64,000 nt of DNA from Clostridia bacterium (GTDB lineage Bacteria > Bacillota > DAOUPZ01). The position numbers and the translations under genes are program-made. The notes below the pieces were generated by a model that saw only the letters and a list, made by a program, of their open reading frames with translations, made no database searches and had not been told where the DNA came from. The stretch covers positions 116,623-180,622 of the forward strand of contig DAOUPZ010000004.1 in the NCBI GenBank assembly GCA_030625885.1, in the 5' to 3' direction. Below, in pieces: positions 1 through 64,000 of the stretch. Each line of letters opens with the position of its first letter. The stretch's first letter is position 1.

Positions 1-1148
1 GTTACCCGATCTAATAGGTCTCCACCTTGCTGAGGATCAACTAACGGAATTAAGCTATAACCAATTTCCAACTCCATGGGATCAACTTGCAACAGCGAAA
101 GAACATTTTCCGGTTTACGCGTTTCTTCAATTGCATCTTCTTCAGCTTCTAACGCTTCCGCTTGGGCTGCTTGCTTAGAGGTACGATTTATTAAATATGC
201 CAACGTTCCCACTATAATAGCAATGGTTATAAAAGGGATATGAGGAAGCCCCGGAATCATACTTAAAAACAACAATGCCCCTGTAGCAATAAATAATGCT
301 TTAGGTTGACTGAATATTTGCCCGATAACATCCCGCCCCAGACTTCCTTCCGACGCCGCCCGTGTGACAATAATACCTGTTGAGGTTGATATCATAAGTG
401 CGGGGATTTGACTAACTAACCCATCCCCAACCGTAAGAAGCGTAAATCGCTGTGCTGCCTGTGCAATAGGCATTTTCATGGTGATGACGCCGATTACCAA
501 TCCCCCAATAATATTGATAATTGTAATAATAATGCCCGCAATTGCATCTCCTTTAACGAACTTACTGGCTCCATCCATAGCCCCATAAAAATTAGCTTCA
601 CGCTGAATTTTATTGCGTCTATCTCTTGCGTCCTGCTCAGAAATTAATCCCGCATTGAGATCCGCATCGATACTCATCTGTTTCCCAGGCATCGCATCTA
701 ACGTAAAACGAGCAGCAACCTCAGCAACCCTTTCTGCACCCTTCGTAATAACCACAAACTGAATAACAATTAGAATTAAAAATATCACAAACCCCACGAT
801 TGGGTTTCCACCTACTACAAAATTACCAAAGGCATCAATCAGTGCACCTGCATTTCCTTTAAGCAATATTAATCGTGTAGAAGATACGTTAAGTGCCAAA
901 CGAAAAAGGGTTGTAATTAATAACAAAGAGGGGAAAATTGACAATTCCAGTGATTCCTGCGTATACATGGTTACTAGTAAAATAATTAACGCTAAAGTAA
1001 TATTTATTGTAAGTAAAAGTGTCAATAAAAAACTAGGCATCGGTACAATCATCATGATTACAATAGCAATAATACCACACGCTACCATTATATCACTATT
1101 CTTTAAAATACGATCTATATCAAAAGGTGTTGAAATTGATGATGCCAT
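1..1148 (-). CDS. flhA: Flagellar biosynthesis protein FlhA, N-terminal ~380 aa; gene continues beyond window start
   Basis: Manual minus-strand translation from ATG at 1148 gives MASSISTPFDIDRILKNSDIMVACGIIAIVIMMIVPMP...LLLTINITLALIILLVTMY, the multi-TM N-terminus typical of FlhA; lies downstream of flhB in canonical order. Confidence 0.8.
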   Translation of the reverse strand, partial: MASSISTPFDIDRILKNSDIMVACGIIAIVIMMIVPMPSFLLTLLLTINITLALIILLVTMYTQESLELSIFPSLLLITTLFRLALNVSSTRLILLKGNAGALIDAFGNFVVGGNPIVGFVIFLILIVIQFVVITKGAERVAEVAARFTLDAMPGKQMSIDADLNAGLISEQDARDRRNKIQREANFYGAMDGASKFVKGDAIAGIIITIINIIGGLVIGVITMKMPIAQAAQRFTLLTVGDGLVSQIPALMISTSTGIIVTRAASEGSLGRDVIGQIFSQPKALFIATGALLFLSMIPGLPHIPFITIAIIVGTLAYLINRTSKQAAQAEALEAEEDAIEETRKPENVLSLLQVDPMELEIGYSLIPLVDPQQGGDLLDRV

Positions 1149-1168
1149 TTTTTATTCTCCTTTTAGGT

Positions 1169-2245
1169 TTACGCTTTTTTCTGTTTTAATTGATAAACAA
1201 AAGCCAATACTTCTGCCACAGCTTTGTACAAACTCGCAGGGACAGCTTCTCCAATCTCTACTGATTCATAAAGAGAACGCGCTAAGGGCTTGTTTTCAAA
1301 AATACTGACTTCATGATTGCGCCCCACTTCTTTTATCCTTTGAGCCATCATATCTTGTCCTTTAGCAATGACTGTAGGCGCCTCCATACGATTACTATCA
1401 TATTTTAATGCAACGGCTAGATGCGTAGGGTTCGTAATAATTACATCTGCTTCAGGAACAGATTGCATCATTCGCTGCATAGCCATCGCTCGTTGTCTTT
1501 CTTTAATTTTTGATTTAATAAGGGGATCCCCCTCTGATTGTTTGTATTCATCTTTAATTTCTTTCTTTGACATTTTTAAGTTTTTTTCATATTCGTACCA
1601 TTGAAAAGCATAGTCAAATATGGCTAAAAACAATAACAATATCCCTGCAGAAATTGCAATACGATAACTTATTTTCCCCACATACGCCATCCCTGTGAAG
1701 ATACTCATATCTTGCAATAACGGTAAATTAATGAATTCCTTTTTAATGATTCTAAAAGCAATATATCCTACCAAAAAAACTTTAAACAAAGATTTAACAA
1801 GTTCGACCACGGAACGTTTGGAAAACATTCGCTTTAAACCCTCTAAAGGATTTAACCGTTCAGGTTTAAATTTTAATGGTTCTGTAGTAAAAAGCGGGCC
1901 TACCTGAATATAGTTTGCCAGTATACCCACTATCATAACGATAATCATAAAAGGCAGTATAATCTTACCCATAGTACTAATGGTTAAAAAAGTCAAAGAA
2001 ATCATACCACCACGGGTTACAGCAAATCCCAAGGGATTTGTAAAAAGCGTCACCATAAAATTTCCAATTTGTTCTCCCATATAGGGCATAAAGGAAAATA
2101 ATACACCAAAAGCCACGAGTAATATAAGTGCTGAATTTAATTCTACGCTTTTTAGTATCTGCCCTTTTTCCCTTGCTTCTCGCTTTTTCTTGGGCGTTGC
2201 GTTTTCTGTTTTCTCTTCTGAAAATAATTGCAGGTTAATCATCAT
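1169..2245 (-). CDS. flhB: Flagellar biosynthesis protein FlhB
   Basis: N-terminal EEKTENATPKKKREAREKGQILKS and the autocleavage-region NPTH motif; C-terminal PTVIAKG; start moved to internal Met (MMINLQLF). Confidence 0.85.
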   Translation of the reverse strand: MMINLQLFSEEKTENATPKKKREAREKGQILKSVELNSALILLVAFGVLFSFMPYMGEQIGNFMVTLFTNPLGFAVTRGGMISLTFLTISTMGKIILPFMIIVMIVGILANYIQVGPLFTTEPLKFKPERLNPLEGLKRMFSKRSVVELVKSLFKVFLVGYIAFRIIKKEFINLPLLQDMSIFTGMAYVGKISYRIAISAGILLLFLAIFDYAFQWYEYEKNLKMSKKEIKDEYKQSEGDPLIKSKIKERQRAMAMQRMMQSVPEADVIITNPTHLAVALKYDSNRMEAPTVIAKGQDMMAQRIKEVGRNHEVSIFENKPLARSLYESVEIGEAVPASLYKAVAEVLAFVYQLKQKKA

Positions 2246-2281
2246 TGTATGATGGGTATGCTCCATGCCAATAACGCCCCT

Positions 2282-3061
2282 TCATCTTAGGCCTCTTAAC
2301 ATACTAAAAATATCATGTATCACATTATTAATAAATTCAGGCAATAGACTCACAAATAAAGGTATCGATAAAAATATCATAAAAAGTCCAACCAATATCT
2401 TTGCGGGAATGCCAACAATAAAAATATTCATTTGAGGTACTGTTCTAGCCATAATACCAAACACAACATCCGAAATGAGTATGGCACCAATAACAGGCGC
2501 TGCAATTTTGAAGCTTATGATAAACAACTTACCGGAAATAGCAATTAAATTTACCAGCACCCCATCTGATATTCCAACACCCATCAACGGAATAATTTCA
2601 TAACTTTTATATAAAGATAAAATCAAGTGATGATGTCCATTTATAATTAAAAAAATCAGCATCGCTAATAAGTAATTAAAATTACCCACGAGAGGAACTT
2701 GGGTACCTGAATTAGGATCTAAAACATTAACCATTCCAAAACCTATTTGCATATCAATAAGCTGCCCTGCCATCTGCATGACGGAAAAAAGAAGAGAACT
2801 GATAAAGCCAATGGTCAATCCTACCAACATTTCTCCCCCTAGTGCAATAACAAAAACCCCTAATTTAGCAGGTACTAAAATTGTTCCTTGACCCATTAGG
2901 GGCAAGAGTGTAAAAGCCAAGAAAAAAGAGAGTCCAACTTTCGCAGACAGCGGAACCTGCCGCTGACTAAAAATAGGCGCTGAGATAAAGAAACCCGTTA
3001 TTCTACCAAAAATAAGGAAAAACAAATCCATCCTCTGCATAAAATAGTCAATTTGCTCCAT
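2282..3061 (-). CDS. fliR: Flagellar biosynthesis protein FliR
   Basis: 259 aa polytopic membrane protein between fliQ and flhB; canonical fliPQR-flhBA order. Confidence 0.8.
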   Translation of the reverse strand: MEQIDYFMQRMDLFFLIFGRITGFFISAPIFSQRQVPLSAKVGLSFFLAFTLLPLMGQGTILVPAKLGVFVIALGGEMLVGLTIGFISSLLFSVMQMAGQLIDMQIGFGMVNVLDPNSGTQVPLVGNFNYLLAMLIFLIINGHHHLILSLYKSYEIIPLMGVGISDGVLVNLIAISGKLFIISFKIAAPVIGAILISDVVFGIMARTVPQMNIFIVGIPAKILVGLFMIFLSIPLFVSLLPEFINNVIHDIFSMLRGLR

Positions 3062-3077
3062 CTTTTATTAATTCCTT

Positions 3078-3344
3078 TTACAAGTTTTTAGGTATATTGA
3101 CAATCACGCTATAGGTAAATTCCACCAGATGATTTAATATCCACGGTCCAAACAAGATCAATGAAACAAGAATGGCAACAATTTTAGGAATAAACGATAA
3201 GGTTTGCTCTTGAATTTGAGTGGTCGCCTGAAATATACTCACAGCTAAACCTACAAACAACCCAATCCCTAAAATGGGTGCACACAGAATAAGCACCAGC
3301 ATAACTGCATTCTGTGCTAAGTGAATTACAAAATCTTGCGTCAT
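3078..3344 (-). CDS. fliQ: Flagellar biosynthesis protein FliQ
   Basis: ~88 aa two-TM protein from internal Met MTQDFVIHLAQNAVMLVLILCAPILGIGL; position between fliP and fliR. Confidence 0.8.
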   Translation of the reverse strand: MTQDFVIHLAQNAVMLVLILCAPILGIGLFVGLAVSIFQATTQIQEQTLSFIPKIVAILVSLILFGPWILNHLVEFTYSVIVNIPKNL

Positions 3345-3360
3345 GCTATAACCTCTTTTC

Positions 3361-4137
3361 TTAAAAACTCTGTACAAGAGATCGGATAATCAAATGCCAT
3401 CCATCTACCAGAATAAAAAGCATGATTTTAAAAGGCAGTGAAATCATGGCAGGCGGCAACATCATCATTCCCATCGACATAAGTGTACTAGCAACCACCA
3501 TATCAATCACTATAAAAGGGATAAAAATAACAAACCCTATTTCAAAAGCTGTTTTTAATTCACTGATAATAAAAGAAGGAATCAGTACATATGTAGGGAT
3601 ATCATTAGAATCTTTAGGGTGTTCAATGTCAGCTAAATTAACAAATAGAGCCAGATCCTTTTCACGTGTTTCTTTAAACATAAAACTTCGTACGGGTTGT
3701 ATCGCCTTATTAAAAGCTTCCTCTTGAGAAACTTGCCCTTGCAAATAAGGTTGAAGTGCTTCTGCATTAACCTGGTTCCACACGGGTGTCATAATAAAAA
3801 CAGTTAAAAACAACGCAAGACCTACCAATATTTGGTTAGGCGGCATTTGCTGTGTTCCTATCGCACTTCTCATAAACGAAAGAACGACTATAATTCGGGT
3901 AAAAGAGGTTACCATAACCAAAATAGCAGGCGCTAGTGATAAAAACGTTAGTAGAAACAATATCTGCAACCCTACCCCAACATCCTCTGGCGTTTCTGCT
4001 GATCTAACACCAATATCGATATTAGGAAAGGGCAGTACCGGTTCTGCATATCCATTATGACTAAAAACGGTTAACATAACGAGTACTAAAAACAACCCAC
4101 AAACCCATTTCCTCCATTTAACGTTCATGTTTGTCAT
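3361..4137 (-). CDS. fliP: Flagellar biosynthesis protein FliP
   Basis: Signal peptide followed by conserved FliP core (LSFMRSAIGTQQMPPNQILVGLALFLTVFIMTPV); 258 aa. Confidence 0.9.
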   Translation of the reverse strand: MTNMNVKWRKWVCGLFLVLVMLTVFSHNGYAEPVLPFPNIDIGVRSAETPEDVGVGLQILFLLTFLSLAPAILVMVTSFTRIIVVLSFMRSAIGTQQMPPNQILVGLALFLTVFIMTPVWNQVNAEALQPYLQGQVSQEEAFNKAIQPVRSFMFKETREKDLALFVNLADIEHPKDSNDIPTYVLIPSFIISELKTAFEIGFVIFIPFIVIDMVVASTLMSMGMMMLPPAMISLPFKIMLFILVDGWHLIIRSLVQSF

Positions 4138-4753
4138 CCTTACCTAACTCTCTACTATTTTTTTGCCATATGGAAGATGATTCTTCCTTCTGTCTCCCTG
4201 AAATGTTTTTTAGCCGTTCAATCTGATTTTGTAAAAAAAGGCTGGAACTCAAATCAGTATTTTCTCCCTTTTTGATATTGTCACGAACACTTTGAAAATA
4301 ATTTCTAAAAGAAAGCGGTATTTCTGTAACGTGATCTCCTTCTTCCTTTAAAGTTGCGATCACACCAGGCTCCTCTATCTTTGAAAGTAAGTTCATGCTA
4401 TTATCTGCAGCACCAATAACCAATACTTCTCCTGCGATCTCAATAACATAGACAGCCCGATTATGCCCTAAAACAAAATGATCTAAAAGTGAAATATGTT
4501 TCCCTTGTCCAATATTAACCATGCGCTTATTAAAAAATCGACTCATAAAAACAGCTAATATAATAATTAATGCCAGTGAAAAAAATATTTTAATAATTGT
4601 ACCACCTAAACTATAATTAATGGGTGTCGGTTCCTGATCTTTATATTCTAAGTTTACAGGTTCTCCCACAGCAACTGCTACCAGACACAACATCAATCCT
4701 ATGCACAGCAAAAATAATAGCCATCTATTCGATTTATTAAAATATGTTTTCAC
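4118..4753 (-). CDS. FliO/FliZ-like flagellar biosynthesis protein
   Basis: Single N-terminal TM protein of 211 aa immediately upstream of fliP and overlapping it, as fliZ/fliO does in Bacillus fla/che operons. Confidence 0.5.
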   Translation of the reverse strand: MKTYFNKSNRWLLFLLCIGLMLCLVAVAVGEPVNLEYKDQEPTPINYSLGGTIIKIFFSLALIIILAVFMSRFFNKRMVNIGQGKHISLLDHFVLGHNRAVYVIEIAGEVLVIGAADNSMNLLSKIEEPGVIATLKEEGDHVTEIPLSFRNYFQSVRDNIKKGENTDLSSSLFLQNQIERLKNISGRQKEESSSIWQKNSRELGKDDKHER

Positions 4754-4764
4754 CTTTTCCTCCC

Positions 4765-5127
4765 TTATCCTAGTGCCTTACTAATTGCTTCTAATACCCG
4801 TTCAGCTTGAAATGGCTTTACGATAAAATCTCTAGCCCCTGACTGAATGGCATCAATTACCATCGCTTGCTGACCCATAGCTGAGCACATCACGATTTTC
4901 GCTTCAGGATTAATCTTACGAATTTCTTTAACAGCTGTAATACCATCCATCTCCGGCATCGTAATATCCATTGTTACTAAATCAGGTTTTAATTCACTGT
5001 AACTCTCAACCGCTTGAGCCCCATTTCCAGCTTCCCCAATCACTTCGTAACCATTTTTGGTTAAAATGTCTTTCAACATCATGCGCATAAATGCAGCATC
5101 ATCTACAATCATAACTTTCGCAGCCAT
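4765..5127 (-). CDS. cheY: Chemotaxis response regulator CheY
   Basis: 120 aa single receiver domain with MIVDDAAFMR...DITMPEMDG...FIVKPF motifs; sits between fliY and fliO as in Bacillus. Confidence 0.9.
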   Translation of the reverse strand: MAAKVMIVDDAAFMRMMLKDILTKNGYEVIGEAGNGAQAVESYSELKPDLVTMDITMPEMDGITAVKEIRKINPEAKIVMCSAMGQQAMVIDAIQSGARDFIVKPFQAERVLEAISKALG

Positions 5128-5148
5128 TCTTCTGCCTCCTTCTTATGT

Positions 5149-6378
5149 CTATTGCAAATTTTTCATTCTTTCCATTGGGCTGACAATATCGGTAACACGA
5201 ACACCAAAGTTCTCATCAATCACAACCACTTCACCCTTAGCAATTAGTTTACCATTTGCCATGATATCTACAGGCTCACCGGCTAACTTATCCAGCTCAA
5301 TAATGGTACCCACTGAAAAATCCAAAATTTCTTTTATGGTTTTCCGCGTACGACCTAATTCAACGGTAAGTTGCAGGGGTACGTCCATAATCAATCCAAT
5401 ATTGTCAAGCTCTTGTTGACTTACTCCACTACCCAGTTGGGCAAACTGGACAGGTCTTACCTCTACTTTAGGATCTCTTTCAACTTTTGGTTGCTGCTGA
5501 TTGTTAGATCTTGCAAACGAATCATTGTACTGTGAACCATTGTACTGTGAATCAGCAACAATCGGTTTTTCTGGTATAACAGACTCTACAGGTGGTGATT
5601 GATACGAAGGTTGCTCAATTTCATTTATTTCCTGGACGCTATTGTCCTTCGTCATATCTTCAGGTTGATAATCGCCAAGCAGATGACCAATTAAGTCTTT
5701 CGCAAACCACATTGGCAAAATTTGCATAACTTCACTATCAATCAGGTCTTCAACAATCATTCGAAATGAAACCTTTACAATATGTGAATCATTTGAATTA
5801 AGCACTTCATTTACTACAGGTGGGGTAAGCTCAGATAATTGGGCGTGAGGCGGCGAGATATCAACAGAACGATTTAACATCGTAGCAAGTGATGTTGCCG
5901 ATGTCCCCATCATTTGATTCATCGCTTCAGAAACACCGGAAAGATGTAACTCTGTCAATTCCTGCGGTGGATTCGTGCCATCTCCACCCATCATCAAGTC
6001 TACTATTATCCCACTCTCTTGCCGCCCTAAGATTAAAAGATTGGCACCTTCAATCCCTTTTGTATACTTTACATCAATTGCAACATAGGGAAGCGGGTAA
6101 TCTTCAATAAGTTGTTCAATTTTTATCACATTAATCTTAGGCGTCGTAATACTTACTTTGCGCCCTAAAAGGGTAGAAAGCGTTGTAGCCGCACTCCCCA
6201 TTGTAATGTTTCCAATTTCACCGAGCGCGTCTTTTTCTATTATTGTCAAATCATTTTGAACGGCTATATCAGCATTTTGTACCTCATCTCCAGCTTCACC
6301 CTGGCTGCTATCACTCCCTCTAAGTAATGCATCAATCTCTTCTTGAGATAAAATTTGATCACTCATCTTCTCTTTCAA
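5149..6378 (-). CDS. fliY: Flagellar motor switch phosphatase FliY (CheC-like N-terminus + FliN C-terminus)
   Basis: C-terminal FliN/SpoA domain (LQLTVELGRTRKTIKEILDFSVGTIIELDKLAGEPVDIMANGKLIAKGEVVVIDENFGVRV); CheC-like N-terminal region; long Q/N/S-rich linker. Confidence 0.8.
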   Translation of the reverse strand: MKEKMSDQILSQEEIDALLRGSDSSQGEAGDEVQNADIAVQNDLTIIEKDALGEIGNITMGSAATTLSTLLGRKVSITTPKINVIKIEQLIEDYPLPYVAIDVKYTKGIEGANLLILGRQESGIIVDLMMGGDGTNPPQELTELHLSGVSEAMNQMMGTSATSLATMLNRSVDISPPHAQLSELTPPVVNEVLNSNDSHIVKVSFRMIVEDLIDSEVMQILPMWFAKDLIGHLLGDYQPEDMTKDNSVQEINEIEQPSYQSPPVESVIPEKPIVADSQYNGSQYNDSFARSNNQQQPKVERDPKVEVRPVQFAQLGSGVSQQELDNIGLIMDVPLQLTVELGRTRKTIKEILDFSVGTIIELDKLAGEPVDIMANGKLIAKGEVVVIDENFGVRVTDIVSPMERMKNLQ

Positions 6379-7369
6379 CTCCTTGATTCTGGGAAGGCGT
6401 CATAATCTGAACCGCTAATTTTCCTCCCACTAATCCTGCTTTAGCCGTAAATTTTTTTCTTTCACCAATAATAATGTCCAAATCCTCATCTGTTCCCTTA
6501 TCTAAGGGTAGTACGTCACCCCTTTGAAGGTTAAGGAGCTCCTCTACCGTTACAACAGAATTCCCCAATTGCACCTTCACCAGCACCAAGGCCTTTTCAA
6601 TTCGTTGCCGTAAAACATCAATGTTTTGACTCTCTTCATTGTTTCGCACGGCTGCAGCTGCAAACCAGTACTGGGCACTTAGCTTCGGAATCAACGGTTC
6701 CATTGCTACAATAGGGATACAAATATTTATAAAACCTTTAGCTTCACCCACTTCTGCTTTAAAGGTAAGGAGGACAACCATGTCACCAGGCGATACAATT
6801 TGGACAAATTGAAGATTCGTTTCAATTTTTTCTAATTCTGCTTGGAAGGATGCCACATTAACCCAGCTTTCTGAAAAATACGCCAGTATCCTTTTAAGCA
6901 TATGCTTTAACACATTACGTTCAATATCTGTTAAATTTCGTTTTTCTTCATAAGGTCTCCCCCCACCCCCAAAGAGACGTTCAATCATAGAAAAACCTAA
7001 TTCAAGATTTATTTCAATAATAGAATTACCCATAAGGGGTTCCATGGAAAAAATACCTAATAAGGTAGGACTGGCAACAGAACGCACAAATTCATCATAA
7101 GTTAATTGATCAACAGAAGCCACTTCTATGTTAACCCGTGTACGCAAATGCGCTGATAAATAAGTCGCAACAAGCCGGGAAAAATTTTCATGCATCATAA
7201 CGAGCGTACGAATTTGCTCTTTGGAAAACTTATCAGGCCGCTTAAAGTCGTATACTTTAACGCTATGTTCTTTTTCTTCTTCCTTAATTTCCTCTACTTT
7301 CATATCTCCTGATGAGAGGGCAGAAAGCAAATTATCAATCTCTTGTTGGGAAAGGACATCTTCACTCAA
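6359..7369 (-). CDS. fliM: Flagellar motor switch protein FliM
   Basis: N-terminal LSQQEIDNLLSAL CheY-P binding motif and FliM middle domain; 336 aa. Confidence 0.9.
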   Translation of the reverse strand: MSEDVLSQQEIDNLLSALSSGDMKVEEIKEEEKEHSVKVYDFKRPDKFSKEQIRTLVMMHENFSRLVATYLSAHLRTRVNIEVASVDQLTYDEFVRSVASPTLLGIFSMEPLMGNSIIEINLELGFSMIERLFGGGGRPYEEKRNLTDIERNVLKHMLKRILAYFSESWVNVASFQAELEKIETNLQFVQIVSPGDMVVLLTFKAEVGEAKGFINICIPIVAMEPLIPKLSAQYWFAAAAVRNNEESQNIDVLRQRIEKALVLVKVQLGNSVVTVEELLNLQRGDVLPLDKGTDEDLDIIIGERKKFTAKAGLVGGKLAVQIMTPSQNQGVEREDE

Positions 7370-7385
7370 GAAGAACCCTCCTTTG

Positions 7386-7862
7386 CTATTGAATGACGAT
7401 ATCCGTAAAATAAATTTCTACAATTTTTCCATCCTTTAAATAAGAATTGATCTCGTCTTTAATTTCCTCTTTTAATTTCTGTGTTCCCTGAACATGATTT
7501 AGATCGCTAGAAGATTTATTTCGTAAAATCGTGATAATGGTATCCCGAATCTGTGGTGCTCGTTGTTGTAGTTCTTTAGCTAATTTTGCATCATCCATCG
7601 CTAAAACGATTGATGTTTTTATATAATGAGCGCGTCCTTCATCCGTTAACTTAACCGCAAAATTCTGTTGTTCAAAGACTGGATAAATTTCTGATTGATT
7701 ATAAGAATTTTCTGCTTCTTCTTCTCCTGCTCCATTTGCTGTCCCAAAGAAAAACCGCACGGCAACATAGGAGGTGCCTGCCGCAAGGATAATAACCAAA
7801 AATAAAACCGCAATAATTTTAAAGTTAATTTTAAACCGTTTCTTTTCCATTTCTTCTCCCAT
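7386..7862 (-). CDS. fliL: Flagellar basal body-associated protein FliL
   Basis: Single-TM ~155 aa protein directly upstream of fliM. Confidence 0.7.
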   Translation of the reverse strand: MGEEMEKKRFKINFKIIAVLFLVIILAAGTSYVAVRFFFGTANGAGEEEAENSYNQSEIYPVFEQQNFAVKLTDEGRAHYIKTSIVLAMDDAKLAKELQQRAPQIRDTIITILRNKSSSDLNHVQGTQKLKEEIKDEINSYLKDGKIVEIYFTDIVIQ

Positions 7863-7872
7863 TTCACTCCTC

Positions 7873-8625
7873 CTATAATTCTGGTTCTAATAACTCGGAT
7901 TCTGGCATGGAAAAACCTGTATTTAGAAGAATAATTTCAATACGTCTATTTAGCTGTCGTCCTGCAACCGTTTGGTTTGACGAAATAGGATGATATTCTC
8001 CGTAGCCTGCCGCTACCAACCTCTTCGGGTCAACATCATGAATTTCAATAAAATAACTAATAACCTGAATCGCTCTCGCGGTAGATAATTCCCAATTTGA
8101 AGGAAATAAAGCAGTATGAATGGGTATGTTATCCGTATGGCCTTCAACACGAATCATCTTCTCACTTTTAGAAAAAACACGAATGACTTCATCTAAAACA
8201 ACTTTGGCAGCCGGCTTTAAGTTTGCCTTGCCCGAATCGAATAAAACTTTATCCAAAAAGCGTACCACCAGTCCCCTTTCATCAATTTCAAGATGTACAT
8301 CTTCTTCTAATTCGTTAGATTCAATATATTCTTGTAATTGATCATAATAACTTTGTATCTCTCCTAATTCCCTGCTGTCTTCCCCTACATCTGAACCATT
8401 AATAAATTCGTCATCTACAATTGTTTTTCCTGCCTCTAACACACCAAATGAACCCTGAAGAGATGATACCATTAATTTGAATTTTTGTATATCCATCTTA
8501 GAAAAAGAAAATAGAAGAACAAAAAAACAGAGTAACAATGTCATTAGATCACCATAAGTTGTCATCCAAGCAGGTGATCCGGCCGGAGATGAATCTTCTT
8601 GTTTCTTTTTTCTAGCCATTTGCAC
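7873..8625 (-). CDS. motB: Flagellar motor stator protein MotB (OmpA-like C-terminal domain)
   Basis: N-terminal TM with WMTTYGDLMTLLLCFFVLLFS plug/TM region; C-terminal OmpA-like peptidoglycan-binding domain (NRRIEI). Confidence 0.8.
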   Translation of the reverse strand: MQMARKKKQEDSSPAGSPAWMTTYGDLMTLLLCFFVLLFSFSKMDIQKFKLMVSSLQGSFGVLEAGKTIVDDEFINGSDVGEDSRELGEIQSYYDQLQEYIESNELEEDVHLEIDERGLVVRFLDKVLFDSGKANLKPAAKVVLDEVIRVFSKSEKMIRVEGHTDNIPIHTALFPSNWELSTARAIQVISYFIEIHDVDPKRLVAAGYGEYHPISSNQTVAGRQLNRRIEIILLNTGFSMPESELLEPEL

Positions 8626-9412
8626 TCACCGCCGCGTTACCGCTTTTAATATTTTCCACTTTTTCCCTCGATTGGGGATCTAAAAATGCCTTTAACTTCT
8701 CTTCAACAATCCGCGGATTATCCCCAGATTGAATGGATAATATCCCTTCAATCATGATTTCTTTTAGTAACATTTCTTCGGCACTGCGAACTTTTAGTTT
8801 CCCAGCAGTAGGTATGCATAACAAATTGGCAATAACTGCCCCATATAATGTTGTAAGCAACGCAACCGCCATTGAAGGACCTATTGTGGTAGGGTCATCC
8901 AAACTAGCAAGCATTGCTACCAATCCAATAAGTGTTCCGATCATCCCGAATGCCGGCGCTAATGCCCCCATTGTTTCCAAAATACCTGCTCCTGCTTTGT
9001 GTCGATCTTGAATGAAGGATAATTCTGTTTCTAATATATTACGTACCAATTCCGGATCCGTACCGTCGACTACAAGCTGAATGCCTTTCTTTAAAAAATC
9101 GTCATCCACCCCATCCACATCCTCTTCCAAAGCCAGCAACCCTTCGCGACGAGCTTTGTCTGCAAATCCCACCAAACTAACAATCATTTGCGAATAATCA
9201 AGGGGTTTTTGAAAAAACACATTGCGCACAATCTTAAAAACGCCAATGACCTGATTTAACGAATAATTAATCAGTGTTCCGGCAATTGTTCCCCCGAGAA
9301 CAATAAATATGGATTTTACGTCAATAAAACCTGTAACATCGCCCCCCATAATAATCGGTACAACAATACATATCATACCTGCAACCAATCCGATTACCGT
9401 TGCCAAATCCAT
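8612..9412 (-). CDS. motA: Flagellar motor stator protein MotA
   Basis: 266 aa four-TM MotA/TolQ/ExbB family protein, overlapping motB. Confidence 0.85.
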   Translation of the reverse strand: MDLATVIGLVAGMICIVVPIIMGGDVTGFIDVKSIFIVLGGTIAGTLINYSLNQVIGVFKIVRNVFFQKPLDYSQMIVSLVGFADKARREGLLALEEDVDGVDDDFLKKGIQLVVDGTDPELVRNILETELSFIQDRHKAGAGILETMGALAPAFGMIGTLIGLVAMLASLDDPTTIGPSMAVALLTTLYGAVIANLLCIPTAGKLKVRSAEEMLLKEIMIEGILSIQSGDNPRIVEEKLKAFLDPQSREKVENIKSGNAAVSANG

Positions 9413-9414
9413 TT

Positions 9415-9630
9415 TCAGTCACCCCTGTTTCTTATCCTATCACTTATATCCCCCAAAATTTTCCTGTAAAACCCTATTGACTGTGTGATTATTTCCTCAG
9501 TCGATTCCTTAACTACTATTTTTTTCCCTGTTGTGAGAGTAATCACTGTATCCGGTGTTGATTCAATCATCTCAATCAACTGAACATTAACGATTAATTG
9601 TTCACTATTAAAGCGCGTAACTTTTATCAT
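9415..9630 (-). CDS. flbD: Flagellar protein FlbD
   Basis: MIKVTRFNSEQLIVNVQLIEMIESTPDTVITLTTGKKIVVKES matches the FlbD family; sits between flgE and motA. Confidence 0.75.
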   Translation of the reverse strand: MIKVTRFNSEQLIVNVQLIEMIESTPDTVITLTTGKKIVVKESTEEIITQSIGFYRKILGDISDRIRNRGD

Positions 9631-9668
9631 GTGGCACCTCATTTTGCAGCTTCGCTGTAGCTCTTAGG

Positions 9669-9940
9669 TATTAGCAGTTAGAAGTTAGGTCTTTATATGT
9701 TTCCCTTCCATGCAATAAGGGGACACACCCCTCGTCCCTCACAGAATGTCCCCATTCTTGCATTAGGGTTTTTATTATTCCTAGTACTTCTTTGGTAGAA
9801 GGTTCAAGGTTGAAGGAAAATTCAAACCAATAATTACTCTTTTTCCTTCTACCTTCTACCTACGTCTTTTTATTCTTTATCTCTTTATCTTTTCCTACCT
9901 GCTACCTGCTGTTCACTACCTGCTAAAACAGCCTGCAGCT
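9669..9940. repeat. Intergenic word-repeat element (ttagcagttagaagttagg; ttctaccttctacctac; cctacctgctacctgctgttcactacctgct)
   Basis: 300 bp noncoding gap between flbD and flgE; the 31-mer cctacctgctacctgctgttcactacctgct (9895-9924) recurs identically at 45051-45081. Confidence 0.7.
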
Positions 9941-9948
9941 GTTCTAAT

Positions 9949-11343
9949 CTATCGCTTCAGATTAACCAATTCCTGCAACATTTCATCAGAAGCGCTGATA
10001 ATACGGGAATTAGCTTGAAAGCCACGCTGTGTTACGATCATGTCGGTGAATTCCTGTGATAAGTCGACATTGGACATTTCCAAAGTTCCAGATGAAACCG
10101 CTCCTCGTTTACCTGTTCCTGACGTACCAATGTTGGCTTCCCCAGAGTTATTTGATTCCTGGTACAGGTTCTGCCCATCTTTGATTAATCCCGACGGATT
10201 GGTAAAGTGAGCCATCCCAACCTGAGCCAGTGTCTGGGCCTCTCCGTTGGAATATACGCCCGTCAGAATACCACTACCATCTATCGCATATTTAACCAAT
10301 TCACCCATAGAACGTCCTGCATGCTTCCCTTCAATATCTCCTTTTCGACCAGTTACTGTGGATTCTTCAGATGCAAATTGGGTGAGATTGGATAAATCAA
10401 TCTCTATATCCATTTCATCTAAATTGGCAGGTGTATAGGCCACTGATATTTTCTGGAAATTTGTATTTATTTTACCTACATCATCTGTCGTTTGAAATGA
10501 AATTTGTTTATAATCCGCACTATCAATTTGGGTTTGTTCCCCATCAATTGTTATGGAAAGATTCCAGTTGTTTTCTCCAGGATCCTCCCAATCTGTTTGT
10601 ACTTTGTCATCATTCAATTCGGGTTTCCCATCTGCATCCCGCTTAACGGTTGCTTTAGAAAAAGAAACTTCCATTTGGTGCTTGACACCCATTTCATCAT
10701 AAAAGCTAACAGGAACGGTATATGAATATTGTGTTTTTTCGTCATCCCCATCCGTGTACCCATCTAAAGAATCCTTATCCACATATGAATCGGTAGGGGT
10801 TTTCATCATATTACCCGAAACAGTAACAGCCTCTGTTTTTAATGGCGCAATGATTTTATCTTTAGGTAGAATCTGAATGGCCCCCATATCTGCCGGCGAT
10901 GTACTATTAATGATACCATCTTGCGCTAACCAACCCTGCACCTTTAAGCCAGTACCCATGCTCACCAGGTTATCATTGGTATCAAAATCAAAATCACCTA
11001 CACGTGTATAGGAAGACGCCTCGCCTTCACCCAAAACAAAAAAACCATCTCCCTGAATAGCAAGATCCAGCATTCTGCCTGTTGGTTGTAAACTCCCACC
11101 CGTATGAACCACATTGATTGATCCAAGTTTTGTACCTAATCCAACTTGAACGGGGTTAGTGCCACCTCGTTCATCCTGAGCTGCTGACGCACCACTAATC
11201 GTCTCATTTAACATATCTTGAAACGTCACCTGACTTTTTTTAAAACCAATCGTATTCACATTTGCAATATTATTACCAATGACATCCATCTTTGTCTGAT
11301 TAATTCGTAATCCAGACACAGCGGAAAACATAGAACGCATCAT
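9949..11343 (-). CDS. flgE: Flagellar hook protein FlgE
   Basis: N-terminal MMRSMFSAVSGLRINQTKMDVIGNNIANVNTIGFK and C-terminal VNLKR flagellar rod/hook signature domains; 464 aa. Confidence 0.9.
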   Translation of the reverse strand: MMRSMFSAVSGLRINQTKMDVIGNNIANVNTIGFKKSQVTFQDMLNETISGASAAQDERGGTNPVQVGLGTKLGSINVVHTGGSLQPTGRMLDLAIQGDGFFVLGEGEASSYTRVGDFDFDTNDNLVSMGTGLKVQGWLAQDGIINSTSPADMGAIQILPKDKIIAPLKTEAVTVSGNMMKTPTDSYVDKDSLDGYTDGDDEKTQYSYTVPVSFYDEMGVKHQMEVSFSKATVKRDADGKPELNDDKVQTDWEDPGENNWNLSITIDGEQTQIDSADYKQISFQTTDDVGKINTNFQKISVAYTPANLDEMDIEIDLSNLTQFASEESTVTGRKGDIEGKHAGRSMGELVKYAIDGSGILTGVYSNGEAQTLAQVGMAHFTNPSGLIKDGQNLYQESNNSGEANIGTSGTGKRGAVSSGTLEMSNVDLSQEFTDMIVTQRGFQANSRIISASDEMLQELVNLKR

Positions 11344-11430
11344 AATAATGACCTCCTTGAGTTTTTAAGTTTTTAAGTTTATACCGCTTCTATCATTCCA
11401 CGGCTCGGGCTTCCTCACTAAGGTCCAGCC

Positions 11431-11826
11431 CTAAGTTATTACGGCACTATCAATATTTGTAAAAACGTTTTCCTTCAGGTTCTGCCCATCCATTGCGGTG
11501 ATAACTGTATTGTTTTTTACACTGACCACAAAAGCCACATTTTTATCCTGCATTAAGATTAGGGAGTCCCGTGCACCTTTTTGAGCAACCTTCCCTATCG
11601 CCTGTTCAAGTTGTGTCATATCTCCCTCTGACAAATGAATATTACGCGATTGTAGTCGTTGCCTGGCATGTTGAGAAAATTTGAGCGGCGTTTGCGTCTG
11701 CAATTGTTGTGCTAGAACTTGCTCAAACTGACGATCAGCTGCCTTATTACTAGAAGGATTGGCATCAGGACGATTCTTCCCTACCGGAAAAACACCTGGA
11801 TTCATCATAATACGATGATTAACCAT
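11431..11826 (-). CDS. Flagellar operon protein of unknown function (TIGR02530-like)
   Basis: ~130 aa protein between flgD and flgE, the position this family occupies in Firmicute fla operons; start moved to internal Met to avoid long overlap with flgD. Confidence 0.45.
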   Translation of the reverse strand: MVNHRIMMNPGVFPVGKNRPDANPSSNKAADRQFEQVLAQQLQTQTPLKFSQHARQRLQSRNIHLSEGDMTQLEQAIGKVAQKGARDSLILMQDKNVAFVVSVKNNTVITAMDGQNLKENVFTNIDSAVIT

Positions 11827-12229
11827 TTTCAGCCCCCCCACGGACTTCCGTAACATCACTTGCATTAACAAGGATATCTCCAATTGTTACTTTAGGTCCT
11901 TCTTTTTCCATTTTAACACCTGTAACCACACCTTCTACAGGTTCCCCTTCGTTCGTTGTTGCACTCACCCATTTCCCTAGCATGCCCAGCGCCTGTACCT
12001 GAGCTAAATTCCCGCTCATGTTTTGGGATTGTTCTAAAGCAGAAAATTGTGCCATCTGGGCAATGAAATCTTCATTTTCCATGGGGGACATGGGGTCTTG
12101 ATAACGCAATTGCGTGACTAATAATTGTAAAAACTCATCTTTCCCCAGTTCGTTCTTAGGTGTCCTATTTGTTGCATTCGTTTGATTACCAGCTGAATAA
12201 CTTCCATTAACGCTGGATACACCATCCAT
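11819..12229 (-). CDS. flgD: Flagellar hook capping/assembly protein FlgD
   Basis: KDEFLQLLVTQLRYQDPMSPMENEDFIAQMAQFSALEQ is the conserved FlgD N-terminal region. Confidence 0.8.
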   Translation of the reverse strand: MDGVSSVNGSYSAGNQTNATNRTPKNELGKDEFLQLLVTQLRYQDPMSPMENEDFIAQMAQFSALEQSQNMSGNLAQVQALGMLGKWVSATTNEGEPVEGVVTGVKMEKEGPKVTIGDILVNASDVTEVRGGAENG

Positions 12230-12240
12230 ATTTCCGCCTC

Positions 12241-13683
12241 CTATACCCTATAATCTACGGATTCACTCATGCCTGTTGGCGCAATGAGCTGTTGATTGAC
12301 AACCTCATCCTCCCAAGTGATTCCCTCTTCTTCATGATATCCATTTGAAAAATAAAATTGCTGTTTGGAATGTTGCTGATGAAAGGAATGACTGCCAAAA
12401 GACTGTTGCTGCAAGTCATGATCCTGACCCACAAAGACCTGCACATTTTGTACTTTTAAACCCTGCTCCTCAAAATGATGTCGCAACTGGATCATTTGGC
12501 TTTCTATCGCTTCTTTGACCTGGTGGTTTTGAACAAAAAATTTAGCTGTCAGCGTGCCATTCTCAAGTGCAACTTTCATGCTTAGTTCACCCAAGTATTC
12601 AGGTTTAAGCTGTATTTTCATTTCATGCAAACCCTCTTTGGACATCAGCGATGCTTTTGAGACAATCTGCTCCATCACATTCTCTGATGATGAACTTTCA
12701 CCTGTTTCCATCACAGCTGCTTCGTTTCCCATTTCCATTATAGGCTTAAATAAAACGTCTTTGGGACTTCCTTCCATCATATTAGACATGGTACTTTGAT
12801 GTGAAGGCTGCAAAGCAGCTTTCTCCTGATCTTCTACTGATAATCCTGGGAGTACTATTTTTGTTTGCTCGTTCATGTTTTTCGTATTATCATGAATACC
12901 AGGTTTCTTACTTAAGTTTTTCAATTGATTAATGACTTGAGATTTTTCTAAGAGTGATTGATCATTTTTTGTGTCTATGCCATTCTTGATAGCTGCCTTT
13001 ACATGGGTTGTTTTTGCTTTTAACTTTCCAGATTCATCTGCATGAATAGCTGCCAGTTGTTCTTCAGAATCTATTAATTGTATACCCCGTCCATCACCAT
13101 TCGGTTTAGAACTATTTAAATTTTCCTCAAGCACAACTTGAACCATCTGCTGCAACTTTTCTTCTGCTCCTGCTATTCCCTTTATCCATACTTCCAAGTC
13201 AATTACCTTATGATTCGTCATCATGGTATCCTGAATACTTTGAAGCAGTTTTTCACTCTCTTCTGTAAACCCAGCAGCATTTAAGGTTTGCACCATATTA
13301 TTAGCAATCTCTATTAACTGGTCTGGTGTCATTTCTTGTTCAACTGCTGGTAATGCAACCGCCAAATCTTCTACATTCTTTGTTTCATCTGCTGATTTTT
13401 CCTTGGTTTTGGCCTTCTCTACATTATCATTGTTATGACTTAAATAATCTTCACTTTTTATATGTTTTCTCTTACTAAGATCTGATCCAGATCCAGCTTG
13501 ACCTTGAATTGCTGACTCACCCTGTTTTTCCTGCAAGGACTTATTAAACATCTTCGCAAAATCATTAGTCCCTGCCTTTTTGTTCTTAAAACCACAAGAT
13601 TTAACAGCTGATAATTCATGAGTTTGACTCATCAAAAGCATATTCGCATCATATTGTTCCACTTTCTCACCTCCTTTCAACAA
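12241..13683 (-). CDS. fliK: Flagellar hook-length control protein FliK
   Basis: C-terminal Flg_hook domain (IQLKPEYLGELSMKVALENGTLTAKFFVQNHQVKEAIESQMIQLRHHFEEQGLKV) with a long low-complexity N-terminal ruler region. Confidence 0.7.
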   Translation of the reverse strand: MLKGGEKVEQYDANMLLMSQTHELSAVKSCGFKNKKAGTNDFAKMFNKSLQEKQGESAIQGQAGSGSDLSKRKHIKSEDYLSHNNDNVEKAKTKEKSADETKNVEDLAVALPAVEQEMTPDQLIEIANNMVQTLNAAGFTEESEKLLQSIQDTMMTNHKVIDLEVWIKGIAGAEEKLQQMVQVVLEENLNSSKPNGDGRGIQLIDSEEQLAAIHADESGKLKAKTTHVKAAIKNGIDTKNDQSLLEKSQVINQLKNLSKKPGIHDNTKNMNEQTKIVLPGLSVEDQEKAALQPSHQSTMSNMMEGSPKDVLFKPIMEMGNEAAVMETGESSSSENVMEQIVSKASLMSKEGLHEMKIQLKPEYLGELSMKVALENGTLTAKFFVQNHQVKEAIESQMIQLRHHFEEQGLKVQNVQVFVGQDHDLQQQSFGSHSFHQQHSKQQFYFSNGYHEEEGITWEDEVVNQQLIAPTGMSESVDYRV

Positions 13684-13693
13684 ACATTATAAA

Positions 13694-14332
13694 CTATTGA
13701 TATTCTCCACTCATCATCCTAGTAATTCGTGCTGCCTGCTGTGGATCCATCACCCCTAAAATGGGGGCAACAGCGTCCGGTTTCATAAAATTGAATATTT
13801 GTACAATGAGATTATCATCCAGCACAGCAATAATCTCCTGTGCTTCTTTAGGCTTCATTTCTGCATAAAGTTTAGCCAAAAGCTTATAATTTTTTTCATA
13901 TGAGGTAACCGTTTCCACAGCTCCGCCATTTGTCTCATCAGTTTCAGTACTGTTAGCCTCGCTTTTTTCCAATTCCCACTCTATTTTTTCTGCTTCAAAT
14001 TGAGTTCGTTCTTCTGTCAATTGTACTTGAAGATCCTTTAACTCTACTTCTTTTTGCTTTAATTCTTCTATAGTAGGCAAATCTTCACCCTGATCTTCTG
14101 TTTTTTCAAAGTACTTCCCCACAACTGGAATGCTCTTAAAATTATTATCGGCAAATTCCTTAACACCCAATAGTCCTGAAAAGTATAAAGCTGTAAAAAT
14201 ACCTAATCCCAAAACAATTAATAACAGCAATACAAATATCATTTTACGTACAAGGGACTTTTTTTTATTTACCTTAGGCATCTTATCTTGAGTCGATTGT
14301 GCTAATTGCTGTGAAGATTTTTTAGGTTTCAT
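13694..14332 (-). CDS. Flagellar protein YlxF/MotE-like (MgtE-N-like C-terminal domain)
   Basis: N-terminal TM, coiled-coil middle, and C-terminal AQEIIAVLDDNLIVQIFNFMKPDAVAPILGVMDPQQAARI resembling the MgtE_N/FliG-like fold; occupies the ylxF position between fliJ and fliK. Confidence 0.5.
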   Translation of the reverse strand: MKPKKSSQQLAQSTQDKMPKVNKKKSLVRKMIFVLLLLIVLGLGIFTALYFSGLLGVKEFADNNFKSIPVVGKYFEKTEDQGEDLPTIEELKQKEVELKDLQVQLTEERTQFEAEKIEWELEKSEANSTETDETNGGAVETVTSYEKNYKLLAKLYAEMKPKEAQEIIAVLDDNLIVQIFNFMKPDAVAPILGVMDPQQAARITRMMSGEYQ

Positions 14333-14858
14333 AATAACTCAATACCTTCTTTACATAGTTTTGCGTCTCTTTAAAAGGAGGGATGCCTTGATAATGTTCC
14401 ACATTTCCAGGACCTGCATTATAAGCAGCTAATGCAAGCGAAACATCCCCATCAAACTGTTTTAACATTTGATGCAGATACTTAATTCCCCCCACAATAT
14501 TCTCTTTAGGATCAAAAATGTTATTAACGCCCAAATTTTTGGCTGTTTGAGGCATCAATTGCATAATCCCTTTAGCGCCTGCGCGCGATATGGCTCTAGG
14601 ATTAAAATTAGATTCTGCTCTGGCTACTGCTTTCACCAAATCAGGCTCAACGCCATATTGAACGGCCAGTGTTTCAATCATTGGCGCATAAATTTTCTCT
14701 TCTGAATCACCATGTGTTTTATCCTGCTGCAACTGTTTTAAAGCTGCAGCAAATTGTCCCTCATTTATTTCTTGCGAAGAACGGGTTGATGTTTGCTGGG
14801 TATGAAAACGTGATTGTATTTCACCCATCCTCACTAGCACACGATTAAATCCAGTCAT
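14322..14858 (-). CDS. Lytic transglycosylase (SLT domain) encoded within the flagellar operon
   Basis: GIMQLMPQTAKNLGV...AYNAGPGNV matches the soluble lytic transglycosylase catalytic domain. Confidence 0.7.
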   Translation of the reverse strand: MTGFNRVLVRMGEIQSRFHTQQTSTRSSQEINEGQFAAALKQLQQDKTHGDSEEKIYAPMIETLAVQYGVEPDLVKAVARAESNFNPRAISRAGAKGIMQLMPQTAKNLGVNNIFDPKENIVGGIKYLHQMLKQFDGDVSLALAAYNAGPGNVEHYQGIPPFKETQNYVKKVLSYYET

Positions 14859-14871
14859 TTTATCACCTCAA

Positions 14872-15312
14872 TTATTTATGTGTACCCATCATGGTTGAAA
14901 TTTCATCAACCTGCTGCTGCTCGTATTTTTTTAACATCTTTCCATAATCCTCAATATGTTTTTCTTTCAGCTTTTCGAGTTTCTTTTTTTCTCTTACGGC
15001 TTCTAGTAAATTTTCTTGAGCTATGTTCAAACTGTCATACAATGTCTTCACATTCAAAGTTTCTCTCTCTATTTGATTTTCCAATTGATAGATAAAACGT
15101 TGATAAAATTGAACCTGTTCTATTTCAATACAACCAAGTTGAGCTTCACGGTACCCCATACGATATGTATCACATTTATTTTTAAGTTCTTTCAGGTTTT
15201 CATCTGCTTCTTCGTAAGTTACTTGTGCCGCTTTAAACTGCGCCTGCCTTTCATCTTCTTCTCTTTGTTTAAGATCAAGGATCTTTTCCAATTTAAAGCG
15301 AAATTTTTGCAT
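14872..15312 (-). CDS. fliJ: Flagellar export chaperone FliJ
   Basis: 146 aa all-coiled-coil protein directly downstream of fliI. Confidence 0.65.
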   Translation of the reverse strand: MQKFRFKLEKILDLKQREEDERQAQFKAAQVTYEEADENLKELKNKCDTYRMGYREAQLGCIEIEQVQFYQRFIYQLENQIERETLNVKTLYDSLNIAQENLLEAVREKKKLEKLKEKHIEDYGKMLKKYEQQQVDEISTMMGTHK

Positions 15313-15338
15313 GTTTCTTCCGCTCCTTAATCTTTATA

Positions 15339-16667
15339 TTATTGTTTTTTTTCATAAAACAGATCATACAGTTCCTGTTTTATGGCTTCGAAATTACAAT
15401 TTTCATGAACATCTTGTTTCAAAAAACTATTTATCTTCTCAATCATTTCTAGGGCATAATCAATGCGGGGATTTGCACCCTGACGATAAGCACCTATTTG
15501 TATAAGGTCCTCCGCTTCTTTATAAACAGCTAGAACTGACCGCAGTTGATTCGCCAATGATCGATGGTCTTCCCCCACAATGTCATTCATAACACGACTA
15601 ATGCTTCCCAAAACATCGATAGCTGGATAATGATTCTGTGTCGCTAATTTTCGTGAGAGTACAATATGCCCATCTAAAATACCTCTTGCTGCATCAGCAA
15701 TAGGTTCATCCATATCCCCACCATCTACTAATACCGTATAAAGACCTGTAATTGTTCCACGAGCGGAAGTACCGGAACGCTCTAGCAATTTAGGCAACAA
15801 AGCAAAAACAGATGGTGTATAACCTTTAGTAGCAGGGGGCTCACCTACGGCTAAACCCACCTCCCGTTGTGCCATTGCAAAACGTGTCACCGAATCCATC
15901 ATTAACATGACATCTTTACCTTGATCCCGAAAGTATTCTGCAATAGCCGTTGCCACCATAGCACCCTTAATACGAACGAGCGCAGGCTGATCAGATGTAG
16001 CGACTACAATAACAGAACGGGCTAAACCTTCCTCTCCCAGATCCTTTTCCAAAAAGTCTCTCACTTCCCGACCACGCTCACCAATTAATGCAATCACATT
16101 AACATCTGCTACAGTATTACGAGCAATCATCCCTAGAAGCGTACTCTTTCCTACACCACTACCGGCAAAAATCCCCATTCTCTGTCCTTTTCCACATGTT
16201 ATCAATCCATCAATTGCTTTAACACCCAAAGGCAACGGTTCAGCTATACGTTTGCGCGCTAAAGGATTAGGGGGCGTATTATAAACAGGATAAGAAAGCT
16301 TTGTTTGTAAAGCACCATGAGCATCTATGGGATTCCCTAAACCATCAAGTACTCTCCCTAACAATTCCTCCCCTACTTGAACCGAAAGGGCATGGCCTGT
16401 CGCATTAACTTCACAACCCGGACCAATTCCTTCCATTTCCCCCAAAGGCATGAGGAGTACTTTGTTGCCTTTAAACCCAACAACCTCTGCTTGTATGTAA
16501 CGATTTAAACGGGCAGAATAAAGATAGCATAATTCTCCCAAGTTAGCCCCTGGACCATGAGATTCAATAATAAGACCAATTACTTCTGTAACCTTCCCGT
16601 TAAGTTTGATTGTTTCAAGATAGTCTAGTGCATCCCAATACTTTCCCAAGTCAAGCATTTCCATCAT
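15339..16667 (-). CDS. fliI: Flagellum-specific ATP synthase FliI
   Basis: Walker [18 protein letters not shown], Walker B and F1-ATPase beta-like fold; start placed at internal Met near fliH stop. Confidence 0.9.
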
Positions 16668-17436
16668 GCACCTCTGCCCCTGCAATTTCTGAAAAAGCTT
16701 GCATGATTTCTTGGAATTGGGATTCAATTTGACTATTAACGGTATCTAAAGGTGATTCAATAATACACCCTCCTGAAAGAATGCGTTCGTCTTCGGTGAT
16801 AACCAGTTCTTCAATCTCGGAATTTAACTTCAGTAATTCTTGCCTCTGAGATTGAAGCACTTCATAATCCTGTGGATTAATTTTGACTGTCATTTTAGTT
16901 TTATCTGTAACCTTTTTTACAGCTTGCTTTACAACACTAAAGACAACGTTCGTATTCATTGTAATTTCTGTATGAATTACTTTTTTTGCAATAGCTAATA
17001 TTAATCGCACGATTTCCGGCTCCAACGCCGTCATCATCTCTGCCGCTTTTTTCTTCATTTCTTTCTCAATATCTTTTGCTCGGATCAGTGCAGCAGCTAA
17101 TTCCTTCCTGCCTGCTTCAGTCCCTTCCCGCTTCCCCTTTTCAAACCCTTCTTTTTGTTTTTGACGCATCATTTCTTGTCCTTCTTGCTCAGCACGAGTC
17201 ATCATAGCACGCGTTTCTGTTTCCGCATCCTGCAACCTGGCCTCTATTTCAGACTGAATTTCTTTTTGCCTTTGCTGTAACTCAGAAATTTTTTCTTCCA
17301 TATCCTGAACAATCTTTTGTTCTTGAGGAATCTCGGTTTTGGGTTCTTCAGATGTTTTCTGCAGCGGTGGTTCAATGGAGAAAACATAAGGTTGAGCAGC
17401 AACCATTCGTTCCGATTTAATGATATTATTAGACAA
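16651..17436 (-). CDS. fliH: Flagellar assembly protein FliH
   Basis: Charged coiled-coil N-terminus and FliH C-terminal domain; lies between fliG and fliI. Confidence 0.7.
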
Positions 17437-18442
17437 TTAAGTCACTCTCCCCGCCGCGTGCAACAACAATTTCTCCTGCTTCTTCCAACTTACGAACCAG
17501 GTTAACAATTTTTTGCTGAGCCTCTTCAACATCTCGCAAGCGTACAGGTCCCATAAATTCGATATCTTCTTTAAGCGTATCGGCAGCTCGGGAAGAAATG
17601 TTTTTAAAGATTTTTTCACCCGCTTCTTCGCTGCTGCCCTTTAATGCCAATGCTAAATCTTTCATATCCACTTCACGTAATACACGTTGCATAGAACGGT
17701 CGTCTAAGACAATCAAATCTTCAAATACAAACATGCGTTTCTTGATTTCTTCAGCCAATTCCGGATTGTCCAGTTCCAAATCTTCTAATATTGTTTTTTC
17801 AGCCCCTCGATCAACCAGATTTAATATCTCGACAATATTTTGAATACCGCCAACACTGGTAAAGTCCTGAGTGACTAATGAAGATAATTTCATTTCCAAT
17901 ACTTTTTCTACTTCCCGAATAATTTCTGGAGACGTACGATCCATTGTTGCGATACGTTCGGCCACATCGGCTTGTTTTTCATTAGGCAATGCGGAAAGAA
18001 TCATTGCTGCCTGGTCAGGATCTAAGTATGCCAGAATGAGTGCTATGGTTTGAGGGTGTTCATTTTGAATATAGTTAAGCAGTTGTCCCGGATCCGTTTT
18101 ACGAATAAAATCAAAAGGTTTAACTTGAAGTGTAGAGGTTAAGCGATTAATAATGTCCATGGCTTTTTGGCCGCCTAAAGCACGCTCCAATACTTCCCGA
18201 GCATAACTAATACCACCTTCAGAAATAAAATCCTGAGCGATACACATTTGATGAAATTCATCCAATATGTCTTGCCGCTCTTCACTAGAAATCTTACTGA
18301 TATTAGCAATTTCTAATGTCAATTGTTCAATTTCTTCTTCAGATAGATGCTTGAATATTTCCGCTGATGCCTCTGAACCCAGGGTAATTAATAATACAGC
18401 TGCTTTTTTCTTTCCTGATAATATTTCAGCTTTTCTGACCAT
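17429..18442 (-). CDS. fliG: Flagellar motor switch protein FliG
   Basis: 337 aa; KAAVLLITLG...EIFKHLSEEEIEQLTLEIA N-terminus and C-terminal torque helix region typical of FliG. Confidence 0.9.
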   Translation of the reverse strand: MVRKAEILSGKKKAAVLLITLGSEASAEIFKHLSEEEIEQLTLEIANISKISSEERQDILDEFHQMCIAQDFISEGGISYAREVLERALGGQKAMDIINRLTSTLQVKPFDFIRKTDPGQLLNYIQNEHPQTIALILAYLDPDQAAMILSALPNEKQADVAERIATMDRTSPEIIREVEKVLEMKLSSLVTQDFTSVGGIQNIVEILNLVDRGAEKTILEDLELDNPELAEEIKKRMFVFEDLIVLDDRSMQRVLREVDMKDLALALKGSSEEAGEKIFKNISSRAADTLKEDIEFMGPVRLRDVEEAQQKIVNLVRKLEEAGEIVVARGGESDLIV

Positions 18443-18454
18443 TCCCCTTCACTC

Positions 18455-20023
18455 CTAATCTTCTGATAACCAAACTTTCAAAATCTGCACGACATTTTCT
18501 GGTTGTGTATGTACAAGATCTTTAATCTCTTGGTGTATTTTCTTCCGTTTTGCATCTTCCGGCGACAATTCTTCAATTTCAATATCATCCTCTAAGTCAT
18601 CCGCCTCTTTCATAGCCATAGATGCTGAAATTTCTTCGCCAATAACATCTTCTTGCTTGCGCCGCCGACGCATCACAAACCCTATACCTAATCCTGTTAC
18701 CAATATAGCAATCGCCCCGATCGCTAACAATAGTTGAGTTCTCTTTTGTTCTTTTTCATTGGTTGCAAACTGTTCGTTAAATTGATCCTGAATCTCAGTA
18801 TTAAAATTCATACCCTGAACAACAACTTGATCCCCACGCGCTGCATCATAGCCAACAACACCACCCACCAAATCTGTAATGACTTTCTGCTTCTGTACAT
18901 TTAAATCAGAACTGACAATGACAGCAACTGAAATCTTGTTAATGGTTCCAGGTGATATAACACTATGAATCTTTCTCTCATTTATCTCAAAATTAGTTCT
19001 TTCTTCCGTATGTTCATATTCTGTACTACCATCATCCACTGCCTGATAACCCGATAGATTGCTTTCTGTACCGGGAATGCCGCCCGGAATATCACTCCCA
19101 CTTCCGTTAAATGATTCTTTTATTTCTTCTACACTCCGAGCAATTCCGCCATCTTCCATAGGGGGTGTATATTGGACCTCATCAACGGTAGAATGGTCTA
19201 AATTAATATCTGCATTCACTTTCGCCGTCACTTTACCCATTCCAAAAACTTTTTCCAGCATACTTTTGATATCTTTTTCCAGGCTTTTATTAAATTGTTT
19301 GCGAATCTCTAATTGATCCATTGTAAACTGATTAGACTGAAAATCATCTTCTTCTCCAATATTTTCAGAAAGAATCATCCCATTCTGATCGACTACTGTT
19401 ACATTCTCTGGCTCTAACCCTTCAACCCCTCTTGCAACTAGATGAACAATACCTTTTATCTGTTCCTGGTTCAACTGTTTTCCGGGAGAAATCTTTAAAA
19501 GGACTGAAGCCGTTGCATCTTTTTGTTCGTCGATAAAAAGTGTTTCTTTAGGGACAACCATATTAACAACAGCCGCATCTACCCCCACAATTTGTTCCAA
19601 ACTCGTCTCTAACTCTTCTTTAAGCGCTATATGATACTTCACTTGCTTATCCGTATCCGTCTCACCTAATTTTCCTGCATCAAAACGACTAAACCCTGCT
19701 TTCCCTTTGGGTAATCCTTCATTGGCAAGATTGACTCTCAGACCATAAACTTCCTTTTGCGGCACCACAATCGTGCTGCCACCGTCTTCCAAACGATACT
19801 CAATATTCTTTTCCTGCAATTTCTCTACAACAGCTCCAGCATCTTGAGAGCTTAAATCCGTAAACAAAGGCATATAATGCGGATTACTTGCCCAATTGAT
19901 CAGCATGCCCATCCCCAAGAGAACTAAAATAACAGAACCGATAATGATTCCCCTCTGTTTTTTACTTAAGCCTTGCCATATCTCAATAAGTTGTTGTTTC
20001 CAATGCAATAATAGCTCTTTCAT
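18455..20023 (-). CDS. fliF: Flagellar M-ring protein FliF
   Basis: ~520 aa with N- and C-terminal TM segments and a central YscJ/FliF ring domain. Confidence 0.9.
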   Translation of the reverse strand: MKELLLHWKQQLIEIWQGLSKKQRGIIIGSVILVLLGMGMLINWASNPHYMPLFTDLSSQDAGAVVEKLQEKNIEYRLEDGGSTIVVPQKEVYGLRVNLANEGLPKGKAGFSRFDAGKLGETDTDKQVKYHIALKEELETSLEQIVGVDAAVVNMVVPKETLFIDEQKDATASVLLKISPGKQLNQEQIKGIVHLVARGVEGLEPENVTVVDQNGMILSENIGEEDDFQSNQFTMDQLEIRKQFNKSLEKDIKSMLEKVFGMGKVTAKVNADINLDHSTVDEVQYTPPMEDGGIARSVEEIKESFNGSGSDIPGGIPGTESNLSGYQAVDDGSTEYEHTEERTNFEINERKIHSVISPGTINKISVAVIVSSDLNVQKQKVITDLVGGVVGYDAARGDQVVVQGMNFNTEIQDQFNEQFATNEKEQKRTQLLLAIGAIAILVTGLGIGFVMRRRRKQEDVIGEEISASMAMKEADDLEDDIEIEELSPEDAKRKKIHQEIKDLVHTQPENVVQILKVWLSED

Positions 20024-20183
20024 TCGTAAGACGCTCCTCAACTAATCTATATAGGTCTTCTTTGTAATGATCGTTATAGATAAACAAACAAAAAATTTTT
20101 TTGACACATAGGGACATACCACTCATACTTTGTGGGATGTCCCCTAATGTCTTGTTTTCCTTTAACATTCCTTCTTCTTTGAA

Positions 20184-20483
20184 TTACACCTGCATCCTCA
20201 TAATTTCTTGATAAGCTTCTACCATTTTATTCCTAATTTCTAACGTCAATTGCAAGGCCATATTCGCTTTTTCCGTTGCAATGACCACATCATGCAAATC
20301 CGTACTTTTCCCCATAGCAAGTTCCAACGTTTTTTGTTCTCCATCTTTCTGTAAATGATTTACTTCACTAATCGCGTTTTTTAACATATCTTTGAACCCA
20401 GCCGCTTTATCCGTCTCTTGCTTACCGCTACGGTTTAGACCATCAGCTGTCGATTGAACAGGTAATCCCGTTATTCCTCTCAT
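20184..20483 (-). CDS. fliE: Flagellar hook-basal body complex protein FliE
   Basis: 99 aa with conserved C-terminus ALQLTLEIRNKMVEAYQEIMRMQV. Confidence 0.8.
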   Translation of the reverse strand: MRGITGLPVQSTADGLNRSGKQETDKAAGFKDMLKNAISEVNHLQKDGEQKTLELAMGKSTDLHDVVIATEKANMALQLTLEIRNKMVEAYQEIMRMQV

Positions 20484-20499
20484 TACCTAACCCTCTTTC

Positions 20500-20949
20500 C
20501 TAACCCCGACCAATTTCTAGTGCCTGCATAGCCATTCCCTTAGCTGCATTCACAACTGTCACATTCGCTTCATATGCTCTGGAGGCACTTATCATATCTA
20601 CCATTTCCTTAACAATATTAACATTAGGCATTGCCACATAACCTTTTTCATTCGCATCAGGGTGCTGTGGATCGTAAACCATTTTAAATGGCTCCTGATC
20701 TTCTACAATACCAACAACTTTTACACCTAACCCCTGATACGTATCGCTTTTCCCTCTCGCTTGTTGCAACACTTCATAAAAAGAATCCTTTTGCCTTGAT
20801 TCATAAACCGGCATTTGTCGCCGATAGGCTTCCCCTGTATTGGTACGAGTGGCATTCACATTCGCAATATTATTAGAAATAATATCCATACGCAATCTTT
20901 CTGCTGTCAAACCAGAAGCTGCAATATCGATAGAACGAAAAATAGACAT
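20500..20949 (-). CDS. flgC: Flagellar basal-body rod protein FlgC
   Basis: MSIFRSIDIAASGLTAERLRMDIISNNIANVNATRT rod N-terminal motif and C-terminal rod motif. Confidence 0.9.
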   Translation of the reverse strand: MSIFRSIDIAASGLTAERLRMDIISNNIANVNATRTNTGEAYRRQMPVYESRQKDSFYEVLQQARGKSDTYQGLGVKVVGIVEDQEPFKMVYDPQHPDANEKGYVAMPNVNIVKEMVDMISASRAYEANVTVVNAAKGMAMQALEIGRG

Positions 20950-21209
20950 CCCATTTCCTCCCTTGTTTACGTATTATATAATAAATGTTATTCTTTCTAG
21001 CTATAATGGCAATCGTTTTTACCTATAGAGAACGCATTAAATATTTTTCATAGATTATAATATTAGGGGAAAGTTGGTTAGTTGGAAAGTTGGAAGTAAA
21101 AGATTAAAGTTCATGGCATATATTTATTGCGTTTCATATAGTAATATTATTATCATTTTTCTTTTCTGTTTTACTATTTTAATTTTGAATTAATAATTAT
21201 GAATTATTG

Positions 21210-21629
21210 TTATCTTCCTTGAATAACTGTTCGAAGCATTTGAAGATTTTTTGCCATCTGTTGAGATAAAGCATTATATGTCAAAGAATTCTCAGACAGC
21301 TCTGCCATTTCTGCATCAATATCCACGTTATTCAGATCATTACGAAAAGAAAGCTGATTCTCTTGTACGACTTTAGGATTAATACGATCGATCGTAGTAC
21401 CGCCCCCAAAAGGAATATGACCTCGATGCGTTATCATTGCCTTATGCCTGCTTCCTGTATCCAATGCATGTGATAATTCTTCCTCAAATATAACATCACT
21501 TCGCTTATATCCGGGTGTATTCACATTGGCAATATTATTTGCTAGAATATTATGGCGCAAAGTAGAAGCATCAAGAGCTTTTTCAACCATTTGAAAATAA
21601 GAGTTAGAAAAAATGCGCTCAAACATCAC
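21210..21629 (-). CDS. flgB: Flagellar basal-body rod protein FlgB
   Basis: LRHNILANNIANVNTPGYKRSDV rod motif; first gene of the fla cluster downstream of codY. Confidence 0.85.
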   Translation of the reverse strand: MMFERIFSNSYFQMVEKALDASTLRHNILANNIANVNTPGYKRSDVIFEEELSHALDTGSRHKAMITHRGHIPFGGGTTIDRINPKVVQENQLSFRNDLNNVDIDAEMAELSENSLTYNALSQQMAKNLQMLRTVIQGR

Positions 21630-21825
21630 TTTTTCTCCTTTCTTAGTAATTTAATGCAAAAATCAACAGATTTTATGATAAGTCATTCAATAATAATAGT
21701 ATATGCTGTAATAACTATATGGTTAATTGTGTATTATTTTAAAGAATAAGGAAAGTGTATATTTTATGTCTCCTTAACTTCTAGATATTACACTTAAATA
21801 CTGCAAATTCCTGCAAGAAAACAAA

Positions 21826-21851
21826 ACATTTGTCAACATTGTCAAATGTTT
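21826..21851 (-). promoter_or_regulatory. Tandem TTGACAA boxes upstream of flgB (candidate -35 elements or regulator site)
   Basis: Minus-strand reading gives TTGACAAtgTTGACAAatg about 200 nt upstream of the flgB start; no clean -10 partner found. Confidence 0.25.
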
Positions 21852-21902
21852 CTCAAAAGAGTTAGATGGTCATAATTCATTAGTTCTAAAGTCTTAGTTA
21901 AT

Positions 21903-21927
21903 GAAAAAACTCCCGAAGGAGTTTTTT
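21903..21927 (-). terminator. Hairpin plus T-run terminator after codY
   Basis: aaaaaactcccgaaggagttttttt is a perfect stem (aactccc/gggagtt) with flanking A/T runs immediately 3' of codY. Confidence 0.5.
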
Positions 21928-22715
21928 TAGTGTTTCAACTTATCTAATTCATCTATCAAACGCTCATTGAGAACATGAATATATGTGCCTTTCATTCCTA
22001 AAGAACGGGTTTCAATGACCCCGGCACTTTCAAATTTACGTAAAGCATTAACAATGACCGAACGCGTAATACCGACACGATCTGCAATTTTGCTGGCCAC
22101 TAGCAACCCTTCATTTCCTTCTAATTCATCAAAAATGTGTATAATAGCTTCTATTTCAGAGTATGAAAGTGTTCCAACCGCCACTTGAACCGCAGCTTTC
22201 TTTCGTGCTTCCTCTTCAATCTTAGAAGCTTCACAACGCAAAATTTCCATTCCAACAACAGTTGCACCATATTCCCCCAAAACCAAATCTTCATCTGTAA
22301 AATTCACATTAAATCGTGCTAATATTAATGTACCTAAGCGTCTTCCTGCACCGTTGATAGGAATAATGCATGTTAGTTTATTAACGAAAAAACATTTTTG
22401 TTCCTTTTTAAAAGCACACATTCCCTGACTTTCTGTATTATTCGCTTTAGTTTGTTTAAGACTCAAAAGCCACTCATTATATTCATCAGGAAAGTACGTT
22501 TTATTTAAAACATCATTTTTCATAATCTCACATTCAAAATCTTCTTTTAAAGTATATCCTAATATTTTTCCATCCTGATCAATAACATAAACATTTGCTT
22601 CAAGCAAGTTACTCAACACATTAGACATTTGATCAAAATCTACTAAACATGCTGCTGTTTTTTGTAAAAGTTGATTAATTTTTCGAGTTTTTTCCAATAA
22701 AGATAGCGGTGCCAT
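21927..22715 (-). CDS. codY: GTP-sensing pleiotropic transcriptional repressor CodY
   Basis: GAF-like N-terminus and C-terminal wHTH (ASKIADRVGITRSVIVNALRKFESAGVIETRSLGMKGTYI); directly upstream of the fla operon as in Bacillus. Confidence 0.9.
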   Translation of the reverse strand: MAPLSLLEKTRKINQLLQKTAACLVDFDQMSNVLSNLLEANVYVIDQDGKILGYTLKEDFECEIMKNDVLNKTYFPDEYNEWLLSLKQTKANNTESQGMCAFKKEQKCFFVNKLTCIIPINGAGRRLGTLILARFNVNFTDEDLVLGEYGATVVGMEILRCEASKIEEEARKKAAVQVAVGTLSYSEIEAIIHIFDELEGNEGLLVASKIADRVGITRSVIVNALRKFESAGVIETRSLGMKGTYIHVLNERLIDELDKLKH

Positions 22716-22783
22716 ACATTTCCCTCCTATGTACATCCCTATCTAAACACAAACGATTTAAGACACGAGATGTTACCGCGTAA

Positions 22784-24190
22784 TTACAAAATATATCGAC
22801 TTAAGTCTTGATTTTTAACAATATCCTTTAATTTTTCCCTTACATATCCTTGGTTAATCGTAATTTCTTGTCCCTCAATTTCCGAAGCTGCAAAAGAAAG
22901 ATCATCAAAGAGTTTTTCCATAATAGTATGCAGCCGACGTGCACCGATATTCTCCATTTGTATATTAACATCATATGCTATCTGAGACAATTCATCAATA
23001 GCTTCTTCCAAAAATATCACTTTAACACCTTCTGTCTCCATTAAAGCAATATACTGTTTTGTTAATGCATTGCGAGGCTCCATAAGAATCCTTTTAAAAT
23101 CTTCTTTACTCAAGCTTTCCAATTCTACCCGAATCGGAAAACGCCCTTGCAATTCTGGAATCAAATCGGAAGGTTTTGAAATATGAAACGCCCCCGCACC
23201 AATAAAAAGGATATAATCTGTCTTTACTGGGCCATATTTAGTGGTAATTGTTGAACCTTCAACAATCGGAAGTATATCACGTTGTACACCTTCACGCGAT
23301 ACATCCGGGCCCTTTCCACCATAGCTACCCGTGGCGATCTTATCAATTTCATCAAGAAAAACAATACCATCCTGCTCTACCTTCTCCAGCGCCTCTCCCA
23401 CAACTTCATCCATATCAATTAATTTCTCTGCCTCTTGCTGCAAGAGAATTTTCCGCGCATCTTTAATGGTCACTTTACGACGTTTGGTCTTTTTAGGGAA
23501 AAAATTTCCCAGCATATCCTGAACACCCATCCCAACCTCTTCAATACCCGAACCTGCAAACATATCAACCATGGGTGACTGTTGGCTTTCTACTTCGATC
23601 TCTACAGTACGGTCCTCAAGCTCCCCATCTTGGAGCTGCCGCCGCAATTCTTCCCGTGTCTGCTGGGCTTTAGAGACACGGCGTTTAAAATCTTCATCCT
23701 GATCCGGTTCTTCCTCCTGCATACCACCAAATAGCCCTTCCAAAATATTAGTATTCTTACGTCCTGCTTTATGAGGTAAGGGAAGTAACAATTCCAGAAA
23801 TCTCTCTTCCGTCATCACTTGAGCTCTTTCCGATACATCTTTCATTTTTCGATTTTTTACCATGCGGATCGCGATCTCCACTAAATCCCGAATAATCGCT
23901 TCCACATCTCTTCCCACATATCCTACTTCTGTAAATTTTGTCGCTTCAATTTTAATAAAGGGTGCATCTACTAACTTGGCTAAACGTCGTGCAATTTCTG
24001 TTTTTCCTACACCAGTTGGTCCAATCATTAATATGTTTTTAGGCATAATTTCATCTCTTAGTTCTGAAGATAACTGCTTACGCCGCAAACGATTTCTCAG
24101 GGCAATCGCAACAGACTTCTTGGCCTTCTCCTGACCAACAATATATTTATCTAATGCTTCCACAACCTGTCGTGGTGTCAGACCATCCAT
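22784..24190 (-). CDS. hslU: ATP-dependent protease ATPase subunit HslU
   Basis: [22 protein letters not shown] start; Walker [16 protein letters not shown]; I-domain; start placed at MDGLTPRQ. Confidence 0.9.
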
Positions 24191-24201
24191 AACATGACCT
24201 C

Positions 24202-24741
24202 CTATAATTCTTCTACAGTAATCTGGTGATTCGTATAAACACAAATGGAAGCTGCTGTTTCCAGTGCTTCTCTAGCAATTTCAGTTGCAGGTAGATTGGA
24301 GAATTTCACCAAAACTCGCGCAGCTGCTAAAGCATACGCACCGCCTGAACCAATAGCCGTCACCCCATCATCAGGCTCAATGACCTCTCCATTTCCAGAG
24401 ATAATTAAAAGATTTTCAGTATCTGCTACAATTAATAATGCTTCTAGATTTTTTAATATTTTATCTGTACGCCATTCTTTAGCTAACTCTACTGCAGCCC
24501 GTTGCAAGTTTCCATTAAATTCTTCTAAACGACCTTCAAACTTTTCAAATAATGTAAAAGCATCTGCTACCGAACCAGCAAATCCAGCTAGAACACGGTC
24601 TCTATAAATGCGGCGTACTTTCCTAGCCCCGTGCTTTAAAATCATATTCTGCCCAAATGTGACTTGCCCATCCCCCGCTAAAGCAACTTTTCCATTATGA
24701 CGAACGGCAACAATCGTTGTTCCACGAAACAATCTTCTCAC
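24202..24741 (-). CDS. hslV: ATP-dependent protease subunit HslV
   Basis: [24 protein letters not shown]-terminal threonine-protease signature; 179 aa. Confidence 0.9.
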
Positions 24742-26072
24742 CTCAATTTCTGTTTAACCTGTTCAAGGCTCTCTAAACCGCGCTCAGATATTAGATTATA
24801 TTTTTCCCGTTTATTCTTAATTCTTTTTGGCCAAGGTGGTAATAATCCAAAATTAACATTCATAGGCTGAAATGATTTTGGCGGCGAAGTCGTAATATAA
24901 TGACATAATGCCCCATGCGCCGTTTCCTTGGGAAAAACAATCATTTCATCACCGCTAACCTGCAAAGCTGCATTTATACCTGATACTAACCCCATCGCAG
25001 CAGACTCCATATATCCTTCGACACCCGATATTTGTCCTGCAAAAAACAGTCCTTTAACTGCTTTCATTTCCAAAGTCGGCTCTAAAAGAGTAGGCGAATT
25101 AATATATGTATTACGATGCATCACGCCAAAACGCACAAACTCAGCATTTTCCAGTCCAGGAATCATCCTGAAAATTCGTTTTTGTTCACCCCATTTTAAA
25201 TGAGTTTGAAAACCTACCAGATTGTACAGGGACCCTTCTTTATTATCCTGACGCAGTTGAACCACTGCACAGGGCTGCTTCCCGTCCCTAGGATCTGTAA
25301 GACCTACTGGTTTCAAAGGGCCAAACGCTAATGTTTGTTCTCCTCTTCTAGCCATCTCTTCAATCGGCATACAACCTTCAAAATACTTTTCTTTTTCAAA
25401 TTCCTTAAGCGGCACCGTTTCCGCATTCACTAATTCCTGCCAAAAAGAATGATACTGTGCTTCACTCATAGGACAATTCAAATAATCGTTTTCTCCACGC
25501 CCATACCGAGATGCGGCAAAAGCTTTTTCCATATCAATGGAATCGTAGGTTACAATAGGTGCAGCCGCATCATAAAAATATAAATAATCTTGATGCGTCA
25601 ACTTCGCAATAGCTTCAGCAAAATCTTGAGAAGTTAATGGTCCAGTTGCAATAATCACAGGCCTTTCCAAAGGAATCGTTGTAATCTCTTCACAAATTAT
25701 ATTGATCCTAGGATGACTAACTAAACGCTGGGTCACCATCTGAGAAAAACCTTCTCGATCCACAGCCAACGCACCACCAGCTGGTACACGCGTCGCATCT
25801 GCACAAGCCATAATTAAGGAATCTAGTCTCCTCATTTCTTCCTTTAACAAACCTACTGCATTCGTCAATCCTTCTGCCCTTAAAGAGTTGCTGCACACTA
25901 GCTCAGCAAATTCCCCTGTATGATGAGCAGGCGTTTTTTTATGCGGACGCATTTCTATTAAATTGACATCGATTCCTCGCTGTGCTATCTGCCAAGCCGC
26001 TTCACTACCTGCCAGACCCGCCCCAATGACAGTTACTTTCTTTTCCAATTTTACATCAACCTTTCGTATCAT
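24738..26072 (-). CDS. trmFO: Methylenetetrahydrofolate--tRNA-(uracil-5-)-methyltransferase TrmFO
   Basis: FAD-binding [21 protein letters not shown] and full Gid/TrmFO-like length (444 aa); lies between topA and hslV as in Bacillus. Confidence 0.9.
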
Positions 26073-26089
26073 ATGCCTCTATAGTCTTA

Positions 26090-26266
26090 TCTTTTTCTTT
26101 TATTCTTTTATTCTTTAATCTTCATCTTTTATCTTTAAGCTTTAAGCCTTTAGCCTTCAGCCAATCTTATTATCTTTTTCTTCCCTTTATCCTTTGTCGT
26201 TCAGCGACCAAAGGAAGCGATCGTTCCTCGTTCAGCGAACGCAGAGAGCGATCTTCCCTCTATCTT
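26090..26266. repeat. Intergenic repeat element (tatcttttatctttaagctttaagcctttagccttcagcc + ttcagcga direct-repeat core)
   Basis: ~70-nt core cgttcagcgaccaaaggaagcgatcgttcctcgttcagcgaacgcagagagcgatcttccctct is ~90% identical to 60398-60465; a degenerate copy lies at 51860-51895. Confidence 0.7.
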
Positions 26267-28357
26267 TTACCCCTTATCTGCAACTTCCTCATAATCACAT
26301 TCTTCCCGCACACATTTATAAATCTTACCACTTTTTTTAGAACCTTTTTCAACTAAAAATGCATTACACTTGGGACATTTTTTATGAACGGGCCGATCCC
26401 AAGTCACAAAATCACATGCAGGATATTCACTGCAGCCATAAAAATTTCGCCCTTTTTTAGTTTTCCTTTCTACTATAACCCCTTTACAATCTGGTTTGGG
26501 ACATGCCACACCCATTTCCTTTAACAGAGGTCGCGTGTTCCGGCATTCAGGAAACCCGGGACATGCTAAAAATTTCCCAAAACGCCCCCGCTTAATAACC
26601 ATATTCCGGCCGCATTTTTCGCATATTTCATCTGTCTCTTCATCTTTAATCTCAATTTCACCAATTTCTTCATCTGCTTTTTCTAACCATTTGGAAAAAG
26701 GTTCATAGAATTCCTGTAATACCTTATGCCAATCCATTTCTCCCACGGCAATTTTATCAAGTTGCGCCTCCATGTCAGCTGTAAACTCCATATCAAGAAT
26801 ATCCCGAAAGTATTCCTTTAATAAATCAACGACGAGAAAACCCAACTCAGTCGGTATAAAATACCGATTTTCCTTCGTAGCGTACCCTCTCTGCTGAATT
26901 GTACCAATAATCGGTGCATAGGTACTGGGGCGTCCCACCCCATTTTCTTCAAGCACTTTTATAAGAGAAGCTTCCGTATACCTCGCTGGCGGTTGTGTAA
27001 AATGCTGTTTAGGTTCTAAACTTAAACATTTCAAGTTTTGCCCCTCAGTAAGTTCAGGTAATAGCCTTTCTTCTTCTTTTAGCACCTTGGTTTTATTTAA
27101 TATTAGAAAACCAGGAAAAGCAACAGTAGAACCGTTCGCTTTAAATAAGTAATTTTTTGCCCCGATCTCCACAGTTAAGGTATCCATTACTGCCGCTGCC
27201 ATTTGACTGGCAACAAACCGATTCCAAATCAGCTCATATAAACGATATTGATCCTTACTTAAAAATTCTTTAATGTCGGAAGGCTTGCGCCATACAGATG
27301 TAGGACGTATCGCCTCATGCGCATCCTGTGCGCCCTTTTTCTCTTTATAAGTCCAAGGCTTCTCTGGTGCGTAATTTTTTCCCCATTCCTGTATAATAAA
27401 CGTTTTAGCCGATTCTTGAGCCTGAGTAGCAATACGCGTAGAATCTGTACGAATATACGTAATGAGACCTACTGTACCCCCTTCTCCAATATCTATCCCC
27501 TCATAAAGTTGCTGTGCAATCATCATCGTTTTCCGGGCAGTAAATCTTAAAGTACCCGCCGCTTCCTGTTGAAGACTACTGGTAATCAAAGGCGGATAAG
27601 GTTTGCGATTACGTTGTTTTTTATGTATATGATCAACCCTATAAATGGCATCCTGAAGTTCAGCAAGAATCTTCTCACTCTCAGCACGTTGATGAATCTC
27701 TAGTTTTTTCCCATCTCTTTTAACCAGCTTTGCTTCGAATTTATTCTTTATCTTATCAGGTGTCAATATACCAGTAATAGACCAATACTCTTCTGGTACA
27801 AAAGCTTCAATTTCCCGTTCGCGATCACATATTAAACGAACAGCAAGAGATTGGACACGGCCAGCACTTAGACCCTTTGTTATTTTCCGCCATAACAAAG
27901 GGCTCAAATTGTAACCGACTAGGCGATCCAGAATACGACGAGCCTGCTGAGCATTTACTAAATCTAAATTAATAGGACGTGCCTGTTTTAAAGCACCCGT
28001 TACAGCTTCTTTTGTTATTTCATTAAAAGCAATACGACAATACTCTTTTTCATCAACACCCAACAAATGAGCTAAATGCCATGAAATAGCTTCACCCTCC
28101 CTGTCAGGGTCAGCAGCCAATAAAATACGATCAGCTTTTTTGGCCAAACTCCGTAATTCACTAAGTACGGGACCCTTACCACGAATCGTTATATATTTAG
28201 GCTCAAAATCATGTTCTGTATCTACTCCCAATTGACTTTTTGGGAGATCACGAACATGACCCATAGAAGCTTTTACTGTATACTTGCGTCCTAAAAATTT
28301 CCCTATTGTTTTTGCTTTAGCTGGTGATTCTACAATTACTAAAAATTTATTAGCCAA
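26267..28357 (-). CDS. topA: DNA topoisomerase I
   Basis: Toprim LVIVESPAKAKTIGKFLG; catalytic domains; C-terminal tandem CxxC zinc ribbons; likely TTG start (M)ANKFLVIVESPAKAK preceded by a GGGGGG RBS rather than the longer upstream TTG. Confidence 0.9.
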   Translation of the reverse strand: MANKFLVIVESPAKAKTIGKFLGRKYTVKASMGHVRDLPKSQLGVDTEHDFEPKYITIRGKGPVLSELRSLAKKADRILLAADPDREGEAISWHLAHLLGVDEKEYCRIAFNEITKEAVTGALKQARPINLDLVNAQQARRILDRLVGYNLSPLLWRKITKGLSAGRVQSLAVRLICDREREIEAFVPEEYWSITGILTPDKIKNKFEAKLVKRDGKKLEIHQRAESEKILAELQDAIYRVDHIHKKQRNRKPYPPLITSSLQQEAAGTLRFTARKTMMIAQQLYEGIDIGEGGTVGLITYIRTDSTRIATQAQESAKTFIIQEWGKNYAPEKPWTYKEKKGAQDAHEAIRPTSVWRKPSDIKEFLSKDQYRLYELIWNRFVASQMAAAVMDTLTVEIGAKNYLFKANGSTVAFPGFLILNKTKVLKEEERLLPELTEGQNLKCLSLEPKQHFTQPPARYTEASLIKVLEENGVGRPSTYAPIIGTIQQRGYATKENRYFIPTELGFLVVDLLKEYFRDILDMEFTADMEAQLDKIAVGEMDWHKVLQEFYEPFSKWLEKADEEIGEIEIKDEETDEICEKCGRNMVIKRGRFGKFLACPGFPECRNTRPLLKEMGVACPKPDCKGVIVERKTKKGRNFYGCSEYPACDFVTWDRPVHKKCPKCNAFLVEKGSKKSGKIYKCVREECDYEEVADKG

Positions 28358-28573
28358 AACAGTACCCCCCGTTGCAACATATATGTTCAAAAAAAATCAA
28401 ATATTCATTTTCTCTAATCTTTTATTAGATGAATCTTCTTTTGCCAAATATTTAGTTAACTTTAAATTCTGATATCTATATCATATGCATATGCCTTAAT
28501 TTGGCTATTATTGTTGTTATTATGCATCTTTTTTTCTTTACTTTCTTATGTACGCCTTATTTATCACATGATG

Positions 28574-29821
28574 CTACTTTCCCTTCAGATATAACCTTAA
28601 CATATTGAGCGCATATTGCTTGGCATCATTTTTAATTTGAAGTCGATCTCCAAACAATTTAAATTCCTCACAAATAACATCCCTGTCATAAGCCAATGCA
28701 ACATAGGTTAACCCAACAGGTTTTCCAGATGCGCTGCCGCCTGTACCGCTAATACTTGTAACCGCTACCCCTAAGTCCGATTTCATAACATTGGCAACAC
28801 CACAAGCCATTGCTTTAGCGCAAGCCGCACTAACAGCCCCCTGCTCAACAAAAATTTTATCAGAAACGCCCAAACAAGATTGCTTCACATCATTACTATA
28901 ACTTACAATACCCCCCATAAAATAAGCAGAACTTCCTGGAACATCTGTCAGCGCACTTGCTAATAAACCATCAGAACCTGCTTCGGCAACAGCAATTTTT
29001 AATCTTTTTACCCGCAGCATTTCTCCTACTACTTTTTGCAAGGTATCTTTATCTTCTCCAAAAACATACGGACCTAAACTTCTTTTGATTTTTTCTGTCC
29101 ATAATATCAACTTCTCCTGTACATCCCCCTCATGATCCCCTTTAGCTGTTAACCGTAAATTGACCAAAGGACCATAAGGCAAAAAAGCAATAGATGGGTT
29201 AGTAGGAAAAGACATTGATTCCAACATCATATTTTCTAATACCTTTTCTCCCGTCCCAAAACACCATATATCCTTTACTTTAATACTTTTCAAACACGCC
29301 CTATATTGATCCATTAAAAATGGTACGACTTTCTCTGCCACCAAAGACTCCAATTCTTGCGGTGGGCCTGGCAGGGAAATAATTAATGTATTCTCATATT
29401 CTATCACCATAGCAGGGGCTGTGCCAACCCTATTTTTCAAAACAATCGCTCCCTGAGGTATAAAAGAAAAACTTTCCAACTGTTTGCTGCAAATTTTTCT
29501 ATTCCTTTCTTTAAAATATTCTTGTAACCATTGCAGTACTTCTGGATAAATTTCCAGCTCAAGTTGTAGCGTTTCCGCAATTGCCTTTTTCGTAATATCA
29601 TCAGAAGTAGCGCCTAACCCTCCCGTTGTAAAAACAATGTCGCAGCGTTTTATGGCAATTTGTAATGCAGAAGCAATATCCGCTTCAATGTCAGCTACTG
29701 TTGTTTTGTAGCCCACAGCAATACCCAACATTTCACATTGCCTCGCAATAAACGGCCCATTTGTGTCAACATTGCGCCCAGATAAAATCTCTCCTCCAAT
29801 CGTAATAATCTCTGCTTTCAA
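28574..29821 (-). CDS. cinA: Competence/damage-inducible protein CinA (MocF-like N domain + CinA C domain)
   Basis: MKAEIITIGGEILSGRNVDTNGPFIA N-terminal MoCF-biosynthesis fold and C-terminal CinA domain; 415 aa. Confidence 0.85.
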   Translation of the reverse strand: MKAEIITIGGEILSGRNVDTNGPFIARQCEMLGIAVGYKTTVADIEADIASALQIAIKRCDIVFTTGGLGATSDDITKKAIAETLQLELEIYPEVLQWLQEYFKERNRKICSKQLESFSFIPQGAIVLKNRVGTAPAMVIEYENTLIISLPGPPQELESLVAEKVVPFLMDQYRACLKSIKVKDIWCFGTGEKVLENMMLESMSFPTNPSIAFLPYGPLVNLRLTAKGDHEGDVQEKLILWTEKIKRSLGPYVFGEDKDTLQKVVGEMLRVKRLKIAVAEAGSDGLLASALTDVPGSSAYFMGGIVSYSNDVKQSCLGVSDKIFVEQGAVSAACAKAMACGVANVMKSDLGVAVTSISGTGGSASGKPVGLTYVALAYDRDVICEEFKLFGDRLQIKNDAKQYALNMLRLYLKGK

Positions 29822-30273
29822 ATTTCATCACTCCATTTCACCAAAAATTGCTGGAGCATTTCTATTGCAGCCAGTGCTGCTTGATGTTTAATATCCAAAC
29901 GTCCTCCCTTAAAAAAATGCCGAACACAAAACGTACCCTTAGGAGAAGATAATCCAATATATACTAAACCCACTGGCTTTCCAGGTTCTCCTTGAGGACC
30001 TGCTAATCCTGTAGTCGAAATGCCAATATCGGCCTCCGCCCACTTTCGAACACCTTGAGCCATTCCAATAGCCGTTTGCGGGCTCACAGGCCCCACCGTA
30101 TTTAATATGCCTTTTGAAACACCTAATATTTTGTTTTTTGCTTCATTGCTGTAGGTCACAACGCCTTGTTTAAAATAATCGGAACTGCCATCCACGTCCG
30201 TCAAGAAGCAAGATACCAATCCTCCTGTACACGATTCTGTCGCAGTAACGGTCAGTTTTCTATCTTTTAACAT
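29818..30273 (-). CDS. Standalone CinA C-terminal domain protein (PncC-like NMN deamidase family)
   Basis: LTVTATESCTGGLVSCFLTDVDGSSDYFKQGVVTYSNEAKNKILGV matches the CinA-C/PncC core; start set at the internal ATG with GGAG RBS (alternative GTG start at 30375). Confidence 0.65.
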   Translation of the reverse strand: MLKDRKLTVTATESCTGGLVSCFLTDVDGSSDYFKQGVVTYSNEAKNKILGVSKGILNTVGPVSPQTAIGMAQGVRKWAEADIGISTTGLAGPQGEPGKPVGLVYIGLSSPKGTFCVRHFFKGGRLDIKHQAALAAIEMLQQFLVKWSDEI

Positions 30274-30380
30274 ACACCCTACTCCATTTTTTAATTCATT
30301 TTCCTGTTTCAACCCAATCCCCCCTAAAAAAATAGTGATGGATATGAAATCCATCACTATTTTACCCCTAAGCACTCTAT

Positions 30381-31883
30381 TTAAACAACCTTTTTATTCA
30401 CTTCATTTTGTTGCTGCACCATTTCACGCAAACTTAGGCCGGAAATTTTCTCATCTTCAAGTAGTTTCTGAACCAATACTTCAATTAAATCTTTATTTTC
30501 CTCAATAAAAACCCACACCTTCTCCTTCTGTTGTTGTAAGATTTCCCCGGTTGCTTTATGCAATAAAGAGGCAGGTAAATGGTCTAAAGAAACAATACCT
30601 AAACTCGACATCCCTGATCCAATCATACGTCTTGCACATCTTAAGGCTTGTTCAAAATCATTGCCTGCACCTGTACTAGAACTCTTTAAAATAATCTGTT
30701 CGGCAACAGCACCCGCAAGGAAAATGCGAATTTGTCCTTCAAGATATTGCTGGGTATGCAAATAAAAATCATCTTCAGGCGTTTGCCTCATATAACCTAA
30801 GGCATTTCCCCGAGATGTAACCGTCACCGCCGAAACTGATCCGGGGCGAATCCACTCACTCACAAAACCATGCCCTAATTCATGAACAGCAATCCGTTCC
30901 ATTTCATGCTCAGGCGGTCTACGCAATAATTTTTCCCCCATCATTACTTTCTCTAATGCTTCTTCAAAATGATCATAATTTACCTGGTTTTCGCTCTGGC
31001 GCAGTGCAAATATAGCGGCCTCGTTTACGAGACTTTCCAAATGAGCACCAGAGAATCCGTAAGTGTCCTGTGCAATCTGCTCCAATGTCACATCACTGTT
31101 CAAGGGCTTATTCTTCGTATGGATGGTTAAAATTTTCAGCCGTGCTTCTTTGTCGGGTAAGTCTACCTTAATGACTCGGTCAAAACGCCCGGGACGCATT
31201 AAAGCATCATCCAGAAGGTCTACACGATTGGTCGCTCCCATGAGGAGTATGCGTATACCTTCATCTGTTTTTAATCCGTCCATTTCCACCAGTAATTGAT
31301 TGAGCGTTTGATCGTATTCCAAATGGCTGGTATGTTGTCCTCTTTTCCCACCTAAAACTTCAATTTCATCAATAAAGATAATCGCCCATGTTTTATTTTG
31401 TTTCTCAGCGGCTTGACGAGCCTTCGCAAAAAGTTTACGAATACGTTGCGCCCCTACACCAGCGTACATTTCAATGAATTCACTTCCAGAAGCAGAGACA
31501 AATGATGCTTGAGTATAAGCCGCCGCCGCTTTTGCCAAAAGTGTTTTTCCTGTTCCAGGAGGACCTGTCAATAAGATACCTTTCAAAGGCCGGATGCCCA
31601 ACTTGCAAGCGGCTTCTTCTTTTTTTAAGAAATCTAAAGCCTCCTTTAATTCCCTTTTAGCCACTTCCTGTCCCCCAATGTCATCAAAAGAGATTTGTGA
31701 AAGCTGTGTATGATGACCTGCTTGAGTCAAATGACCTGAAGGTACTTTTGCCCTGCTCAGTTTATAAAACATAAGGGCAGCACCGCCTATAAATAGGAAT
31801 GGAAGTACATTCAAGCCTATAACTGCCATAAAAACAAGTACACCTAAACTACTCCCAATCGTTATTTCCTGCCATATTTTCAT
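30381..31883 (-). CDS. Short FtsH-like AAA+ ATPase / M41 zinc metalloprotease (500 aa, two N-terminal TM)
   Basis: Walker A GPPGTGKTLLAKAAA, second region of homology, and HELGH zinc-binding motif; lacks the long periplasmic domain of canonical FtsH. Confidence 0.75.
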   Translation of the reverse strand: MKIWQEITIGSSLGVLVFMAVIGLNVLPFLFIGGAALMFYKLSRAKVPSGHLTQAGHHTQLSQISFDDIGGQEVAKRELKEALDFLKKEEAACKLGIRPLKGILLTGPPGTGKTLLAKAAAAYTQASFVSASGSEFIEMYAGVGAQRIRKLFAKARQAAEKQNKTWAIIFIDEIEVLGGKRGQHTSHLEYDQTLNQLLVEMDGLKTDEGIRILLMGATNRVDLLDDALMRPGRFDRVIKVDLPDKEARLKILTIHTKNKPLNSDVTLEQIAQDTYGFSGAHLESLVNEAAIFALRQSENQVNYDHFEEALEKVMMGEKLLRRPPEHEMERIAVHELGHGFVSEWIRPGSVSAVTVTSRGNALGYMRQTPEDDFYLHTQQYLEGQIRIFLAGAVAEQIILKSSSTGAGNDFEQALRCARRMIGSGMSSLGIVSLDHLPASLLHKATGEILQQQKEKVWVFIEENKDLIEVLVQKLLEDEKISGLSLREMVQQQNEVNKKVV

Positions 31884-31929
31884 TCATTTCACATCCATTC
31901 TACGCTTTATTGTCCACATTGATCCCGGT

Positions 31930-32454
31930 TTATCTTCCAGACCGCGGTAATATTTCATAGAGAAAATGCTCACCTTTCTTTAAAGATACATAGACATATT
32001 TCATATCAACATTCATTTGATATGAAACGCCTGATTGTTCATTCATATATGTTTTAATCGCACCATCCATCTCTGCAAAGTTCCCCCGGCTCATCGCTTC
32101 CTGTAAGTAGATGTTGATTCCATTAAAGATAGGCACTAATTCTTCTCCACGACTATCTTTTAAAATCAACTCATAAGACTTGTCCCCCAATTGCGCCTCC
32201 ACCTGTCTCTCTAATGCAGTATGAATTTGGGGTAATTGTTCTGTCCAATCTAGTTCAACCACGACTTCCAGTTGTTTCTTAGTCGTTAATACTTGAATTT
32301 GTTTAACATCCTTGTTATTCTTTAAAACTTCCGCTAAAGGCTTTGCGATAAAATTCTCTTGATAGACTGTCTTGCCAAAGGTCAAAAGAGCGACTGTAAC
32401 AACCAAAGCCAATATCATAACCCCTAATCTTTTTCCCTTTATTTCCACACGCAT
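31930..32454 (-). CDS. Hypothetical membrane-anchored protein
   Basis: 174 aa ORF with N-terminal TM helix; no family recognised. Confidence 0.35.
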   Translation of the reverse strand: MRVEIKGKRLGVMILALVVTVALLTFGKTVYQENFIAKPLAEVLKNNKDVKQIQVLTTKKQLEVVVELDWTEQLPQIHTALERQVEAQLGDKSYELILKDSRGEELVPIFNGINIYLQEAMSRGNFAEMDGAIKTYMNEQSGVSYQMNVDMKYVYVSLKKGEHFLYEILPRSGR

Positions 32455-32560
32455 TCCCTCCTATTCTTTAATTATATCATATCTTCTGCACACATTAATC
32501 GCGTCAAACGATGTAATGAAAGGATGAAATGGCAAGAAAAAACAGCCTTGTTAAAGGCTG

Positions 32561-33106
32561 TTACTTAATACTTGAAAACAAAAGATGACGCGATTTATAA
32601 AAATAATCTACACCCGATACAATTGTTAAAACAAGCGCAATCCAGATTAAGATCGTTCCCATTGGAATATGAAGGTAATTAAAAGGGAAATCCTTTAATA
32701 TAATTTCCACAATCGCTATAATCTGAAAAACCGTTTTAAATTTCCCTAACTTACTGGCAGCGATCACCACACCTTCTGCTGCAGCAACCATCCGTATCCC
32801 TGAAACGATAAACTCCCTGCCTACAATAACCATCACCACGGGTGCCGTTAATTCTCCCATTTGTACCAGAGAAATAAGTGCACCTGAAATCAACAATTTA
32901 TCTGCTAATGGATCCATAAACTTGCCCAAATTTGTAATTTGATGCCGTGACCGGGCAATATACCCATCTAACCCGTCTGTAGCTGCTGCTAGAATAAAAA
33001 TTCCTGTGGCAATATAGGAACCATACGGTATTTTAATTAATAAAAAAGACATAAAAACTGGAACCAATAAAATACGCACAAATGTAATTCGATTAGCTAA
33101 GTTCAT
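32561..33106 (-). CDS. pgsA: CDP-diacylglycerol--glycerol-3-phosphate 3-phosphatidyltransferase
   Basis: CDP-alcohol phosphatidyltransferase motif DGxxAR...G...D...D (ATDGLDGYIARSRHQITNLGKFMDPLADK). Confidence 0.85.
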   Translation of the reverse strand: MNLANRITFVRILLVPVFMSFLLIKIPYGSYIATGIFILAAATDGLDGYIARSRHQITNLGKFMDPLADKLLISGALISLVQMGELTAPVVMVIVGREFIVSGIRMVAAAEGVVIAASKLGKFKTVFQIIAIVEIILKDFPFNYLHIPMGTILIWIALVLTIVSGVDYFYKSRHLLFSSIK

Positions 33107-34466
33107 TTTCTACAATCTCCCCATACAAATCATATTCATCACACTCTTTTATTTCAACCCATACCATGTCTCCCGATTTTGCTTCCCCTTTTGTCATATA
33201 AATCAGGCCATCTATATCAGGCGCATCACGTTGAGAGCGGCCTACTAGTATTTCTGTATTTTCAGCATCATTTCCTTCCACCAGCACATTTATTTTTCTT
33301 CCCACCCATTCTTTATTCTTAGAACGGGAAATTTCCTGTTGCAGTTGCATGGCTTTATGATAACGTTCTTGTTTGATTTCCTCTTCAATCTGATCTTCCC
33401 GCTCCCCAGCTATTGTGCCTTCTTCTCGAGAATAAGGGAAAACCCCAACTCGATCAAATTTTGTTTCCTCCATAAAATCGAGCAATTCTTGAAAATCATC
33501 TTCCGTTTCCCCGGGAAAGCCAACAATAAACGAAGTGCGCAAACTGACATTGGGAATCGTCTCCCGCAACTTCTGAATAAGCATTTTCGCTTCTTCAGGT
33601 GTACCCTGCCGATTCATTTCCGCCAAAATATGATGGCTGACATGCTGCAGCGGCAAATCAATATAAGAACAAATTTTAGGCGCCTTCCCAATCAATTCAA
33701 TCAACTCGGGTGTAAAACGATTGGGGTAAGAATACAGGAGCCGGATCCATTCCAAATCTTTAATCTTTATGAGTTCTTGTAATAACTCTGTTAACGCGTA
33801 ATGACCATAATAATCAATTCCATAAGCCGTTGTATCTTGGGCAATAAGATTAATTTCCTTTACCCCTTGTTCTACCAAGTGTTTGGCTTCTTCAACAATA
33901 GATGGAATAGAACGGCTGCGAAAGGGCCCCCTCAATTGAGGAATCACACAATAAGCACATCGATTATCACAGCCTTCTGCGATTTTCACATAAGCCGTAT
34001 ACTGAGGTGTTGTTAATATACGCGGATAGGTGTGGTCATAAATAAAAGTAGGATGATTAACATTTACATAACGTTCTCCGGCTAAAACTTTATCCACTGT
34101 GTCTACAATATGGTTGAATTCCCCTGTTCCCACAGCAGCATCAATTTCAGGCATTTCCCTCAATAATTCGTCTTTGTATCTTTGCATTAAACATCCCGTA
34201 ACAATCAGACCCTTGCATTTACCATCCGATTTATATGTATTCATTTCTAAAATCATATCAATGGCTTCTTCTTTGGCAGGACCAATAAAACCACATGTAT
34301 TAACAATAATAATATCTGCTTCACACTCAACACCGGTTATTTGATATCCTGATTCATTCAGTAGACCCAGCATCACTTCTGCATCCACTAAATTTTTAGT
34401 ACATCCTAAAGACACCATAGCAATCTTCGCTGTGTTCTGGGCATTCTTTATTTTATCGTTCATCAT
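33093..34466 (-). CDS. rimO: Ribosomal protein S12 methylthiotransferase RimO
   Basis: MTTase N-domain VSLGCTKNLVDAE, radical-SAM CxxxCxxC (CDNRCAYC), C-terminal TRAM domain. Confidence 0.85.
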   Translation of the reverse strand: MMNDKIKNAQNTAKIAMVSLGCTKNLVDAEVMLGLLNESGYQITGVECEADIIIVNTCGFIGPAKEEAIDMILEMNTYKSDGKCKGLIVTGCLMQRYKDELLREMPEIDAAVGTGEFNHIVDTVDKVLAGERYVNVNHPTFIYDHTYPRILTTPQYTAYVKIAEGCDNRCAYCVIPQLRGPFRSRSIPSIVEEAKHLVEQGVKEINLIAQDTTAYGIDYYGHYALTELLQELIKIKDLEWIRLLYSYPNRFTPELIELIGKAPKICSYIDLPLQHVSHHILAEMNRQGTPEEAKMLIQKLRETIPNVSLRTSFIVGFPGETEDDFQELLDFMEETKFDRVGVFPYSREEGTIAGEREDQIEEEIKQERYHKAMQLQQEISRSKNKEWVGRKINVLVEGNDAENTEILVGRSQRDAPDIDGLIYMTKGEAKSGDMVWVEIKECDEYDLYGEIVENELS

Positions 34467-34550
34467 TGTTTCTTCCCTTCTTTATGCTTTCTCCCATCAT
34501 AATACACCCCTACATAAATGTCAAAAGCCACAGTTCTTCTCTCCTGCAGC

Positions 34551-34916
34551 TTAAAGGTTATCCAATACATCTTTTAATGTTTTAGATACATTTTGTAAAT
34601 GTATCGCTTTTTCTCCCCGCTTAACTTTTTGATGAATCAGTTCTTCTTCCAATTCCATTCTTATTTTTTTAAAGGCTTCTTCTATCATTTGTGGGTTTTC
34701 GGCCAATTTTGGAGATACATAAAACAACACATCCCCCTCTTGGGAATAACGATAGAACCAGATCGGCACAAAAGACATGTGATTTACAATTTCATTAATC
34801 ACTTTTATTGTCTCCCACCCAGTCCCAAATATATTATTAAACTTTACAATAGCAGGTTCAATGATATGATCTTTTAATTGGAAACCCTCAATTAGTTCTA
34901 TCTTTATTTTTACCAT
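34551..34916 (-). CDS. Hypothetical protein
   Basis: 121 aa ORF from internal ATG with strong GGAAGGTG RBS; no family recognised. Confidence 0.4.
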   Translation of the reverse strand: MVKIKIELIEGFQLKDHIIEPAIVKFNNIFGTGWETIKVINEIVNHMSFVPIWFYRYSQEGDVLFYVSPKLAENPQMIEEAFKKIRMELEEELIHQKVKRGEKAIHLQNVSKTLKDVLDNL

Positions 34917-34986
34917 CTTATTCACCTTCCATATCACACATATGAATATTATAAGAAAACCCCGGATAGGAACCGGGGCATAGAAA

Positions 34987-35541
34987 TTACGATTGATTGA
35001 CAGCAGGTGTCATACGTTTAAAAATATCTGTTAACTCATCCCATGACTCTGAAATAGGACGACCTTCAGAAATTCCTGTCGTAACCTTTTTAATTCTAGT
35101 TGTCAAATCAGGATCAGCCGTTATAGATGTGTTTTTAATACGTTGATCCCTCTCTTTTACTGCTTGATCAATTTCGCTCTTAATATCATCTATTTTTTCT
35201 TCGGCTATATCTTTATCTAAACCCACGCCAATCAGAGCTGTATTTCCCAATACAACAACATTTGCTGCTTCTACACCTTCTACATCCGTAGCAGCATCCA
35301 CAGCATTTTCTGCCATATCTTCCATCCTCTCACTGGTTCCTACAGCATTGTCTTGTGCCGTTTCTCCTCCTTCTTTCTGATTATCTGCATCTTCTGCATC
35401 CTGAGTATTTTGTTGCGGGTCAGGATTTGGTGGTTGTTCTTCTGTTTTTGGTGTACATCCTGCAACAACCATTAAGGTTAATATCATTAACCCAACTAAA
35501 AGTAATGCCATTATTCTTATACGTCTAGACAAAAAATTCAT
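34987..35541 (-). CDS. YhcN/YlaJ-family sporulation lipoprotein (inferred)
   Basis: Lipobox LMVVAGC after a positively charged n-region; acidic low-complexity linker; C-terminal VVLGNTALIGV...ITADPD segment typical of YlaJ/YhcN spore lipoproteins. Confidence 0.55.
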   Translation of the reverse strand: MNFLSRRIRIMALLLVGLMILTLMVVAGCTPKTEEQPPNPDPQQNTQDAEDADNQKEGGETAQDNAVGTSERMEDMAENAVDAATDVEGVEAANVVVLGNTALIGVGLDKDIAEEKIDDIKSEIDQAVKERDQRIKNTSITADPDLTTRIKKVTTGISEGRPISESWDELTDIFKRMTPAVNQS

Positions 35542-35649
35542 CCCCTTTTTATAATTATCTATGATTAGTATTGCTAAAAAGGTGTTTTTTTATGAGTATA
35601 AGAAATAAAAAATAGTCCAACATATACGTTAGACTATCTCTGCTGCTCC

Positions 35650-36498
35650 CTAATTATTGACCCTATAAATCTTATCGGTTGTTTCACCCGATTTTCCAGC
35701 AACACCTTGATCTTTTCCATTAAACATAATACGCGCTGCACCCGCATTACCAAACCTAATTTTTACGTAGCTAATCCCTTTCCAGGTCTTCTTTTCTCCT
35801 GCTTTTAACAATCCTGTAAAAACAACGCGTTCATCTTCCTGTGCTTTTACCCAGCACTCACCTGTAAATTCAACTTGCACTTCAGCACCCTGGAATGCAG
35901 GTTCTTCAACAGGCTCAGGAGAAAGATCCCCTGTGCTCGGAGGACGTTGTGTCTGTCCTTGTTCCGACGGTGGTAATTGAGCTTCGCCATATGGATGAAT
36001 GGCTTTATCCCTTTGTACAATCCAAACAGCTGCCAAAATAATCCCCAAAATCGCAACTGAAATGATTAAATAAGATTTTCTAAAACCCGAAGACTTTTTA
36101 GGTAAAGAAATTTTTTTGGATGATAATGCAGGTTTCTTTTCCTGTTTTTCATGTAGATTATTTTGCTCCAATGCTAATGATTTTTCTGTTTCTTCACTAG
36201 AATATGCTATGCGATAATCTTCAAGTAACTTTTTCTCATCAATGCCTAAAAATTGCGCATAACTACTTAAGAATATCCGGGTATAGCTTTCTCCTGGAAG
36301 GAGTGAAAATTTTTCTTCTTCCATCGCCTCTAGATACTTACACCGAATATTAGTTTGTTCTTCAACCTCTCTTAAACTGACACCTTTAGCTTCTCGTGCT
36401 TTTCTAAGCCTCTGCCCAACTGATAATTCAGCCTGCTTCTTGCTGCTATTATCAGTTTTACTTTCTTGTCCTTCGTTGAAATTTTCTACGGAAACCAA
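35650..36498 (-). CDS. RodZ-like membrane protein (XRE-type HTH + TM + C-terminal DUF4115-like)
   Basis: N-terminal HTH LSVGQRLRKAREAKGVSLREVEEQTNIRCKYLEAME, single TM, C-terminal beta-rich domain; sits upstream of the pgsA-cinA region as rodZ does in Bacillus. Confidence 0.6.
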   Translation of the reverse strand: MVSVENFNEGQESKTDNSSKKQAELSVGQRLRKAREAKGVSLREVEEQTNIRCKYLEAMEEEKFSLLPGESYTRIFLSSYAQFLGIDEKKLLEDYRIAYSSEETEKSLALEQNNLHEKQEKKPALSSKKISLPKKSSGFRKSYLIISVAILGIILAAVWIVQRDKAIHPYGEAQLPPSEQGQTQRPPSTGDLSPEPVEEPAFQGAEVQVEFTGECWVKAQEDERVVFTGLLKAGEKKTWKGISYVKIRFGNAGAARIMFNGKDQGVAGKSGETTDKIYRVNN

Positions 36499-36540
36499 AG
36501 TTCTCCTCCTTTCTACACCTCTCTAAATAGTAATAGTCTC

Positions 36541-36843
36541 TTAATCTTCCCCTTCTTTCATGCGATTAAGAATCAACAAATAGCCATCAGCACCATAATT
36601 AAGACAACGTTTTACCCGACTAACCGTTGCCGTACTTGCCCCTGTTTTCTCTACAATTTCGTTATATGTATGTTCTCCCTGTAGCATCCTAGCTACTTGA
36701 AGACGTTGAGCCATCGATTTTATCTCACTGATTGTACATAAATCTTCAAAAAATTGGTAACATTCTTCATTATTTTTCAATAATAACATGGCGTTAAATA
36801 ACTGATCAACTTCTGGATCCTTCAGCTTTTCATTAATACTCAA
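36541..36843 (-). CDS. YerC/YecD-family TrpR-like protein
   Basis: 100 aa; LCTISEIKSMAQRLQVARMLQGEHTYNEIVEKTGASTATVSRVKRCL matches the TrpR-related YerC/YecD family. Confidence 0.7.
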   Translation of the reverse strand: MSINEKLKDPEVDQLFNAMLLLKNNEECYQFFEDLCTISEIKSMAQRLQVARMLQGEHTYNEIVEKTGASTATVSRVKRCLNYGADGYLLILNRMKEGED

Positions 36844-37098
36844 AATTATACACCTCCAAAATTATTATTGGACATTATCATAAATTTATCCTTCTTTATA
36901 GTAAAAATGTTTATATTAATAAAAAATATGTACTATTTCTTATTAATAATTCAGGAATATAAAGCAAAAATAGAATTCCCAAAAATGATTACAGTAATAT
37001 CAAAAATTATAATTTAACCCTTAAATACTTGTATATTTTATTATTAATGAACCATAATAAGTTTTGATTGGAACTCACCCTAATAAGGAGGTTTTTCT

Positions 37099-37467
37099 AT
37101 GGAAAAAACAACGGTTGCCGTATTTTCCCATTTTGATTATGCAAACCAAGCACTAAAAAAACTAAAGGAAGAAAATATTTCTGAAGATCATATTCACTTT
37201 ATAAATAAAGATATTCCTGATAGAAATATTGTAGATCCCTTCTTAAAAACCACACAACTCATGGAAAAATATCATATTCCGGATATCAAAATTGAATACT
37301 ACAATATCATGTTAAAAACCGGCCATTACGTCATTGCAGTAGAATCAAGCAGTGAAAAAAACCCTCCTATAGAATCTTTATTTCAACACGCTGATTGTGA
37401 AAGTATAGAGTCATATGCTTCTATTCGCCAGGGGTATGAGTCATCTACCAGCAGCATATTAATGTAA
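37099..37467 (+). CDS. Hypothetical protein (possibly general-stress YflT-like)
   Basis: 122 aa ORF with AAGGAGG RBS 8 nt upstream; weak resemblance to heat-induced stress proteins. Confidence 0.4.
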   Translation: MEKTTVAVFSHFDYANQALKKLKEENISEDHIHFINKDIPDRNIVDPFLKTTQLMEKYHIPDIKIEYYNIMLKTGHYVIAVESSSEKNPPIESLFQHADCESIESYASIRQGYESSTSSILM

Positions 37468-37518
37468 GAAAAACGGCGATTCGCCATTTTTCAGCGGAAA
37501 GGGGAAAGGCGAAAAACA

Positions 37519-37556
37519 GTAAGCAGCAGGTAGATCTACCTGCTGCTTACTGTTTT
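37519..37556. terminator. Bidirectional rho-independent terminator
   Basis: Perfect 16-bp palindrome cagtaagcagcaggtag atc ctacctgctgcttactg followed by ttttttat; lies between convergent genes 37099-37467(+) and sleB(-). Confidence 0.6.
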
Positions 37557-37559
37557 TTA

Positions 37560-38462
37560 TCATCTTGCAAATACATGATTACCAATTCGTCTGACAACAG
37601 GTCGAGTATAAATCCAGGGTGTTTGAACACCTAATGGATTATAGAAATACAACGAGTCATAAGAAGGATCCCATCCAGCAATGGCTTCTTGTGCTGCTTT
37701 ATAAGCCGTTTGATTAGGTGCATAATTAATTTGTCCATTCATTACCGGTTCAAATTGCCACTTCTGATAGATCACGCCAGCAATCGTATTAGGAAATTGA
37801 GCGCTCTCCACACGATTCAACACCACAGCAGCAACAGCAACCTGTCCCTCATATATTTCTCCCCGCGCTTCACCATATACCAAATGTGCCAATAGATCTA
37901 TATCACGACGAGAATAATCACCACGTGAGCTTACTGGTGATACCCTGGGAACTGAACGTCGCATTTCATTTTTAGTTTTAGCACCGACCACCCCATCAAC
38001 TTCCAAACGGTGAATCTTCTGGTAATTTTTTACAGCTTGGAAAGTTTCTTGTCCAAACTTTCCATCAATCAAATTAATGTTGTATTTTAAATCTTTCAAA
38101 ACTTTTTGTAGTGCCGCAATATCAGCCCCTTGCGTTCCCAAAACAAGCTTACGATCATTATAAATTTCCTGATAATCAACAAAATCAAATACACCATCAA
38201 CATTAAGATGATGATTACCTTCAAACTGCGTGACTACCTGATGTGTCTGATCGCCATAAATTCCGTCTATAGTGCCTACATGATACTTTCTTTGTTGCAA
38301 TATATATTGCAACTGACTCACATCCGACCCCCTCATCCCCTTTTGCAACGTTCTGCTGCCTAAAACAGCCCCTTGTGCTTGAGCATAAGGTATAAATAGA
38401 ATCCATACAAAAACAAGAATGATAACAGCTAACGAGCTCTGTATCTTCGATATTTTCTTCAT
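37560..38462 (-). CDS. sleB: Spore cortex-lytic enzyme SleB-like (two PG-binding domains + hydrolase_2 domain)
   Basis: C-terminal LVYGEARGE...VAAVVLNRV...YQKWQFEPV hydrolase_2 signature and two peptidoglycan-binding repeats; start at ATG with GGGAGGGAGGAG RBS. Confidence 0.75.
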   Translation of the reverse strand: MKKISKIQSSLAVIILVFVWILFIPYAQAQGAVLGSRTLQKGMRGSDVSQLQYILQQRKYHVGTIDGIYGDQTHQVVTQFEGNHHLNVDGVFDFVDYQEIYNDRKLVLGTQGADIAALQKVLKDLKYNINLIDGKFGQETFQAVKNYQKIHRLEVDGVVGAKTKNEMRRSVPRVSPVSSRGDYSRRDIDLLAHLVYGEARGEIYEGQVAVAAVVLNRVESAQFPNTIAGVIYQKWQFEPVMNGQINYAPNQTAYKAAQEAIAGWDPSYDSLYFYNPLGVQTPWIYTRPVVRRIGNHVFAR

Positions 38463-38736
38463 CTTTTCTCCTCCCTCCCAAAACAAAAGCTCATATCGAA
38501 ATATATGAGCTTAGTAAAATTATAAGGGAAAAAGAAAAAAAGGACAAAAACGCTAGTCCTTTTAATTACTTACTGAGCATCGTTTTGTAGTTAACATAAT
38601 GCCGATGCACGCCTATCTATATTTTTCTGCACGAATACAGTATGATGGGGCTTTATCCCCCTAATGGATAAGTTTAACGTATTTTTTTATGAGACAATAG
38701 GTACAGCTCTCTAATCTCGTAGAAGGGTATATCCAA

Positions 38737-39318
38737 TTATACTTCGGTATTGGGCAACTCAAGCTGAGAACCTGAATCAGCCCTTTTTATATCCTCAATA
38801 TCGTTATTTTTCTCAGGCAAACCCTCCAAACTATTAAGACCAAAACTTTGCAAAAATAATGGCGTTGTGACATATAAAATGGGACGTCCGATGGTTTCCT
38901 TACGTCCAGCTTCCTCAATTAACCCCCGTTCTGATAAGTTAGAAACCGCTTTATCTGCACGCACACCTCGAATTGCCTCGATCTCCACCTTGGTAACTGG
39001 CTGACGATAAGCAATAATAGCCAATGTCTCCAAACTCGCTTGAGAAAGTGCCATGGTTTTGCTTTCTTGTTGTGCAAGTTCAGTCAAATAAGATGAAAAT
39101 TGCGATTTTGTTACCAGTTGGAACCCACCGGCAACTTCCCTAATTTGTAATGCACGTGTTTCATCTTCATTAAATTGTTCTTGCATCTGGTAAAGTAATT
39201 GTTTTGTCCTTTCGTTGTCAACCTCTAAAACGGATGCTATTTTATCACAAGAAACGGGCTCACTTACAGTAAAAAGTATCGCCTCAATAATCCCCTGTTG
39301 ATTTGTTTCTTTATTCAT
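38737..39318 (-). CDS. scpB: Segregation and condensation protein B
   Basis: IEAILFTVSEPVSCDKIASVL and LETLAIIAYRQPVTKVEIEAIRGV tandem winged-helix ScpB signature. Confidence 0.85.
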   Translation of the reverse strand: MNKETNQQGIIEAILFTVSEPVSCDKIASVLEVDNERTKQLLYQMQEQFNEDETRALQIREVAGGFQLVTKSQFSSYLTELAQQESKTMALSQASLETLAIIAYRQPVTKVEIEAIRGVRADKAVSNLSERGLIEEAGRKETIGRPILYVTTPLFLQSFGLNSLEGLPEKNNDIEDIKRADSGSQLELPNTEV

Positions 39319-39330
39319 ACGATCCTCTTT

Positions 39331-40068
39331 CTAACCTGCAGTCTGCAATAAAATGGGTTCAAATATTTCTTCCTGTAAAACTTTAATCTCCTGCAATCGA
39401 ATCAATTCCAACAATGCTAAAAAAGTTACCACCCGATCTATTCGAGTCGTATGACTATTAAATATTTCTGTAAAATAGATTCCATCGGGTTGTTCTTCAA
39501 TTAAATGCCGCAGGTCAAGCATTTTTTTTCTTACTGTTACCTTTTCTTGACGGATTTCCTCCACACGCTGCGTCTCATCTAAACGTTTTAATACCTGCTC
39601 CAAGGAATTAAAAAGCTGCGAGACACTCACATTCACAAGCGGCTGAGGCTGTGTAGGCGAATAAGCTAAAAGATCATTAACTGAACGCGTAAATATTTTC
39701 CTTTCTTCAGCACCTAAATCTTGCAGCTCACCTGCCAATTGTTTATACTTACGATAAGTCATCAATCGCTCAACCAATGCTTCTCGAGGATCATCCGCTA
39801 TTATTTCTTCTTCCATTTCCTCTTCGGAAACCATGATGACAGGCAATAACATTCTGGCCTTTATTTCCATCAACGTAGCAGCCATAACCAAAAACTGTCC
39901 GCCTACCTCCAAATCCAAATCCTGCATCGCCTCAATATAACTAAGATACTCATTGGTAATCCTGGCGATCGGTATATCATAAATATCAATTTGATCTTTT
40001 TCAATAAGGTGAAAAAGCAAATCAAAAGGCCCTTCAAATACAGGAAGTTTTATTAAATATGCCATCAT
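39331..40068 (-). CDS. scpA: Segregation and condensation protein A
   Basis: FEGPFDLLFHLIEKDQIDIYDIPIARIT kleisin N-terminus; 245 aa; adjacent scpB. Confidence 0.85.
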   Translation of the reverse strand: MMAYLIKLPVFEGPFDLLFHLIEKDQIDIYDIPIARITNEYLSYIEAMQDLDLEVGGQFLVMAATLMEIKARMLLPVIMVSEEEMEEEIIADDPREALVERLMTYRKYKQLAGELQDLGAEERKIFTRSVNDLLAYSPTQPQPLVNVSVSQLFNSLEQVLKRLDETQRVEEIRQEKVTVRKKMLDLRHLIEEQPDGIYFTEIFNSHTTRIDRVVTFLALLELIRLQEIKVLQEEIFEPILLQTAG

Positions 40069-40076
40069 TTCACCTA

Positions 40077-41066
40077 CTATAACAACCCAATCGCATCGCG
40101 AACCTGCTGCATGGTCTCTTGTGCCGTCTTACGTGCCCGCTTAGCGCCTTCTTCTAAAATATCGTCTACTAAATGTAAATCTTTTTCTAATTCAACCCGT
40201 TTTTCTCTAACATGTGCCAGCGAATCCACTAAAGTTTGTGCCATTTTTTTCTTGCAGGCAACACAACCGATTTCCCCAGCTTTACAAGCCGCCTCAACTT
40301 CTGCAACATTTTCCGGATCAAAAATCTTCTTAAACGCATATACCGTACAAACATCCGGATGTCCGGGATCGGTCTTTTTGATGCGGTCAGGATCGGTTAC
40401 CATTGTTTTTACTTTCTCTCTTATTTCTTCTTCAGAAGCAGACATCGGAATATAGTTCCCATAACTTTTACTCATTTTTCGTCCATCTACACCGGGCAAC
40501 ATCGGCGTTTTAGAAAGTATTTCCTTAGGAATAGGAAACACTTCACCATACAGATAATTAAAGCGGCGGCCAATTTCCCGACAAAGCTCAATATGAGGCA
40601 ACTGATCCTCTCCAACCGGTACAATAGTAGAACGATAAAGCAGGATATCCGCAGCCATTAAAACGGGATAGCCTAAAAAACCATACGTTGAAATATCTTT
40701 GTTTTGCAACTGTTTCATTTGATCCTTATAGGTTGGGCATCTTTCTAACCATCCCAAAGGTGTTAACATCGATAGTAACAAATGAAGTTCCGCATGTTCT
40801 TTGACCTGGGATTGTACAAAAACAGGACTCTTCTGGGGATCAATACCTGCACTAATCCAGTCAATCGTCATCTGCCGGATATTATTTCGAATCTGGGAAG
40901 GATCCTCGTAAGCCGTCGTCATCGCATGCCAATCCACGACACTAAAATAACATTCATATTCATCCTGTAATTTAACCCAATTGCTTAAAGCTCCTAACAT
41001 ATTCCCTAAATGAGGCCTGTCCGCAGTCGGTCTCATACCACTAAAAATACGACCCTTTGAATTCAT
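40077..41066 (-). CDS. trpS: Tryptophan--tRNA ligase
   Basis: Class I HIGH-like PHLGN and KMSKS motifs; 329 aa. Confidence 0.9.
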   Translation of the reverse strand: MNSKGRIFSGMRPTADRPHLGNMLGALSNWVKLQDEYECYFSVVDWHAMTTAYEDPSQIRNNIRQMTIDWISAGIDPQKSPVFVQSQVKEHAELHLLLSMLTPLGWLERCPTYKDQMKQLQNKDISTYGFLGYPVLMAADILLYRSTIVPVGEDQLPHIELCREIGRRFNYLYGEVFPIPKEILSKTPMLPGVDGRKMSKSYGNYIPMSASEEEIREKVKTMVTDPDRIKKTDPGHPDVCTVYAFKKIFDPENVAEVEAACKAGEIGCVACKKKMAQTLVDSLAHVREKRVELEKDLHLVDDILEEGAKRARKTAQETMQQVRDAIGLL

Positions 41067-41158
41067 TACACTCAGCTCCTTAATTAATTGATGTTATATG
41101 GTGAAAATCATAACATTTCTAGTCTTCCCTACCTCCTACCTGCTGCAGCCGCAGGCTG

Positions 41159-41797
41159 CTAAAATATCCTCGTTCCCAGTATAAACCACGATACCAAGTT
41201 CGCTAAAGGAAATAAGATGCGATCAATGATATTAAAGTAGATTAATACAATTAAAATTAAAAACCCATAACGTTCTATTTCTAAATAACGTAATCTTAAA
41301 TGAGCCGGCAGAAGACCTGCCAATATTTTTGATCCATCTAAGGGTGGAATAGGGATCATATTAAAAACGGCCAGTACAATATTGTATAAAATAACCATGA
41401 TCATAAACCTTGTAAGCCACGGATATTGATATAATACCATACTTAGCTTTTCACTAAAAGGTGCCAACCGCACAGGTAAAGCAAAAAGCGCAGCAACAAT
41501 CAAATTGGCCAAAGGACCGCCTATACTGGAAAGAACCATTCCTTTTTGAGGATTCTCAAAATTGCGGGGATTAATCGGTACCGGTTTGGCCCAGCCAAAT
41601 TTAAAAACCAGCAGCATAATGGCACCAATAGGATCTAAATGTTTTAACGGGTTGAGACTCAAACGACCCACCATCTTAGCCGTCGGATCACCCAGACGAT
41701 AAGCCACATACCCATGAGAAAATTCATGGATCGTAATAGCAATCAATAATGCGGGTATACTCGTCAATAATTCTGTCAAATCAGGTAAACTAATCAT
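41159..41797 (-). CDS. Site-2 protease family (M50) zinc metalloprotease
   Basis: HEFSH zinc-binding motif in a polytopic membrane protein with a downstream LDG-like motif. Confidence 0.7.
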   Translation of the reverse strand: MISLPDLTELLTSIPALLIAITIHEFSHGYVAYRLGDPTAKMVGRLSLNPLKHLDPIGAIMLLVFKFGWAKPVPINPRNFENPQKGMVLSSIGGPLANLIVAALFALPVRLAPFSEKLSMVLYQYPWLTRFMIMVILYNIVLAVFNMIPIPPLDGSKILAGLLPAHLRLRYLEIERYGFLILIVLIYFNIIDRILFPLANLVSWFILGTRIF

Positions 41798-41806
41798 TTA
41801 ATTTAA

Positions 41807-44437
41807 TCATCCTCTCAATAACTTATGAGCTAATGCCATCTCTTCTTTTTTCGTTTTTACATGACCATCTAGCTTAGCTAATTTTATCTGCCATAAAACT
41901 TCTCGGAATTGCGGTCCCGGTTCAAAACCAGCACGAATTAAATCTCTTCCCGAAATCTCAGACTTAATAAACCGTAGATTGTTTATAAAAACCATCACTC
42001 GCGCTTTCAAACACGCGTTCCTACTTTTTACGATCAAAAAAGCCAACACTTCTAATGGTATATCATAAAACTCTTGATATAAATGGCTATTGGGTATCTT
42101 CTCTGTCTGACTCAGATAGACCCCTTTTTCCTGCCATATCTTAAAAGCCAATATCAATTTATCGCCAAGTTCTAGGGGAAGATGAAGGCGCTTCATATTT
42201 TCTCTTACTTCTTCATGCCCTATTTTATGGAGTAAAACCATAAGATAAAGCTGCCATACCCAAACCTTATCTTCCCCTAATTCTTCAATCAGCGTAGGTA
42301 ATAACTTTTCCAAATAATAAAGTGTTTCTAAAATTTCAAGATCTAGTTGTACAGAAGGAAAGAAAAATCCGAGAACATTCAGTTCTGACAAACGAATAAT
42401 GACTCGAGGTACATGGTTCTCTTTTAAAAGGCGTATCAATTCATCTCGAGCACGTTCCAATTTTAAATCACGGAGCACACCTGTATCTAAAGCACTTTTA
42501 ATATAATGAAGCGTTTGAGGCCCAATGGTAAACCCATATCGTTGTTCATACCTAACAGCACGGAAAATCCGCGTCGGATCCTCCACAAAACTTAAATTAT
42601 AAAGCACACGTATGATACCTTCTTTTAAATCTTTTATACCATTAAAAAAGTCCCACAATCGCCCAAAGTTGTCTTGACTCAATTCAATGGCCAGCGCATT
42701 AACTGTAAAATCACGTCGGTACAAGTCCTGTCTTAATTTGACTTCTCCTGCTTCTACCGTCGGCAAAGCTGCTGGATATTCATAGTATTCCTGACGGGCA
42801 CTGGCAATATCCAGCCGTAACCCACTTTGCAAAATGACCTTTGCTGTTTTAAAACGGTCGTAAACGCTCAAGGTTCCTTGAAAATGTTCAGCAACAAGGC
42901 GGGCAAATCGTTCTCCCTCTCCTTCAACCACAATATCGATATCCAGATTAGGTACACCCAGCAGCAAGTCACGTACAAATCCCCCGACAATATAGATTGA
43001 AAAACCATGTTGTGTCCCCAAATGACTCAAAGTAAGCAATAAGTCATATATTCCTTCAGGCAGCTCCGTTTGCATCTTTTCCTTCACATTTATATCTAGT
43101 TTATGAGTCCCCTCAGTAAAGGTTAATGATCGACGCTGTGAATAATTTGCACCATGCCACGTCTCCAAAACATTGGTCCGGGTCACGATACCTACAATTT
43201 TACCGTCTTCAATCACTGGCAGGCGCCCAATATCGCTATGCGTCATCAGACGCTGTATTTCTCCCAATGAAGTTGACGGTTTGATATAGACCACTTCTTT
43301 GGTCATAAAACCCTTTACAGGAGCATGTCCCAGGCCATGGTAAAGGGCTTTATCCATATCGCGCCGCGAAATAATGCCCACCAATTTACCATGATCCACA
43401 ACGGGTAATCCCGTATGTCCGTGACGCAATAATATCTTAAAAGCTTCTTCTATCGGGATATTCGATGGAACCGTCTTAACAGGGCATGACATGATTTGAC
43501 TGGCAACATATTCAGGTTTCACCTCTTTCTGAAGAACTTTACGAAGCTGAGCAACCACATCATCTAATCCTTGTTCACTATCTTTAAAACTGGCAGAGGC
43601 TGCTTTCTTGTGTCCCCCGCCGCCAAAACGTTCCATCACTTTCCCAACATCTACAGAATCAATTTTACTCCGTCCAATTAATTGGAAGCGTTCACCCATC
43701 TTCACAACAACCATCATCAAAGCCTCATTCTCAATTTCGCCTAAATGATAGGTCAAAAGGCTTAATCCCGGTACAAATTCCTCCGTCTCGGCTGTTGCCA
43801 GCAGAACATCCACTTCATTAATTGATATATTTTGTGCATCCTGTAATAGTTTGCTTAAAACTTGCTTTTGCATCATCGACAAGGGCCGATCCAGGAACTC
43901 GCCAACAATATCTAAGTTTGCACCTATTTCTAACAAGTAAGTCACCGCTGCTGCATCATGAACAGTTGTGGTGGGAAAAAGCAAATTACCCGTATCTTCA
44001 TAAATGCCGAGCATAAAAAGAGTGGCTTCTAAAGGCGTTATTCCCAAACCCTGCTTCCGGATCAAATTCACCAGCAACGTTGTGACTGCACCCACATTTT
44101 CTACAATAACAAAATCTCCGGAAATATCATCTGCCAAAACCGGATGGTGGTCATATACACATATCTGAATATCTTCTTTATCAAGAAGTGCCGCTATTTT
44201 ATCCAATCGATCTGGCGATTTAGTGTCTACTATTATAATCTTATGAACATCTTCTAGTAGAACCTGTGCTAATGGTTTAACATCAATCGTATCTTTATAA
44301 ATAGATAAAAAATCATGGACATTATGATTCACATGACCGCTAAAAACCAATTGTGCCTCAGGGTGGAGTTTCTGTGCTGCTACCATTGAAGCAAAACCAT
44401 CAAAATCTAGGTTAATATGGCTTGTAATAATCTCCAC
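41807..44437 (-). CDS. Multidomain DHH/DHHA1 + tandem CBS + poly(A) polymerase/CCA-adding nucleotidyltransferase protein
   Basis: N-terminal DHH phosphoesterase motif (INLDFDG), two CBS domains, and nucleotidyltransferase head IYIVGGFVRDLLLGVPNLDIDIVVEG. Confidence 0.75.
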   Translation of the reverse strand: MEIITSHINLDFDGFASMVAAQKLHPEAQLVFSGHVNHNVHDFLSIYKDTIDVKPLAQVLLEDVHKIIIVDTKSPDRLDKIAALLDKEDIQICVYDHHPVLADDISGDFVIVENVGAVTTLLVNLIRKQGLGITPLEATLFMLGIYEDTGNLLFPTTTVHDAAAVTYLLEIGANLDIVGEFLDRPLSMMQKQVLSKLLQDAQNISINEVDVLLATAETEEFVPGLSLLTYHLGEIENEALMMVVVKMGERFQLIGRSKIDSVDVGKVMERFGGGGHKKAASASFKDSEQGLDDVVAQLRKVLQKEVKPEYVASQIMSCPVKTVPSNIPIEEAFKILLRHGHTGLPVVDHGKLVGIISRRDMDKALYHGLGHAPVKGFMTKEVVYIKPSTSLGEIQRLMTHSDIGRLPVIEDGKIVGIVTRTNVLETWHGANYSQRRSLTFTEGTHKLDINVKEKMQTELPEGIYDLLLTLSHLGTQHGFSIYIVGGFVRDLLLGVPNLDIDIVVEGEGERFARLVAEHFQGTLSVYDRFKTAKVILQSGLRLDIASARQEYYEYPAALPTVEAGEVKLRQDLYRRDFTVNALAIELSQDNFGRLWDFFNGIKDLKEGIIRVLYNLSFVEDPTRIFRAVRYEQRYGFTIGPQTLHYIKSALDTGVLRDLKLERARDELIRLLKENHVPRVIIRLSELNVLGFFFPSVQLDLEILETLYYLEKLLPTLIEELGEDKVWVWQLYLMVLLHKIGHEEVRENMKRLHLPLELGDKLILAFKIWQEKGVYLSQTEKIPNSHLYQEFYDIPLEVLAFLIVKSRNACLKARVMVFINNLRFIKSEISGRDLIRAGFEPGPQFREVLWQIKLAKLDGHVKTKKEEMALAHKLLRG

Positions 44438-44550
44438 GGACGTCTCCCCCCAATAATAACTTACTTAACAAGATTAAAATGAACTGAGAATAGTAAAATT
44501 ATAACACAAAAAAATAATTGCTAAAAGAATTAGTCGTAATTTCAAAGGAT

Positions 44551-44590
44551 ATAACAAAAGCGCCTATTATCCTACTAATAGGCGCTTTTG
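44551..44590 (-). terminator. Perfect hairpin terminator overlapping 3' end of small ORF
   Basis: aaaagcgcctatta tcctac taataggcgctttt is a 14-bp perfect stem. Confidence 0.5.
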
Positions 44591-44722
44591 TTATATCCGT
44601 TTTTTGAACCCTCTGAAAAATACGCAATTTCTTCAGATGTTAAAATCTTAGTTGTTTCTTTCCCCGTATCCTTGTCATTACAAACACTTTGTTCGCTTTG
44701 CTTACTCTCATAACTCATAGAT
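44574..44722 (-). CDS. Small protein (47 aa) of unknown function, absent from the ORF track
   Basis: ATG with ideal AGGAGG RBS (6-nt spacer); TTGATA-16-TATAAT promoter-like sequence upstream; own terminator; translation MSYESKQSEQSVCNDKDTGKETTKILTSEEIAYFSEGSKNGYNKSAY. Confidence 0.35.
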
Positions 44723-45039
44723 ATAACGCCTCCTAAAGTTACTAATATCTCATAAAATTATATAATAAAACAACGAGATATCAACCTTATTATCGACAAA
44801 AATTTCTTGATTTTGTTATAATTATTATTGGTTTTCTACGGATATTGCAAAAAACCTCTTTATTTGTAGAAAACCAATAAAAAAAGACCCAAAGCACTAC
44901 ACCCTGGGCCTATCCTACTGCTTCTTTTATCTTTTCTTCTTTTATCTTTTCTTCTTTTACCGATCAGCTATTTAAATCTTCCATCATTTAAAACCCCAAC
45001 TTCATCATATAGAAGATCTCCATATCTTAATCCCTATCC

Positions 45040-45136
45040 TTAATCTTTTTCCTACCTGCTACCTGCTGTTCACTACCTGCTTCTTTTGTCTTTCATTCTT
45101 TTAAATGTAAACTGTCAATTGTCAACTGTCAACTGC
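45040..45136. repeat. Intergenic word-repeat element (cctacctgctacctgctgttcactacctgct; gtcaactgtcaattgtcaactgtcaactg)
   Basis: The 31-mer at 45051-45081 is identical to 9895-9924; a (gtcaact)n run follows; its reverse-complement word gacagttgacagt occurs at 63268-63290. Confidence 0.7.
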
Positions 45137-45892
45137 CTAAAACCCTTCCGCTTTTATTGCTGCTATAAATCGATTTGCGTTTGCCTTCTTTCTACAGGTT
45201 TCGCATTTTTTAATGTCAATATCATCTCCAAGCTTTTGGTATAGATAGGCTATTTCCTCTTCAGTCGCAAAATATTTTCCACACGCTTTGCATTGAACCA
45301 TTTTAAATGTTTTGCCCCAAATGGCCCGTGTTCCATTCTCCTCTAAATATTCAATCGCATTCGTCGGACAAACAGATGCGCAGGCACCACACCCAATACA
45401 AGGCTCAGACGGTTCGTCAAAAGGTGTACCCACTTTCTTTGCCGCCCCTCTAAAAACAGTATAAATCGCATTCGTCCCCATTGTCTCACAGGCCTTCACA
45501 CAAAGTCCGCATAACGTACATTTGTTTTCAGTATCCACTTTGCATCTATTAAACTCACGTACATCCTGTTGTTCCATCAGTTTCCTGATCATTTCACTAT
45601 TAGGCGCCATGGTATAATATAATTTTAGCAAGGTTTTTCTAATACGACGCAGTTTTTCATTATCCGTTACCACTTCTATTTCGCTTTGAATGGGATACGA
45701 ACAGGAAGCAACCCGTTTTGTAACGCCATTTTCAACAATTTCCACCATGCACAAGCGACAGGTTGCCAGACCGGGCAGCGCTTCAGAGTGACACAAAGTA
45801 GGAATATAAACATCATTTCGTTTGGCTGCTTCCAAAATGGTTTCACCATATTGTGCCTCTACCTTTTTCCCATCAATAATGATTTCCATCAT
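45137..45892 (-). CDS. NuoG/HndD-N-terminal-like iron-sulfur subunit ([2Fe-2S] + [4Fe-4S] clusters, C-terminal CxxC..CxxC), copy A
   Basis: 2Fe-2S ferredoxin motif CHSEALPGLATCRLCMVEI...C; His/Cys cluster CKVDTENKCTLCGLCVKAC; CIGCGACASVCP; no catalytic domain. Confidence 0.75.
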   Translation of the reverse strand: MMEIIIDGKKVEAQYGETILEAAKRNDVYIPTLCHSEALPGLATCRLCMVEIVENGVTKRVASCSYPIQSEIEVVTDNEKLRRIRKTLLKLYYTMAPNSEMIRKLMEQQDVREFNRCKVDTENKCTLCGLCVKACETMGTNAIYTVFRGAAKKVGTPFDEPSEPCIGCGACASVCPTNAIEYLEENGTRAIWGKTFKMVQCKACGKYFATEEEIAYLYQKLGDDIDIKKCETCRKKANANRFIAAIKAEGF

Positions 45893-45903
45893 GCTTCCCC
45901 CTT

Positions 45904-47742
45904 TTATTTCACTCTAACCGCATGAAACTGACAGTTATCCATACAAATACCGCATTTTGTACATTTTCCCTGATCTATAACGTGAAGTTGTTTTTTATCC
46001 CCTGAAATAGCGCCTACAGGACAACGCTTGGCACATACCGCACAACCCACACAAATCTTGGAATCAATATAGAACGCCGTCAAATCCTTACAAACCCCAG
46101 CCGGGCACCTCTTATTCTTAATATGTTCTTCAAATTCTACTCTAAAGTTTGCAATATTCGAAAGAACCGGATTGGGTGCTGATTTACCCAAAGCACAAAG
46201 GGAAGCTTCTTGAACCATTTGCCCAATTTCTACTAACAAATCAATATCGCCTTCTTGGCCTCTGCCTTCACAAATATCGGTCAAGATTTCCAACATCGTT
46301 TTAATCCCCTGCCGACAGGGCACACATTTCCCACAAGATTCTTCTGAGAGAAATTTCAAATAATACCGGGCAAATTCGACCATACAGGTCCGGTCATCAA
46401 CCACAATCATCCCACCCGAACCCATCATAGAACCTTCAGCAGTCAACGAATCAAAATCTACGGGTAAATCCAGCTTAGCTTCCGGAATACAGCCGCCGGA
46501 AGGACCGCCTGTCTGCACAGCCTTAAACTTTCGCCCCTTCGGAATTCCGCCGCCAATCTCAAAAATAATCTCCCGCAAAGTCGTCCCCATCGGTACTTCA
46601 ACTAAACCCGTATTATTGACCTTACCAACCAGCGCAAATACCTTGGTCCCGGGACTGTTTTCTGTCCCAATACTTCGAAAATAATCGGCACCCTTGTTAA
46701 TAATCACGGGTACATTTGTCCAAGTTTCGACATTGTTAATGACAGTAGGCTTCCCCCATAAACCCTTATCTGCAGGATAAGGCGGTTTAGGCACCGGTTC
46801 ACCAGTATTCCCCTCTATTGACCGTATCAGCGACATTTCCTCACCACAAACAAAGGCGCCGCCCCCTCTAACAATTTCAACATCAAACGAAAAGCCCGTA
46901 CCCAAAATATGTTCCCCTAAGAATCCCCTTTCACGCGCAGCAACAATCGCTCGCTTCATATTTTCCACGGCTAATCCATATTCATCACGAATATACAGGA
47001 ACCCATGATCGACCCCTATCGCATAACCACAGATGACCATTCCTTCCAATACCGCGTGTCCATCTCCCTCCAATACCGCTCGGTCCATAAACGCACCCGG
47101 GTCTCCTTCATCACCGTTGCAAATAACATATTTACATGTCCCTTCTGCTTGAGCCGCAAAAGACCATTTCAAACCGGTAGGAAATCCGCCGCCCCCTCTG
47201 CCGCGCAATCCTGATTTCTTGACTTCCTCAATAACTTCTGACCGCGTCATATCTTTTAATGCTTTTTCCAAAGCTTTGTAACCATCTCGCTCCAGATACT
47301 CGTCAATCTTACCCGGATCAATCAAACCTACATGACGCAAGGCAACTTTTTTCTGTTTACGATAGAATGTCCACTCATCGCGTTTAACCAGCTTCTTCTT
47401 TTGAATCTTATCCGTATATAATAACCGTTCTACCACTTCGCCCTTTAGAACAGTTTTTTCTATGATTTCCGATACATCTTCTACTTTCACTTTTATATAC
47501 GTGATATCATGAGGCAGAATGGTAACTAGCGGTCCATGCTCACAAAGGCCGTGGCAGCCTGTTGCTTTAATAGCAGGTGATGATTCTTTATCGCACTCAC
47601 ATTCAACCGTCATCGCCACTTCAACATTTAAGTAGCTTCCAGCTATATGCTTTTTAAAAGCTTCATAAACTTGCATGCTGTTATTTGCGATACAACCCGG
47701 ACCACAACAAACTAAAATCGTTAATCGTTTGCTACTTTGCAT
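45904..47742 (-). CDS. NuoF/HndC-like NAD(H)-binding flavoprotein subunit (N-terminal thioredoxin-like 2Fe-2S, FMN/NADH site, C-terminal 2x[4Fe-4S]), copy A
   Basis: GLRGRGGGGFPTGLKWSF NADH/FMN motif; N-terminal CCGPGC...C; C-terminal CVGCAVCAKRCP and CTKCGICMDNC ferredoxin motifs. Confidence 0.85.
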   Translation of the reverse strand: MQSSKRLTILVCCGPGCIANNSMQVYEAFKKHIAGSYLNVEVAMTVECECDKESSPAIKATGCHGLCEHGPLVTILPHDITYIKVKVEDVSEIIEKTVLKGEVVERLLYTDKIQKKKLVKRDEWTFYRKQKKVALRHVGLIDPGKIDEYLERDGYKALEKALKDMTRSEVIEEVKKSGLRGRGGGGFPTGLKWSFAAQAEGTCKYVICNGDEGDPGAFMDRAVLEGDGHAVLEGMVICGYAIGVDHGFLYIRDEYGLAVENMKRAIVAARERGFLGEHILGTGFSFDVEIVRGGGAFVCGEEMSLIRSIEGNTGEPVPKPPYPADKGLWGKPTVINNVETWTNVPVIINKGADYFRSIGTENSPGTKVFALVGKVNNTGLVEVPMGTTLREIIFEIGGGIPKGRKFKAVQTGGPSGGCIPEAKLDLPVDFDSLTAEGSMMGSGGMIVVDDRTCMVEFARYYLKFLSEESCGKCVPCRQGIKTMLEILTDICEGRGQEGDIDLLVEIGQMVQEASLCALGKSAPNPVLSNIANFRVEFEEHIKNKRCPAGVCKDLTAFYIDSKICVGCAVCAKRCPVGAISGDKKQLHVIDQGKCTKCGICMDNCQFHAVRVK

Positions 47743-48220
47743 CGACCATCCCTCCCTCTCTATATGATTCTAGAACCGCTCTTAATTTAGCAGGTGTCAA
47801 TTTCCCATAATACGATTCATTAATCATCATTACGGGGGCCAACGCACAGGAACCAATACAGTTAACAATTTCTAGAGAAAACTTTCCATCTGCAGTAGTC
47901 TGACCAGGATCAATCCCCAAAACGGCTTTAATCTCCGTAATTAAATTCATAGAACCTTTAATATGACAGGCTGTACCATCACAAACTTTAATAATATTTT
48001 CCCCCTTGGGTGTTAAACTAAAGGCTTTATAGAAAGTAACCACGCCATATACTTTAGTTAAAGGAACATCAAGATACTCACTTACCACTTCCAAGGATTG
48101 TTTGGGCAAATACTTGTATTTCCTTTGGATATCCTGCAATACGGCTAACAAAAAACGGGGTTCAGGCTTGTAAGTAGAAGCAACAACTAATGTTTCCTGT
48201 TTAATTTGTGATAAATCCAT
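47732..48220 (-). CDS. NuoE/HndA-like [2Fe-2S] thioredoxin-fold subunit, copy A
   Basis: CDGTACHIKGS...CIGSCALAP 2Fe-2S motif of the 24-kDa subunit family; start at MDLSQIK with GAGGGAGG RBS. Confidence 0.8.
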   Translation of the reverse strand: MDLSQIKQETLVVASTYKPEPRFLLAVLQDIQRKYKYLPKQSLEVVSEYLDVPLTKVYGVVTFYKAFSLTPKGENIIKVCDGTACHIKGSMNLITEIKAVLGIDPGQTTADGKFSLEIVNCIGSCALAPVMMINESYYGKLTPAKLRAVLESYREGGMVDAK

Positions 48221-48244
48221 CCTCTCAACCTCCCTCATTCATTT

Positions 48245-48400
48245 GGGTAAGTGGTAAGTAGGAAAAAGGTAAGTAAAAAATATAAAAAGCTAATAATTTT
48301 CAAAATAATAAAACTGTATAAGCTAACACTTTGTATATTATAAAAAATGTAAAAATAGACCGGCTTATTACATACCACTTACCACTTACCACTTACCTTA
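48245..48400. repeat. Intergenic word-repeat element (ggtaagtggtaagtaggaaaaaggtaagtaaaaa ... ccacttaccacttaccacttacc)
   Basis: Opposite-orientation copies of the (cttacca)n word flank an AT-rich segment between the AOR and NuoE-like genes of copy A; the same word occurs at 54985-55000 in copy B. Confidence 0.65.
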
Positions 48401-48423
48401 TTTTATGCTTTCTATAAATTAAG

Positions 48424-48455
48424 AAAAAGGAGAAGGAGCTCAGCTCCTTCTCCTT
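48424..48455 (-). terminator. Rho-independent terminator-like hairpin between AOR and NuoE-like genes, copy A
   Basis: ggagaaggagctgagctccttctcc perfect palindrome followed on the minus strand by ttttcttaatttat, 45 nt after the AOR stop. Confidence 0.55.
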
Positions 48456-48498
48456 TTCCCACTTTACTTATAAGCAGCTAATTTATCTTAACTTTTCA

Positions 48499-50361
48499 TT
48501 AATTATTCTTAGCTGAAGCCGCTTCTACAGCCCCTAGCATTTGTGCAAAAGCATCCTCTAAACCAAGCTCGACCATCTTATCTTTAGTGGGAACACCCGC
48601 TTGATCCCAACCTCGAAGTTGATAATATTCAGGAAGCATTTCATGTAAGCGGTTAACGCTGCCTTTATAGGAACCATTTTTTTGCGGCTCTTGCAAAAGT
48701 CTCTGTGGCAATGTATCGTCTTTACTTGTAAAGCCACACGCCATGTTAAATAACCGTTCTAAATTCCAAATTCTTTCCCCCGCTTTGAGTAATTCATCTG
48801 GACTATATTCAATACCCGTTGCTGCCGATACAACATTAGCAATAATATCAGCGCCAATTGCAAACGTTGTAAATAAACAGAAACCCGAAGCATCTACTGC
48901 GCCAGTCAAATCCTGGAATGCTTTACAGACACCTGCTTTTCCTTCTGTTACTGCCGGATCTAACTTCACGGGAATACCCAAAATTTCCGGAGCTGTCATA
49001 TACCCGCGCACATGGCAGCCACCACGATTATTGGTAGCATAATTTAAACCCATTCCCTGAAGTGTTCTGGGTTCATAAGCGGGCAATTCCTGTTTCTTAA
49101 CACTCATGGATAATTCCGGATGACCGTATTTCTCCGCTAAGCGATAAGAACCTTCCGCCAGTATATCACCAATATCTTCCCGGTAAGCCGTCTTAGTTAC
49201 CAAATCAGCTAAGATGCTCGCATTGCCAAACCTTAAATCACATCCGGCATCTTCGTTCGGCAGATAGCCGTTTTCATAAAGCTCCATGGCACAGGCTATC
49301 GTACAAGGCATGGAAATCGCATCCAATCCCAACTCATTGCAACGGAAGTTGGCTTGGCAAATCGCATCAATATCCTTGACACCACAGTCCGCACCAAAAC
49401 CCCAGCCTGCTTCATATTCGGGACCTTCTCCAAATCCTGCATATGGCTTGAATGTTCTGGTTACCCGACCACAACGCATCACACAGGAAAAGCAGCCTTT
49501 ATTACGCACCAAATTCTTATGTTCAATCATAAATTCACCACTGGTTTTATCTGCCCATTCTACCGTACCGGAATCACGGAAGTTACGTACCGGCAACCCA
49601 CCAGACTGATCTAAAATATTAATTAAAATTTGCGTACCATAAGTTGCTAAACCTGTACCCGTAACAGGATGTTCTAACAAAGCTTTTCGTGCTTCTTGGA
49701 TCGCTGCCATAAATTTTTCCCCATCAGGAACATGAACGGGATTCGTACCACGTACAACAATTCCCTTTAAATTTTTAGAACCCATAACCGCACCAACCCC
49801 AGTACGACCCGCTGCCCGATTCATTTCATTCATAATACAAGCTATTTTAGAAAGATTTTCCCCCCCAGGGCCAATACAAGCTACTTTAGCCATCTCATCC
49901 GTTTCTTCTTTTAACAGATCTGTTGTATCAGGTACTTCTTTGCCCCAGATATGATCTGCCGGACGAATTTCTACCTTGTCATTATTAATCCAGATATACA
50001 CTGGTTTTTCTGCTTTTCCTTCAATAACAACCACATCATAACCCGCATATTTCATTTCACTGCCAAAATACCCGCCGGAATTGGAACAAGCAATGGTCCC
50101 CGTAAGTGGTCCCCGCGTAATCACCATATATCGCCCGGCAGAAGGTGCCATGGTGCCTGTAAGCGGTCCTGTCACTAAATACATATTATTATCAGGACTT
50201 AAAGGATCGACGTTAGGACCTACTTCTTCGCAATACATTTTCGTCCCAAGTCCACGACCCCCAATAAAATCTTTCGCATATTTGGTATTTAATGGTTCCA
50301 TACTCGCTGTACCATTTGTCAAATTAACCCTTAAAATCTTATTTTGGTAGCTGCTCATCAT
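48499..50361 (-). CDS. Tungsten-type aldehyde:ferredoxin oxidoreductase (AOR family catalytic subunit), copy A
   Basis: 620 aa; AOR N-terminal domain (KILRVNLTNG...YIGGRGLG), pterin/[4Fe-4S]-binding region, C-terminal AOR domains; ~95% identical to copy B. Confidence 0.9.
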   Translation of the reverse strand: MMSSYQNKILRVNLTNGTASMEPLNTKYAKDFIGGRGLGTKMYCEEVGPNVDPLSPDNNMYLVTGPLTGTMAPSAGRYMVITRGPLTGTIACSNSGGYFGSEMKYAGYDVVVIEGKAEKPVYIWINNDKVEIRPADHIWGKEVPDTTDLLKEETDEMAKVACIGPGGENLSKIACIMNEMNRAAGRTGVGAVMGSKNLKGIVVRGTNPVHVPDGEKFMAAIQEARKALLEHPVTGTGLATYGTQILINILDQSGGLPVRNFRDSGTVEWADKTSGEFMIEHKNLVRNKGCFSCVMRCGRVTRTFKPYAGFGEGPEYEAGWGFGADCGVKDIDAICQANFRCNELGLDAISMPCTIACAMELYENGYLPNEDAGCDLRFGNASILADLVTKTAYREDIGDILAEGSYRLAEKYGHPELSMSVKKQELPAYEPRTLQGMGLNYATNNRGGCHVRGYMTAPEILGIPVKLDPAVTEGKAGVCKAFQDLTGAVDASGFCLFTTFAIGADIIANVVSAATGIEYSPDELLKAGERIWNLERLFNMACGFTSKDDTLPQRLLQEPQKNGSYKGSVNRLHEMLPEYYQLRGWDQAGVPTKDKMVELGLEDAFAQMLGAVEAASAKNN

Positions 50362-50364
50362 TGC

Positions 50365-50844
50365 TTATTCCACCTCCTCAAATATTTTTTTGAATTTTTC
50401 GGCATACATCGCTTTCTTAGTCAGCATACCTTTGTCCGCTTCCTTATATTCAATTGCCTCATTGGGGCAGAATTTAACACATTCCGGATCGCCGCCGCAC
50501 AAATCACATTTAATAACGCTTTTTGTTTCACTATCGTAGCTCGCATTACCAAATGGACAGGCACTGATACATAATTTACAACCAATACATTTATCTTTAT
50601 CCCATAAAACACCATTTGCTTCTTCATCACGATGCAGCGCACCTGTCATACAAACTTCGACGCAAGGGGCATCATCACAATGCATACACATCAACGGAAC
50701 ACCTAATCCTAAACGCTCCCAGACTAAAGCATGTACTCTCGACTTATTGGGATTAAATACGCCTTCATGTGCAAAGGAACAAGCGAGCTCACAATTACGA
50801 CAGCTTGCACACTTGCTTGGCTGAACCATTAAAATTTTCGCCAT
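50365..50844 (-). CDS. Polyferredoxin-like 4x[4Fe-4S] electron-transfer subunit (AorA-like), copy A
   Basis: Four CxxCxxCxxxCP-type motifs in 160 aa; stop overlaps the AOR start (translational coupling). Confidence 0.8.
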   Translation of the reverse strand: MAKILMVQPSKCASCRNCELACSFAHEGVFNPNKSRVHALVWERLGLGVPLMCMHCDDAPCVEVCMTGALHRDEEANGVLWDKDKCIGCKLCISACPFGNASYDSETKSVIKCDLCGGDPECVKFCPNEAIEYKEADKGMLTKKAMYAEKFKKIFEEVE

Positions 50845-50853
50845 CACTTCCCC

Positions 50854-51062
50854 GCTTCAATTTGATATTGAAGCAGGTTCCACCTCCTCGTATTATTATT
50901 TATCACCCTACAATGAAGCGCCTTCCTTTTCACCTCCTCAATTATTATTTATTTCAATGCTCCTTTGCACACTGGCAGGTATAAGAATTACTCCTTATGC
51001 CCTATCGCCCTGAATTCCCCCGTTCTTCTTGTGGAACTTCCAGGGTCGGAGATATGATTGCT
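50854..51062 (-). promoter_or_regulatory. Conserved 5' leader of ferredoxin-AOR unit, copy A (hairpin abutting RBS, two GAGGAGGTG motifs, ~100-nt conserved block)
   Basis: gcttcaat ttga tattgaagc hairpin at 50854-50874; the block at 50955-51060 is ~80% identical to 57578-57670 upstream of copy B. Confidence 0.45.
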
Positions 51063-51465
51063 TATACTTATATCATTTCAGACAATCATATATCATAAAT
51101 ATATGAAACTATTTCCTTTATATATACCTCTATTAAGGTGTTTTTAGAATACAATGATTCCCTTAGTTTTTATACGCTATATGATGGCATTAAAGTTTTA
51201 CATTTAGAATTGCCCCATCTTTCCTTCGCTTTTCCTGCAAACCTGCAATGTAAATTCTTGATTGCATGATATGTAGTCGTTTGATAATATCAAATGTTAT
51301 TTATTTATATTTAGTTCAGTTTCATTATATTCCTATCCATTTTATTGTACAAATTCCTCGTATTGTAATTTATATCTATAATATGGATTATAACGCATTT
51401 ATTTAATATTAACTGTTTACACCCTTTACTTTCGCGCTTTATCAATATCTTCCATAAGGAAAATA

Positions 51466-51495
51466 AAAAAAGACCCAAAGCCCTAGGCTTTGAGT
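51466..51495 (-). terminator. Rho-independent terminator after MoaD-like gene
   Basis: Minus strand agactcaaagcctagggctttgggtcttttttt: GC-rich stem plus U-run immediately 3' of the stop. Confidence 0.5.
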
Positions 51496-51774
51496 CTACC
51501 CTCCTGCTACAACAGGGAAAATAGATACTTGATCACTTGCTTGTAATTTTGTATGAATGCCATCTAAATGGGCAACATGCCGCCCATTTACCAATACAAT
51601 GATGAGATTATTCAAATCATCCTCAGTCTCATTAAACACCGCTTCTCTAAATTTCTTCCCATAATGCTGTGAAAGTTGCTGTAATAATGCCTGCAAATCA
51701 TCCGCTGGATCATTCCAGGTTGTTTCCTTTTCTCGGGTAAAATCACGGATATAAGCAAAATATTTAATATTCAT
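51496..51774 (-). CDS. MoaD/ThiS-family small sulfur-carrier-like protein (C-terminal Gly-Gly)
   Basis: 92 aa ending ...SIFPVVAGG; beta-grasp-sized; last gene of Nuo-like unit of copy B; absent from copy A. Confidence 0.5.
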   Translation of the reverse strand: MNIKYFAYIRDFTREKETTWNDPADDLQALLQQLSQHYGKKFREAVFNETEDDLNNLIIVLVNGRHVAHLDGIHTKLQASDQVSIFPVVAGG

Positions 51775-51789
51775 AAGTTCCCTCCCTTT

Positions 51790-51850
51790 TTTCAGCTCTT
51801 AGCAGTTAGCTTTTTCTTTTCCTAACTGCTAACTCCTAACTCCTAACTGC
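51790..51850. repeat. Intergenic word-repeat hairpin (ttagcagttagc...cctaactgctaactcctaactcctaactgc)
   Basis: agcagttag / ctaactgct inverted repeat plus (taactcc)n; same words as 9669-9692 in opposite orientation. Confidence 0.65.
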
Positions 51851-51902
51851 TTCTTTTTTCTTCACTCTTCCAGCAACTAAAGGGAGCGTTCTTTACTCTC
51901 TC

Positions 51903-52673
51903 TCAAATATCCAATTCTGCCTTTAACGCTTCCTTAAATTTTGCCGCATTCCCCTTTTGCTTACACTTTTCACACAATGCCATATCCATATCATTACCAA
52001 TCTTTTGCTTGACATAAGCAATTTCTTGTGCTGTAGCAAAATATTTACCGCATTCCTTACATTGAATCAATTCAAAGGTTTTATCCCAAATGGTTCTTAC
52101 CCCATTTTCTTGAGTCATTTGAATGGCTTCTGTTGGACAAACTGAAGCACATGCTCCGCACCCAATACAAGAATCAGAGGGTTCATCAAAAGGTGTGCCT
52201 ACTTTCTTTTCCGCCCCTCTAAATACAGTAGAAATGGCATTTGTACCCATTTCTTCACAAGCTTTTACGCATAGTCCACACAATACACAATTTTCTGCCA
52301 AATGTGTTTCCCCTTTATTAACCTGCAAGCGTTTTATTTCCGGTACATCATACTTTTCTTTTAACGCCTTAATATCTTTATTATGAGGGACACGCGCACT
52401 ATATAAATTGAGCAGCACATTTCTTGTTCTTCGTATGGTCTCATTATCAGTGGTAACTTCCATACCTTCATGAACAGGATAAGCACAAGATGCCACCCGC
52501 TTGGTCACACCGTTTTCTTTTACTTCCACCATACAAATCCGGCAGCTTGTAATGCCGGGTAATGCATCCGAATAACATAACGTCGGGATATCAATACCAT
52601 TGCGACGTGCTGCTTGTAAAATCGTTTCACCTTCTTGTACTGCTGCCTTTTTCCCATCAATGATAATTTCCAT
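51903..52673 (-). CDS. NuoG/HndD-N-terminal-like iron-sulfur subunit, copy B
   Basis: Same cysteine architecture as 45137-45892 (CYSDALPGITSCRICMVEV; CVLCGLCVKAC; CIGCGACASVCP; CKECGKY...CEKCKQK) at ~55-60% identity. Confidence 0.75.
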   Translation of the reverse strand: MEIIIDGKKAAVQEGETILQAARRNGIDIPTLCYSDALPGITSCRICMVEVKENGVTKRVASCAYPVHEGMEVTTDNETIRRTRNVLLNLYSARVPHNKDIKALKEKYDVPEIKRLQVNKGETHLAENCVLCGLCVKACEEMGTNAISTVFRGAEKKVGTPFDEPSDSCIGCGACASVCPTEAIQMTQENGVRTIWDKTFELIQCKECGKYFATAQEIAYVKQKIGNDMDMALCEKCKQKGNAAKFKEALKAELDI

Positions 52674-52687
52674 AATCTCCCCTCCTT

Positions 52688-54484
52688 CTATTTTACTTTT
52701 ATTGCATTAAATTTACAACTGTCAATACAAATACCGCATTTTGTACATTTCTCCGAATCAATCACGTGAAGTTGTTTCTTTTCTCCCGAAATAGCGCCTA
52801 CCGGACAGCGTTTAGCGCATAAGGTACATCCTTTACAGGCTTCTGCATCAACATAAAACTCTGTTAAATCCTTACAAACCCCCGCCGGGCATCTCTTATT
52901 CTTAATATGCTCTTCAAACTCTTCCCTAAAGTTCTCGATATTTGAAATAACAGGATTAGCCGCTGTTTTCCCTAATGCACAAAGGGATGACTCTTGAATC
53001 GCTTCTCCCATTTCTAATAATAAATCAATATCGCCTTCTTGGCCTCGACCTTCACAAATATCACCTAATATTTCCAGCATTCTCTTAATACCTTCACGGC
53101 AGGGGGCACATTTTCCGCAAGATTCCCCATAAAGAAATTGCATATAGAAACGAGCTACTTCGACCATACAAGTCCGATCATCCATAACAACCAACCCACC
53201 AGAACCCATCATGGAACCTTCTGCTGTCAAGGAATCAAAATCAACCGGTAAGTCTAATTTAGATTCTGGAATACATCCCCCGGAAGGCCCGCCTGTTTGT
53301 ACGGCTTTAAATTTTCTGCCACCGGGAATACCTCCGCCAATATCAAAAATAAGTTCTCTTAAAGTAATCCCCATCGGTACTTCTACCAGACCTGTATTTG
53401 CAATTTTACCAACCAGTGCAAAAACCTTGGTCCCCGGACTGTTTTCCGTACCAATAGAACGGAACCAATCTGCTCCTTTATTGATAATAAGCGGTACATT
53501 GGACCATGTTTCTACATTATTGATAATGGTAGGTTTACCCCATAACCCTTTATCTGCTGGGAATGGCGGCTTCTGAACCGGTTCACCCGTCTTCCCTTCT
53601 ATCGAAGCGATCAACGCTGTTTCTTCCCCACAAACAAAAGCCCCGCCGCCTCTAACAATCTCGGCATCAAAGGAAAATTCCGTCCCCAAAATGTTTTCGC
53701 CTAAGAAGCCTCTTTTTTTGGCCGCTTCGATTGCTTTTTTCATGTTCTTAACAGCCAATCCATATTCATCCCGAACATAGAGAAAACCACGATTAGCACC
53801 AATAGCATAGGCACATATAGCCATTCCTTCTAAAACAGTATGTGGATCACCTTCTAATACTGAGCGATCCATAAATGCGCCCGGGTCTCCTTCGTCAGCA
53901 TTACAAATAACATATTTAGGTGACCCCTCTGCCTTAGCAGCAAACGACCATTTCAAGCCAGTCAAAAATCCACCACCGCCCCTGCCACGCAGTTTGGAAT
54001 GCTTCATTTCATCAATCACTTCTTGAGGTTTCATGTTCTTCAAAACCTTTGCAATGGCTTTGTAGCCGTCTCTTTCAATATAATCATCAATACTTTCGTT
54101 ATCAATATGTCCTACATTGCGCAACGCTAAACGCATCTGCTTTTTATCAAACGTCCAATCTTCTTTAGACTGAACTTTTGCTTTTTGCTGTGCATCAAAA
54201 TATAAAAGACGATCAATTACTTCATTATTAGTAATACTTTTTGCAATAATCTCCGGAACATCGGAATCTTTGACATGAACATAGGTAATCTGCTGAGGGA
54301 GAATATGTACGAGCGGCCCTTTTTGACAAAGTCCATGACAACCTGTTCCCTTAACATCCGGGATCAGCTCTACATCTAACTCTAGCGCTTTTAATTGTTC
54401 TTTAAATGCATCATAGATCTTCTGACTGCCATTTGCCAAACAACCCGTACCACAGCAAACCAGAATCGTTTTTTTACTTTCCAT
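52688..54484 (-). CDS. NuoF/HndC-like NAD(H)-binding flavoprotein subunit, copy B
   Basis: GLRGRGGGGFLTGLKWSF; N-terminal CCGTGC; C-terminal tandem ferredoxin motifs; ~80% identical to copy A. Confidence 0.85.
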   Translation of the reverse strand: MESKKTILVCCGTGCLANGSQKIYDAFKEQLKALELDVELIPDVKGTGCHGLCQKGPLVHILPQQITYVHVKDSDVPEIIAKSITNNEVIDRLLYFDAQQKAKVQSKEDWTFDKKQMRLALRNVGHIDNESIDDYIERDGYKAIAKVLKNMKPQEVIDEMKHSKLRGRGGGGFLTGLKWSFAAKAEGSPKYVICNADEGDPGAFMDRSVLEGDPHTVLEGMAICAYAIGANRGFLYVRDEYGLAVKNMKKAIEAAKKRGFLGENILGTEFSFDAEIVRGGGAFVCGEETALIASIEGKTGEPVQKPPFPADKGLWGKPTIINNVETWSNVPLIINKGADWFRSIGTENSPGTKVFALVGKIANTGLVEVPMGITLRELIFDIGGGIPGGRKFKAVQTGGPSGGCIPESKLDLPVDFDSLTAEGSMMGSGGLVVMDDRTCMVEVARFYMQFLYGESCGKCAPCREGIKRMLEILGDICEGRGQEGDIDLLLEMGEAIQESSLCALGKTAANPVISNIENFREEFEEHIKNKRCPAGVCKDLTEFYVDAEACKGCTLCAKRCPVGAISGEKKQLHVIDSEKCTKCGICIDSCKFNAIKVK

Positions 54485-54959
54485 GGTTCTCCCCTCCTCT
54501 ATAACGATTGATAATTTCTCTCAATGAAGCTGGTGTTAAATTACCATGATATTCATCATTAATTACAACAACGGGTGCTAATCCACAAGCGCCCACACAA
54601 CCAACGGTTTCTAATGAAAATTTACCATCTTCGCTCGTCTCACCCGGCTCTATTCCAAGAATATCTTTTACTTCTTGTATCAAATTCATAGAACCTTTAA
54701 CATGACAGGCTGTGCCGTCGCATACTTTAATAATATTCTCACCTTTGGGTTTTAAACTTAACGCTTTATAAAAAGTAGCAACACTATAAACTTTTGTCAG
54801 TTCCACCCCAACATACTCCGCAACAATCACCAAAGATTCTTTAGGTAAATAATTATATTTTCTTTGCACATCCTGTAGTATGGCTAATATGAATCGCCGT
54901 TCAGGCTTGTAACTAGAAGCAATCGCCAACGTTTCCTGTTTAACCTGTGATAAATCCAT
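54474..54959 (-). CDS. NuoE/HndA-like [2Fe-2S] subunit, copy B
   Basis: CDGTACHVKGS...CVGACGLAP; ~85% identical to copy A. Confidence 0.8.
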   Translation of the reverse strand: MDLSQVKQETLAIASSYKPERRFILAILQDVQRKYNYLPKESLVIVAEYVGVELTKVYSVATFYKALSLKPKGENIIKVCDGTACHVKGSMNLIQEVKDILGIEPGETSEDGKFSLETVGCVGACGLAPVVVINDEYHGNLTPASLREIINRYRGGENHGK

Positions 54960-55002
54960 CCCTCAACCTCCCTCATTCATTTTGGTAAGTGGTAAGTGGG
55001 AA

Positions 55003-55036
55003 AAAGGAGAAGGAGCTCATCTCCTTCTCCTTTTTC
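55003..55036 (-). terminator. Terminator-like hairpin between AOR and NuoE-like genes, copy B
   Basis: ggagaaggagctcatctccttctcc with flanking A/T runs; same position as the hairpin in copy A. Confidence 0.5.
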
Positions 55037-55075
55037 CACTTTACTTATAAGCAGCTAATTTATCTCAACTTCTCA

Positions 55076-56938
55076 TTAATTATTTTGAGCCGCAGCCGCT
55101 TCTACAGCCCCTAGCATTTGTGCAAAAGCATCCTCTAAACCAAGCTCGACCATCTTATCTTTAGTGGGAACACCCGCTTCAGTCCAACCACGCAATTCAT
55201 AATACTCTGGAAGCATTTCATGTAAACGGTTGACGCTGCCTTTATAGGGACCAAATTTTTGCGGCTCTTGCAAAAGTCTCTGTGGCAATGTATCATCTTT
55301 ACCCGTAAAGCCACACGCCATATTAAATAACCGTTCTAAATTCCAAATTCTTTCCCCCGCTTTGAGTAATTCATCTGGACTATATTCAATACCTGTTGCT
55401 GCCGATACAACATTAGCAATAATATCAGCACCAATAGCAAACGTTGTAAATAAGCAAAAACCCGAAGCATCTACTGCACCAGTTAAATCCTGGAACGTTT
55501 TACAGACACCTGCTTTTCCTTCTGTTACTGCTGGATCTAATTTCACCGGAAGACCCAAAATTTCAGGGGAAGTCATATACCCGCGCACATGACAGCCGCC
55601 ACGGTTATTGGTAGCATAATTTAAACCCATCCCTTGAAGTGTTCTCGGTTCATAAGCCGGCAATTCCTGTTTCTTAACGCTCATCGATAATTCCGGATGA
55701 CCGTATTTCTCCGCTAAGCGATAAGAACCTTCCGCCAGCATATCACCAATACCTTCCCGGTAAGCCGTCTTAGTTACTAAATCAGCTAAAATACTGGCAT
55801 TGCCAAAGCTTAAATCACATCCCGCATCTTCTTTAGGCAAATACCCGTTTTCATAAAGTTCCATGGCACAAGCAATGGTACAAGGCATGGAAATCGCATC
55901 CAATCCCAACTCATTGCAACGGAAGTTAGCTTGGCAAATTGCATCGATATCATCAACATCACAATCGGCACCAAAACCCCAGCCTGCTTCATATTCAGGC
56001 CCTTCACCAAATCCAGCATATGGTTTATAGGTTTTAGTCACTCGACCGCAACGCATCACGCAGGAGAAGCAGCCTTTATTACGCACCAGATTCTTATGTT
56101 CAATCATAAATTCACCACTGGTTTTATCCGCCCATTCTACCGTACCGGAATCACGGAAATTGTGGACAGGCAGCCCACCAGACTGATTTAAAATATTAAT
56201 CAAAATTTGCGTTCCGTATGTTGGAAGACCTGTTCCTGTAACAGGATGTTCAGCCAATACTTTACGCGCTTCTTCGATCGCTGCCATAAATCTTTCCCCA
56301 TCAGGAACATGAACGGGATTCGTACCACGTACAACAATTCCCTTTAAATTTTTAGAACCCATAACCGCACCAACACCTGTACGACCTGCCGCTCGATTCA
56401 TTTCATTCATAATACAAGCTATTTTAGAAAGGTTTTCCCCCGCTGGGCCGATACAAGCTACTTTAGCCATCTCGTCCGTTTCTTCTTTTAACAGATCTGT
56501 TGTATCGGGTACTTCTTTGCCCCAGATATGATCTGCTGGATGAATTTCTACCTTGTCATTATTAATCCAGATATACACTGGTTTTTCCGCTTTTCCTTCA
56601 ATAACAACCACATCATAACCCGCATATTTCATTTCACTGCCAAAATACCCGCCGGAATTAGAACAAGCAATGGTCCCCGTAAGTGGTCCCCGCGTAATCA
56701 CCATATATCGCCCGGCAGAAGGTGCCATGGTGCCTGTAAGCGGTCCTGTCACTAAATACATATTATTATCAGGGCTTAATGGATCGACGTTGGTTCCTAC
56801 TTCTTCATAATACATTTTCGTCCCAAGTCCACGACCACCGATGTAGTCCTTAGCATATGATTCATTTAAAGGTTCCGTACTGACTTTACCCGTTGTCAAG
56901 TTAATTCTTAAGACTTTATTTTGGAAACTGTTAGCCAT
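55076..56938 (-). CDS. Tungsten-type aldehyde:ferredoxin oxidoreductase (AOR family), copy B
   Basis: Start placed at [14 protein letters not shown], overlapping the ferredoxin stop as in copy A; long stretches identical at nucleotide level to copy A (e.g. 55090-55178 vs 48513-48600). Confidence 0.9.
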
Positions 56939-56939
56939 C

Positions 56940-57419
56940 TTATTCCACCTCCTCAAATACTTTTTTGAATTTTTCCGCATACATGGCTTTCTTGGCCATC
57001 ACGCCTTCATTTGCTTCCTTATATTCAATCGCCTGATTAGGACAAATCCTCACACATTGTGGATCCCCACCGCATAAATCACATTTGATAACCTGTTTTG
57101 TTTCATTATCATAACTGGCATTACCAAAAGGACAGGCACTAACGCATAATTTACAACCGATACATTTGTTTTTATCCCATAAGACACCATTTGCTTCTTC
57201 ATCACGATGCAATGCCCCCGTTGGGCAAACCCCGGCACACGGAGCATCATCACAATGCATACACATCAATGGAACACCTAATCCTAAGCGTTCCCAAACC
57301 AATGCATGTACTCTTGATTTATTGGGATTAAATACACCTTCATGTGCAAAGGAACAAGCCAGTTCACAGTTACGGCAACTAGCGCATTTATCCGGATGAA
57401 TCATTAAAATTTTTGCCAT
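56940..57419 (-). CDS. Polyferredoxin-like 4x[4Fe-4S] subunit (AorA-like), copy B
   Basis: 160 aa, ~92% identical to 50365-50844. Confidence 0.8.
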
Positions 57420-57428
57420 CACTTTCCT

Positions 57429-57670
57429 GCTTCAACTTTAAATAAATGGCACATCTACTTTAAGTTGAAAGCAGGTTTCACCTCCTCTATATTATTTTTT
57501 TAGGAAAAGCCGATACTTACCCTTTCACCCCCTCAATCATATTCATCTCATTTTTCATTTCTATCATGGCTCTTTTGCACATTGGCAGATATAAAAATTG
57601 CTTTTTATACCCTATCGCCTGGAAATTCACACTTTGTGTGGAATTTCTAGGTTCAGAGATATGATTATGT
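57429..57670 (-). promoter_or_regulatory. Conserved 5' leader of ferredoxin-AOR unit, copy B
   Basis: Imperfect hairpin cttcaacttta...tttaagttgaag next to the RBS; GAGGAGGTG motifs; conserved block with near-palindrome cctggaaattcacac ttt gtgtggaatttctagg. Confidence 0.45.
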
Positions 57671-57871
57671 TGTACCATGTGATGCGAATTATTTTGATAT
57701 TATCAAACTAAGTTTTATATTTATTTAATTTATTTTTATTATATCAACTGATGTTTTATTAATCCAACTTTTTTATCTCTTAATTATTAAGTTTAATACC
57801 TAATAAGGCAATTTTTCTTACCCTTGCTCTTTATATATCTTTTTTTCATGTTTTTTCATTTAAAATAAAAA

Positions 57872-57905
57872 AAGACCCTTTTTAAAACCAGGGTCTTCTT
57901 CCACA
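57872..57905 (-). terminator. Rho-independent terminator after ECF S-component gene
   Basis: gaccct ttttaaaac cagggtc hairpin followed by a U-run on the minus strand. Confidence 0.45.
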
Positions 57906-57909
57906 ATCA

Positions 57910-58455
57910 TTATACGACTAATTTTTTCTTTTCTTCCAACACCCCTGCTTTAGCAAGAAACTTAAACAACAGAGGAATAAACATCAATTGCATTATAATA
58001 CCAGGAAGTCCTTTTATAATAGAACCATATACAAATATCAAGGGATTTACGGGCAATCCTCCAAATCCGGTTATATGAACCATGACCCATACAACCATTC
58101 CAGCTGCCATGCGCCCGCCTAACATCGCAATTAGTAATGATATCCAAATATTGCGCCCTCTTTTTTCAAAAGTAAAACCAGTCAAAAATCCATATACACC
58201 TAATTCAAAGAACATGATCGGCAACATGGGTATTACGGGCGGCATACCCGTTAATAATGTGCTTAATAACACAGTAAGCATACCTATTAATGCACCCCAA
58301 CAAGGTCCTAACATTAATCCTGCAATCAAAACGGGAATATGCATCGGTAGGAAAATTGCACCCCCAATGCCGACAGCATGAAACCCCATCGGTAATACAA
58401 TGCCCATTGAAATGAGAAATGATCCATTTAACATCATTTTAGTCTTTATCTTCAC
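57910..58455 (-). CDS. ECF-transporter substrate-specific (S) component, ThiW-like
   Basis: 181 aa, ~6 TM; GIVLPMGFHAVGIGGAIFLPMHIPVLIAGLMLGP resembles ThiW-type S components; no adjacent EcfA/T genes or riboswitch seen. Confidence 0.55.
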   Translation of the reverse strand: MKIKTKMMLNGSFLISMGIVLPMGFHAVGIGGAIFLPMHIPVLIAGLMLGPCWGALIGMLTVLLSTLLTGMPPVIPMLPIMFFELGVYGFLTGFTFEKRGRNIWISLLIAMLGGRMAAGMVVWVMVHITGFGGLPVNPLIFVYGSIIKGLPGIIMQLMFIPLLFKFLAKAGVLEEKKKLVV

Positions 58456-58725
58456 AAAATTCCCCTCCTCTTTATCTTTATTTACTCTTATTAACTTATT
58501 CTATTATAACTCAATTATAATCAAAAAAAAACTTCTTACATTCTTTCTTTATATACAACAGTGGTGTATCACCAATTTTGCGTGTAAAACCTTTATTGCT
58601 TCTTATTTATCAATTTGAAAACAAAAACAGGCTAAAATATGGAGAAATATAGCCTTATATCAATGCTAAATCTAAAATATGGTAACTTTTTATCCTTTTT
58701 GCTATATTTCTTCGTTAAATTAAGT

Positions 58726-58755
58726 TTGATTTTTTCACTACTTGTTTAATATAAT
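58726..58755 (+). promoter_or_regulatory. Sigma-A-like promoter candidate for alcohol dehydrogenase gene
   Basis: TTGATT -18- TATAAT about 170 nt upstream of the ADH start. Confidence 0.35.
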
Positions 58756-58924
58756 ATAAGCATAGTTTGCTAATGTAAAATTAATTTTCATATAATCAAA
58801 CAATCATCTTTATTTAAATATTAAAAAAGGAGGTAAACAAAACACGAGTTAAAATTTTCGTAGTATCCTATGCACAAATATTAATGTGCATAAAATTGAA
58901 ACTAATGATGAGGAGGAGAAAACT

Positions 58925-60082
58925 ATGAAAGAAGAAGTATTTGGTTATTTCATGCCGCCAGTCAGTTTAATGGGTGTTGGTAGTTACAAAAAAATCGGGG
59001 AACAAATTAAAGCCCTCGGAAAATCAAAAGCATTAATCGTTACTGATCAAGGAATTATTAAAGCAGGTGTTGCTAAAAAAGTAACTGACATATTAGACGA
59101 AGCCGATATTAAATACGTTATTTTTGATGGTGCTCAACCTAATCCTACGGTTGGCAATGTAGAAGACGGCCTAAAAGTATTAAAAGATAACGACTGTAAT
59201 GTTGTTATTTCATTAGGTGGCGGCAGTCCACATGACTGTGCTAAAGGGATCGCCCTTGTAGCCACCAATGGCGGCAGTATTAAAGACTATGAAGGATTAG
59301 ACCAATCCCCAAAACTCATGATGCCATTGATTGCTGTTAATACAACTGCTGGTACAGCCAGTGAAATGACCCGGTTTGCAATCATAACCGATACCGACCG
59401 CCATGTTAAAATGGCTATTGTTGACTGGCATACAACACCAACCATTGCCATTAATGATCCTCTTTTAATGATGGGTATGCCTGCCAGTCTGACAGCTGCA
59501 ACTGGTATGGATGCATTAACTCATGCCATTGAAGCTTATGTTTCCACAATCGCAACACCCATTACCGATTCTAATGCAATTGCAGCCATTGAACTAATTT
59601 CCAAATATTTAAGAAGAGCTGTTAAAGACGGTAATGATACGGAAGCTCGTGACAAAATGGCTTATGCTGAATTTCTTGCTGGTATGGCATTCAATAATGC
59701 AAGCTTAGGATATGTTCATGCCATGGCACATCAATTGGGTGGTTTCTATGACCTGCCACATGGTGTATGTAATGCCATTTTATTACCCCACGTTCAAGCT
59801 TACAATGCCAAAGTCGTACCGGAAAGATTTATTGCGATCGCTAAAGCTATGGGCGAAAACGTTGAGAGCTTAAACCCTGAAGAAGCTGCAAAAGTTGCCA
59901 TTGAATCCATTAAGAAACTTTCAAAAGATGTTGATATTCCTGCCGGTGTTAAAGAATTGGGCGCTAAAGAAGAAGATCTTCCAACTCTAGCAAGTAATGC
60001 CTTAAAAGATGCCTGTGGTTTAACCAATCCAAAACAACCTACTAAAGAAGAAGTTATAGAGATTTATCGTCAAGCTATGTAA
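58925..60082 (+). CDS. Iron-containing (group III) alcohol dehydrogenase
   Basis: [14 protein letters not shown]-binding motif and metal-binding histidines ([13 protein letters not shown]); 385 aa from ATG preceded by GAGGAGGAG RBS. Confidence 0.85.
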
Positions 60083-60187
60083 CAAAAACAATTGTAATTG
60101 CCCTCCCCCAATGTGCAAATATACAATTGACATAAATAACCCCTCAGTACTATAAATGATAGATCTGCCTATTAATTTATCGACAAA

Positions 60188-60232
60188 AGATAATGGCTGC
60201 CTGTTATATAACAAGCAGCCATTATCTTTTTT
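60188..60232 (+). terminator. Rho-independent terminator of ADH gene
   Basis: agataatggctgc ctgttatataacaa gcagccattatct perfect 13-bp stem followed by tttttat. Confidence 0.6.
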
Positions 60233-60334
60233 ATTGTTCAGAAAGTATTAGAGGACACACCTCGTACCTTTTATTAATTCACAATTCATAATTAAAAACA
60301 TTCAACATTTTTGCATTAGGTTTCAGTCTCCACC

Positions 60335-60500
60335 AATCATTTATCTTTTAGCTTTTAGCCTTCAGCTTTCCGCCTTCTACCAATCTTTTGTTTTTCATCT
60401 TTCAGCGACCAAATGGAGCGCTCGTTCCTCTTTCAGCGAACGCAGAGAGCGGTCTTCTCTCTGTCTTTTCCTACCTGCTACCTGCTGATAGCTATTTTTC
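60335..60500. repeat. Intergenic repeat element homologous to 26090-26266, plus cctacctgctacctgctg word
   Basis: tttcagcgaccaaatggagcgctcgttcctctttcagcgaacgcagagagcggtcttctctctgtctttt aligns with 26205-26270 at ~90% identity; ends with ctacctgctacctgctg. Confidence 0.7.
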
Positions 60501-61274
60501 CTACAACACCACATTATGAACCATCTCAGACAAAACTCGTCCATATTTTACCACTATTTTAATCATGTCTTTTATCCGCTTATCTGTCATATGTGACGGA
60601 GGGCCGGAAACAGAAACCGTGGCAATAATTTTATCACCAAAGCCAAATACCGGTGCGGCAATCGTGATCGATTCATCATGCTCCCCATCATTAGCTGCAA
60701 AGCTGCGCAATCTTATTTCCATCAACTCTTTATTTAAAACTTCACGATCGGTAATGGTGTTTTTTGTAAAACGCGGCATCCCCGTTTGCTCTAATATTTT
60801 TTCTCGTTCCCCTTCTCCTAAAAAAGCCAAAAATACTTTCCCTGAAGCACTTGCATGCATAGGCACACTGTTCCCAATCGGGTTATGGCTATGAAGCGGC
60901 GAATAGACTTCTCTAGCTAATACACAGGTGGCTTTATTCCCACTATAAATATAGAAATATACACTTTCACTTACTTCATTCTGTAACTCACGTAAAACAG
61001 CATCAATATCCTGATAGGGAAAATCTTTACGAAGATAACATTCACCAACACGAAAAGCTTCTGGCCCAATACGATACTTCTTATTTTCTTGGTTTTGTAT
61101 CACATACTTTTCCATCACCAGTGTCGCTAAATAATGATGCATGGTGCTTTTGTTAATTTTTAATGATTCTACTAAGTCCGTAATACTCACTTCTTGATTT
61201 AATGTAGCCATATAGCTTAAAATTTGCAAACATTTTTGGGCAGAACCAATAATCTTTACTTCTTTTTGTGTCAT
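60501..61274 (-). CDS. IclR-family transcriptional regulator
   Basis: N-terminal wHTH (ITDLVESLKINKSTMHHYLATL) and C-terminal IclR effector-binding domain; 257 aa. Confidence 0.85.
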   Translation of the reverse strand: MTQKEVKIIGSAQKCLQILSYMATLNQEVSITDLVESLKINKSTMHHYLATLVMEKYVIQNQENKKYRIGPEAFRVGECYLRKDFPYQDIDAVLRELQNEVSESVYFYIYSGNKATCVLAREVYSPLHSHNPIGNSVPMHASASGKVFLAFLGEGEREKILEQTGMPRFTKNTITDREVLNKELMEIRLRSFAANDGEHDESITIAAPVFGFGDKIIATVSVSGPPSHMTDKRIKDMIKIVVKYGRVLSEMVHNVVL

Positions 61275-61399
61275 TTTTATTCACTTCCTTATTAAGGTGC
61301 AAGGGATATTTCTTCATTATTTGTAAATGTTTCACACTACTATTATAAATACAGAAAGTGTTACATTTCTATTAAAATTCTAAAAAAAGCATAATATTA

Positions 61400-62551
61400 T
61401 TATTTTCCAAAAATCAGTAAAGTTAATGTTTGATTCATATGCAAACCATTATGTTGCTCACCATAGGTATTAAATCCAACAACAGGGGCAACATGAAGGG
61501 CATCAAAAGATGCTTCCAGCGTTCCCAGTTTTAGTAATTCCTGATAGCGAAGGATGCAATTAAAAGCAATAATCGCGCCAATACCACCTAATTCTTGTTT
61601 TGCTTCTACCATGGCATCTTCGATCTCTTTAACCATCTTCCCAGGGCGCATAATGGCTACCCGGCTGCCCTCTGTCACATGGCAAAAAAACTTCAAGGCA
61701 TTTTTTTCAACCACTTTTAAAGGACTGCGAATATAATAATCATCACCGAAATGAATGGCAATCGGATGACTCATAAAGATATCCTCATTGAGCTTATCTG
61801 AAGAAATTCCTAATGCATGCGCATATTCTTCTGCAGCTGGCCTCCCATTAAATTCATAGACAATACGTTTTTCTAAGTCAGCCCTAGTAATCTTCAGTTT
61901 TTTATCTGAAGGCAAATAGCTTCTTACCCCCATTATTTTAAAAGGTGTGTCTGTCTTAAAAATCACAACCACTCCAGCATCTTCATATACTTTTCCCCGT
62001 GCATGAATCTGAGTATTTTGAAACTTAAAATCATCTCCAGCTGATCCACCTGCTACGCGCAATAATCGTACCGCTTTACTAATCCCTAGCATAAAATACT
62101 CTTCTACACTTTGAAGTCCGTCCACTAATACCAGTCCTGCATAATGCTTGCCATCAATATCATCTGTTGTAATTCCCAATTGTGAGCAAGCTTTTTCCAC
62201 AGCATGCTTTGCAGAACCAATAGGATTGGTACTGATTTTCTTAGCGATACCCACGCCAACTTCCAATTCTTCAGAAGCCATACTCATTGCCGTAAAACTT
62301 TTCGTTTTCACGCCTTCTGGTGTTATTTCTCCTGCAGAAGTACATCCAACGAATTCTACCCCCTCAAAATCCTCATCTTGAGCAACATACGCTTTGATTG
62401 CTTGTGAAATGAGTTCTTGATCATAATGACTGGATACAAAAAACAAGACATATTTCATATGCGCTTGCTTAATATTCTGAAGCACTTCAGTTACTAAACC
62501 CTTTTCATCTTTATTTGTGCTTACACTTGTTAAAAAAGAAATATGACTCAA
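61400..62551 (-). CDS. FIST-domain (FIST-N/FIST-C) sensor protein
   Basis: 383 aa; layout and motifs (VLFFVSSHYD...GCTSAGEI...; C-terminal GFNTYGEQ) consistent with FIST N and C domains. Confidence 0.65.
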   Translation of the reverse strand: MSHISFLTSVSTNKDEKGLVTEVLQNIKQAHMKYVLFFVSSHYDQELISQAIKAYVAQDEDFEGVEFVGCTSAGEITPEGVKTKSFTAMSMASEELEVGVGIAKKISTNPIGSAKHAVEKACSQLGITTDDIDGKHYAGLVLVDGLQSVEEYFMLGISKAVRLLRVAGGSAGDDFKFQNTQIHARGKVYEDAGVVVIFKTDTPFKIMGVRSYLPSDKKLKITRADLEKRIVYEFNGRPAAEEYAHALGISSDKLNEDIFMSHPIAIHFGDDYYIRSPLKVVEKNALKFFCHVTEGSRVAIMRPGKMVKEIEDAMVEAKQELGGIGAIIAFNCILRYQELLKLGTLEASFDALHVAPVVGFNTYGEQHNGLHMNQTLTLLIFGK

Positions 62552-62806
62552 AATAATTTCCCCCCCAGGAAAGCACTAAAATTTTATTCATTTAGTTCTT
62601 ATTATCTATTTTATATGATTGTATGAACGGTGTAAATAGGATATATCTAATATACCCGTTTATCATAACATATGATCACTTTGCTTTCCTTTTACTTATA
62701 TTGAAAACATTGGCATGCAATATGCATATAATATATTAATAAATAACCTTAAAAAATGACTAAAAAATTAACATATAAGAAGACTATTAAGGAAGGAGGA
62801 AATACA

Positions 62807-63235
62807 ATGATTCGAATGACACATAAACGTCCTTATAACCAGAAGAAAGCTTTAGAGCTTATTAAACTCGCGTGTAAAAAATCTATTTCACGATCCCTCT
62901 TTAACGCCAAAGGTATGGAAGGTATCTCTATTGTGAGCGATGAAAATATGGTGATGGTTAAAATATTCGGTAATGTTCAAAAGGCGTATCACTTTCTAAC
63001 ACTAACCAGGGAAGACATGGGGGATATAGATATAAAATTTATGGAACAGAATGTACTGGATCCTGAGCATCAAACAATCGTTGCCACCTGGTTTTTAAAT
63101 CCTGAAATTATAAAAGATGCTTATACAGAATTTAAAAAGTGTTCCACAATTACGATTCTTAATTTAAGTCAAGCCGTAGAAGAAATTGTGTTTAACCCAT
63201 ATCATTACCCCCCCCTCGCTTCATGCTCTCTCTAG
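62807..63235 (+). CDS. Hypothetical protein
   Basis: 142 aa from ATG preceded by AAGGAAGGAGG RBS; followed by a terminator; no family recognised. Confidence 0.4.
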   Translation: MIRMTHKRPYNQKKALELIKLACKKSISRSLFNAKGMEGISIVSDENMVMVKIFGNVQKAYHFLTLTREDMGDIDIKFMEQNVLDPEHQTIVATWFLNPEIIKDAYTEFKKCSTITILNLSQAVEEIVFNPYHYPPLASCSL

Positions 63236-63275
63236 CTACTAAAAAAGACGGCCTAACGCCGTCTTTTTTAGTAGC
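63236..63275. terminator. Bidirectional hairpin terminator
   Basis: aaaaaagacggcctaacgccgtctttttt: GC stem with A-run and T-run on either side. Confidence 0.5.
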
Positions 63276-63354
63276 TGACAGTTGACAGTAACACATTCAC
63301 AGTTAAAACGATAAAACCACTTACCCCGTTATTAGACTGGGTAAGTGGTTTTTT

Positions 63355-63430
63355 TGGTGGGCAATATTGGACTTGAACCAACGACTTCTTCCGTGTGAAG
63401 GAAGCACTCTCCCGCTGAGTTAATTGCCCA
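63355..63430 (-). tRNA. tRNA-Val (anticodon CAC)
   Basis: Minus-strand 76-nt sequence GGGCAATTAACTCAGCGGGAGAGTGCTTCCTTCACACGGAAGAAGTCGTTGGTTCAAGTCCAATATTGCCCACCA folds into a cloverleaf: 7-bp acceptor, D stem ACTC/GAGT, anticodon stem CTTCC/GGAAG, loop TTCACAC, T-arm GTTGG TTCAAGT CCAAT, encoded CCA. Confidence 0.8.
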
Positions 63431-63626
63431 TAATTATAAATTCACAATTAGTATAATATATTTTCCATAAAACAACAAATGCCAATATAGATGTTTTTCT
63501 CGCTTATTTTTTTCTAAAAACTCATTCGCTCTAATTATCGTGACTCAGCCTTTTTTTCCACACATTGCCACTGGCATGCTCTATTATGACCACGTAATAT
63601 AAGCAGAATATAAAATAACAACCTTC

Positions 63627-63980
63627 TTATAGCACAACATTATGTACCATATCTGATAATGTTTTTCCATATTTAATCACAATATTAATCGTTTCACCCA
63701 TCCATTTATCGATTCTCTCCTCCGACGTATCAGCCAATATGTCATCTGATATTCCAACAACAGACAAAACCGCTACGATTTCATCGCCAAATCCAAAAAC
63801 AGGAACCGCTAATCCCCTTGACTCACCATATTCCAAATTATTGACCGCATATCCTCGAAGGCGAATTTCAATTAATTCTTTGTTAAAGAGATTACGTTCT
63901 TTAATATCTTGTTCTGTTAGCTTTGAATTCATATTTTCTTTAAGTACTTTATCTTTCTTTAATTGAGCCATATTTGCCAT
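63627..63980 (-). pseudogene. Truncated IclR-family paralog (effector-binding C-terminal domain only; in-frame stop just upstream)
   Basis: NKELIEIRLRGYAVNN...AVPVFGFGDEIVAVLSVVG...IVIKYGKTLSDMVHNVVL aligns with the C-terminus of the IclR at 60501-61274; homology reaches the ORF start, but a TAG stop lies 18 nt upstream in frame; window ends at 64000. Confidence 0.45.
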
Positions 63981-64000
63981 AAATACTTTTCCTACTGTGC

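Follow-up and report, generated by a model that had tools for sequence, protein, structure and literature searches.

The Moco RNA motif (Rfam RF01055) is a known riboswitch family, and those of its members that lack helix P3 have been reported to track tungsten cofactor metabolism (PMC2408646). Within the family, a receptor in P2 is present when P4 carries a GAAA loop and absent when the loop is GCAA, and four RNAs with a GCAA tetraloop and no receptor were noted (PMC2408646). In Eubacterium limosum, the wor1SLXABC operon is reported to stand behind a P3-less RF01055 riboswitch (PMC11725836). Here, two long leaders were analyzed in the window, which is the whole 64-kb stretch of DNA under study. 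With a probability of about 0.85, each leader holds a P3-less Moco RNA motif aptamer in the 5′ UTR of a WorS-WorL-WorABC-type operon for a tungsten aldehyde oxidoreductase (AOR).

Both AOR operons and their leaders lie on the minus strand, and the genomes nearest to the window are Peptococcaceae MAGs. Operon A (45137..50847) was assigned by Pfam to a WorS-like ferredoxin with four [4Fe-4S] clusters, a WorL-like tungsten AOR, and NuoE-like, NuoF-like and NuoG N-terminal-like proteins. Operon B (51496..57422, assigned by Pfam and identity) has the same five gene types and in addition a MoaD/ThiS-like gene (51496-51774, minus strand). The domains found were AFOR_N/AFOR_C, Fer4 and the NuoE/F/G-like set, and the AOR matched the solved structure 9mqx_D best (E 8e-244) and also the tungsten AOR 1aor_A. 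The operons encode tungsten aldehyde oxidoreductases of the WorS-WorL-WorABC type, which are probably electron-bifurcating. The Tuco subclass is associated with genes for synthesis of the tungsten cofactor, for transport of tungstate or for enzymes that use the cofactor, and the AFOR genes downstream of the aptamers fit this association.

The two leaders were measured at 648 nt (A, 50848-51495, minus strand) and 487 nt (B, 57423-57909, minus strand), much as an earlier note on this DNA had put them (about 650 and 490 bp). That note had also pointed to a conserved block shared by the leaders. The block is present in both, over about 100 nt each (50956-51055 in A and 57566-57662 in B), and at its low end the range first given for copy B stopped about 12 nt short. 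Its conservation was also borne out, but at 75% identity between A and B rather than about 80%, against 56% in the flanks. As had been claimed, this exceeds the identity of the NuoG-like gene (66.5%); it is lower than that of the two adjacent genes, ferredoxin (83%) and AOR (89%). The leader of one Logan contig (L066) is identical to leader B, and the best ferredoxin match in the protein collection, at 87%, is a copy-B paralogue in a Logan contig. The near-palindrome and the shared string ctatcgcc were both found in the sequence. The string reads GGCGATAG on the coding strand and is the GGCGAUAG junction of the aptamer, and the near-palindrome is an RNA stem, P2, and not a protein site.

The block belongs to the already known Moco/Tuco riboswitch family (RF01055), in its P3-less “Tuco-type” form. 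The guess of such a riboswitch had been made from the sequence alone, and it gained support from an Rfam match to copy A, from a purpose-built model that recovers A and B, and from related loci. When the whole window was searched against all 4227 Rfam families, copy A matched RF01055 from end to end (model positions 1-135, span 50944-51063) with 35.5 bits and an E-value of 1e-4. This is 0.5 bit below the curated gathering score of 36 bits, which is an operational cut-off and not a structural feature. Copy B gave no Rfam match at E<=10. A P3-less covariance model, R1, was then built from 103 metagenomic aptamers, with this organism and a close relative excluded. The R1 scores of 63.1 bits for A (E 6e-15) and 48.0 bits for B (E 7e-11) are partly circular, since the training set was retrieved by a pattern (GATAGGG...CTSCC...GSAAARGAG) taken from the window’s own conserved strings, and only CUCCGA, P1, P2 and P4 are independent of that pattern. 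R1 found only A and B in the 64-kb window, the next best site scoring 10.5 bits. Other genomes and metagenomes also have aptamers of this subtype ahead of AOR genes; with the Rfam model these scored 59.2, 49.8, 41.3, 39.3, 37.8 and 35.9 bits, on both sides of the gathering score. The value of 35.9 bits, again just under 36, is that of the orthologous leader in locus L067, whose ferredoxin is 79% identical and whose aptamer fold is kept despite many substitutions.

Helices P1, P2, P4 and P5 are present in the family order and are maintained through compensatory changes. In aptamer A (50956..51055, minus strand; supported by RF01055 and R1), P1 pairs 51051-51048 with 50963-50960 as CUCC/GGAG, P2 spans 51045-51008, the junction CGAUA occupies 51007-51003, P4 with its GUAA tetraloop spans 51002-50977, and P5 pairs 50976-50975 with 50968-50967, all on the minus strand. 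Aptamer B (57566..57662, minus strand; supported by R1 and by alignment to A) has the same fold with a higher AT content. Its P1 pairs 57658-57655 with 57573-57570 as CUCU/AGAG (minus strand), its P2 is the near-palindrome, and its P4 loop is GCAA. In the pairwise alignment, the C-G pair of P1 in A becomes U-A in B, a compensatory change, and G-C and G-U pairs of P4 become A-U. The conserved unpaired strings of the family (CUCCGA past the beginning of P1, GAUAGGG ahead of P4, CCUSCC, and GSAAAGGAG at the closure of P1) all occur in A, three of these four having served to retrieve the comparison set. Copy B carries the variants CUCUGA and AAAAGAG, which together make up the compensated P1 change, and UCUGCC, which turns a G-C pair at the base of P4 into G-U.

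Co-variation with homologous leaders had been proposed as a check, and it came out in favor of the fold. In an alignment of 11 sequences of the subfamily, the helices were paired in 90% of cells, compared with 38-50% when the partners were slid. Double-sided changes occurred in 16/26 pairs of the same alignment, and 0/500 shuffles reached the observed score. In the 103-sequence alignment, double changes were seen in 18/26 pairs, and one P5 pair was C-G 91 times and G-C 11 times. The positions of P3 are deleted in the Rfam alignment, P2 and P4 are linked by GAU only, and P2 is a plain hairpin without the receptor CCUAAG...UAUGG. P4 ends in a GUAA tetraloop in both A and L067, whereas B has GCAA. 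Both copies are members of the subtype noted in the literature, with a GYAA tetraloop on P4, no receptor in P2 and a G-C pair in P5 (CCUGCC...GCAAAGGAG). In the literature the P3-less form is assigned to the tungsten cofactor (tungstopterin, “Tuco”), which both aptamers are predicted to bind; a demonstration of ligand binding by Tuco-type RNAs was not found in the literature reviewed.

Downstream of the aptamers, the leaders carry a repeated motif and a hairpin. Two motif copies about 60 nt apart had been proposed. An exact pair of GAGGAGGTG does occur in A (50881-50889 and 50931-50939), but the spacing is 50 nt, and in B an exact copy (57479-57487) is accompanied by a second one with a mismatch, GAGGGGGTG (57526-57534). 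Five exact copies of GAGGAGGTG occur in the window against 0.31 expected by chance, and the two that lie outside the leaders are the ribosome-binding sites of the AOR genes. The copy nearer the start codon, termed SD#2, serves the ferredoxin (WorS) gene as its strong Shine-Dalgarno sequence (50881..50889 in A and 57479..57487 in B, both minus strand). The start-codon hairpins, as first described, are real. Between SD#2 and the AUG, leader A forms a hairpin at 50851..50877 (ATG at 50844-50842; RNAfold, -16.1 kcal/mol) and leader B a longer one at 57426..57475 (ATG at 57419-57417; -23.8 kcal/mol), both on the minus strand.

The succession of Shine-Dalgarno sequence, hairpin and AUG was found in 10 loci, where the stem sequence varies and the pairing is kept. 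In these loci the Shine-Dalgarno sequence lies 33-56 nt (mostly 35-37) upstream of the AUG, and closure of the hairpin would place it at about 10-14 nt. In some of the loci a weak AGGA or GGGA is present near the AUG as well, and a proximal Shine-Dalgarno sequence is wholly absent from L001, L189 and L191. Split (discontinuous) ribosome-binding sites bridged by a hairpin are known from gene 38 of phage T4, and the window leaders resemble it in their strong distant Shine-Dalgarno sequence and the stable hairpin before the AUG. The arrangement, which is separate from the riboswitch, may be a hairpin-bridged split ribosome-binding site. Alternatively, the hairpin might occlude initiation or stabilize the mRNA. 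Related loci without an aptamer have the hairpin too, and it is therefore not by itself the expression platform of the riboswitch.

Leaders A and B showed no intrinsic terminator in the stretch from aptamer to start codon, and a U-tract was also absent. The sole terminator (51471-51497) is that of the MoaD-like gene upstream. Seven aptamers of the same subtype do carry a terminator, and its 5′ arm starts at AAAGGAG, the 3′ strand of P1 (loci L008, L180, L098, L092, L173, L086 and L105); five or six of the seven precede oxidoreductase genes. Since these terminators contain the 3′ strand of P1, a P1 stabilized by ligand should prevent termination, which is an ON design. Riboswitches that activate through a terminator overlapping P1 are exemplified by the adenine riboswitch of B. 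subtilis pbuE/ydhL, and this is the design shared by the seven, from which the window leaders differ. In the window leaders, a C/U-rich element alone survives at the place of the terminator’s 3′ arm. On the strength of the terminators of these relatives, we favor an ON switch for the window aptamers, at about even odds.

How would an ON switch operate in the absence of a terminator? The best guess is a translational relay that uses the duplicated GAGGAGGUG. With ligand, P1 (CUCC/GGAG) would hold, the upstream GAGGAGGUG copy would pair with a C/U-rich anti-Shine-Dalgarno element (CGCUUC in A or CGGCUUUUCC in B), and the true Shine-Dalgarno sequence would be left free. Without ligand, the 5′ strand of P1 would pair with the upstream GAGGAGGUG copy or adjoining sequence, and the anti-Shine-Dalgarno element would close the true Shine-Dalgarno site. 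The aptamer would presumably link synthesis of the apo-enzyme to the supply of its cofactor. The upstream copy in leader A (SD#1; 50931..50939, minus strand) has no start codon after it, and it is proposed to mimic both the true Shine-Dalgarno sequence and the 3′ strand of P1. In the minimum-energy fold, SD#1 of leader A pairs with the 5′ strand of P1 (AUCUCC), which is the proposed OFF state. The candidate anti-Shine-Dalgarno element of A (CGCUUC; 50915..50920, minus strand) was picked out by folds and duplex energies; both GAGGAGGUG copies are possible partners for it, SD#2 at -11.5 kcal/mol and SD#1 at -7.4 kcal/mol. In leader B, the SD#1-like site is GAGGGGGUG (57526..57534, minus strand), and just upstream of it lies AUAUGAUU, the exact complement of AAUCAUAU, which forms the 5′ extension of P1. 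The candidate element of B, CGGCUUUUCC (57503..57512, minus strand), was proposed on the same kind of evidence and is conserved in L067.

In A, B and L067, the duplex energies of the relay's alternative helices range from -6.4 to -11.5 kcal/mol. When P1 was forced or blocked in equilibrium constrained folding of these three leaders, the accessibility of the Shine-Dalgarno sequence and of the AUG did not change. The unpaired probability of the true Shine-Dalgarno sequence in these runs was 0.15/0.16/0.15 for A, 0.42/0.45/0.42 for B and 0.31/0.30/0.32 for L067, and equilibrium folding thus gives the relay no support. Three other arrangements were considered and set aside. A leader peptide following the upstream GAGGAGGTG lacks an ATG, GTG or TTG at usable distance in A, B and L067. 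An anti-sequestor pairing of the 3′ flank of P1 (AUUGAA in A) with the 5′ arm of the hairpin before the start codon occurs in A and not in B or L067. A complementarity of 7 nt between the 5′ arm of P2 and the GUGGAAC tail of SD#2 likewise exists in A only.

Duplex energies allow an opposite relay just as well, with the 3′ strand of P1 pairing with the C/U-rich element in the absence of ligand. The aptamers would then be real but act as OFF switches: with P1 locked by the cofactor, the C/U-rich element would be available to close the true Shine-Dalgarno site, and without cofactor the 3′ strand of P1 or the upstream GAGGAGGUG would take that element up. We consider this reading rather unlikely. 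The required pairing of the 3′ strand of P1 with the C/U-rich element reaches -7.4 kcal/mol in A and -8.5 kcal/mol in B, but it is weak in L067 (-3.8 kcal/mol). Most Moco RNAs are described as repressing (PMC2408646), and the E. limosum WOR1 leader is reported to have a sequestor of the ribosome-binding site and an anti-sequestor that overlaps a 5′ helix of the riboswitch, an arrangement that is usually repressive (PMC11725836). Against this stand the ON-type terminator design of the seven same-subtype aptamers and the little physiological sense in repressing an apo-enzyme that consumes the cofactor when the cofactor is plentiful.

A scan of 19 orthologous AOR loci at the Rfam gathering score gave no Moco match. 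Our own model later identified one real aptamer among the 19, in Candidatus Clostridium radicumherbarum (L008), where it precedes a ferredoxin-AOR-MoaD-NuoE-NuoF operon. No aptamer was found in the closest orthologous loci (L001, L002, L068, L191 and L192); for L001 and L002 the AOR identity is 78-79%. The riboswitch is therefore dispensable for operons of this kind. One or both aptamers, B above all, could accordingly be imagined as decaying relics, with control left to an IclR-type operator and to the Shine-Dalgarno-hairpin-AUG arrangement. This is improbable. The closest relatives do manage without an aptamer, neither a terminator nor a clear ligand-dependent occlusion was found in the window leaders, and B has no Rfam match and differs from the family at conserved positions (CUCU/CUCC, GAACC/GACCC, UCUGCC/CCUGCC and AAAAGAG/AAAGGAG). 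However, every helix deviation in B is compensated or leaves a G-U or A-U pair, so that no helix is broken, and B still reaches 48 bits with the P3-less model. The persistence of the fold in the much-substituted L067 aptamer and the excess of block over flank identity (75% against 56%) also speak for functional RNAs.

Transcription of the operons was considered separately. A promoter-like site for operon A, TGTACA-16-TATAAT (51324..51351, minus strand), was recognized as a consensus match only, at 10/12 positions. A sigma-54 promoter of the -24/-12 type was read by eye in CTGCCAGTGTGCAAAGG and rejected, because the order and spacing of the elements are wrong on both strands. A palindrome, TTTGATAWTATCAAA, lies at 51280..51294 in leader A, 29 nt downstream of the TATAAT box, and at 57693..57707 in leader B, where it follows TGaTATAAT (57746-57738) at a distance of 30 nt and precedes aptamer B by about 30 nt. 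It falls outside the coordinates of the earlier note and is separate from the riboswitch. The window holds two exact copies of TTTGATAWTATCAAA, both in these leaders, and three matches with at most two mismatches against 0.76 expected. Without any mismatch, the palindrome occurs in seven leaders from six loci; it is conserved in all five aptamer-less loci named above, and its distance to the -10 box is fixed at 29-30 nt where measured (A, B and L001). An IclR-family gene lies nearby in the window (60501-61274), L001, L068 and L191. TTTGATAWTATCAAA is a candidate operator, probably of the IclR type; the neighboring regulator would bind next to the promoter and provide a separate layer of transcriptional control.

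That the block itself is instead a DNA site, its near-palindrome bound by a dimeric transcription factor (the neighboring IclR protein or a molybdate- or tungstate-responsive regulator) and its RNA irrelevant, is scarcely credible: copy B does have a near-perfect inverted repeat of 15+15 nt and the IclR gene and a FIST gene (61400-62551) are close, but the repeat has a different sequence in each of A, B and L067 and an unrelated one in L173, L180, L086, L098 and L008 with pairing kept throughout, the invariant bases are unpaired junctions (CUCCGA, CGAUAGGG and GCAAAGGAG) as in the RNA family, and the block-less loci with IclR and FIST genes (L001, L002, L068 and L191) conserve a different palindrome, TTTGATAATATCAAA. 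TTTGATAATATCAAA is a better operator candidate than the near-palindrome of the block.

How do the two leaders compare with the described systems? In principle, what is known of the Moco/Tuco family is unchanged. With the Moco RNA motif (RF01055; PMC2408646) the window copies share the P1-P2-P4-P5 architecture, the junctions CUCCGA, GAUAGGG and AAAGGAG and a GNRA loop on P4, and, like its P3-less Tuco class, they have no P3 and precede a gene whose product is a tungsten-cofactor enzyme (PMC2408646). They differ in scoring below the gathering score (A) or escaping detection (B), in a P2 without tetraloop receptor, in a GUAA or GCAA loop, in a first P5 pair that is G-C and not C-G, and in a platform that is neither the classical Shine-Dalgarno sequence embedded in P1 nor a terminator (PMC2408646). 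The curated Rfam threshold misses A, B and the L008 aptamer, so the number of AT-rich Tuco-type riboswitches known in front of tungsten enzymes is probably too low. Copies that Rfam misses are cleanly recovered by a P3-less sub-model.

It is tentatively suggested, as an idea we hold to be somewhat doubtful, that receptor-less aptamers with a GYAA loop and a G-C pair in P5, found mostly before tungsten AOR genes, form a distinct activating Tuco set whose platform was rebuilt as a translational relay in AT-rich Peptococcaceae-like genomes. If true, the apo-enzyme would be made only when the cofactor is available, and an ancestral antiterminator platform would have given way to a relay with a decoy Shine-Dalgarno copy and a hairpin-bridged split ribosome-binding site. 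The terminators of the relatives predict that genes using the cofactor are switched ON and those for its transport and biosynthesis OFF.

A close likeness is to E. limosum, a different organism. There, wor1SLXABC is an operon of the same type, with a small Fe-S subunit, a tungsten AOR and a NuoE/F/G-like bifurcating module; its leader likewise has a P3-less RF01055 element, lacks a terminator and forms a hairpin where the ribosome binds (PMC11725836). The lack of a terminator together with this hairpin, in the window and in what is described for E. limosum, leads to the prediction that control is exerted at translation. The window differs in having two tandem paralogous operons, each with an aptamer of its own. 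Its leaders also carry an IclR-type palindrome and two copies of GAGGAGGUG; for E. limosum, a CcpA-like site is described instead (PMC11725836). The window would thus represent a second lineage in which an RNA sensor ties bifurcating WorSL-ABC aldehyde oxidoreductases to the supply of their cofactor.

The conserved block in both window leaders is a Moco/Tuco-type riboswitch aptamer. It adds a member to a known family, and its gene context has already been published for another organism. When read on the coding strand, the leaders (648 nt in A, 487 nt in B) align well at only two places, a block of about 100 nt and the ~60 nt that immediately precede the start codon. Identity between the copies is 75% in the block and 56% in its flanks. 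An earlier note had given about 80% and slightly misplaced coordinates; the block itself is real and, as claimed, better conserved than the NuoG-like gene (66.5%). The near-palindrome, the string ctatcgcc (coding strand GGCGATAG) and both GAGGAGGTG motifs were likewise found in the window, as were the hairpins at the ferredoxin start codons. The proposed Moco/Tuco riboswitch was correct, since RF01055 matches copy A and a P3-less model scores both copies.

With gathering thresholds, Rfam called only a tRNA in the whole window and did not report the Moco RNA motif. Under E-value thresholds, RF01055 ('Molybdenum/Tungsten riboswitch aptamer') was found to match copy A over the whole model at 50944-51063 (-), with 35.5 bits (gathering score 36) and an E-value of 1.2e-6 (leader alone) or 1e-4 (whole window). 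The P3 stem is deleted in this alignment. The suggested check with the Rfam model came close to threshold for copy A but gave no match at E<=10 for copy B (57566-57662, -). By eye, every helix of A is visible in B; CUCC/GGAG in P1 is replaced by CUCU/AGAG, and A-U pairs take the place of several G-C or G-U pairs in P4. A P3-less covariance model was built from 103 aligned metagenomic aptamers, leaving out the window and the Logan contigs L066 and L067. RNAalifold recovered P1, P2, P4 and P5 from these sequences, with double changes in 18 of 26 pairs; the P5 pair is C-G in 91 and G-C in 11. With filters disabled, a search of the whole window by this model gave 63.1 bits for copy A (E 6e-15), 48.0 bits for copy B (E 7e-11) and 10.5 bits for the next-best site (E about 1); three conserved strings of the model stem from the retrieval pattern, and the independent evidence is the 5' CUCCGA, P1, P2 and P4 only. 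Across 11 aligned subfamily members, 90% of cells were paired versus 38-50% with partners slid, and double changes occurred in 16 of 26 pairs, in an alignment that was model-guided and hence biased towards the structure. According to the 2008 family description, RNAs with a GCAA loop lack the receptor, and P3-less members follow tungsten cofactor genes (PMC2408646).

The metagenome scan, with a pattern built from conserved strings, returned 120 loci, nearly all of them P3-less Moco-type aptamers. The majority have a canonical GAAA tetraloop, the P2 receptor CCUAAG...UAUGG and CCUCCC...GGAAAGGAG. A minority (L086, L092, L098, L105, L173, L175 and L180) share the window's traits: a GYAA loop (except in L105, GUGA), a plain P2 and CCUGCC...GCAAAGGAG. 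Five of these seven (L086, L092, L098, L173, L180) lie directly 5' of ~585-aa proteins starting MWILR..NMTDR, which we read from their sequence as AOR genes, and L175 precedes a ferredoxin-like ORF at a contig end. Minority-type relatives score 37.8 to 59.2 bits with Rfam, so the window copies stand at the low-scoring, AT-rich extreme of a continuous series and are no chance near-miss. Among 71 AOR-related loci, the P3-less model found one further aptamer, in L008 (Candidatus Clostridium radicumherbarum; 2311-2404, 53.8 bits), which is below Rfam's gathering threshold and precedes a ferredoxin-AOR-MoaD-NuoE-NuoF operon. P3-less, receptor-less members appear to be systematically under-called by Rfam, and AT-rich copies of this kind escape its threshold. 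As for orthologous loci, the leader of L066 is identical to copy B, and L067 (ferredoxin 79% identical, copy B synteny) keeps the block as a diverged aptamer (35.9 bits with Rfam). The block is absent from the closest genomes, Peptococcaceae MAGs in which the same operon is conserved with an AOR 78-79% identical.

The genes around the aptamers are all on the minus strand, and operons A and B are tandem paralogues. Operon A (45137-50847) encodes a poly-ferredoxin (160 aa), an aldehyde:ferredoxin oxidoreductase (AOR; 620 aa, AFOR_N and AFOR_C) and NuoE-like, NuoF-like and NuoG N-terminal-like proteins; in operon B (51496-57422) these five gene types are joined by a MoaD/ThiS-like gene. The AOR matches 9mqx_D best in the PDB (E 8e-244) and Pyrococcus AOR 1aor second. 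The predicted products are the gene set of the WorS-WorL-WorABC electron-bifurcating tungsten enzymes (PMC11725836, PMC12318220). In nucleotide identity, the ferredoxin (83%) and AOR (89%) genes are far more alike between A and B than the NuoE/F/G-like genes (66-72%), which suggests that the duplication involved gene conversion or had a mosaic origin. The AOR/NuoE-like intergenic stretches (48403-48483 and 54983-55049) weakly match an unrelated microRNA model, which suggests a conserved hairpin in both operons; it might be linked to the report that WorSL is expressed roughly threefold higher than WorABC (PMC12318220). Directly downstream of operon A, an 876-aa protein (41807-44437, -) is an unusual fusion of DHH/DHHA1, two CBS and poly(A) polymerase/CCA-adding head domains.

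How the aptamers would act is less certain. In window leaders A and B, no terminator was found between aptamer and start codon. The order is aptamer, first GAGGAGGUG, C/U-rich element, second GAGGAGGUG, hairpin, AUG. The first GAGGAGGUG position reads GAGGGGGUG in B and AGGGGGUG in L067 and is followed by no start codon; the C/U-rich element is CGCUUC in A and CGGCUUUUCC in B and L067. A relay could operate in which the P1 3' strand and the first GGAGG region compete for pairing with the P1 5' strand, while both GGAGG copies compete for the C/U element. All of these pairings are feasible in the three leaders (-6.4 to -11.5 kcal/mol), and the unconstrained minimum-energy fold of A is the 'OFF' combination. 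In equilibrium folding, forcing or blocking P1 left the true Shine-Dalgarno sequence equally accessible. An opposite relay, with the P1 3' strand paired to the C/U element, is also possible and would give an OFF switch, a reading that we consider less likely than ON. Given this opposite relay and the unchanged accessibility, a translational ON switch acting via the decoy Shine-Dalgarno copy is held at only about 50%.

The hairpin before the AUG is separate from the riboswitch. The Shine-Dalgarno sequence and hairpin (50851-50889 and 57426-57487) recur in ten loci: both window copies, L008, L067 and six loci in which the aptamer is absent (L001, L002, L068, L189, L191, L192). The layout is always a strong GGRGGUG, 2-4 nt, a stable hairpin of ~10-12 bp (longer in copy B), 7-10 nt and AUG; the stem sequence varies, and pairing and spacing are kept. 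Three aptamer-less loci have no other, proximal Shine-Dalgarno sequence. The hairpin is a constitutive trait of this ferredoxin gene family, and the arrangement resembles a split ribosome-binding site bridged by a hairpin, the type present in phage T4 gene 38.

A dedicated regulator site had also been proposed. The exact palindrome TTTGATAWTATCAAA (51280-51294 and 57693-57707) fits that role, but lies outside the region reported earlier. In both window leaders and L001, a conserved GATATAAT box precedes it by 29-30 nt, and in L002, L068, L191 and L192 this box likewise lies ahead of it. The palindrome is common to the window leaders and aptamer-less orthologous leaders. The window encodes an IclR-family regulator (257 aa, 60501-61274, -) and a FIST-domain sensor protein (383 aa, 61400-62551, -). 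In L001 and L068 the oxidoreductase operon is directly preceded by such a pair, an IclR gene lies upstream in L191, and L002 has ORFs matching the pair, as judged from size alone. The neighbouring IclR-family regulator probably uses the palindrome as its operator, which is separate from the riboswitch. A weaker copy with two mismatches (58786-58800), ~90 nt upstream of an iron-type alcohol dehydrogenase gene (58886-60082, +), hints at co-regulation of that gene. Between palindrome and aptamer, leader A has ~215 nt of AT-rich sequence (51064-51279, -) with no RNA family or model match and no obvious ORF; leader B has only ~30 nt there.

Other platforms are found in relatives. L008, L180, L098, L092, L173, L086 and L105 have a long hairpin and U-run whose 5' arm starts exactly at AAAGGAG, made up of the junction and the P1 3' strand. 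P1 and terminator are therefore mutually exclusive, and these seven should be ON switches by design, with read-through when the cofactor is present. The window platform is unusual and carries two copies of the Shine-Dalgarno sequence. Its layout is comparable to that of the E. limosum WOR1 leader, which is reported to have an RBS sequestor and a complementary region and no terminator (PMC11725836). Classical Moco RNAs repress, whereas the relatives with AAAGGAG terminators look like ON switches, and this ON-like design within the subtype is one source of modest interest.
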